Shown here: positions 1 to 35,082 of the stretch, in pieces | How the letters are laid out: every line of letters begins with the position of its first letter | Position numbering within the stretch: position 1 is the first letter of the stretch | Assembly: GCA_943704425.1 (NCBI GenBank) | Contig: CALSCP010001228.1 | Location: 1 to 35,082, forward strand | Reading direction: 5' to 3' | From: Ministeria vibrans ATCC 50519 | Taxonomy: Eukaryota > Protista > Filasterea | DNA length: 35,082 bases | Made by a program: the position numbers and the translations under genes | The notes under the pieces: model-generated | What the model was told of the DNA's origin: nothing | Seen by the model: the letters and a program-made list of their open reading frames with translations, nothing else | Database searches by the model: none

Positions 1-181
1 CCTCGCGCAACACCAGTGGTTTGGGGACTGGCGAGTCGGGTGGCGCGTTGACCGGCAGTTCGTCGGCGTTGACTGTCTCCTTTTCTCTCTTTCACTGTGA
101 CATCCACTTTATCTCTCACTCTCTCGCTCTCTGTGTGTGTTTCACTATCTGTCTCTCATTCTCTGCCGTTTCCCCTTGTAG

Positions 182-653
182 AGTGACGGAGCGGCAACGA
201 TCCGAACGCGCAAGTTCTTGACGAACCGACTCTTGGAGCGCCGTCAAATGGTTGTTGATGTTCTGCACCCCGGCTCGGCCGGTATGGCCAAGAGCGAGAT
301 CCGCGAGCGTCTCGCCAAGATGTACAAGTCGCAGCCCGAGAACGTGTACGCTTTTGGCTTCAAGAACGCCTTTGGCGGAGGCCGATCCACCGGCTTTGCC
401 CTCATCTACGACAGCGACGCCGCCGCCAAGAAGTTCGAGCCCAAGTACCGCCTTCTGCGCCAGACCGGCACCGAGCGACCCGTTGGCTCGCGCAAGCAGC
501 GAAAGGAGCGCAAGAACCGTCAGAAGAAGTACGCAACACAGTCAAAAAAAAAATATATATATATATATATATTGTGTATTGATTCTCATTTATCTCGTCT
601 GTAGGGTTCGTGGTATCAAGAAGGCCAAGGTCAGCGGTGGCAAGAAGAAGTAA
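182..653 (+). CDS. RPS24: 40S ribosomal protein S24 (eS24); exons 182-528 and 605-653; the ATG-bearing first exon lies upstream of the window
   Basis: Acceptor ...ccccttgtag at 181 follows a CT-rich tract. The exon reads [31 protein letters not shown]...[21 protein letters not shown]...KKFEPKYRL...[14 protein letters not shown] 76-bp GT-AG intron (529-604) joins in frame to [16 protein letters not shown]. The eS24 signature is unmistakable. Confidence 0.97.
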
Positions 654-826
654 AAAATACAATTGTGTCTCTTTTAAAAAAATACAATACCAAAATCGTC
701 GAACCGAACGTGTGAAGACCAGCAATGCTAGCTAGCTAGGACACCTGTCTGGCATGGAGACAAATAACTTTTACACTGTACACGCGCAGTCAAGGCCCCT
801 CAGGCAGACTGCACCCCAGCCACCAT

Positions 827-1215
827 TCAAGTGAGTTCGGCAAGGCGTGAGGCGAGTGTGGCGGCAAACGCTTCACGATACTTTGCACTTTTACTTGTGA
901 GCAGCGCAGGCAAGGTCTCAAAGTGGCTACCCTCCACCTAATGCAAACGAGTGAGTGCGTGTCGGCGCTTGCTGGGTCGCGAGCGTACTTCATAGCCCTG
1001 GACGGACACGCGCACTGTGAGCGAATCACCCTCCAATGTCACCACTCGCAGCCGAGCAGCGGCCACGGAGGCATCAATGACCGTTGCCGACTGTACAAAG
1101 GGTGCCACCTCGGCAGTAGCCTACAGCATTGCACACAGTTGAGACCGCTTTTCTCTCTTAACTGATGTTTACTTACAAGTTTCGACTCGTCCACGAAAGA
1201 TTCGCAGTTTGCCAT
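827..1215 (-). CDS. GSKIP: GSK3-beta interaction protein (GSKIP/DUF727 family), 93 aa, 3 exons (1215-1177, 1120-989, 937-827)
   Basis: Two phase-0 GT-AG introns (56 and 51 bp) give MANCESFVDESKL-ATAEVAPFVQSATVIDASVAAARLRVVTLEGDSLTVRVSVQGYE-VEGSHFETLPALLTSKSAKYREAFAATLASRLAELT*. The C-terminal ET-x2-LL-x3-S-x2-YREAF-x3-L-x2-RL pattern matches GSKIP as recalled. It is absent from the ORF track. Confidence 0.85.
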
Positions 1216-1376
1216 TTGCGACGTGCGTTTCAATGAACAACTCAACAACAGTCCACGGAGCCCACACCTTCCACACAGAGGTCAACAGAAATGAGACAAA
1301 TCTCAAAAAAAACAAAAAAAAAAGGATCAAAAAATAAAAAATATAATGACATAATTCATAAATCTTTTAATGAAAA

Positions 1377-4300
1377 TCAACCGAGTACACTCTGCGATGC
1401 CCAAAAGTATGGACTGGCCAAGGGGAGAGAGCTTTCGGAGTCAGCGTGCTCGGGAAGAACGCCACCGCAGACGTTGCGCGTGTCGTCGATGGTGAGTGAG
1501 CGCATCCAGAGCTGAGCGGTGGCGAGGGCGGCGGGAGGAGCGCGCCACGACTGTGAGAGAGAGCGAAGCATCTCGAGGTGGAACAGGGTGACGAGATCGG
1601 GGGGAAGAGACGGCAGCGAAGTGTAGACGACGTGCTCAGCGCCCGCGTACAACAAGGCAGTCGGCAGGAAGAGCGCTGAGTTGTGGGGCGACGCGACCAC
1701 AATTGAGCCCATATTAAAGTGGGGCAGCATGCACAGACGACACTCAGGCAGCCGCAACGATCCGAGGATCTTGTCCGCGTGCACAATCAAGCGCGCATCC
1801 ACGTCGGGTACTGTCGGTGCCTTGCGTCGCATCGACTGGCGATGTGGGTTGTGCGCAGAAGGAGACGCCGAAACGAGCTGCAATGTGCTCGCGCCCGCCT
1901 CAATGAGATTCGCTTGGGCCTCGCAGGCAATGTAGAGCAGGCGCGCTTCATCCTTGCCCAATGACCGTAGCAGCGTGCCTCCGTCGTCAGTCGCGACCAC
2001 TCGTGCAGCAGACGCATCGTTGTCACCAAACGCGCGCAGCTGTGTTAGCACACTCTGGACGTTCTCAGATCGCTCATTGGCAGTCACGACGGTGGCGGGA
2101 CGCAGAGGCGTAGGCGTAGCCGTCGCAGGTGGGTCGCGTCTTCTGGTGCGCTGGCGCCACACGAGGTAGTTGCACGACGGAACCGCACGCACACCGTCCA
2201 GCAGCAGGTCGCAGAGCAGCTGACCGCCGTGTGTCGACACAGACAGTGACGACAGCGGCACCCACTCGAGCGCGTGATGCAGCCCAATTACAATCTGTGT
2301 CGCGCCCATCTCGAGCGCCTGTGCGTAAATCTCGTTGACATTGAGTGCTTCGGAAATGTCCACAAGCTGCTGCGAAAGCACAGTTGCCGAGAGGCTTCCC
2401 TTGCCATTTACAACCGCCTGGTACGCCTCCACCGCATCCAGCAGTCGCGCACCCCCCGCATTCGCCGCAATCACCTCGACACGATCTGTATGCAATGCAA
2501 ACGTAAAAGCCCGTCCGCCTGCACTGAAATGCTCAAAGACGGCCGTCACCTTGGCAACGCCGCCCTTGGTGGCGCGCGGCCAGTCCTCGTGCGCCACCGC
2601 TGCAAGCACATCGGCGCGCGAGGGCACTGCCAGTGGCGTACACATGGCCCCATACACCGGATCGTGTGTGTCGACAAATGTATGCCACTCGCGCGCCACC
2701 CCCTGAAACGCGTCAAAGGACGCACTCGCTTCGTCAGCCGCATGCGCCACAAAGGCTTCCCGCACGCGTGCTGTCAACGCCTCAAACTGCGTCCGGAGGG
2801 CGCCGTCGGCGGCGGCAAACGAGGGCATGACACGCCCGGCAACGGCGTGCGCCAACCGCGACGCCTTGCATCGTGCCACATAGCCCAGGGCCTCTTCGGG
2901 CGCCTTGAGCATCACCAGACTCGTCACGCTGTTTGCATACAGCGCAAACAGCTCGTCGGCAAGCTGCAGCCGATGGCGTATCGACACATCCACCCCCGCC
3001 GCAAAAAAGAACACAAAGACATCCATGCGCTCCACCTGCGCCAGTGCACTCGTCCACACCCGCTTCGCCTCAGCAATTTGCCCCGCATTCACATATGCCA
3101 GCCCCAAATTCCGCGCACACTGCGCGTACTCGATCGTGTCTCGCCACGCATGTCGCTCAGACAAACTTGCTTCCAAGTGCGTTATAGCTTTGCGTACATT
3201 CTCCGCTTTGTCCCCTACACAAAAAAAAATTCAAGCTTAATCACGAGCTGCCACACACACAAGCACACACACACACACATTAAGCACACATTAAGCACAC
3301 ATTAAGCACACACTNNNNNNNNNNNNNNNNNNNNNNNNNNNNNNNNNNNNNNNNNNNNNNNNNNNNNNNNNNNNNNNNNNNNNNNNNNNNNNNNNNNNNN
3401 NNNNNNNNNNNNNNNNNNNNNNNNNNNGCACACATTAAGCACACATTAAGCACACATTAAGCACACACTAAGCACTAAGCACACACACACACACACTTCG
3501 TTTCTCTCTCCCCTTTTTTTCTCTCTATCACTTTGTTGTTTTTCTCCCTCCTCTCTCTCTCTCTCTTGTTCTGACCAACAATCCGCTCCAGCAACGTAAT
3601 GGCAATGTTATTGTGCATGAGACACCACTGCTTGGTGTACTTCTTCTTGTCAAACGACAGAAGTGCATTTTGAGCCAGTTCCAGTGACTGCTCCAGATTG
3701 GCCGAGCGGTCTCCGCGCTCTCTCTGGCGATAGCACTCCGCCAGCACATTCGCCAGCATTGCGTCGCGCGCCATCTTCTCGTCCTCTGCAGCGTCATTCT
3801 CATCGCCCCCGCCGCCGCCGTGTAACTTACGCTCCGCCATCACTCGCTCGTACAGTTCAATGGCCTTTTCGACATTCTCTTCGTGCTCGCCGATTGTTCG
3901 GTCCTCATATAGCGCCGCCAGCGACATGGTCACCTCACACCACTCTTCAAAGTCCGTCGGATTGTCGCCATGAATTACCAGCGCCGATTCGTAATGTTCG
4001 CGAGCATTCTAACAGCAAAAGTATAATACCGAAAATGAACGCAAGTAAATTTGCGGCATTGCGTTCTCTCACCTCTTGGTTCGCCACCAGATCGCCATAG
4101 CAACGATTTCTGTACGCATGAGCCATCAACTTTAGTGCCAATGCAGACAGGTGCACCGACGCGGGACTGACGCTCTTCTCACTCTGCAGCATCTCCACAA
4201 TTTGTCGAAGCTACACAAGAGACAACAAAGATCCAAAAAAAAAAATGTAGACGAATAAAGTTAGGACGAATAAAAAAAGAGTCCTGAGAAGTTTCGATGG

Positions 4301-4753
4301 AATCAAGGGCGCCATATGACTCCATCAAAGGATGCGCGATCGACCTACCTTGCGAATGGCAGCCTCGATGTCGGAGGAGTGCACATAGTGCTGGGTACAC
4401 TGCGACAGAAGCTGACGTGCCCTGACAACCGTCTCACTCTCTCCTGCGGTCGCCAACGCCTTAAGCTGCTCGACACTTTGGTGGCGTCTACACACACAAG
4501 AGGCGGGGTCAGACGCGCGCGAACGCAAGACGCCGCGCAGACGGCGGGCGGGGAGGGGGGCGAGGCAACGGACCGTTTCTGAAACGATGCACTCACGGCC
4601 TCGTCCTTACCTCACAGACATCCGCTGGGCCGATGCACGACTCCCCCATCTCGGCAAAGGCGCGCCCCCGCCGTCGTCCGTGCCGGCAGCCCTGCTGCCT
4701 CCCTCCTCCAGCTCCACATTCTCTGTCGCTTCCTTGCTTCCGCTGCACCCCAT
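1377..4753 (-). CDS. TPR-repeat + CHAT (caspase HetF-associated with TPRs) domain protein, ~896 aa, predicted N-myristoylated/palmitoylated, probable pseudo-protease; exons 4753-4611, 4487-4349, 4210-4073, 4008-3576, 3214-1377
   Basis: All four GT-AG introns splice in frame. The N-terminus is MGCSGSK. Repeats read GDLVANQENAREHYESAL, GEHEENVEKAIELYE, GDRSANLEQSLELAQNAL...WCLMHNNIA and GDKAENVRKAITHLEASL...ARNLGLAY. CHAT-type motifs are HHALEWVPL, VPSCNYL, LPTALLYAGA, ALATAQLWMR and SPYFWA. Intron 4 contains an assembly gap. Confidence 0.85.
3252..3496. repeat. Intronic minisatellite (11-bp ttaagcacaca units plus CA runs) flanking an assembly gap (N run 3315-3427)
   Basis: Tandem ttaagcacaca units are visible on both sides of the N stretch, inside intron 4 of the TPR-CHAT gene. 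Confidence 0.9.
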
Positions 4754-5419
4754 CGCGATGAGAGAAACGCCCCCAAGTGACTCAACCACTACCAAATGGC
4801 CAAATTACACGCTAGTCGAGCACTTGACGGAGCAGACGGGAAAATAAAAAGTGAAGTAGCTATTTACTGTGAAGTAAATACAAAAATCTCAATGTCAAAA
4901 ACAAAACAATATACAAAACAAAGCAGCACAATACTTCCGCCGTAGACTTTAAGAATCAACTAATCAAGACGAGTTTTAGACGACTAGAAGAGAATGTCCC
5001 GAAAGAGAAGTAGGATCTTTAGTTTCACTCTTCAGTCTTCTTTCCAATAGGATAATCATCAACCACGATGTCTTCGAATCTATCGAATACCTTATACCTA
5101 CCAGTCACTAGTGCCCCTAGTCTCCGACAGCTCCGTACTCTCGTCTCCGACTGGAAGCAACTGTCGCACACGCTGGTGCGGCTGGGCAGAAAGAGAGAGA
5201 ATACACATATAAAAGAGAGTAATACAATGCTTCCGCCACGGACTAACTCCAAAAGGATGGGGCGCCTATAGACCCACAAATACGCTCTCACAGCGAGCGT
5301 ACGAAGAATTCGAAGAATTCGAGGAACAGCACATAATAATAATTGTTCACAGTTCACGGTTTCTTCTTCTTTGATAAGGATTACCGACTAACACTTTTTA
5401 TTATGCTTGCCATCCTGAC

Positions 5420-6696
5420 ATGAGGTTTCCGCTCCCTGCCTTACTTTCCGCCATCACCTTTGCCATTGGGTATTTGAGTGCGCTTACCTTACACAGTACG
5501 CCTAGTACAAGAACAGAGAAGAGCCGTTTTATGTCGCGTGAGGTATTTTTCTTCCTCTGCTCTGTCCAGCTGCCGTTGACGTCTCGCCCGATTGCCCCTC
5601 AATACCATCGCCAAGATGCCCAGCGCAGCTCCCAACGATCATACGGGTGCCTGATGGACGTCTTGTTGAGAACGGCACGCGCTCTTATCCGGCCGACTGG
5701 TCACTGTCGGAGGCGATGCAATCGGCCACCAAACTCAACAAGCGCGTACGTGAACGGCTCTATCTCTTTGTCATGCTTGACGCAGGCAACCCCGTCATGG
5801 CACTGCACGTGCTACGACACTACCTGCATCTAGGAGTTGCTCCGCAGAACTTCCTTCTCATGATTCTGGCACACCCGGCTGCTCCATCTGAGATAGAGGC
5901 ACAGCATCAGCTGCAGGCGATGCTCGAGCACCACGGTCTCCACCGCGTCTGGTCAATTGTCGAAGAGTGGGACGACGGTGCCGCAGTGCACTTGCGTCTC
6001 TCTATGATGATCCACTACAACTTGGCCGAATTTTCACAGTGGGTCATTCCGGCCGACATGGACGAGCTCGTCGAGTTTGGCGAGCCTCTCGACAGTCTCA
6101 TCCAGCGTCTCGAAACCAAGGATATCGACTATGTCTCGGCCGAGTGGATTGATCGTGTGACACCCTCCGGCGTTCTCGCACCCGTGCCCGCCGACCCAAA
6201 TGCGCTGTGGGACATCTTTTCGTTCGAATGTCCACAGTTCTACGAGCGTTTCGCACGCAACAAACCCGATAAACCACTGCGCAAGGTTGTGTTGCATCGC
6301 GGTTGGGTACGCACAGCGCCAGGAAACCACTACCCAACGACCTTTGAGAAGTGTCGCATCGGTGAGTTCTTCCCGAGCCACAACATCCCGCGCTCCAACC
6401 AGCCGTGCCTCGGCCTCCTGCCCACCGTCTACGCCCCAAGCATGACGCAGGACGAGCTTGAACGCATTCAACGACGACGTTTGGTAGTTAAGGAGCAGGA
6501 GGCGGGTCGTGTGCACCACTTCAAGTGGACGGCAGGCGTCATTGAGCGTATGCAGGAACGCTTCCGTGTTACCTCCCGCGCACGCGTCTCCAATGCTAAG
6601 GACTTCAGCCTCATGGCCGACTACCTCGTCCAGCATGGCCGGCGCGTTCCTGTCGAGTCCCTCCACTGCGTCCAGGGCTACTCTCCTGCTCCGTGA
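5420..6696 (+). CDS. Type II membrane glycosyltransferase, GT-A fold (GT2-like / Glyco_tranf_2_4- or GT92-like), ~400 aa; exons 5420-5495 and 5570-6696
   Basis: Hydrophobic N-terminal anchor MRFPLPALLSAITFAIGYLSALTL. A 74-bp phase-1 intron (a|gtacgc...gtccag|ct) joins to a Pro/Cys stem. The catalytic region has LRHYLHLGV, a DxD motif (WVIPADMDELVEF), WIDR, KVVL...PGNH and a C-terminal HHFKW. Confidence 0.75.
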
Positions 6697-7192
6697 CATT
6701 CATGTCACATTTTGTTCATTTCACGACCATGTAAACAATAAACCGCGGTGTATCAAAATCTTCAAATCACGCGCCTCCAGGAAATCTACATCATATCTCT
6801 AATCTCTTGCCCGGGTGGCGTGACACGACAGCTGATCAGGTGTGGAAACGATAATTTCCGTTCTGTCCATGCCGAATTAAATTGCCGATCAGATGAGCCG
6901 AGTGGAGTATGCTGATCGCTGTTAATGACTTTTAATGCTGTATGATCACTTGTCACTTGTCACTTGTGACTCTGGACTCACTTGTGAGTTGTGACTTGAT
7001 CAATAAATTATCAGGCTGTCCACTCCACACTGCAGCCTGCAGGAGTGCTGCAGGACGAGTAACCGAGTTATTTATCAGTTTCAGTTTCAGTTTTAGTCAC
7101 CACTCAGTTCACGGGCCACCACCGTTATTTCACTTTGCACCATCTCTCTCTCCCTCTGTGCATCTTAAACATAACTATAGTTGTGCCACAGC

Positions 7193-10100
7193 ATGATGGG
7201 CGTCAAGAGTGTCGATGCGGCAGTTTTTGCCACAAAGGTTCGTTTTTTTTTCTGCTTTTCCTGACTCCTCAGTCAGAGCATTCCCCTACCCCTCGTGGTT
7301 CCTTTACCGCCTTTGTCTTGTTCTACTACCCTTTCGTCGTCTCCAACCCTTGCTGGACGCGTTCAGATTCGATTAAATTTTCTATTCCATTCAACTTTTC
7401 AATTTCGGCGCCAAAACCGTTTTTCACTTCGTTTGCCCATTTCTTAGGCTGTCGTTGACGGGCCATCGATGCTCATGGACGAAAATGAGGATGTCGACGA
7501 AGAACTGGTCGTCGAGCCGCCGGCGCCGCCTGTAGCAGCAACAGGAGCGGTCGAACAGGCGAAGAAACGACGGCGCGCAAGCGACAACGACAGCGACGCA
7601 GACTACACGACGCCCACGAAGAAGAGCGCGTCGAGTGCGTCCAAGAGGAAGCAGCAGCAGCAGCAGCAGAACAAGAAGAAGAAGAAGAAGAAGAAGAAGG
7701 AGGAGGAGGAGGCAGGCGCGGCTCAGGGCGCGAGGAAGGCAGGTGGTGCATCGCCGAAATCGCCCAAGGATGTGGAGGCGGAACTGGCGCGGTTGCTTGC
7801 CGACGACAGCGGCGACGATGATGCCGGCGACGGGGGCGCGGACGGCGAAGCGGCCATCAACACCGACGATTTGCTGAGCGACAGTGACGACGACGACGCG
7901 GCCGCAGCCAAGGCGAAACCGCTAGAGTTCTCGACGCCGAGCAAACCTGGCGGTTTTGTCGGCAAGTGCACTCTTGACACGTTCAGCAGCGACGAAGAAG
8001 AGTCGATTAAGGCGCTCATGAAGGAACGAAAAAAGGCCCACAAACGTGAGAAGAAGCAACAGCGACGGAAGGAGGAAGAGAAGACGGAGGCGCGCGCCAA
8101 GCATCGGTCCGAGGCGTCCGCCACACCATCAACAACACAAACAATGACATCAACTGCAACGGCCATGTCTGCTGCTGCAACAGCAACAACCACACCCGAA
8201 TCAACATCAACAACGACAGTCATTGCCACAAACGCACTCGCGACAGCACGCGAGTCGTCCGCCGACATCGGCGACTCGTCTCGCCCCATTGCGCCCCCAC
8301 AAAGCACAGCAGCAAGAACAACAACACCACCACCGCATTCGGATTCCACACGTGCAGTAGCAGCAGCAGCAGCAGCAATGCCTAGGGTTTTGTCATTTTC
8401 ACCCGACGACAAGTCTGAGTCTGACAAGGGCTCCTCGCCAACAACACACAATAACGCCGACAACAGCGACGAAGAGGAGACGGGTGTCGCGGTGCGACGT
8501 CGTCGGTTGACGCACGACGACAACAACAACAACCCTGTACCAGAGGAGGCCCAACAGGCGAGTGGCGGGGCAGCGCCGCTGGTCCTGACACGCGCCATGC
8601 TGCGCGGGGAGCAGATAGAGGACGACCTGTTTATGCGTCGCATGAAGGGCGGTGGGAAGTTGCGGGATGTGTTTACGGCGTCGGGCTCGGAGGACGACGA
8701 GAGCGATGTGGAACGACGTGAAACAGATTTGCAGGCGATGTTGGCCGAGGCGCAGCGATTGAAGAAGAGGAAGAAGAAGGACCGCAAGCGACGACGAGAA
8801 GAGCGCGATGCGGAGCGTGAGGAGGAGGAAGAGGACAGAGCGGTACGAGAGGCGCGTGCGAGTCGCAGTGGCAGTGGTGGTGAAAGTGCAAGTGGTGGGC
8901 ACCAAGAGGATGAAGGGTCGCATGCGAGACGCAAGAAGAAACGGCTGAGCGAGAACCAGCGTCGACAGGCCAAGTTTGAGAACACACGAGAGTCACAACG
9001 ACTGGTGCGAGACATACCTGATGCTCCTTTGCCCATTGCCACTTGCCAGGCCAAGCCTATGGCGCCCGTTCTCTCGAAAATGCGCGAGCTCTCCCAAAGT
9101 CGACTGGCGAGTGTGCGCGGAACGCCTGTCACGTCCGTCTCGTCGGACGTGTCGCAACGGACCGTGTCGTCCGTCAGTCAGAGTGCCAAGCCGAAGCGCA
9201 TTACTGCTCTTCTGGGACGTTTTGCCTTGGCAGCTGATCAACAGCGCAAGAAGGGACTGCTCGAGTTGGTGCCGACGCTAGGCAAGCGGACGGACAGCAG
9301 CTCGACGACTGGCACTGGTGTGCTTCAAATGGAGAAAGGCAGCGGCAAGACTGCAGCCTCTACCAATAGTACTACTAATGCGAACACCGACAACGATGAG
9401 GACGATGACGATGATTTGGTGGTGGTAGAGCCGCTGCAAGCGGAGGTGTCCAAGACTAAGACTCGCTCGGAACTGAAGAGCGAAATGCAACGTGCTATTG
9501 CGCAAAAACGACTCGAGGAACGACTGCGCGCGGAAAAGTACCGGCGTATGGACGACGACGAAGAGCTTGACGAAGAGGAGGGTGAGGGTGAGGGTGAGGA
9601 GGAGGAGGAGGAGGAGGAGGGCGAGGGCGAGGGCGAGGGCGAGAAAGAGGCTGATGGAGATGAAAGCGATCCCGAGTATGCCATGGGCGATGATGATGGT
9701 GGAAAGATGGACGGGGAGCGGGCGGACGATCATGATATTCTCGAGGGAGGTGCGTCGTCAGGCAAGGAAGGCGACGAAGCCGAGGAGGATGAGGAGGGAG
9801 ACGAAGAAGACCAAGAGGAGGAGGAGGAGGACGTCGACGAGAAGCATGTGGAGCGTATGACACGAGGCCAATCGCCTGAGCTGTGCAAGGCGCCTGTAGC
9901 GCGGCCTTTCTCGCCATTTCGTGAGCCTGTCGAGGACACGCAGGATCTGTTTGCAAACGCGCAGAGTCAGTATGCCACGAGCTTTGAAAACCAATCGACC
10001 CTGATGCTTCAATTGCCGGAAGAGTCGCAGGGTCTGAGTTTGGCGTTGGTGGAGGAGGACGACGAAGAAGCCGCCAAGACGGTGCTGACGAACAATGCAA

Positions 10101-11765
10101 CTTTGGGTACATCGGTGATCGCAGCGGTGGGGAACGACAAGGAGTTGAAGAAGGCGGATTCCAAGGCGGCACCGCCGCAGCGACTGACCTCATGGCCCAT
10201 GTTTGGTAGCAGTTCATCGAGGGTTGGCGCCGCAAGTGTTGAGGGCAGTCAAGCATTGGTGAGTGGCGGTGGTTCCAAGGACAACAGCAACATCAACAAC
10301 AACAACAGCAGCAGCAGCAGTGACAACAGTGGTGGTGCGACTCGCCGAGAGGATGTGTGGTCGTATACACCTAATGTGGGTGTACAGGACTCGCAGGATC
10401 CGTTTCGCGGGGTCCTTTCGTTGTGCTCGGGGCAATTTGGCAGTGCGGTGGACACGCAACCGTTGGACGCGAGTGACGAGGAGTACGCCGACGAAGAGGC
10501 ACGCTACGACGCGTTGGCGCTCAAGGCCGAGGCAGATTTGATGCGGAAGCTTGAGGCGGAGCAGGAGAAGGAGGAACAGGTGGCACGCGAGCGGAAGGCG
10601 ATGGAATCCAAGGAGAAGCAGGAGAAGGAGAAGGAGAAGGAAAAGGAAAAGGAAAAGGAACAGGAGCAGGAGCAGGAGCAGGAGCGGAAGGAGCAACAGT
10701 TGATGGAGGAGACAAGTCGAATTGAGAAGTTGACAGGTGAGGAGGAGAGTGAAATGAAGGAGGACAACGAAGAGGAAGTAGAGAAGTCGCAGAAGACGAG
10801 TGCGCCTGTAAAGAAGAAGAAGAAGAGCGACTTTGTGGAAGAGGAGGCGGAGTTGTCGGACGAAGAAGAGGAAGATGATGAAGACGATGATGATGAAGAG
10901 GCAGCAAAGGAAGGTGAAGGAGAAGAAGGAGAGCATGATGGTGAGGAGGAGGACGAGGGGGAGGATGAGGATGACGAGCAGACCATGCACCGGAGACACC
11001 TTATGGAGGAACAGGCGGAAATGGAGCAGTTCCACGAAGAGCTGTTAAACAAGCAACATGTGTTTGATTCGTAAGGCGTGCTGCACACATAGGTGTAATA
11101 ATGGATATTGATTGATTGTGTATTAGGTCGTCTGACGAGGAGGATGGCCAGCCGCGCGAGATTGCAGGGCGGCACGATGTGTGTGTGATGCCAGTGGCGC
11201 GCAAGGAACGCAAGAAGAAGAAGAAGAAGAAGAGTAAGAAGAAGGAGAAGGAGGAAGGTAATAACCGTTTTTATTTGACAATAATAATAATAATAAGACG
11301 TTATGATTATTATTAATACTAATGATAATCATTAATAATAATAATAATAATTATTTTATTAATGTTGTCTTTTTGTAGACAATGTAATGGTTGATTTGAG
11401 GGCAGAGTTGTTCAAGGATGATTTGCCGAGCGATGAAGAGACGCAAAAGTGTAATTTTCTGTCGGATGGTGATGAAGAGGTACGTACACAAGGCACACAC
11501 AATCCTCGACTAATTACTGATTGGGGGTAGGATCAAGATGAGATTCTGGAGAAGCTGAAGCGACGCGAGTATGTGCGGAACATGTCGAATTCAATGCGCG
11601 ACTCGGCGTCACTGATGGGCGACGATGTGAGTCTGCTGATGGACTCGGCAAGTCTGTTAGGCGCAGAGGACCTGTCGCGGAGGAAGCGAAATATTAACAT
11701 TCAACAGCGAAGACCGCGGTGCAGTAGCAGCGCGAACGGGTCAGCGGGTGCAAGTACTGTGACTG

Positions 11766-11812
<47 letters not shown>

Positions 11813-12548
11813 GGTGGCGGTGGTACTGGTGCTGCTGGTGGTGGGATGGGCAAGAGAACTGTGTCTGCGTTTACGACGGGCACGGACAAGGCCAGTGCGA
11901 TGACTTTGGCGGCAGGCATGCGCTCACTTGTGTCCTCCAAAACAGACAGCTACGGCTCTTCAAGTGTGATGCGAGTGCAGCGCAGGAGCTCCAGCTCTTT
12001 TTTGCTAAGATCACCCGGTGCCCTTAGTCGTGTGCAAAGCGTGAGCAAGGTAGCCTAGTTTGTGTGTGTGTGTATGTATGTATGTATGAATGTGTGTGTC
12101 TGTATGTATGCATGTTGGATGTGTGTGTGTGTGTATGCATGTATGTATGCATGTTGGATGTGTGTGTGTGTGTGCGTGTGCGTATGTCTTTGTGGTGTGT
12201 GTGCGTTTGAGAGTGTGTTGCGTCCCTTGAAATGTGCATCTGTGTGCCATCTAGGTGTCTGCGGCTGCACAGACGTCCGGGCGGAAGGGATTTGTCTTCG
12301 AGACGGGTGCATCACAAGACGGCAGTGCAAGCAATGGCACGGCCTCGATTGCGCCCGCTACCTCCAAGGCCAAGGGCAGTGGCACAGCAGTAGCAGAAGT
12401 GTCGCGCGCGTCTGAGCCTGCGTCGCCACAGTCGTCGTCGCGACGCAAGGCCGCTGTGCCCAAGCGTGTAGCCGTCACAGCCATGTCCCCGCGCAAGGTG
12501 CGCCGCAAACGCACTCTCTTGAGCGGCCTCAACAACAAGCCACAGTAA
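7193..12548 (+). CDS. CLSPN: Claspin (Mrc1 family replication-checkpoint mediator), ~1570 aa; exons 7193-7237 (least certain), 7448-11070, 11127-11257, 11379-11479, 11531-12049, 12255-12548
   Basis: Very acidic, low-complexity protein with Claspin islands in the expected order: RESQRLVRD..LP (fork/DNA-binding region), ELKSEMQRAIAQKRLEERLR followed by an acidic run, Chk1-binding-type VLSLCSGQF, FVEEEAELSD, SFLLRSPGALSRV and RKGFVF. All introns are GT-AG and in frame. The start may instead be the ATG at 7469. Confidence 0.85.
7403..7415. promoter_or_regulatory. Candidate E2F site (TTTCGGCGCCAAA; TTTGGCGC on the minus strand) near the 5' end of Claspin
   Basis: It matches the TTTSSCGC consensus on the minus strand and is nearly palindromic, about 55 bp upstream of ATG 7469. 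The motif is short, so function is unproven. Confidence 0.35.
11767..11812 (+). repeat. (ACT)n trinucleotide run encoding poly-Thr in a Claspin exon
   Basis: Directly visible actactact... tract; translation ATTTTTTTTTTTTTTTGGG. Confidence 0.9.
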
Positions 12549-12597
12549 TAAAAGAAGTCGAAAAATACTTTTTAATAAATAATGATGATAGACCCTC

Positions 12598-15067
12598 TCA
12601 GAAGTGCCAATCAGTGTAATCTTCCAGAGGAGTGCTGTGGTTAGTGTTGTTGGGCGAGGGTGTACCCCGCATTTCGTCAAGAAGCCGCGTGCGTTCTGCG
12701 ACTCGACTGGGCGGAGACACAGACGGCTGAAACACATAAAAATCAATTTGGGGAAGGAGAGATTCGAGAAAAGTATTATACCATTTTTCTTGCGGTGAGA
12801 TGGGGAGAGAACCAGCTCTGTTTGTGTGGTGGGGCGTTCTGATTCTGGCTCTGTGGTGACTGTGAATTCATTTCTGGACAAAACAACGCACAGTTCCATA
12901 AAAAAATTGAGTGAGCACTTTGTTTGTAGCACATGCGTGTGTGGGCTTACGTTGAGACTTGAGGAATGTCTCAATGGTACGCTGAGCCTGAAACAGAAAA
13001 AAAAAAAAAAAGACACAAAAAAAGAGATAATAAGAGAAAATGGGATACAGAAGAAAGGAGTGGATGGGCGGATGCGAACCGTTTGTGTAGCAATGCGGGT
13101 GATTTCAGACTCTCTCTTGGTCAGTCGTTGGAGTATTTCAATGCGAAGTTTTGCCATTTCCTTAAGAGCAAATATGAGTGTGAGATGAACGTGAGTATGC
13201 CACAGTGTCATTTTCAGTGTGTGTTCTGTGTGGCGAGTATAATATATACCGCTTGAAATTGACTGTGGTAGTGCATCTCAATGCTTTGTCGTAGTGTGTC
13301 GTGTTGCGCGGCGATTGCAGTGCGCACATGCGATACCACAAACGGCTTGAGCACTCCGTCAATGCTAGTGCGCTCAAACCGCTCCAGTTGGCTCTGCAGT
13401 TGTCCCTACACAGCCCAGTTGAAAGTGTAAGCTATTTTACGAATGACGTACGTTTGTGAGAATGACATGGCCATCGGGAAGAATGCCGGAGAGCTTGGAA
13501 AGAGAAAGATCGCGATGGACATCGGCAAGAACCCGCGGCGTGAGGCTGACGTGCAGGCGCCGCACTAGCTCATCGTCGTTGCCCGACGACGTCCCAGGCC
13601 CCTCGTCCTTCTGGCGTTGTTTCTCTTCCTATGCGCACCGACACACGCACAGACAGAGATAGAGAGAGAGCAAAAACAAAAGAAAAAGAAAAAGAAAGGA
13701 AAGAAACAAAGTGATAGAGAGGAAACGAAACAAAGCGATAACATCAGTCTCATTCTCAATTGCACATTGCCATACTTCGTCTTGTCGTTTAAACTCAATG
13801 AGGTCCGAAAGAGTGCCTGCAATGGTTTCCAGTTGTGCGCGGTGCTGGTCAAGAGTTGCGTCGTGAGCGTCGGTGCGGTCGGCACTGTCGCGCATGAGCT
13901 GGTGCCACTCGGCAATGGACTGGCGCATGGAGAGAAGTTCGCTGCGCACAGACTGTTCGACACTCGTGAGAGGAGTGCGTGGAGAGGCCAAGGTGGATGT
14001 CACTGTTGCCGTTGATGTAGGAAACTGGGGCGCGCCCACACTGCTTACACTCTGGCTTGCACTGCCAATGCTACTCTCGCTGGAGCAATGACTGATCGCA
14101 CTGAGATCGGACATGTCGCATTTTCCTTTAGTGGTGCGTGAGAGACAGTCGGCTGTGTATGTCGAAGAAACCGCATGTGTTGTAGAGATGGGTGTAGGGG
14201 TCGGGTGGAAGTGAACGGCAGTTGAAGTTGCAGTGGGCGATCGCTTGGCTGCGTAGCGATTGACTTCGTCACGCATCGAGCTAAGCACCTGGTCCAATTG
14301 AAATGCACTGCTGCTAGCAGTCGGTGAGGTAGCGCAGGTAGTTTCCTGTCCACCAAAGCCAGTGTTGGTGCGAGATGCAAAGGGGTCCTACAAGAAAGAG
14401 TGTGAACGTAATAAACAGCCAAGCGAGGAGAGCGCTGTCCGTCTCACCTCTCGATAGGCAACAAGACGCGGACGGGGGGGCGTCTCTTGTGGCGCCAGCG
14501 GAGCAGTGAAGCGTGGAGGCGGCGGCGCGGCTGCTGAAGAGACGGGCAGGGCATGGGGCGCGACGTGTCTGGCGGCGGTGGGAATGGGGGCGGAGGCAGA
14601 CGCGAGGTAACGGTCCAGCAGCGGGTCGTATCGACGTGGAGGAGCGTACGCGTTTGCAGAGGACCCGGTCCCGCCGCAATGTGAATCCCGTGCACCATAG
14701 CTCAGTGTGGGTGGTGATGCTGAGGCGGCACGCGGCGCATTGTCCCAGTTTTGGTAAGTGGGCGAATTTGGCGCGCTTCGGACTTGCGGTCGGTCTGTCC
14801 GTCCTGACGATGGGGCCGCCGTTGGAAGGTTCGTCTGCGTGAATCGGGGCGGGTGGGACCGTGGAGGGTGGGAGGCAGTGGCGGTTGCGGCGGCTGAAGC
14901 GCGAAACAGCGGTGGTTCGTATGTGTGAGACACGGTTTGTCGTGAAGGCCATGGGGAGTCTGAAAGAGAGAGAGAGAGATGGAGAGAAAAAGAGCGAAGG
15001 GCCAGCACTGATGAGCTGAGACTGTTTCGTGGGAAGGAGAGAGGTGAAGGGCTGACTTACGGCTCAT
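12598..15067 (-). CDS. Uncharacterised ~600-aa protein with a Pro/Ser-rich disordered N-half and coiled-coil C-half; 9 exons (15067-15061, 14959-14448, 14387-13776, 13628-13452, 13405-13250, 13160-13080, 12987-12951, 12873-12782, 12726-12598)
   Basis: Eight GT-AG introns have mutually compatible phases and give one open 1803-nt CDS: MSHSPWPSRQ...VEQSVRSELLSMRQSIAEWHQL...EMAKLRIEILQRLTKRESEITRIATQTAQRTIETFLKSQ...LEDYTDWHF*. No family was recognised. Confidence 0.7.
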
Positions 15068-15765
15068 CACAAAGTAGAAGAAGAAAACTTTTATAATATT
15101 GACAAGTTCATTGAAATAATTGATCAACTCATTCCACTGATGTTATCTGATAAAATGGCATGGTTCATTGTTGTACAAGGGCTTGAAGCGCTCTGCTTTC
15201 GCATTCGCCTCGCTGCTGTGCTAGGATAAAAAGAAAATGTCAGTACCAGAGCGATAGAGTGAGCAGATGAGGGGAAAGCACAAAACGCTCACGAAGTATA
15301 AAACACTCCAAAGGCACAAAGGGACAATCTCGCAGCGCCTATGACTCATGCAAAGCCTATGGCATAGCCGACTAAAGCTATTGCACACGCAATAAACAGA
15401 CCACAAGGGGTCCTGATGCAGCGGGTCTCCGTGGCAAGCACAGAACGGACAGGACACGGTGTCCGGGTTGAGGCCACAGCGGACCAAAACAACGTCCCTT
15501 CCATGAGAGCACAAAACACGCACAGAACGTGAATGTTCGTGCTCTCAAAGTCGGGACACCCGACACACACACATCGACAAAAAGAGTACTCTCATTATCG
15601 CTGTGGGTCCTCCTAACACCGCATTATGTGCAGGCAATGCACTAAAGGTATCACGCGCGATAAACAAACCAACCAAAAAAAAAAAAAAAAAAAAAAATAG
15701 ACCTTTTGTCTCGCTACCGCTCACACACACGCCCATCGCTCTCTATCCTCTTTGTGGCTCTGTAG

Positions 15766-18700
15766 GAACTCCTTGATGGCTCGGTTCCCGAAGAGTACTA
15801 TGTCGTTTTCAACTCGTCAGGCGTCCTTGACCACATACTCACGCACTCAAACGAAGAGGTGGATCGTGCGCCTCTCACCAACTTATTCGATCGCATCGCG
15901 CACGCGTTTGGTTTTGACTGGTCCGCACACGGCACTCGCGACGATCACGACATCCACGGGGCTCACTCCGCAGTGTACACGGTCGGAGAAACACCGCTGG
16001 CTCGCGTGCGTACCCGCTCGCTCGACAACCATCCAGGCATGTCCACTCGTCATGGCGGCCATCGTCAGCAGGCCGAGTGGAATCACGTCACCGAGGCTCA
16101 CTGGAGCCAGACTCATGGTCTGCCAGAGTCTTTTCATGTACGCGAGTCGGGATCAGTGCCACTTGCTCCCGACACACGAACCGCCCCGGTCGACGTGCCC
16201 CTCCACCAATCCGCGGGCGAAAGTGCTCGTGCGCTTCGCTCAGCGGAACTCACACTGCAACTCATGCACGTTGAGCCCACTGGTGCAACAGCCATGTTGC
16301 AAGAATACCATCAACGCGAGCAGCGTCCCGTGCCTCTCTGCTCGTCGGAAACACGCCAACCCGCCGACCTGCTTGCCTCACGACCCGTCCACCCGTCAAC
16401 CCCCGACGGTGCAGACGCCTCCGAACAACAGCTCGCTCAGTTGGTCCATGCGTTAGCCATGGCCGAATCTGCTGAACTTGAGATGGACTCGAAAACTCTC
16501 TCGGCTCACGTTGACTTTGTGCGTGCCCACCCAAACGCCGTCACGCTCCTCTTCAACCGATTCCTCTCCACCGCCTCGGCTCCTTCCTCAGTTACCGACA
16601 AAACCCGTCGTCTGGTGCTCTCCATCCTTGGGCTTGCGGCTGGTCCCACTGCCGAGTCCATGCTGCTTCGTTGTCTTCAGGGCGAGTGTGGCACTCTGGT
16701 GAATCCGTCGTCGGGCGCTGCAACCGCCCTCGAATGGGACGTTGTTCATGCCCTCGGTCAACTGCGCCACGCCTCCTCGTCCACTCTACATGCCCTGCAC
16801 GCTCACACAATCGACGCACCTGCAAAACATTACTTGTGGCCCCTCGTCGGTGCGCTTGTGCGGCACATGCACCCCTCTCCTAGCACAGCTGCCTCGCTCG
16901 ACGCTCTTGCCGCCGCAACTCGCGCCTGCTCTAATCATCATGTCGAATGTGTCGTTGCCGGTCTCAATGCCCTCGGGAACGCCGGAGGTGCACACCACTC
17001 TCCGGACGCGCTGAGCACCATCCACGACCATCTCGAGCATCCCAGCGAGCCAGTGGTCGTTGCCGCCACTCAGGCACTTCGTCACGTGCCCACTCTCGAC
17101 GCTGAAACGCAGCTGCTGGACCGCTTGTGCGACCATCCGTCGCCTGCTGTACGTCTCTCGGCTCTCAGTGCCCTGCACGACCGTGTCCTCTCAACGGACG
17201 CTGTCCGTCGTTTGAGTCACACCGAACAGCAGCTTGTTGACCGTGTGAGCCGGAGCGAGCCTAACGACGCGCTTGCACACGACGCTCGCGTCACACAGGA
17301 CCTCGCGGCGCTTCTCGATCACAATCGAGTGACCCGTGCCACTGCTGTGGTGCGTCAAGCGCGTCGTGCCGTAAAGCATGTCCGTAATCGCCGCTACATT
17401 ACGAACGCGCCAACAGTGGCGCTCCTCACCGGCGGCTATGCCAACTCGTGGTCCGACGTCTTTGGTGTCGAAGAGGCCGGCACCAGCATCAGCATGGCGT
17501 CCGACAACTCGGGCTCCATCACCATGGCGGGCGCCAGCGAAACCACCACTCGGTCCGAACTGAAGGCTCATTCCACCGTCAACGGTGTCTTCTTGCAGGC
17601 GCGTTTTCCCATGGCCGAGGTACTCGCGGCTGTCACGTCGACACTCGACGAGCACTCCGTGCCCGCCAATGCCCTCAATGCTGGTCAGGACCCCCGTCTC
17701 GACTGCTCCCAGCTGTCCACGGTGAACTCGGCTGCCTTTGCAGCGCTTCCCGCCTGTCCTTGCTCCATTGCCAAAGACTCTAATGGCATTTTCATCAACC
17801 CCGATCGGTCGCTGTGGGTCAATTCGTACGAGAGCTCACTCATGCTTGCTTTTTACAAGCCTGGCGCCCAATTGTGCCTTACTAGTCGCCTACAAACTCC
17901 CACCGGTCCGCGTGTCGCCGAGCAACAGTGTTGCTACGCTACTCCGCTTGGTGCCAGCGCATTTGAGCTCATTACCCTTGGCGACGGCGCAGGCTCGGTG
18001 CTCTCCGTGTCACCTTGGTACAACTACGCGCGCGAGCACTTTGTCGCCGACATGGCGCCCCTCATCTCGTGCCGCAACCAAAACCAGCGTGCCACCTACA
18101 CGACGCGACGTCCGACGCTGTCGGGCACCTGTACCGCCCAGGACTCGGGTGTGACCTCGCCCGCGTCGAGTGAGCCCATTCGTCTGGCCAACGTCGCCGG
18201 CGAACAGCTCATCATGAGCTACACTGGCTACAGCGCACAGCTCAAACCCTCGATTACGGCTCTCACCAGCGTCATTGGTTATGGACACGTTCCCCTGAGC
18301 AACGAAGTGCTTCCCGTGTCGCTTTCCATGGACCAGGCTGAGCTCCTTCTTCTCTTCGATATGATTGCAGCGCAGAATTGTGTCCAGGCACTCGACGGTA
18401 CTGCCGCCTTTACCGACGACATGTTCTCCGCCATGGTTTCGTTTGCCCTGTCGCTCGGCTGCACCGCATTCACCGCGTCGCCCCTTGCCTCGTCCGTCAA
18501 CAACGTTGCAGCTGTACCTAGCAACTTCTTGCAGTACACCCAAAGTGATTTGCCGTCGGGTGTCACCTTCTTGGTGAATCGTCGCCAGGCCGAAGGCGAA
18601 CTCTTCCTTCGTGGCGTACCCCTTGTCCTCACGCCCACCTACCAGAGCAGTGCAACCCTCTTCAAGATTGCCGGCAATGTTTTGTCAAGCGTCACACCTT

Positions 18701-21700
18701 TCACCACTCTTGGTCAGTCGCCCACGCTTGCCTCCTACTCGTACGCCACCTCGCATCCGCGCACCGCCGTCCGCTTCTTTGGACCCTCGCCCGTTTCCAT
18801 CTCCTTTTCGACGGCCGTCTTCTCGTGGACTTCCACCGGCAATGGCTTCTACAGCGGCTCCATTAACATGCAGATACAGCCAAGTCTCGCCAAGTTCTCG
18901 GCGAGTGCCGTCAGCTCGGTGGACCTTACCGTGGCGGCCTCCTCCCAAATTAGCCAGGATGGCGAAGAGGGCAAACTGGCGCTGTCCGCTGACATTGCCA
19001 AACAGTCCCCGTCGAGCAGTGTCTCGCAGACCCTCAAGGAATTTCCCTACACCTTTGAGCACAACGACTTTGTCGACTCGACACCCGTCTCCACCACGCT
19101 TACCCTCGAGTACCGCTGGCAGGATCCCGTGTGCGGCTCGTGTGGCAAGGGTTGCCAGTCGTGCAAGTGGGAGTGGACCAGCTGGACCACCATCCCCGTA
19201 TGGAACCTCAACTTGCCCAGTCAGCATCAGGTCGTGGTGCAGGACCAGGTGACATTGACTGAGTCACCGGGCCCTTATGGCGCGACCGTATTCGACGGTA
19301 GCGCCGAGCGCGAACTGGACTTCTCCCAAAACACTCGCTTTGCCTTGTGCTCATGGAACGCCTTTGCTGTCACCAACACGCGCATCGCCCTGTACGAGGT
19401 GGGCCTCGTCACTAGTGCCAGTGCCACGCCAACCACTTGGATGCCGGTTGGCACAGCTCGCTTTGCTGCCATCTACCCGTCCGGTGGCATTCAGTCGGCA
19501 CAGCTCTGTGCAGTGCGAGGCACCACCTTTGGCGGGCAGAAGCTTGTGCAGTACAGCAACGGATTTGACATCGACACGACGCCGCCGCTGGTGGGTGTGG
19601 TATTTGACGGCGAGCTTAATGCCGATCTCACCTACACGAGCGTGCAATACTCCGCCATGGGCTCGTGGACCATGAACGACCCAACCTCGGGGCCTATCGC
19701 GACCGAGATTACCGTCGCTCTCGCACCATTCACCACCGAACTCCTTGTGCCTTGGGTCTTTGTGGGCGCCGTCAAAACCTACACTCAATGGTTCACGTTG
19801 CAGACGGCCCTACCGCAAGACACCACCGTCTACTACGGCGTGCGTGGCATTAACGAGGCCGGCCTCATGTCGGTGCAGTGGTCTAATGGTGTCACTATTG
19901 ACTTGACGCCGCCCGTTCTCCCGTCTCCTGGCGTGCTCATTTCCTCGGCTCGACGTGCTCTCTTGCCGGCCGTTAACGACGAGTCATCCGACATTCTGCG
20001 CTTCTTCCAGTCCGACGCGTCAAGGGTCAACGTCACCTTCCCGGCTCTTAACGACCCCGACAGCGGCATCAGCACGGTGGACGTGGCGTGTGGACCGAGT
20101 CCGGGCGACATTACTACGGCTGTTGCCTCCGCCACCGGCCTTACCTATGTGTCGTCGTCGCCCTGGCACGAGTTCACCGAACTCTCGCTTGTGCACGAGA
20201 GCTCTTACTTCTGCTGGATTGTCGCCTACAATGGCGCCGAAGACCACGCCGTTTACATTGGACCGGCTTTTGTCGTCGACACTGAGGCACCCGTTGTACT
20301 GCGAGTGCTCGACGGCAACGCCGCCACCGACGAGGTTTTTCAGGAGACCCCAAGCGAGGCGTGCGTCAGTTGGCTTGCCCAGGATAACACCAGCTCCATT
20401 GTGCGTGTTGAATGGGCCGTGGGCACTGCAGTCAACACGGATGATGTGCTCTCGTGGGGTCCGGCCTCAAATCAGGTGTCAGCGGGACGCGACTGTCGCA
20501 CCGTGTCGCCGCCCATGACCGACGAGACGATGCTGTTCACGTCGGTGCGCGTCACCGACGCTGCTGGCTCCGTGAGCGCTCCAATGAGTTCGAATGGGTT
20601 TATTGTGGACGACACACCACCCGTGGCGGGTGCGGTCCTCGACGGGTGCACCGTTTCGGGCAGTGACATTGAATTTCAGGCGGACCCCACTCGCGCATGT
20701 GTCACGCTGACTGGCTTTTCTGATGTGGACAGCGGTATTTTGGGCTACAAGGTAGCGTACGGCACGTCCCCTGGCTCGGAGTCCCTCGCGCCCTTCACCT
20801 GGGTCGACGGCCTTGCCCTCTCCATCACCGAAGGTCTCAACTTGACGGCAGGCGTGCCTGTTTACGGCACGGTGCGTGTGTACAATGGCGCCGGCCTGTT
20901 CACGCAAGCAAGCTCCAATGGGTTTGTCACGGCCCCGTATCCGCCTGCTCTTGGCACGGTGTTTGACGGACAGAATGCGACCGTTGACCAGGCATTCACG
21001 AGCAACCCAACACACATTTGTGGTACCTGGTCAGGCTTTAGCGAGCCTATCAGCGGTGTCACCTATTCGGTTGCGCTCGGCTCGCAACGTTGGCTCACCG
21101 ACCTTGCGCCCCTTCGTTCGGTCGGCACCGACACAGATTACTGCTTTACCAACGTGTCGGTGGCGCTCGGCGTCACCGCTCACGTTATTGTGACTGCCAC
21201 CAGCGGCGCCAACCTTAAGACTAGCACCAGCAGCAATGGTATGGTAGTGGACACAACGGAACCCGTGGCGGGACTCATCAATGACGGACCCGGCTCGGAC
21301 GTCGAATACATAAAAGATTTGGCTCAGGCATCGTGGAGCGCCACACCGGCACCCACACTGTACGGCTACTCTGACCAGGTCGGCCCTCCCGAGCCCAAGA
21401 GCACCGCGCAGTTTGCATACCTCGCCGAGGATCTTATTGTGTTCCAGCCGGCCGATGTGCGCGTGCCTGTTGCTGGAAATGACTGCGACGATGTGCTGCG
21501 ACGCTCTGGAGGAACCGCTACCACGGGCCTCTACATTGTTCAAGGTGAAATGTCGTCGGCTGTCCAGCTCATGTGCGAAATGACCACTGCCGGCGGAGGC
21601 GTCGAGCTGATTGCTGCGTACACTGACGCGGATGGTGCCCACTGGAACTACACGTCGGACTGGGGCTTTGGACCCGCCTTTGGCAACGTGGGCGATCTCG

Positions 21701-24700
21701 ACTTGACCACGGGCGGTCACGATTTCCGCTCGGTCGCCTACCACTTGCGCAAGTATGCGGACTTTGCCGTGAGCGACTCGACCAATCTGCAACAGACGGT
21801 GGTCACGCTGTTTGGATGCCTGCAAAACTCCACGGTGGAGAAAACGATGCAGTCCATGCTCACGAATCAAACCTTCCTTGATCTGTCCAAGGCTAACAAT
21901 GCGGGTCCGCCCACCTCCTACCGCTCTTGCTTTGTCTCTGCCACACACGTGCCCTCCTACTTCAAGTCGTCCCTCGACGGCTCGAGTCTTATCAGCACCG
22001 ACGGGCAGATATTGCTGGGCGCCTCGTGCAAAACCAATGACATTGTGCCTATCGCGGGTGCGGTTGCGCCTCCCTCGTCCACCGCTGACAAGTATCCCGC
22101 AGGTCTTGGCTTCATTGCCGATACCCCTCCCACCACCTTCAAGACACCCGACGTGGGCGACAACGATCTGTGTGCCTCGGGTGCCACCTATGCGGCAACT
22201 GCATCGCAATGTGCGCTTGCCTACCCGCAAACAGTTTACCTGTTTGGGGTGAAGGGCCGTCTCGACTCGCAGTCGGGTCCGGCCTGGCGCGTGGGCGGTG
22301 GCAAGGGCACCCTCCTTGGCTTTATTGACCATGAGTCGACGGTCGTCTCGTACGAGGCGTGTCTTGGCACAGCACCGTACAAGTGCGACGCCGCCCCACG
22401 TCGCTCCACTGGAGCAACTGCCGCTGTGACCTTTAGCAATGCGGTCATGACCGAGGGCACGCGCTACTTTACGACTGTGTGGGCGCACAACGGCGCCGGT
22501 CTGGTGAACTCGTCGTACACCAATGGGTTTGTTTATGACACGAGTGCACCCGAGCCCGGCCGCATTGTCGACGGCACAAACATCGACGTGGATGTCGACT
22601 ACGTTGGTGTTAACAACCAACTCGCCGCGTGCTTTGACGCCTTTGCTACTCCTTCGGGCGTTGCCTTTTATCAAATCGGCTGGGGTACGTTCCCCGGTCA
22701 GGACGACATTTTTGGCTTTGAGACGCTCTCGGCGCCCCTCCCAAGTGTCATTTGCATCACGCGTGTCCCCAGTCCTGTGCTCACGCCGCTGCGTGACTAC
22801 TACTTTACGGTGCGTGCTGTCACACTACACGGCCTTGTGACCGAGGGCCGTAGCGATGGGTTCCTTGTGGACACGTCGCCGCCCTTGACCTACTACGTTT
22901 ACGACGGAGATAGTGCCACGGACGAGGCGTACCTCACGCCCGAAACGGCACCACTGTGGGGCCGTTGGCTCATGCTTGAGGACTCCCCGTCAACCATTAA
23001 CTACGACGTGGCCATCGAGACGCTCACTGGCGAATCCGTCGTGCCCTATGCTGACATGGGTCCGCTTACGTCCGCCTCCTTTGCCGGTGCTTCTCTCGCC
23101 GACGGCCTTTCCTATCGATTTGCCGTGCGCGGTACAAACCAGGCAGGTCTTTCGACCGTTGCCTACTCCAACGGCTTCCTCGTGGACATGAGTCCGCCCA
23201 CGGCAGGCGTTGTGGTCATCACAGGACCGTCCGTGGAGTCGCGCGTCCCCGGCTACGTTGCCCCTGTCAATGGTGCCGTGAAGTACTTATCGGTGCTCAA
23301 CGAGGCGTGTTTCACAATCGCCGGCTTTGCCGAGCCGCACGCATCGCTTACCGGTTATGAGGTGCGGTACGTGCTGAGCGAGCCTAACGCCGAGTCATCG
23401 CCGAGCTGGGTGACCAGCACGACGCTGTTGCCCAATGCGACTGACTCGTGCATTAGCCTGAGCGGCACCGCAGAAGGTCTCACGCTTGCCATCAGTATTC
23501 GTGCCGTGTCGATCACGGGCACGGCAACCGAAGCAGTCAGTCAGGTCGTGCGATTTTCGGTGGTACCGCCGCAGGGCAGTGTCGCGCGTGACGGTCTCAC
23601 CCTTGAGGATCTCGAGTATGTTCCGTGCTCGCCCGTGGGCGAGCCTACAACACGCATGTGTGCCAACTGGGACGCGTTTTCGACGCCCGGCACCGGCGGT
23701 GGACGCGTGGTTGCCTACCAGCTCGCTTATGCCGGTCTTGCGTCCGTCTTCAATGTGACCGAGGGCTGTGGTGCACCCTTGCCCTCCGTCTACAACACAC
23801 CTGCAACCACCGTCGTCCAGACCATTACGGGCTTTATTGCCTCCGGTCTCTCGGCAAACGTCTCGACCAACGGCGTTCGTTGCGACGCGTCGCCGCCGAC
23901 CGTGGGTGTCGTCGACACCCAGTGTGCCATTGTGGTGAGTGGCGAAGACGCGCTTCGTCAGCAGACATGGCGTCAGTCGGGTTTCACAGTGCCCACGCCC
24001 ACCATTGCCTATGTGGCATCGGCCGCCGACGTGTGCTTCCACTGGTCCAACTTTACGGAGAACGACATTCCTGGCGGTGTCACGTATCAATTTGGACTGG
24101 GCCTCAATGCCATGGCGCCCGCCAACGTGCTTCCCTTTGAGAACACCGGCACCGTCACGTCGGTTGTCGCAACCGGCCTGGCCAATGTCTTTGCCGGCTC
24201 TAGCGTGCCCATCTACGGTTTGGTGCGTGCGACCAACATCGCCAACATGTCGTCGATTGGCGCGTCGCAGGCTGTCTGGGTGGACTCGGCAAAGCCAACG
24301 GTCACGTCGATGACTGTCACCAACAGTGTGGGCTCGCAGACACAAACGGTCACTGACCTGCTCTGTGCCAACGTGACGGGTCTCACCGCCAACGGTCCGA
24401 GTGGTCTCGCACGAGTAGTCTATGCCGCCGTAGACTCGACTGGTTCGCGTGTATCATCGTACGTCGCCGTCGATCCGGCGCTCTGGTCGAACCCCTTCTT
24501 TGAGATTTGTTTGTCGCCGACCGTCGGGGCGCTGCAGACCCTTGTTAACAATGCACGCTACACGGTACAGTTGTATGCGACGTCGGGCGCGAGTGTCACC
24601 AATGTGTACCAGAGCGGCGCGATCCTCATCGACACGCTTGCGCCGTCCGCTGGCAACGTCGCGCTCATTGTCGACGGTGTGCTCGATCAGCCGTTTCTTG

Positions 24701-27700
24701 CCGACTCAGACAACAGCGGTGCGTGTGCCTCGTGGTCGGGTGTCAATGATGTCGGCAGTGGACTTGCCTCCGTTCATGTGCAGCTTGTGAAGAGCACTGC
24801 ATCTGCCCAGGGTGCTGTTGAGGTGGACGTAAACGTGGGAGTTGCCGCGTCTGAGGGCACTCACTGCTTCTCGCCCACCGTCAACGACGAGCAATATTTT
24901 TTCCGTGTGATCGCCACTGATGTGGCGGGTCTTCGTGCCACGAGTGAGTCGGCCACTTTCCTGGTCGACAAGACCTTCCCAGTGGGTTCGGTGAGTGCCG
25001 CGTCGTACGTGGCGGCGGGTGCGCAGGTGACGTATGCCGGAAGCGATCCCGAGACGGCTGTTGTTTCGACGCGTCTTGGCTTTGGTTCGTCGTCGACGGG
25101 CACAGCTAATCTTGTGCCGTTTGCGCCCATGTTTCTCTCGGCGGCGACTCTCAGCTATGCATTTGCAGTGCCGTCCGGCACCGAGGGCTATCTCATCTTG
25201 GAGCTGACCAACGGTGCGGGCATGGTCAGTCTGTCATACTCGAGCTTGGTGACCGTCGACGCGTCCGGTCCGACGCCCAGCCAGGTGTTCAATCGTGTGT
25301 GTGCCACCAACTCGGTACAAGATCGCTTTATTCAGGTGGACGACTCTATCACGGCGTGTTGGTTGCCTTTTTCGGATCCCCAGACCCCCTTCCACTACGT
25401 GTTGTCGATCGTGGAGGCGCGCGATGGCACTACGCCAGCCAACACTATGCCAAGCTCCCCCGTCTTTGCCGTGCCCTACACGTACGCGGCAGCCGAGAAC
25501 GTCACCATGGTCACTTTGGATCCGTTGCCGGGCAGCGTCAAGCTGACCAACGGTAAGCGCTACGTCACGTGCATTTCGGGTGTGAACCAGGCTGGTATCT
25601 ATGGGGAGGCGAGCTGCACGTTGAGCTACCTTGTGGACACAACGCCGCCCGTGGCCGGCCAGGTCCATGGTGGTGTCAACGAGACCATCTACGAGCAGTC
25701 CACCGACAAGCTCTTTACCATCTTTTGGGGGAATTTCTCCGATCCCGAGTCGGGTCCCACCGCAAACAACGGCTCCTTTGCCTGGCTCGTCGGCTACACG
25801 AACCGCTCGGACATTCTGAGCGAGCCGTCGCTCACCACGTCGGGTTTGCTCAAGAACGTTGGCTATTTGCCCACGCTGGGACGGTACGAGTGGGTGGGAC
25901 TCTCACTTAATCACGGCCAGCAATACTATGGCGTGGTGTGCGCCGTCAATGCTGCCGGCGGCACCACCTGTGTCCGCTCCAATCCGGTCATGGTCAACAC
26001 AACGCTACCCGCAAGCTTTTTCTATGCAACCGAACCGCCGCGTTTCAACGCGACCAACGGCTACAACGGCTATCCGTACACCTCCGACAACGAGACGTTT
26101 GTGTACGAGCTTACGTCGTGCGTCGACGAGGTCTCCGGCTGTGCCTACTGCCTCGTGTGTGTCTCATCGGATCGCGATGGCAATTGCGGTGTGTTGCCTC
26201 AGACTAACTTGGGACTGTTGCAGACGCTTATTTTGCAGAACTCGACGCTCGACCAGAACACATTCTACTACTACAATGTGACCTGTTGCAATCACGGTGG
26301 CCTGTGCGACTCGAAGCTTACGACAGGCGTGCTTGTCGATGTGACCCCGCCCGAGACGGTTTCGCGTCCGCACTTGCGTCTGCCTACCCCCTCCCACGTG
26401 CCCTTTCCCAATGCGCCTGTGTGCGAGCAATGCGGACGTGCGATTGAAGTGCAGACAAACACGTCGGCGTCGGAGTGGACGCTCTTCTCAGGTTGGGCCA
26501 CCGAGCTCGTGGTGGTGGTGGAGCCGCGCGACAACGAGACGGGTGTGCTCAACACGACGGTGGTGGTGACGTCGCTCTCAAAGGGCATCGTCTATGGTAC
26601 ATTGGATGGCCTGCGTCAGGGCCCTGAGCCCGCCGTGTTTCCTACGCCCGCCGACAACAGCGACTTTGCCGGCACACTCTCGCCCATCAGTGTACCCAAT
26701 CTCAACATGACGCAGGGTGAGCGATTGACCGTGCAGTACACGGCGACCAACGGGGCATTTTCTCCCTCCACTAGCGCTCTCACCCACGTAGTCATTGATT
26801 TAACACCACCGCCGGCACCCCGCGTGTGGGTTTCGCTTGCGGGCATCAATGCCGCTGACAAGGTGCTCACGTCCTACTTGCCCCACTCGGACAACATCAC
26901 CTTCCACTATACGGTTCCCGAAGATCCCGATGCGACCCCCATTGTGCAAGTGTACGCGAGTGTGCAAGCGTACAACCGCAACACCGGCCTCATGGTACCC
27001 TTTAGCGAGTACCCTGCCGGTGATGTGTGGTCGCTGTGCGGCATGGACGGTACATGTGCCATCAAATGGACCGAGGACACCGTGCCGGACGACGGCAATG
27101 CATACCGTGTTGCCGTGCGCACAGTCAACGCTGCGGGTGTCCCTTCGGCAGTGAGTCTGAGCGAACTGACCGTGGTGGACACGAGTGCACCGCATCCGGG
27201 CAGCATCCACGAAGGCTCGGGCACGGTGGACGTGTCGGCTTCCTTTGGCGAGCTGTGGTGCACGGGCGCGGTGGAATTTGACGCTCACAGCCACATTGTA
27301 ACCGTGGTGTATCTGCTGAACGCTTCAAGTTTGGCGGCGCCCGTCTTCGAGACGGTGGTGGAGCCAACGGCGTCGACGGGTGCGGTAAGTGTGCGTGTGC
27401 CGAGTGAGCTGCTGTCAGATGACACGCAGTACACATGTGCCATGATGGCCACCAATGCGGCCGGTCTTTTCACGGTGGTACAGGGCAACGGAGTGCAGTA
27501 CCACCCGCCGTCAGTTGAGGTGACACTGCCCACGAGCGGCTCATCCGTGTGGTCGTTCTCGTTGGGGTTGCCCGACAGCGCCGTAGGTTGGTCGTCTTTG
27601 TCGCTGTCGATGATGTCGTCTTCAGTGCAAGCAGGACCAACGACGCTCGACGTGAACTTCCCGACGCTCGGTGTGAACGGTCCTGTGTTGGGCAATGGTG

Positions 27701-29640
27701 CTCGTCGTCGTAGCGCGCTCGTGAGCCACGGCTGGCCCACACAGCTGTGGTATGTAGCACCCGATAACTCGCCGGGCCTACTGCGTGCCATCTGGTTTAT
27801 GGGTCAGAACGAGTGGGGCAACGACTCGGCGCTGTACACCGACTTTGCGCCGCCCATGACGATTCAGCTTCAGTCGGATGCCAACAACATTGTGTCGACG
27901 GGCGCGTCGGACAACCTGACACACGTCGATGTGTTGCGCTGGAACGAGACGGTGGGTGTGTGGCAGTCGAGCTACTGTGGTCTGCCTGTGAACGAGACGC
28001 TGCTGCAGTGGGGCGCGCGCTATCATTCCTTCACGACGTGCCGGAGTGGCTACTTTGCATTGTGGTTGCGCACGGAGGAGAACAGCTCACTGCCGGCGAG
28101 TGTTATTGCCGGTGCGGGAGTAGGTGCAGTCGTACTGTTGCTGCTGTTGGTGCTCCTCTTGGTGTTTGTGGTGCGGTACCGTCGTGTGTTTCACCGCAAG
28201 AAGCGCATTCGCAGGCGACAACAGGCATCGATGAGTGCGGCGTCGCTTTGGAGCAACACGTCGTCGGTGATCATGGGCGAGTCGGTGCACATGGGGGCAA
28301 CGGCGCTCAATGTGTTTGGCGGAGACACAATTGGCGAGAGCAACGACCACGAGACACTGGATGTGCTTGAGATTGCTACCATGATGGCGATGAGTGACCT
28401 AGACGGCTCGGCGTCGCTCGACGACCGAGACCACGACTCGATGAGCCAGACGTCGTCGGCGACGGGCCAATTGTCGGGCGCGCAGCTGTTTGTTAACGAG
28501 GCCTACGAGGGCTTTGAGGGCTACGACACAGTTTACGACAAGGGCAGCGTGTCGCACAGCCATGACGACGACGACTTTGCCATTGAGGGTGGTGAGGCAC
28601 ACATGGCGGAAGAGGATGGCGGGGCGATTGTGGCTGCTATGTTCAAGGTGCAATTGACGGAGGCGCAGCGGTGGGATGCGATTGGGGAGGTGCTCACGCG
28701 CGTGTCAGACGAGTTGGTGCAGCGTGATCAGGAGCTGGAGGAGCAGATGCATGCGTATGGACACAAGCGGGAGCTGGCGAGCATGAAGGTGCAGAAGAGT
28801 GCATTTGGAGTACTCAAGCGAATGTCGCAGCACCAGTCAGCGGGGTCGTCGTCGATGGGGGCGCACTCGCATGCGGCGCAAGAAGAGGCTGTGATCAAGG
28901 TGAGCACGGAGAAGGAAGTGAAGAGCGCCATTGATGTGGCGCAGCAGCTGTCGGTCGTGGGCCAGCAGTGCCAGATGCTGTGTCCCGACGCCCGACTGCG
29001 CGCCATTATTGTGGCGCATGTGGAGCATCTGCAGAACACGGTGATGGCCTTTTCAATTGTGAAGCGACGCGCGACGGTTACCGAACGACTGGTGTTTGCG
29101 CGCAAGATGCGCCAGTTGCAGGCGCAGCTGGTCGAAGCGTGTGTGGCGGCGTCGATTGCGTACGAGACGGACGTTGCCGAGGTCAATGCCGAGACGTGGC
29201 GCAAGACAGTGCGCATCAAGGCGGGCGCCAAGAAGCGCTCGGCTCTGCGTGAAAGTGTGCTCGTTGATCCGGCTCTCTCGGCGGTGGTTGCAGGAGCGCG
29301 CAATACCGCGCCTGACGGTGCTGCCGAGTACGAGACGTTGGGCGACGCGACGGGCGAAGAGTACGGCGGCAGACACGACGGTCTTCTCGACACAATTGAC
29401 ACTGGATCAGAAGCGCAGCAGCAACAGCAGGAGAAAACAGATGCGTGGCCGGGCAGTGATTCTGCAAGTATGTTTGGTGCACTGAGTGGGTTGGAAGCGC
29501 CTGTGCGGCAACAGCAGCAGCAGCGGATATATGAGAGTGCCGGAATGGACGATGCACCGGCAGCATCTGCGCTGACTGCCAGTACTGAAGTCGACGACAT
29601 TCTCGGTGGCCTTGATAATTTTTTGGATTTGGGTGAATGA
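15766..29640 (+). CDS. Giant single-pass type I membrane protein (>=4,624 aa in one terminal exon): vitellogenin-N/MTP-like domain, RNRR site, AMOP, ~21 DxTPP beta-sandwich (FN3/Ig-like) repeats with an intelectin/fibrinogen-like insert, GPS-like module, TM helix, cytoplasmic vinculin/alpha-catenin-like tail; 5' exon(s) not identified
   Basis: Acceptor ctctgtag at 15765 is in frame with the 4593-aa ORF. AMOP motifs: LPACPC, KPGAQLC, QQCCY, GAGS, HFVADMAP..C, RRP. Recurring VD.TPP..G.V.DG / F.DPESGI..Y / V.A.N.AGL...SNG units. TM helix VIAGAGVGAVVLLLLLVLLLVFVV (28102-28173) is followed by the basic stop-transfer RYRRVFHRKKRIRRR. Confidence 0.9.
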   Translation, partial: ELLDGSVPEEYYVVFNSSGVLDHILTHSNEEVDRAPLTNLFDRIAHAFGFDWSAHGTRDDHDIHGAHSAVYTVGETPLARVRTRSLDNHPGMSTRHGGHRQQAEWNHVTEAHWSQTHGLPESFHVRESGSVPLAPDTRTAPVDVPLHQSAGESARALRSAELTLQLMHVEPTGATAMLQEYHQREQRPVPLCSSETRQPADLLASRPVHPSTPDGADASEQQLAQLVHALAMAESAELEMDSKTLSAHVDFVRAHPNAVTLLFNRFLSTASAPSSVTDKTRRLVLSILGLAAGPTAESMLLRCLQGECGTLVNPSSGAATALEWDVVHALGQLRHASSSTLHALHAHTIDAPAKHYLWPLVGALVRHMHPSPSTAASLDALAAATRACSNHHVECVVAGLNALGNAGGAHHSPDALSTIHDHLEHPSEPVVVAATQALRHVPTLDAETQLLDRLCDHPSPAVRLSALSALHDRVLSTDAVRRLSHTEQQLVDRVSRSEPNDALAHDARVTQDLAALLDHNRVTRATAVVRQARRAVKHVRNRRYITNAPTVALLTGGYANSWSDVFGVEEAGTSISMASDNSGSITMAGASETTTRSELKAHSTVNGVFLQARFPMAEVLAAVTSTLDEHSVPANALNAGQDPRLDCSQLSTVNSAAFAALPACPCSIAKDSNGIFINPDRSLWVNSYESSLMLAFYKPGAQLCLTSRLQTPTGPRVAEQQCCYATPLGASAFELITLGDGAGSVLSVSPWYNYAREHFVADMAPLISCRNQNQRATYTTRRPTLSGTCTAQDSGVTSPASSEPIRLANVAGEQLIMSYTGYSAQLKPSITALTSVIGYGHVPLSNEVLPVSLSMDQAELLLLFDMIAAQNCVQALDGTAAFTDDMFSAMVSFALSLGCTAFTASPLASSVNNVAAVPSNFLQYTQSDLPSGVTFLVNRRQAEGELFLRGVPLVLTPTYQSSATLFKIAGNVLSSVTPFTTLGQSPTLASYSYATSHPRTAVRFFGPSPVSISFSTAVFSWTSTGNGFYSGSINMQIQPSLAKFSASAVSSVDLTVAASSQISQDGEEGKLALSADIAKQSPSSSVSQTLKEFPYTFEHNDFVDSTPVSTTLTLEYRWQDPVCGSCGKGCQSCKWEWTSWTTIPVWNLNLPSQHQVVVQDQVTLTESPGPYGATVFDGSAERELDFSQNTRFALCSWNAFAVTNTRIALYEVGLVTSASATPTTWMPVGTARFAAIYPSGGIQSAQLCAVRGTTFGGQKLVQYSNGFDIDTTPPLVGVVFDGELNADLTYTSVQYSAMGSWTMNDPTSGPIATEITVALAPFTTELLVPWVFVGAVKTYTQWFTLQTALPQDTTVYYGVRGINEAGLMSVQWSNGVTIDLTPPVLPSPGVLISSARRALLPAVNDESSDILRFFQSDASRVNVTFPALNDPDSGISTVDVACGPSPGDITTAVASATGLTYVSSSPWHEFTELSLVHESSYFCWIVAYNGAEDHAVYIGPAFVVDTEAPVVLRVLDGNAATDEVFQETPSEACVSWLAQDNTSSIVRVEWAVGTAVNTDDVLSWGPASNQVSAGRDCRTVSPPMTDETMLFTSVRVTDAAGSVSAPMSSNGFIVDDTPPVAGAVLDGCTVSGSDIEFQADPTRACVTLTGFSDVDSGILGYKVAYGTSPGSESLAPFTWVDGLALSITEGLNLTAGVPVYGTVRVYNGAGLFTQASSNGFVTAPYPPALGTVFDGQNATVDQAFTSNPTHICGTWSGFSEPISGVTYSVALGSQRWLTDLAPLRSVGTDTDYCFTNVSVALGVTAHVIVTATSGANLKTSTSSNGMVVDTTEPVAGLINDGPGSDVEYIKDLAQASWSATPAPTLYGYSDQVGPPEPKSTAQFAYLAEDLIVFQPADVRVPVAGNDCDDVLRRSGGTATTGLYIVQGEMSSAVQLMCEMTTAGGGVELIAAYTDADGAHWNYTSDWGFGPAFGNVGDLDLTTGGHDFRSVAYHLRKYADFAVSDSTNLQQTVVTLFGCLQNSTVEKTMQSMLTNQTFLDLSKANNAGPPTSYRSCFVSATHVPSYFKSSLDGSSLISTDGQILLGASCKTNDIVPIAGAVAPPSSTADKYPAGLGFIADTPPTTFKTPDVGDNDLCASGATYAATASQCALAYPQTVYLFGVKGRLDSQSGPAWRVGGGKGTLLGFIDHESTVVSYEACLGTAPYKCDAAPRRSTGATAAVTFSNAVMTEGTRYFTTVWAHNGAGLVNSSYTNGFVYDTSAPEPGRIVDGTNIDVDVDYVGVNNQLAACFDAFATPSGVAFYQIGWGTFPGQDDIFGFETLSAPLPSVICITRVPSPVLTPLRDYYFTVRAVTLHGLVTEGRSDGFLVDTSPPLTYYVYDGDSATDEAYLTPETAPLWGRWLMLEDSPSTINYDVAIETLTGESVVPYADMGPLTSASFAGASLADGLSYRFAVRGTNQAGLSTVAYSNGFLVDMSPPTAGVVVITGPSVESRVPGYVAPVNGAVKYLSVLNEACFTIAGFAEPHASLTGYEVRYVLSEPNAESSPSWVTSTTLLPNATDSCISLSGTAEGLTLAISIRAVSITGTATEAVSQVVRFSVVPPQGSVARDGLTLEDLEYVPCSPVGEPTTRMCANWDAFSTPGTGGGRVVAYQLAYAGLASVFNVTEGCGAPLPSVYNTPATTVVQTITGFIASGLSANVSTNGVRCDASPPTVGVVDTQCAIVVSGEDALRQQTWRQSGFTVPTPTIAYVASAADVCFHWSNFTENDIPGGVTYQFGLGLNAMAPANVLPFENTGTVTSVVATGLANVFAGSSVPIYGLVRATNIANMSSIGASQAVWVDSAKPTVTSMTVTNSVGSQTQTVTDLLCANVTGLTANGPSGLARVVYAAVDSTGSRVSSYVAVDPALWSNPFFEICLSPTVGALQTLVNNARYTVQLYATSGASVTNVYQSGAILIDTLAPSAGNVALIVDGVLDQPFLADSDNSGACASWSGVNDVGSGLASVHVQLVKSTASAQGAVEVDVNVGVAASEGTHCFSPTVNDEQYFFRVIATDVAGLRATSESATFLVDKTFPVGSVSAASYVAAGAQVTYAGSDPETAVVSTRLGFGSSSTGTANLVPFAPMFLSAATLSYAFAVPSGTEGYLILELTNGAGMVSLSYSSLVTVDASGPTPSQVFNRVCATNSVQDRFIQVDDSITACWLPFSDPQTPFHYVLSIVEARDGTTPANTMPSSPVFAVPYTYAAAENVTMVTLDPLPGSVKLTNGKRYVTCISGVNQAGIYGEASCTLSYLVDTTPPVAGQVHGGVNETIYEQSTDKLFTIFWGNFSDPESGPTANNGSFAWLVGYTNRSDILSEPSLTTSGLLKNVGYLPTLGRYEWVGLSLNHGQQYYGVVCAVNAAGGTTCVRSNPVMVNTTLPASFFYATEPPRFNATNGYNGYPYTSDNETFVYELTSCVDEVSGCAYCLVCVSSDRDGNCGVLPQTNLGLLQTLILQNSTLDQNTFYYYNVTCCNHGGLCDSKLTTGVLVDVTPPETVSRPHLRLPTPSHVPFPNAPVCEQCGRAIEVQTNTSASEWTLFSGWATELVVVVEPRDNETGVLNTTVVVTSLSKGIVYGTLDGLRQGPEPAVFPTPADNSDFAGTLSPISVPNLNMTQGERLTVQYTATNGAFSPSTSALTHVVIDLTPPPAPRVWVSLAGINAADKVLTSYLPHSDNITFHYTVPEDPDATPIVQVYASVQAYNRNTGLMVPFSEYPAGDVWSLCGMDGTCAIKWTEDTVPDDGNAYRVAVRTVNAAGVPSAVSLSELTVVDTSAPHPGSIHEGSGTVDVSASFGELWCTGAVEFDAHSHIVTVVYLLNASSLAAPVFETVVEPTASTGAVSVRVPSELLSDDTQYTCAMMATNAAGLFTVVQGNGVQYHPPSVEVTLPTSGSSVWSFSLGLPDSAVGWSSLSLSMMSSSVQAGPTTLDVNFPTLGVNGPVLGNGARRRSALVSHGWPTQLWYVAPDNSPGLLRAIWFMGQNEWGNDSALYTDFAPPMTIQLQSDANNIVSTGASDNLTHVDVLRWNETVGVWQSSYCGLPVNETLLQWGARYHSFTTCRSGYFALWLRTEENSSLPASVIAGAGVGAVVLLLLLVLLLVFVVRYRRVFHRKKRIRRRQQASMSAASLWSNTSSVIMGESVHMGATALNVFGGDTIGESNDHETLDVLEIATMMAMSDLDGSASLDDRDHDSMSQTSSATGQLSGAQLFVNEAYEGFEGYDTVYDKGSVSHSHDDDDFAIEGGEAHMAEEDGGAIVAAMFKVQLTEAQRWDAIGEVLTRVSDELVQRDQELEEQMHAYGHKRELASMKVQKSAFGVLKRMSQHQSAGSSSMGAHSHAAQEEAVIKVSTEKEVKSAIDVAQQLSVVGQQCQMLCPDARLRAIIVAHVEHLQNTVMAFSIVKRRATVTERLVFARKMRQLQAQLVEACVAASIAYETDVAEVNAETWRKTVRIKAGAKKRSALRESVLVDPALSAVVAGARNTAPDGAAEYETLGDATGEEYGGRHDGLLDTIDTGSEAQQQQQEKTDAWPGSDSASMFGALSGLEAPVRQQQQQRIYESAGMDDAPAASALTASTEVDDILGGLDNFLDLGE

Positions 29641-29756
29641 GAGTGAGAGAGAGACAGAGAGAGACTAACGGGTGTTGAATACAAAAAAAAATACGTCTTT
29701 TTACTATTGAGTTGAGTTTGAGCTCTGAGTTCGATTGCGTACATTTTTTTTTCAGG

Positions 29757-32700
29757 TCAATTGTTCGGTTCTGCCGCGCGAATTCGCTCAAGCATCATTG
29801 TGCGCTGGTTCTCGTCCAGTGGAGCAGGTGCACCTGACATGGGGTCGCCACTGGCAATCTTCGGGAAGGCAATAACGTCACGTAGAGAGACGTTTCGAGC
29901 GAGATTGAGACGGGCGCGCAGAGCAAGTGCGACAAGACGATCAAAGCCAATGGCAAGACCACCGTGGGGAGGAGTGCCGGTGCGCAGGGCCGCCAGTAGA
30001 TGCGACAAGGGTTCAATTGGTGCCTGGTAGTGTGGGTGAGTAAGTGGGTGCATGTGTATGTGTGTGTGTGTGTGTATAATTTATTATTATTTATATAGTG
30101 TGCATGTGTGTGATCTTACGCCAATGAGGCGCAGAATGCGCTCTTGCATGTCTGCGTTGTGCATACGGATGCTCCCTCCGCCAATTTCCCACCCATTGCA
30201 CACCAAATCATAATGCAGACCACGCACCTAAAGAGACGATACAGTTGGTACTCGAGCAGTTCAGTCAAGTCGTACGTTGAAGGGAAGTGTGTCGATGAGG
30301 TGGATGTCGTCGGGATGGGGCGCGGTGAACGGGTGGTGCGTGCTCTCCACTGCCCCTTCGTCAGAGCGGCTCAGCAGTGGGAAGTCGGTCACCCACAACA
30401 AATTCATTGCTGAATTGTCTCGAACAGGTCCTGTTCATCCAACACAGAGTGAGTGAGTGACACGACACAAAAAGTGAATGTGATTTGCTTACCAACATGT
30501 TCTTCCATGAAATCGGCCATTTTCAATCGAAACTGACCAAGAAACATTTTCTACGCACAAACGAGACGAAAGAAATTGAATGAATATGTTGATACAACCA
30601 CCATGATAAATATACTACTTATATGAGTAAGACACACAGAAAAGTGCCCACAGGAATAGCTTACAGAATGTTCTGGGTCCCCTATCACAATGAGAGTGCG
30701 ATCGGAGAGAGAGAGGGACGACAGTGCACCGTGAGCGCCGTCTGCGTCGCTCAGCTGAGTCCATCCGCTCAGTCGGTGTCCGTCGTTTTGTCGTCCAATC
30801 ACTCGTGTCACCTTTGTACAATAGACATATTATTGAATGTTTGTGTGTTGTTTGTGTGTTGTTTGTGTGTTGATTGTGTGTTGTTTGTGTGTTAGTTGTG
30901 TGTTGTTTGTGTGTTGATTGTGTGTTGTTTGTGTATTAGTTGTGTGAGTACGAGATCGAAATGAGGAAACACCAACTGGGTCTGAGCGATAACCGAATCA
31001 AATTGGGCACGAGAGAGAGAGCGACCGCCTGACACAGTCACCGCAAACGCACCAGAGTCAGTGCTACATGTGTCATTGTGTGTGTTGCTGCTATGTGCGT
31101 TGGTGTGAGTGTCTGTAAGTGTGTCGTTGTGTCTGCTGATTTGGCTCAGGATTGGCTTGAGAGCGGATGTCACATTCTCAATCTATACAACATTGCCATG
31201 GTTGCGTGTGAGTGTGTCTTTCGCTGTGCGTGCGTGTATGTACTTTGTAGCCAAATCGCGTGTCTGGTTTGTCAACGCCATACTAAACACACACACATAT
31301 ATACACAAATACGCAAAATCAGTCGTAAACAACATGTGGGTGTGCGAGTACAGTGTCAAAGGCAGATTGGAAGGAAATGCGCTCAAAGGGAGTGGGAATG
31401 GAACGACCGAGCGCAGAGGAGAGCGCAGAGGAAACAACCTGCTCAGTCAGCGACTGAACCACCGACACATCCGCAAACGACAGCTCAAAGTCAATCTGAA
31501 AGTAAAGCATCAGTGCGTGAGTCAAGAGTCATACTTTGAGTAACAGTGGTAAAATTTTGAGTTGAGTAAGCGTGAACAAGTATTAAGAAGGAGTCGATCA
31601 TGATCAAAAAAAATAGAGGGGGAGTGAGTTCCAGTGAAAAAGTGACAGGGATTAAAGTTTCAGTGACAGTGGCAGTGACAGTGACAGTGACAGTGACAGG
31701 TGACATTGCGTGAGTTCCAGTGTGTCGTACTTGCGTAAACTCGGCCTGTCGGTCTGCCCGTAGATCCTCGTCGCGATAGCAACGCGCAACTTGATAGTAC
31801 CGGTCCACCCCGCCCGTCATCAACATTTGCTTAAACTACACCATAAACCACATCAATAAATACGCACACTAAGCACTAAGCACTCAGCACACAGTAAGCA
31901 CTAGGCAAACACACACAGGAAGCACCACAAAGACACGCCGCAAAGACACACACCACAAAGACACACACCACAAAGACACACACCACAAAGACACACGCCA
32001 CAAAGACACACACCACAAAGACACACGCCACAAAGACACACACACACACCCACAGACACACACACACAGTGATTGCTCTGACTTGTTGGGGACTCTGAGC
32101 AAGTGAATAGGCTCTGCCTGCCAGTCTTTTGGGCATCACCAGATACTCCGCGGCTCCTTCGGGTGTCGTGCGAAACAGCGTTGGCGTTTCCACTTCAAGA
32201 AATCCTACAGAGACACACATGCAGAGAGATAGAAAGAACGTGCGTGAGTGGTAAGAGTGACACTCTACTTTGCTAAGTATAGTGCGTGTGTGTAAGTACC
32301 GTTTGCTTCAAAGACTTTGCGTGTGGCTTTGAGCATTGATGCGCGCATGTGGAGCGCCTGTTGCATTTCACTGCGACGTAAGTCATAGTAGCGGTGGCGT
32401 AGGCGCAATTCTTCGCGAGTCTGAAGAAGAAAAAGAAAAAAAAAAGAAAGGCTAAGGAGACAATCATTACAAGGAACACACTCTTACATGATCAGTGAGT
32501 GAGAAGGGGACTGACTCGCATTCGTTCAACAGAGTCAACGAGGCAACGGCAAGCTCGCGATCACCATTGGGAGTCTATGGATAGGGAGAAGGGTCAGAGA
32601 AGAAGCGGGCGCGCCCTCTCGTACGGCGCGAGAGTGCGAGGCGGGTCGGGCACGGAGGATCCCTTCGACACTGATCACGCTCTCGCGTTTGATCTGGCCT

Positions 32701-33058
32701 ATACGCTCGACGAGTGACGCTTCCTCAAACACCAACTGGATGTCTCCGGTCGAATCGCGAAGCTTGGCAAAGGCAACGTTGGCCGAGGCAGGTCTGACAT
32801 GTGAGACAAGGTGTGAGTTCGCACTCGCGCGCCCATCGCCCCTACCGCACTGTTTCGAGCCAGCCCGACACCTTCACTACCGCATCAAACTGCGCTGTGG
32901 CCGTTCCTTTGCACAGGTGCGTGCGATACGGCCCAAGAGACGACATTGGGCGATGACTCAATCGTGAGTATCTGGCACAAAAGCAGAAATCGTTGATGTT
33001 TCCTCAGTACAGTCATTCTCGCATACCTCTGAGTCACAGAGACAATCCTACGAAGCAT
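29757..33058 (-). CDS. DARS2: Mitochondrial (bacterial-type) aspartyl-tRNA synthetase, multi-exon; first exons 33058-33027 and 32971-32846, stop at 29757-29759
   Basis: Spliced N-terminus [31 protein letters not shown]...[11 protein letters not shown] looks like a mitochondrial presequence plus the start of the OB fold. Further motifs: [51 protein letters not shown], motif 2 [23 protein letters not shown] and motif 3 [13 protein letters not shown]...RDVIAFPK. Internal exon boundaries were not all resolved. Confidence 0.93.
31923..32066. repeat. Intronic 15-bp minisatellite (ca[c/g]cacaaagacaca-like units) in the AspRS gene
   Basis: About eight head-to-tail units of caccacaaagacaca / cgccacaaagacaca, with no spacers. 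Confidence 0.9.
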
Positions 33059-33334
33059 AGCAAAGGTAGCAGGTCGTTATCGAACTGGAAACCGTTAAAA
33101 TAATGGATCACTCGGTCACTCAAAACAAACTCATCAGAAATCACAGATCACGACGAGTCGGAACGATCAAAGTGATCTTCCAACTCGCTCAAAATTTGCA
33201 CTCCAAAACAATACGAAAAAATTTAAGGAGATAGTGTATTCGACCAACTCATAGTTATCCGTGCGATTAATGTCCCCAAAGTATCCTTTTTATCAAAACG
33301 TTTCGGTTTTTGTAATAATTTTGAGATAGATATG

Positions 33335-35021
33335 TCAACGTCGATTGATCGCAGCAAGGAGATCCGCCTTGATCGCCGACATTTCGGACGAAATGTGCTC
33401 CATAATCTAAAGGAAGACAGACAGAGAGAGAGACAGAGAGAGATACAGAGACAGAGACAGACACAGAGACAGAGACAGAGAAACAAAGTGATAGAGAAAC
33501 AAGGTGATAGAGAAACAGAGTGATAGAGAAACAAAGTGATAGAGAAACAAAGTGATAGAGAAACGAGAGAGGAGAAGAAAACAAGGTGATAGAGAAAGAG
33601 AGAGAAAAAGTGATAGAGAGAGGAGTAAATAAGGAGAAGAAATGATAGAGTCAGGTCGTACGGCTGATTTTAGAGCGTCAAGATCAGCCATTGTGACGGG
33701 TCGCTGAAGGTCAGAGGTGGAGACAGAAGTGCGACGAAGGGCATTGTTCGTTGTGGAAGTGGGAGTGGGAGTGGCAGTAGGGGGCTTCTTGACGGGTTTG
33801 GAGGTGGTAGGTGCGTCGGATTTGGTGGAGGACGCAGCGGCGGTCTTGGCACCAAAGGGATTGCGAGGCTGTTGTTGGTGTGATGGTGGTGCTGGTTGTT
33901 GTTGTTCTTGTTGTGCAGGAGTTTGCTGTTGTGCGGGCAGCGGTGGTTGCTGTGGCTTGGACGTGTCATCGTCAGTCACGGGAGGAGGCAGAGGGGGCGC
34001 AGTGGTGCTGGTGAGCGGGGGCAGGGGGTCGGACGAGTTGTCTTTGAGCGGCACTGGGGCAAGTGGAGGCGCTGATTCGGGGACGTGCGTATCTGCTGCG
34101 TCACGTTTTGCCTTGAGCTTCTTTTGGAGTTCGTCGCTGTCGCTGTTGGCGGAGGTGCTGCTGCTCGGAGGCGCCAGTGTATGGTCGCTCTTGCGCAGAC
34201 GCGACGCCGACAGTGCCGCAGCCGTCACAGCTGGCCCACCACCACCACCACCACTGCTACTATTATTACTACTACCACTGTTGTTAGTGGCAGATGGACC
34301 GGTGGCAGAGCCTGGCGATGACTGGGGGGTGCTGCGCAATTTGGTCATTGCAAGTTGGTCGCTCAGCGACGGTCCCAACGACGACGGGGGTGATGCAGGT
34401 GTGGTCGGTGCACTGGTGGGCATAGGCGCGGGCGAAGGCGCAGGTGGAGGCGTAGACATAGCTGGTGGAGCGGGAGGTGCTGCGGAGACCGCAGGAGGCG
34501 CTGCTGTTGCTGGCGCTGCTGCAGCTGTTGCTGGTGTTGAGGTGGTAGTTGATGTTGCCGCAGGTGGGGCGGCTGCTGGTGTAGCGGTTGATGACGCCGC
34601 GGGTGCCGCTGCCGCTAAAGAAAAGAACCCACCCACCCCCCAAAAAAAACAAAAAAAAAACAAAAAAGAGGGAGAGAAAGAGGTTAGATAGATTTGGTGC
34701 GCATCAGAGAGGTACGTGTCTTTTCGGCAGTCGGCTCGGTCGCTTGCGGTGGCTCTGTGGACGCAGCGGGCGACGAGGATTCGGCTACATGAAGCAAGAG
34801 AGCAAGGCAGGCAGTGTGAATGGGTTGACAAAGAGAAGACAAGGGCGAGGCGTACAAAGTGCCTTGAGCGCCTTCTCCAGCGCACTGGCAAAGGCGTCCG
34901 CCTCAGTCGGAATGGGGAAGTTGAGCCCATACACATAGCGCGTGTCCTGCCACTGGTGGAACGTGTCCGTCGCACGACGGTACACCATGCCTTTGAAAAG
35001 CGCCGAGTTGATCACAATGAG
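33335..35021 (-). CDS. VASP: Ena/VASP family actin polymerase, 3' part; exons 35021-34856, 34784-34716, 34614-33662, 33406-33335; 5' end beyond the window
   Basis: C-terminal half of EVH1: LIVINSALFKGMVYRRATDTFHQWQDTRYVYGLNFPIPTEADAFASALEKALKAL. Then a Pro/Ala-rich linker, WH2/GAB-like LSDQLAMTKLRST and AAALSASRLRKS, FAB-like DELQKKLKAKR, and a spliced tetramerisation helix MADLDALKSA-IMEHISSEMSAIKADLLAAINRR*. Confidence 0.9.
33415..33620. repeat. Intronic GA-rich microsatellite and 16-bp minisatellite (gtgatagagaaacaaa-like) in the last Ena/VASP intron
   Basis: Directly visible tandem units. Confidence 0.85.
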
Positions 35022-35082
35022 CTGTGGAATGAGAGAGAGACAGAGAGAGAGAGAGACAAACAAAAAAAAAAAAAAAACACAC

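Follow-up and report, generated by a model that had tools for sequence, protein, structure and literature searches.

Vinculin and alpha-catenin have in common a C-terminal actin-binding bundle, which is the tail (Vt) of the former and the ABD of the latter. We found no natural parallel described for a receptor that carries a vinculin-type tail, and the nearest analogues are cadherin-alpha-catenin chimeras, which are engineered. The window, which is the whole stretch of DNA analysed (35,082 nucleotides of Ministeria vibrans contig CALSCP010001228.1), contains a stop-free frame at 15766-29640 (+) of 4,624 codons, which encodes a huge ectodomain, a single transmembrane helix and a cytoplasmic tail of 488 aa, close to the ~490 aa first estimated. 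The initial annotation assigned to this tail a vinculin-tail/alpha-catenin-like domain. That assignment is supported in part: this family gave the best matches to the predicted fold with two aligners and two models, whereas the sequence tests were negative or marginal. On the models, we consider it probable that a divergent vinculin/alpha-catenin-type tail bundle, homologous as well as similar in fold, is fused to the receptor. Because vinculin head domains are absent, the receptor is not a member of the vinculin family by architecture.

The predicted bundle in the cytoplasmic tail

A Kyte-Doolittle scan of all 4,624 codons returned exactly one segment of transmembrane grade (>1.8, peak 3.35), as had been claimed, and the remainder of the frame is organised as follows.

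28102..28173, +, sole transmembrane helix, aa 4082-4105, VIAGAGVGAVVLLLLLVLLLVFVV (Kyte-Doolittle scan, translation)
28174..28221, +, basic juxtamembrane stop-transfer stretch, RYRRVFHRKKRIRRRQ (translation)
28222..28614, +, Ser/Asp-rich linker with three tyrosines, EAYEGFEGYDTVYDKG, predicted disordered (translation; second-model pLDDT)
28615..29250, +, vinculin-tail/alpha-catenin-ABD-like helical bundle, predicted, aa 4253-4464 (AF2 models, Foldseek, VIA)
29251..29637, +, predicted disordered C-terminal region with poly-Q runs and a terminal LD-like amphipathic helix, DDILGGLDNFLDLGE, at about 29584-29622 (translation; pLDDT)

The domain had originally been started at 28610, which is one base out of frame; the in-frame domain occupies 28615-29250. 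All six motifs on which its assignment was based are present in the translation of the giant ORF in the order proposed, and they are listed here ahead of the elements that DSSP assigned to the first model.

28660-28695, +, motif EAQRWDAIGEVL
28759-28776, +, motif GHKREL
28927-28941, +, motif AIDVA
28978-29031, +, motif LCPDARLRAIIVAHVEHL
29113-29172, +, motif QLQAQLVEACVAASIAYETD
29194-29205, +, motif TWRK
28618..28647, +, short N-terminal helix, model residues 2-11, AIVAAMFKVQ, candidate H1
28660..28830, +, long helix, model residues 16-72, candidate H2 and extension, holding GHKREL
28831..28863, +, low-complexity loop SAGSSSMGAHS..., core of the proposed insertion, model residues 73-83, no secondary structure
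28864..28980, +, helix, model residues 84-122, candidate H3, holding AIDVA and ending at the L of LCPD (pLDDT 77-91)
28981..28989, +, C-P-D turn joining the third long helix to the fourth, model residues 123-125
28990..29070, +, helix, model residues 126-152, ARLRAIIVAHVEHLQNTVMAFSIVKRR, candidate H4 (pLDDT 90-95)
29077..29247, +, last helix, model residues 155-211, candidate H5 and C-terminal extension

Both AF2 models are single-sequence predictions because there was no homologue from which to build an alignment. The first has a mean pLDDT of 77 and a pTM of 0.66, with a block at 77-95 over residues 91-180, which comprise the last three helices. The second, built with other boundaries, gave the same bundle of five helices at a pLDDT of 70-88 and placed below 50 both its residues 1-25, in the linker, and its residues 215-366, where low-confidence helices appear at 244-255 and 349-361. 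The modelled bundle of ~210 aa would consist of four long antiparallel helices and a short N-terminal one, with the caveats that the first long helix is drawn as one 57-residue rod and that what follows the last helix is drawn, at low confidence, as its continuation.

Confidence varies along the first model. In the candidate H2 region, pLDDT declines from 80-83 at residues 11-40 to 58 by residues 61-70. The low-complexity insertion proposed for the bundle (SQHQSAGSSSMGAHSHAAQEE...) is real and coincides with a low-confidence stretch (52-65 at residues 51-90 and 52-58 at residues 73-83). The last helix, which includes VAASIAYETD, the second Trp (TWRK) and the basic end RIKAGAKKR, is modelled at 86-90 and drops to 43 at its end. 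The first Trp follows the short N-terminal helix within EAQRW (28660-28674), a position that we take to be equivalent to W912 in H1 of Vt, with AELSRW of the C173 vinculin-family tail from the same genome as a further counterpart.

Resemblance to vinculin and alpha-catenin

Searching 350,542 PDB chains with Foldseek placed vinculin and metavinculin tails and the alpha-catenin ABD at ranks 1-7 for the first model and 1-16 for the second, which bears out at moderate strength the fold match anticipated for the domain. These matches extend over about 103 columns at 18-23% identity, with probabilities of 0.9-0.99 (0.1-0.6 for unrelated bundles) and E values of 0.05-0.3, which are not significant by themselves. 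Foldseek's amino-acid term uses the same information as the quoted motifs, so the two are not independent. We also ran VIA-align, which compares geometry only and does not rely on Foldseek, on 48,161 chains, and the ABD of the alpha-catenin HMP-1 ranked first for both models (Z 13.2 and rmsd 2.2 Å over 122 residues for model 1; Z 12.8 and 2.3 Å over 117 residues for model 2), although helical models can reach Z values of ~13 through a common arrangement. Vt bound to F-actin was third for model 1 (Z 11.8) and second for model 2 (Z 11.7). Generic bundles score only slightly lower, with designed and p130Cas/FAT-type bundles 1-2 Z units behind. By predicted structure, the resemblance appears to exceed chance, at moderate strength.

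By sequence alone, the resemblance does not demonstrably exceed chance. The Vinculin profile (PF01044), proposed as a check, gave no match to the tail with hmmscan against Pfam even at E 10, and a scan of the genome with PF01044 found nine other places, the receptor tail not among them. Neither the domain nor its C-terminal half matched anything in the PDB at E 10 with phmmer, and a phmmer search of 1.84 billion representatives returned a tandem-repeat artefact and no relative. A profile built from three vinculin tails of the same genome recognises human vinculin at 1e-17 but misses the receptor tail, to which hhalign gave a probability of 1.3% against that profile. In shuffle tests against the own-genome vinculin tails, the empirical p was 0.026 (hmmsearch) and 0.035 (hhalign local), and the hhalign global test gave 21/200.

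The alignments to those tails nevertheless appear to run in family register. BLASTP aligned candidate H3 and the CxD turn with the C173 tail (E 0.016), and the CxD column reads CPD in the receptor, CTD in vinculin and CAD, CKD and CTN in the own-genome tails. On the model, CPD supplies the sole non-helical residues (123-125) between helices 84-122 and 126-152; the C-T-D of vinculin is likewise a break between helices. Candidate H4 aligns to the DRRLK..L..V.R.P segment of the family with hmmsearch and hhalign, and hhalign carries the alignment on co-linearly to AAS/AAS (24% identity, 76 columns), where the AAS of the last helix pairs with that of human vinculin and with AAEAASF of C173. For C525, a second tail from the same genome, the top BLASTP segment (IAYETD..ETWR versus ISYTQS..ETFK) lies at most two residues from the offset expected from the CxD/CxN anchor. 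The equivalence first drawn for GHKREL is probably wrong: the C173 alignment pairs STEKEVKSAIDVA with GSRRELLTAAKDVA instead, which places GHKREL in the over-long second helix or in the insertion. The C173 tail, a genuine vinculin-family tail, has a similar low-complexity insert just before its GSRRELLTAAKDVA segment.

The main alternative is that the domain has no common ancestry with vinculin or alpha-catenin and is an up-down four-helix bundle of a generic kind, perhaps a FAT/p130Cas-CCH-like bundle for docking LD-type helices or a scaffold specific to the lineage; the motif matches would then reflect chance and common helical composition. We regard this as unlikely but deserving of weight, as every sequence statistic is non-significant or marginal, p130Cas, FAK/Pyk2 FAT, GIT1, talin R7R8, TLNRD1 and designed bundles score Z 9-12, near the top match, where VIA guidance warns that a helical-bundle Z below about 13 may mean only a common arrangement, and the LD-like helix at the protein's terminus is of the type that such bundles bind. 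However, the same family came first with both aligners and both models, it combined the lowest rmsd with the longest alignments, its Foldseek probability and identity were higher than those of any other bundle family, and the CxD turn and last-helix AAS fall co-linearly on those of genuine family members from this genome.

A second alternative is that the segment has no autonomous fold: its amphipathic helices would in reality pair as a coiled-coil dimer or be disordered, and AlphaFold2, given no partner, would pack them together as a bundle. The single-sequence predictions (mean pLDDT 51 to 77 over the five models), the modest values in the second-model bundle, the 57-residue helix, a low protein-language-model 'recognition' value and the lack of an Atlas neighbour for the tail are in its favour. 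We consider it improbable, since the last three helices reach a pLDDT of around 90 without an alignment, the helix boundaries recur with other construct ends, and a bundle, rather than a coiled coil without breaks, typically shows turns as short and well defined as CPD and residues 153-154.

A putative built-in actin anchor

Under the vinculin/alpha-catenin reading, the bundle would be a highly divergent relative of the Vt/ABD bundle that moved, without the vinculin head, to the cytoplasmic side of a type-I adhesion-type receptor. Among the animal-like adhesion genes of the same genome are those for talin-type I/LWEQ domains, integrin beta and complete, genuine vinculin-family genes, so that a donor family, actin-based adhesion machinery and adaptors are all available in it. 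The bundle may anchor the receptor to cortical F-actin directly, and its basic C-terminal end would probably bind acidic lipids; actin would then carry force from the ectodomain without a talin or catenin bridge. We hold direct binding of the putative bundle to F-actin only tentatively. Regulation would be possible through the disordered regions on either side of the bundle, which include the tyrosines and the terminal LD-like helix. If true, this protein would be a receptor that occurs in nature with an actin anchor as part of its own chain.

Exon structure and ectodomain

The fusion of ectodomain and tail proposed at the outset is borne out, as ectodomain, transmembrane helix and tail occupy one unbroken, evenly codon-biased exon.

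15766..29640, +, single giant exon, 4,624 stop-free codons, stop at 29638-29640 (ORF list)
17743..18141, +, AMOP domain, ectodomain aa 629-761 (PDB phmmer and Pfam)
18265..18594, +, GH24 (phage-type) lysozyme-like domain, ectodomain aa 803-912 (Pfam and PDB matches)

The first GTG of the frame, at 15859, defines an ORF of 15859-29640; the frame is already stop-free from 15766, and an acceptor signal (polypyrimidine tract and TAG) is found at 15765. The 5' end of the gene, with the start codon and signal peptide, is in another exon upstream. GC3 is 0.62-0.76 across the frame and stays uniform into the tail; the bundle has 0.77, and the sequence immediately downstream of the frame 0.46. That tail and ectodomain are not on the same polypeptide, through an unrecognised intron, an alternative 3' end or misassembly, is highly improbable: although the exon lacks the 5' end of the gene, it runs for 13.9 kb without a stop, its third-position GC is constant over the TM-tail boundary, it has no low-GC island (every 120-nt window has at least 0.49 GC), and GC falls sharply directly after the stop codon.

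The part of the ectodomain described as lipid-transport-like has a weak HEAT_2 as its sole Pfam match. The AMOP domain, also claimed there, is real: it matches Isthmin-1 (9c6t_A, E 3.1e-8, PDB phmmer) and Pfam AMOP, with 21.5 bits in the whole-protein scan and 27.5 bits, above cut-off, in the genome scan, where it is the only AMOP match. The GH24-like domain matches Pfam Phage_lysozyme above cut-off (E 3.5e-11, 43.9 bits) and, in the PDB, lysozyme 6h9d_A (E 1.6e-6) and GH24 muramidase 8b2s_A. Beside these two domains, the ectodomain has a long repeat stalk.

Predicted fold of the cytoplasmic bundle

The receptor is a giant single-pass protein whose cytoplasmic tail contains a helical segment, here termed the bundle, and the features on which the comparison depends are as follows.

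15766-29640, + strand: receptor frame, stop-free over 4,624 codons, with 4,593 aa counted from the first GTG at 15859
28102-28173, + strand: transmembrane (TM) helix, aa 4082-4105, the sole segment of TM grade in a hydropathy scan of the whole frame
28615-29250, + strand: bundle, aa 4253-4464, taken in place of a start at 28610 in the initial annotation, which lies one base off frame

Because no alignment of relatives of the tail can be built, AlphaFold2 was run in single-sequence mode, both on the 212-aa domain (model 1) and on a 366-aa construct spanning aa 4228-4593 (model 2). Model 1 showed a mean pLDDT of 77 and a pTM of 0.66, with values of 77-95 in the block of residues 91-180, and features helices at residues 2-11, 16-72, 84-122, 126-152 and 155-211. 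The third and fourth long helices are separated only by residues 123-125, which are exactly C-P-D. The five helices recurred in model 2 with pLDDT 70-88, and outside the bundle this model was disordered except for two low-confidence helices, one of which is the terminal LD-like segment DDILGGLDNFLDL (residues 349-361).

Both models were compared with 350,542 PDB chains by Foldseek and with 48,161 representatives by VIA-align, which was used without leaning on Foldseek. For model 1, Foldseek ranks 1-7 were all vinculin tail (Vt), metavinculin tail or alphaE-catenin actin-binding domain (ABD) structures (E 0.10-0.19, probability 0.92-0.99, 16-23% identity), and the vinculin/alpha-catenin family also took most of the top 30. 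For model 2, the same family filled ranks 1-16 (E 0.05-0.22). Unrelated bundles, which included the gp41 five-helix bundle, designed filaments and LAP2alpha, received probabilities of 0.1-0.6. VIA-align also placed an alpha-catenin ABD first for each model.

VIA-align matches of the two bundle models
Model 1: rank 1, HMP-1 alpha-catenin ABD on F-actin (7uuw_G), Z 13.2, rmsd 2.2 Å, 122 aa; rank 3, Vt on F-actin (3jbi_V), Z 11.8; first unrelated bundles, Z 11.9
Model 2: rank 1, HMP-1 alpha-catenin ABD on F-actin (7uuw_G), Z 12.8, rmsd 2.3 Å, 117 aa; rank 2, Vt on F-actin (3jbi_V), Z 11.7; first unrelated bundles, Z 11.1

Realignment of the Foldseek candidates gave human alpha-catenin (7utj_G) a Z of 12.9, on a scale where, by the tool's own warning, values up to about 13 are common for helical bundles. 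Vt and the alpha-catenin ABD, which the initial annotation had proposed as structural counterparts, are the best PDB matches of the two models by both aligners, at Foldseek E-values (0.05-0.3) that are not significant by themselves and with a small Z margin. That annotation had named one family beforehand, and two PDB-wide searches blind to the guess ranked it first, twice, an outcome that a generic bundle would hardly produce by chance; the amino-acid term of Foldseek and the motifs behind the annotation are the same information.

Sequence comparisons of the tail

A profile match of the 28610-29225 translation to PF01044 (Vinculin), which the initial annotation had suggested looking for, did not materialize: Pfam hmmscan up to E 10 returned none for the receptor, the tail or the domain, and a PF01044 scan of the genome marked nine places on three other contigs, with the receptor tail not among them. 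Weak TRM13 and PI3K iSH2 matches in the Pfam scans were set aside as far under the cut-off. Searching the PDB by phmmer gave 0 matches at E 10 for the domain and for its C-terminal half. An exhaustive phmmer search against 1.84 billion cluster representatives yielded one match, a public protein of 289 aa (P0001) built from a 51-aa unit (with CPDIRECAYLLQHLEY) in 5.6 copies, which we rejected as an artefact in which five copies of the tandem repeat sum up the score. In Pfam, P0001 likewise comes near threshold for a dozen unrelated families, with no match in the PDB, and it inflates E-values for many unrelated queries and families, which makes it a trap in exhaustive HMMER searches. No tail relatives came from word-indexed searches, a metagenome scan with the receptor tail, or the ESM Atlas (no usable match), and no paralogue of the tail was found elsewhere in its own genome, where a match at E 0.09 on contig C2587 was taken as noise. 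By these searches, the tail is an orphan whose own sequence is absent even from the protein collections searched.

The vinculin-family tails of the same genome served as a positive control. PF01044 detects two complete genes with head domains, one on contig C173 and one on C579, as well as a further tail on the short contig C525, with scores up to 94 bits; these genes, like the actin genes, were used as single exons, unjoined. An alignment of the three tail exons (A1) matched vinculin chains of the PDB at 1e-17 to 1e-19 and alpha-catenin ones at about 1e-9, and a genome-wide search with it retrieved its three inputs only, without the receptor tail. Beyond the genome, a metagenome scan with a canonical vinculin-family tail exon and a homologue search with the C173 tail gave nothing, and a homologue search with the own-genome tail profile recovered only pieces of this organism, which lie in an ENA metagenome assembly. 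Aligned to A1 by hhalign, the receptor tail received a probability of 1.3%, with the CPDARLR stretch as the only part aligned. Its score of 4.6 bits in hmmsearch --max was matched by 51/2,000 shuffles (p 0.026), and shuffled tails reached its hhalign local score in 7/200 cases (p 0.035) and its global score in 21/200. Because the three own-genome tails match PF01044 and PDB vinculin and the receptor tail matches neither, the latter does not represent a recent copy of one of these tails.

The similarity to these tails, though weak, appears to lie in register. BLASTP of the receptor and C173 tails (pair E 0.016) places STEKEVKSAI-DVA...QQCQMLCPDARLRAIIVAHVEHL opposite GSRRELLTAAKDVA...TGRHCADRRLREALYHYVDRL, and relaxed hhalign continues co-linearly to VAAS/EAAS (76 columns, 24% identical). 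With C525, the highest-ranking BLASTP segment sets IAYETD..ETWR opposite ISYTQS..ETFK, at most two residues from the distance expected from the CxD/CxN anchor by our own count. All three own-genome tails share with the receptor tail, co-linearly, a CxD/N-x-R-L-[RK] turn and an AAS end of the last helix, and the C173 tail, like the receptor tail, bears a low-complexity insert (NKSASGNGMTGNNSSSNQNGRNN...), right before the aligned GSRRELLTAAKDVA segment. The bundle keeps the family's helix-4 IxxSVKA in part, as SIVKRRA, and has only two Trp, both at the expected ends. The signatures expected in register in a family tail are a CxD turn between H3 and H4, a hydrophobic face on H4, the AAS end of H5, and one Trp past H1 and another past H5; in the bundle the motifs are present and co-linear, and the similarity scores p 0.026-0.035 against shuffles. 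One equivalence drawn earlier, of GHKREL with GTKRAL, is probably wrong: the C173 alignment pairs STEKEV with the GTKRAL/GSRREL position, and GHKREL falls within the extended second helix.

Two further features of the own-genome tails were observed. The C173 gene (C173:84504-86345, - strand) encodes approximately 400 further disordered, poly-Q-containing residues past its bundle, which is unusual for the family. The C525 tail exon (- strand), which covers H3-H5, closes with ETFKLESK and a terminus rich in Pro, Ala and Thr; its contig is 1.9 kb long and offers no head exons nearby. Its protein occurs identically in the ENA metagenome assembly ERZ23497376, and the sampling there therefore included this organism or one almost identical to it.

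All six strings quoted in the initial annotation occur in the receptor frame, in the order it gave, and what it observed in the sequence is confirmed; its vinculin-type reading holds in part, with the predicted fold in its favor and the sequence statistics against it. We consider the bundle to be probably a divergent vinculin/alpha-catenin-type tail bundle and, with moderate confidence, regard the receptor as a known domain type at orphan-level divergence within an undescribed architecture. The calibrated sequence statistics for a vinculin relationship are all weak, and the family leads p130Cas, FAT and designed bundles by only 1-2 Z units. An unrelated four-helix bundle is the less likely reading, though not a remote one; against it, the vinculin/alpha-catenin family came out on top in two PDB-wide searches for both models. 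It is improbable that the tail segment is not an autonomous domain.

Receptor gene and ectodomain

The GC3 of the receptor frame is 0.62-0.76 per 900-nt block (0.70 in the tail and 0.77 in the bundle) and 0.46 right after the stop. GC is never below 0.49 in any 120-nt window within the frame, and the flanks dip lower. A polypyrimidine tract and TAG directly precede the frame, which resembles a 3' splice site. Because of this even GC3, the lack of low-GC windows and the splice-site-like start, the frame is a single very large terminal exon with a 5' partner exon upstream, and a wrong gene model is very improbable. The TM helix is followed by RYRRVFHRKKRIRRRQ in a tail of 488 aa, and 147 disordered or basic residues separate the helix from the bundle. 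A helical head is absent upstream of the bundle, with no PF01044 match by Pfam hmmscan anywhere in the 4,593-aa receptor.

Two domains were recognized in the ectodomain.

aa 629-761, + strand: AMOP domain, N-terminal to the TM helix; Isthmin-1 (9c6t_A) by PDB phmmer, E 3.1e-8
18265-18594, + strand: GH24 phage-type lysozyme/muramidase-like domain, just after AMOP; Pfam E 3.5e-11, PDB lysozyme 6h9d E 1.6e-6

The AMOP domain had been proposed in the initial annotation and is borne out, as Pfam scores it at 27.5 bits, above the cut-off and as the sole AMOP match in a Pfam scan of the genome. Its position in the extracellular region places the receptor among AMOP-domain adhesion proteins of the MUC4, Isthmin and SUSD2 type. 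The GH24 domain might serve a bacterivore in binding peptidoglycan or lysing bacteria.

Upstream of the receptor, in a region of strong positive GC and AT skew, lies a 1,201-aa ATG-initiated ORF (7469-11074, + strand) with no Pfam match at E 10. On contig C1679 of the same genome, a stop-free frame of 3,220 codons (C1679:104670-114329, - strand) weakly resembles the receptor's juxtamembrane stalk (E 7e-4) and may belong to a second giant repeat-stalk surface protein. The match is weak and the exon contains no TM helix, and it was set aside as uninformative.

Known systems and a possible actin link

In size and connectivity, the bundle is like Vt (human 879-1066) and the metavinculin tail, which supply the top Foldseek matches (4pr9, 5l0d, 3myi, 1qkr). 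The two also have in common a Cys-x-Asp turn joining helices three and four, a basic C-terminal end, and ..AASI...TD ending the last helix with a Trp a few residues on; we take the Trp positions of human Vt to be equivalent to those of the bundle. Whereas Vt is soluble, the bundle is TM-anchored, does not match PF01044, and has an over-long second helix followed by a low-complexity loop. The stretch from helix 4 to helix 5 is presumably approximately 16 residues shorter than in human vinculin, going by motif spacing on the numbering we assume for the latter, with the register of the last helix set by the motifs. The receptor also lacks the vinculin head D1-D4, and with it talin binding and head-tail autoinhibition.

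The best geometric match in the PDB is the alpha-catenin ABD (alphaE/alphaN-catenin and C. elegans HMP-1), which the bundle matches in the F-actin-bound, four-helix state at 13-15% identity in structural alignments. The CPD of the bundle is identical to the alpha-catenin motif given in the initial annotation. The receptor has neither the N domain of alpha-catenin, which binds beta-catenin, nor its mechanosensitive M domain, and neither catch-bond behaviour nor a release of H1 can be deduced for it. Because there is neither a match to the family profile (PF01044, 'VIN') nor an N-terminal head, which in the family consists of four-helix-bundle domains that bind talin or beta-catenin and regulate the tail, the receptor is not a member of the vinculin/alpha-catenin family by the family's own criteria, though it is predicted to look like Vt/ABD, whose topology is an antiparallel H2-H5 core plus H1.

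The FAT, p130Cas CCH and GIT1 PBD domains are likewise cytoplasmic four-helix bundles of adhesion plaques, similar in size to the bundle (Z 9-11). They rank lower in both aligners (Pyk2 FAT 2lk4, Foldseek probability 0.35), and no motifs in common were noticed. These bundles bind LD motifs, and the receptor C-terminus is an LD-motif-like amphipathic helix (29584-29622, + strand, DDILGGLDNFLDLGE). Contact of this helix with the bundle, intramolecular or in trans, is conceivable because Vt and FAT-type bundles bind such helices.

To our knowledge, vinculin and alpha-catenin have been described as soluble adaptors in which the tail bundle is always under the control of its own head. A limited literature search of an incomplete library found no natural transmembrane protein with a Vt/ABD-type domain. 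By analogy, the closest functional counterparts of the receptor appear to be engineered cadherin-alpha-catenin fusions, which share its design of a single-pass adhesion receptor covalently bearing an alpha-catenin-type actin-binding region. These are laboratory constructs of animal proteins that retain most of alpha-catenin, whereas the receptor is a natural protist gene with an unrelated ectodomain and the tail bundle only. A VE-cadherin-alpha-catenin fusion reportedly strengthens actin anchorage and stabilizes junctions (PMC8729784), and E-cadherin/alphaE-catenin chimeras form homodimers and do not mimic the native complex in full (PMC4586751). A survey of the pre-metazoan adhesome mentions alpha-catenin/vinculin-like proteins for unicellular holozoans, Dictyostelium and Thecamonas (PMC4265756).

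We tentatively propose, as a possibility short of an even chance, that a free-living protist with animal-like adhesion genes has naturally fused an alpha-catenin/vinculin-type actin-binding bundle onto a giant adhesion receptor, which would give a one-polypeptide, adaptor-free and possibly force-sensitive link between the outer cell surface and F-actin, with the tail as a head-independent mobile module. If the bundle is a Vt/ABD homologue, its simplest function would be that of the family, F-actin binding via the helix-4/5 face, and the receptor would couple its AMOP/lysozyme-like/repeat ectodomain straight to the cortex. Acidic lipids would be favored by two basic elements, the C-terminal end TWRKTVRIKAGAKKR and the stretch next to the membrane. 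Binding that is constitutive rather than head-regulated is conceivable on the models, because the first helix is short and the best matches are to four-helix states bound to actin. That the receptor needs no adaptor, as the initial annotation stated, is a hypothesis and not a necessity, because the genome encodes talin-type I/LWEQ domains at four loci and integrin beta at three, along with vinculin-family genes.

A free-standing tail module on a membrane receptor would be a new architecture in the domain repertoire of the vinculin family and a minimal natural system in which to ask how much of adhesion mechanics needs adaptors. It would also bear on the pre-animal assembly of actin-linked adhesion, in a genome with integrin beta, talin-type and vinculin-family genes. 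Every profile search tried missed the domain, and similar fusions could therefore escape routine annotation. Should the bundle instead be a generic one, what is left is a lineage-specific receptor with an orphan helical domain in its tail.

The tail also contains tyrosines that are possible phosphotyrosine docking sites, judging from their sequence context. Three lie close-set in an acidic context between the TM helix and the bundle (28480-28540, + strand, NEAYEGFEGYDTVYDKG), and more are found C-terminal to the bundle, in AEYETLG, EEYGG and RIYESAG. Among the actin genes, the canonical one (C932, + strand) is interrupted after about residue 300 by an assembly gap, an N run flanked by CT/GA microsatellite, and its last exon appears on two further short contigs (C2000 and C1139). 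The only intact actin-family ORF is a full-length divergent paralogue of 379 aa on contig C1769.
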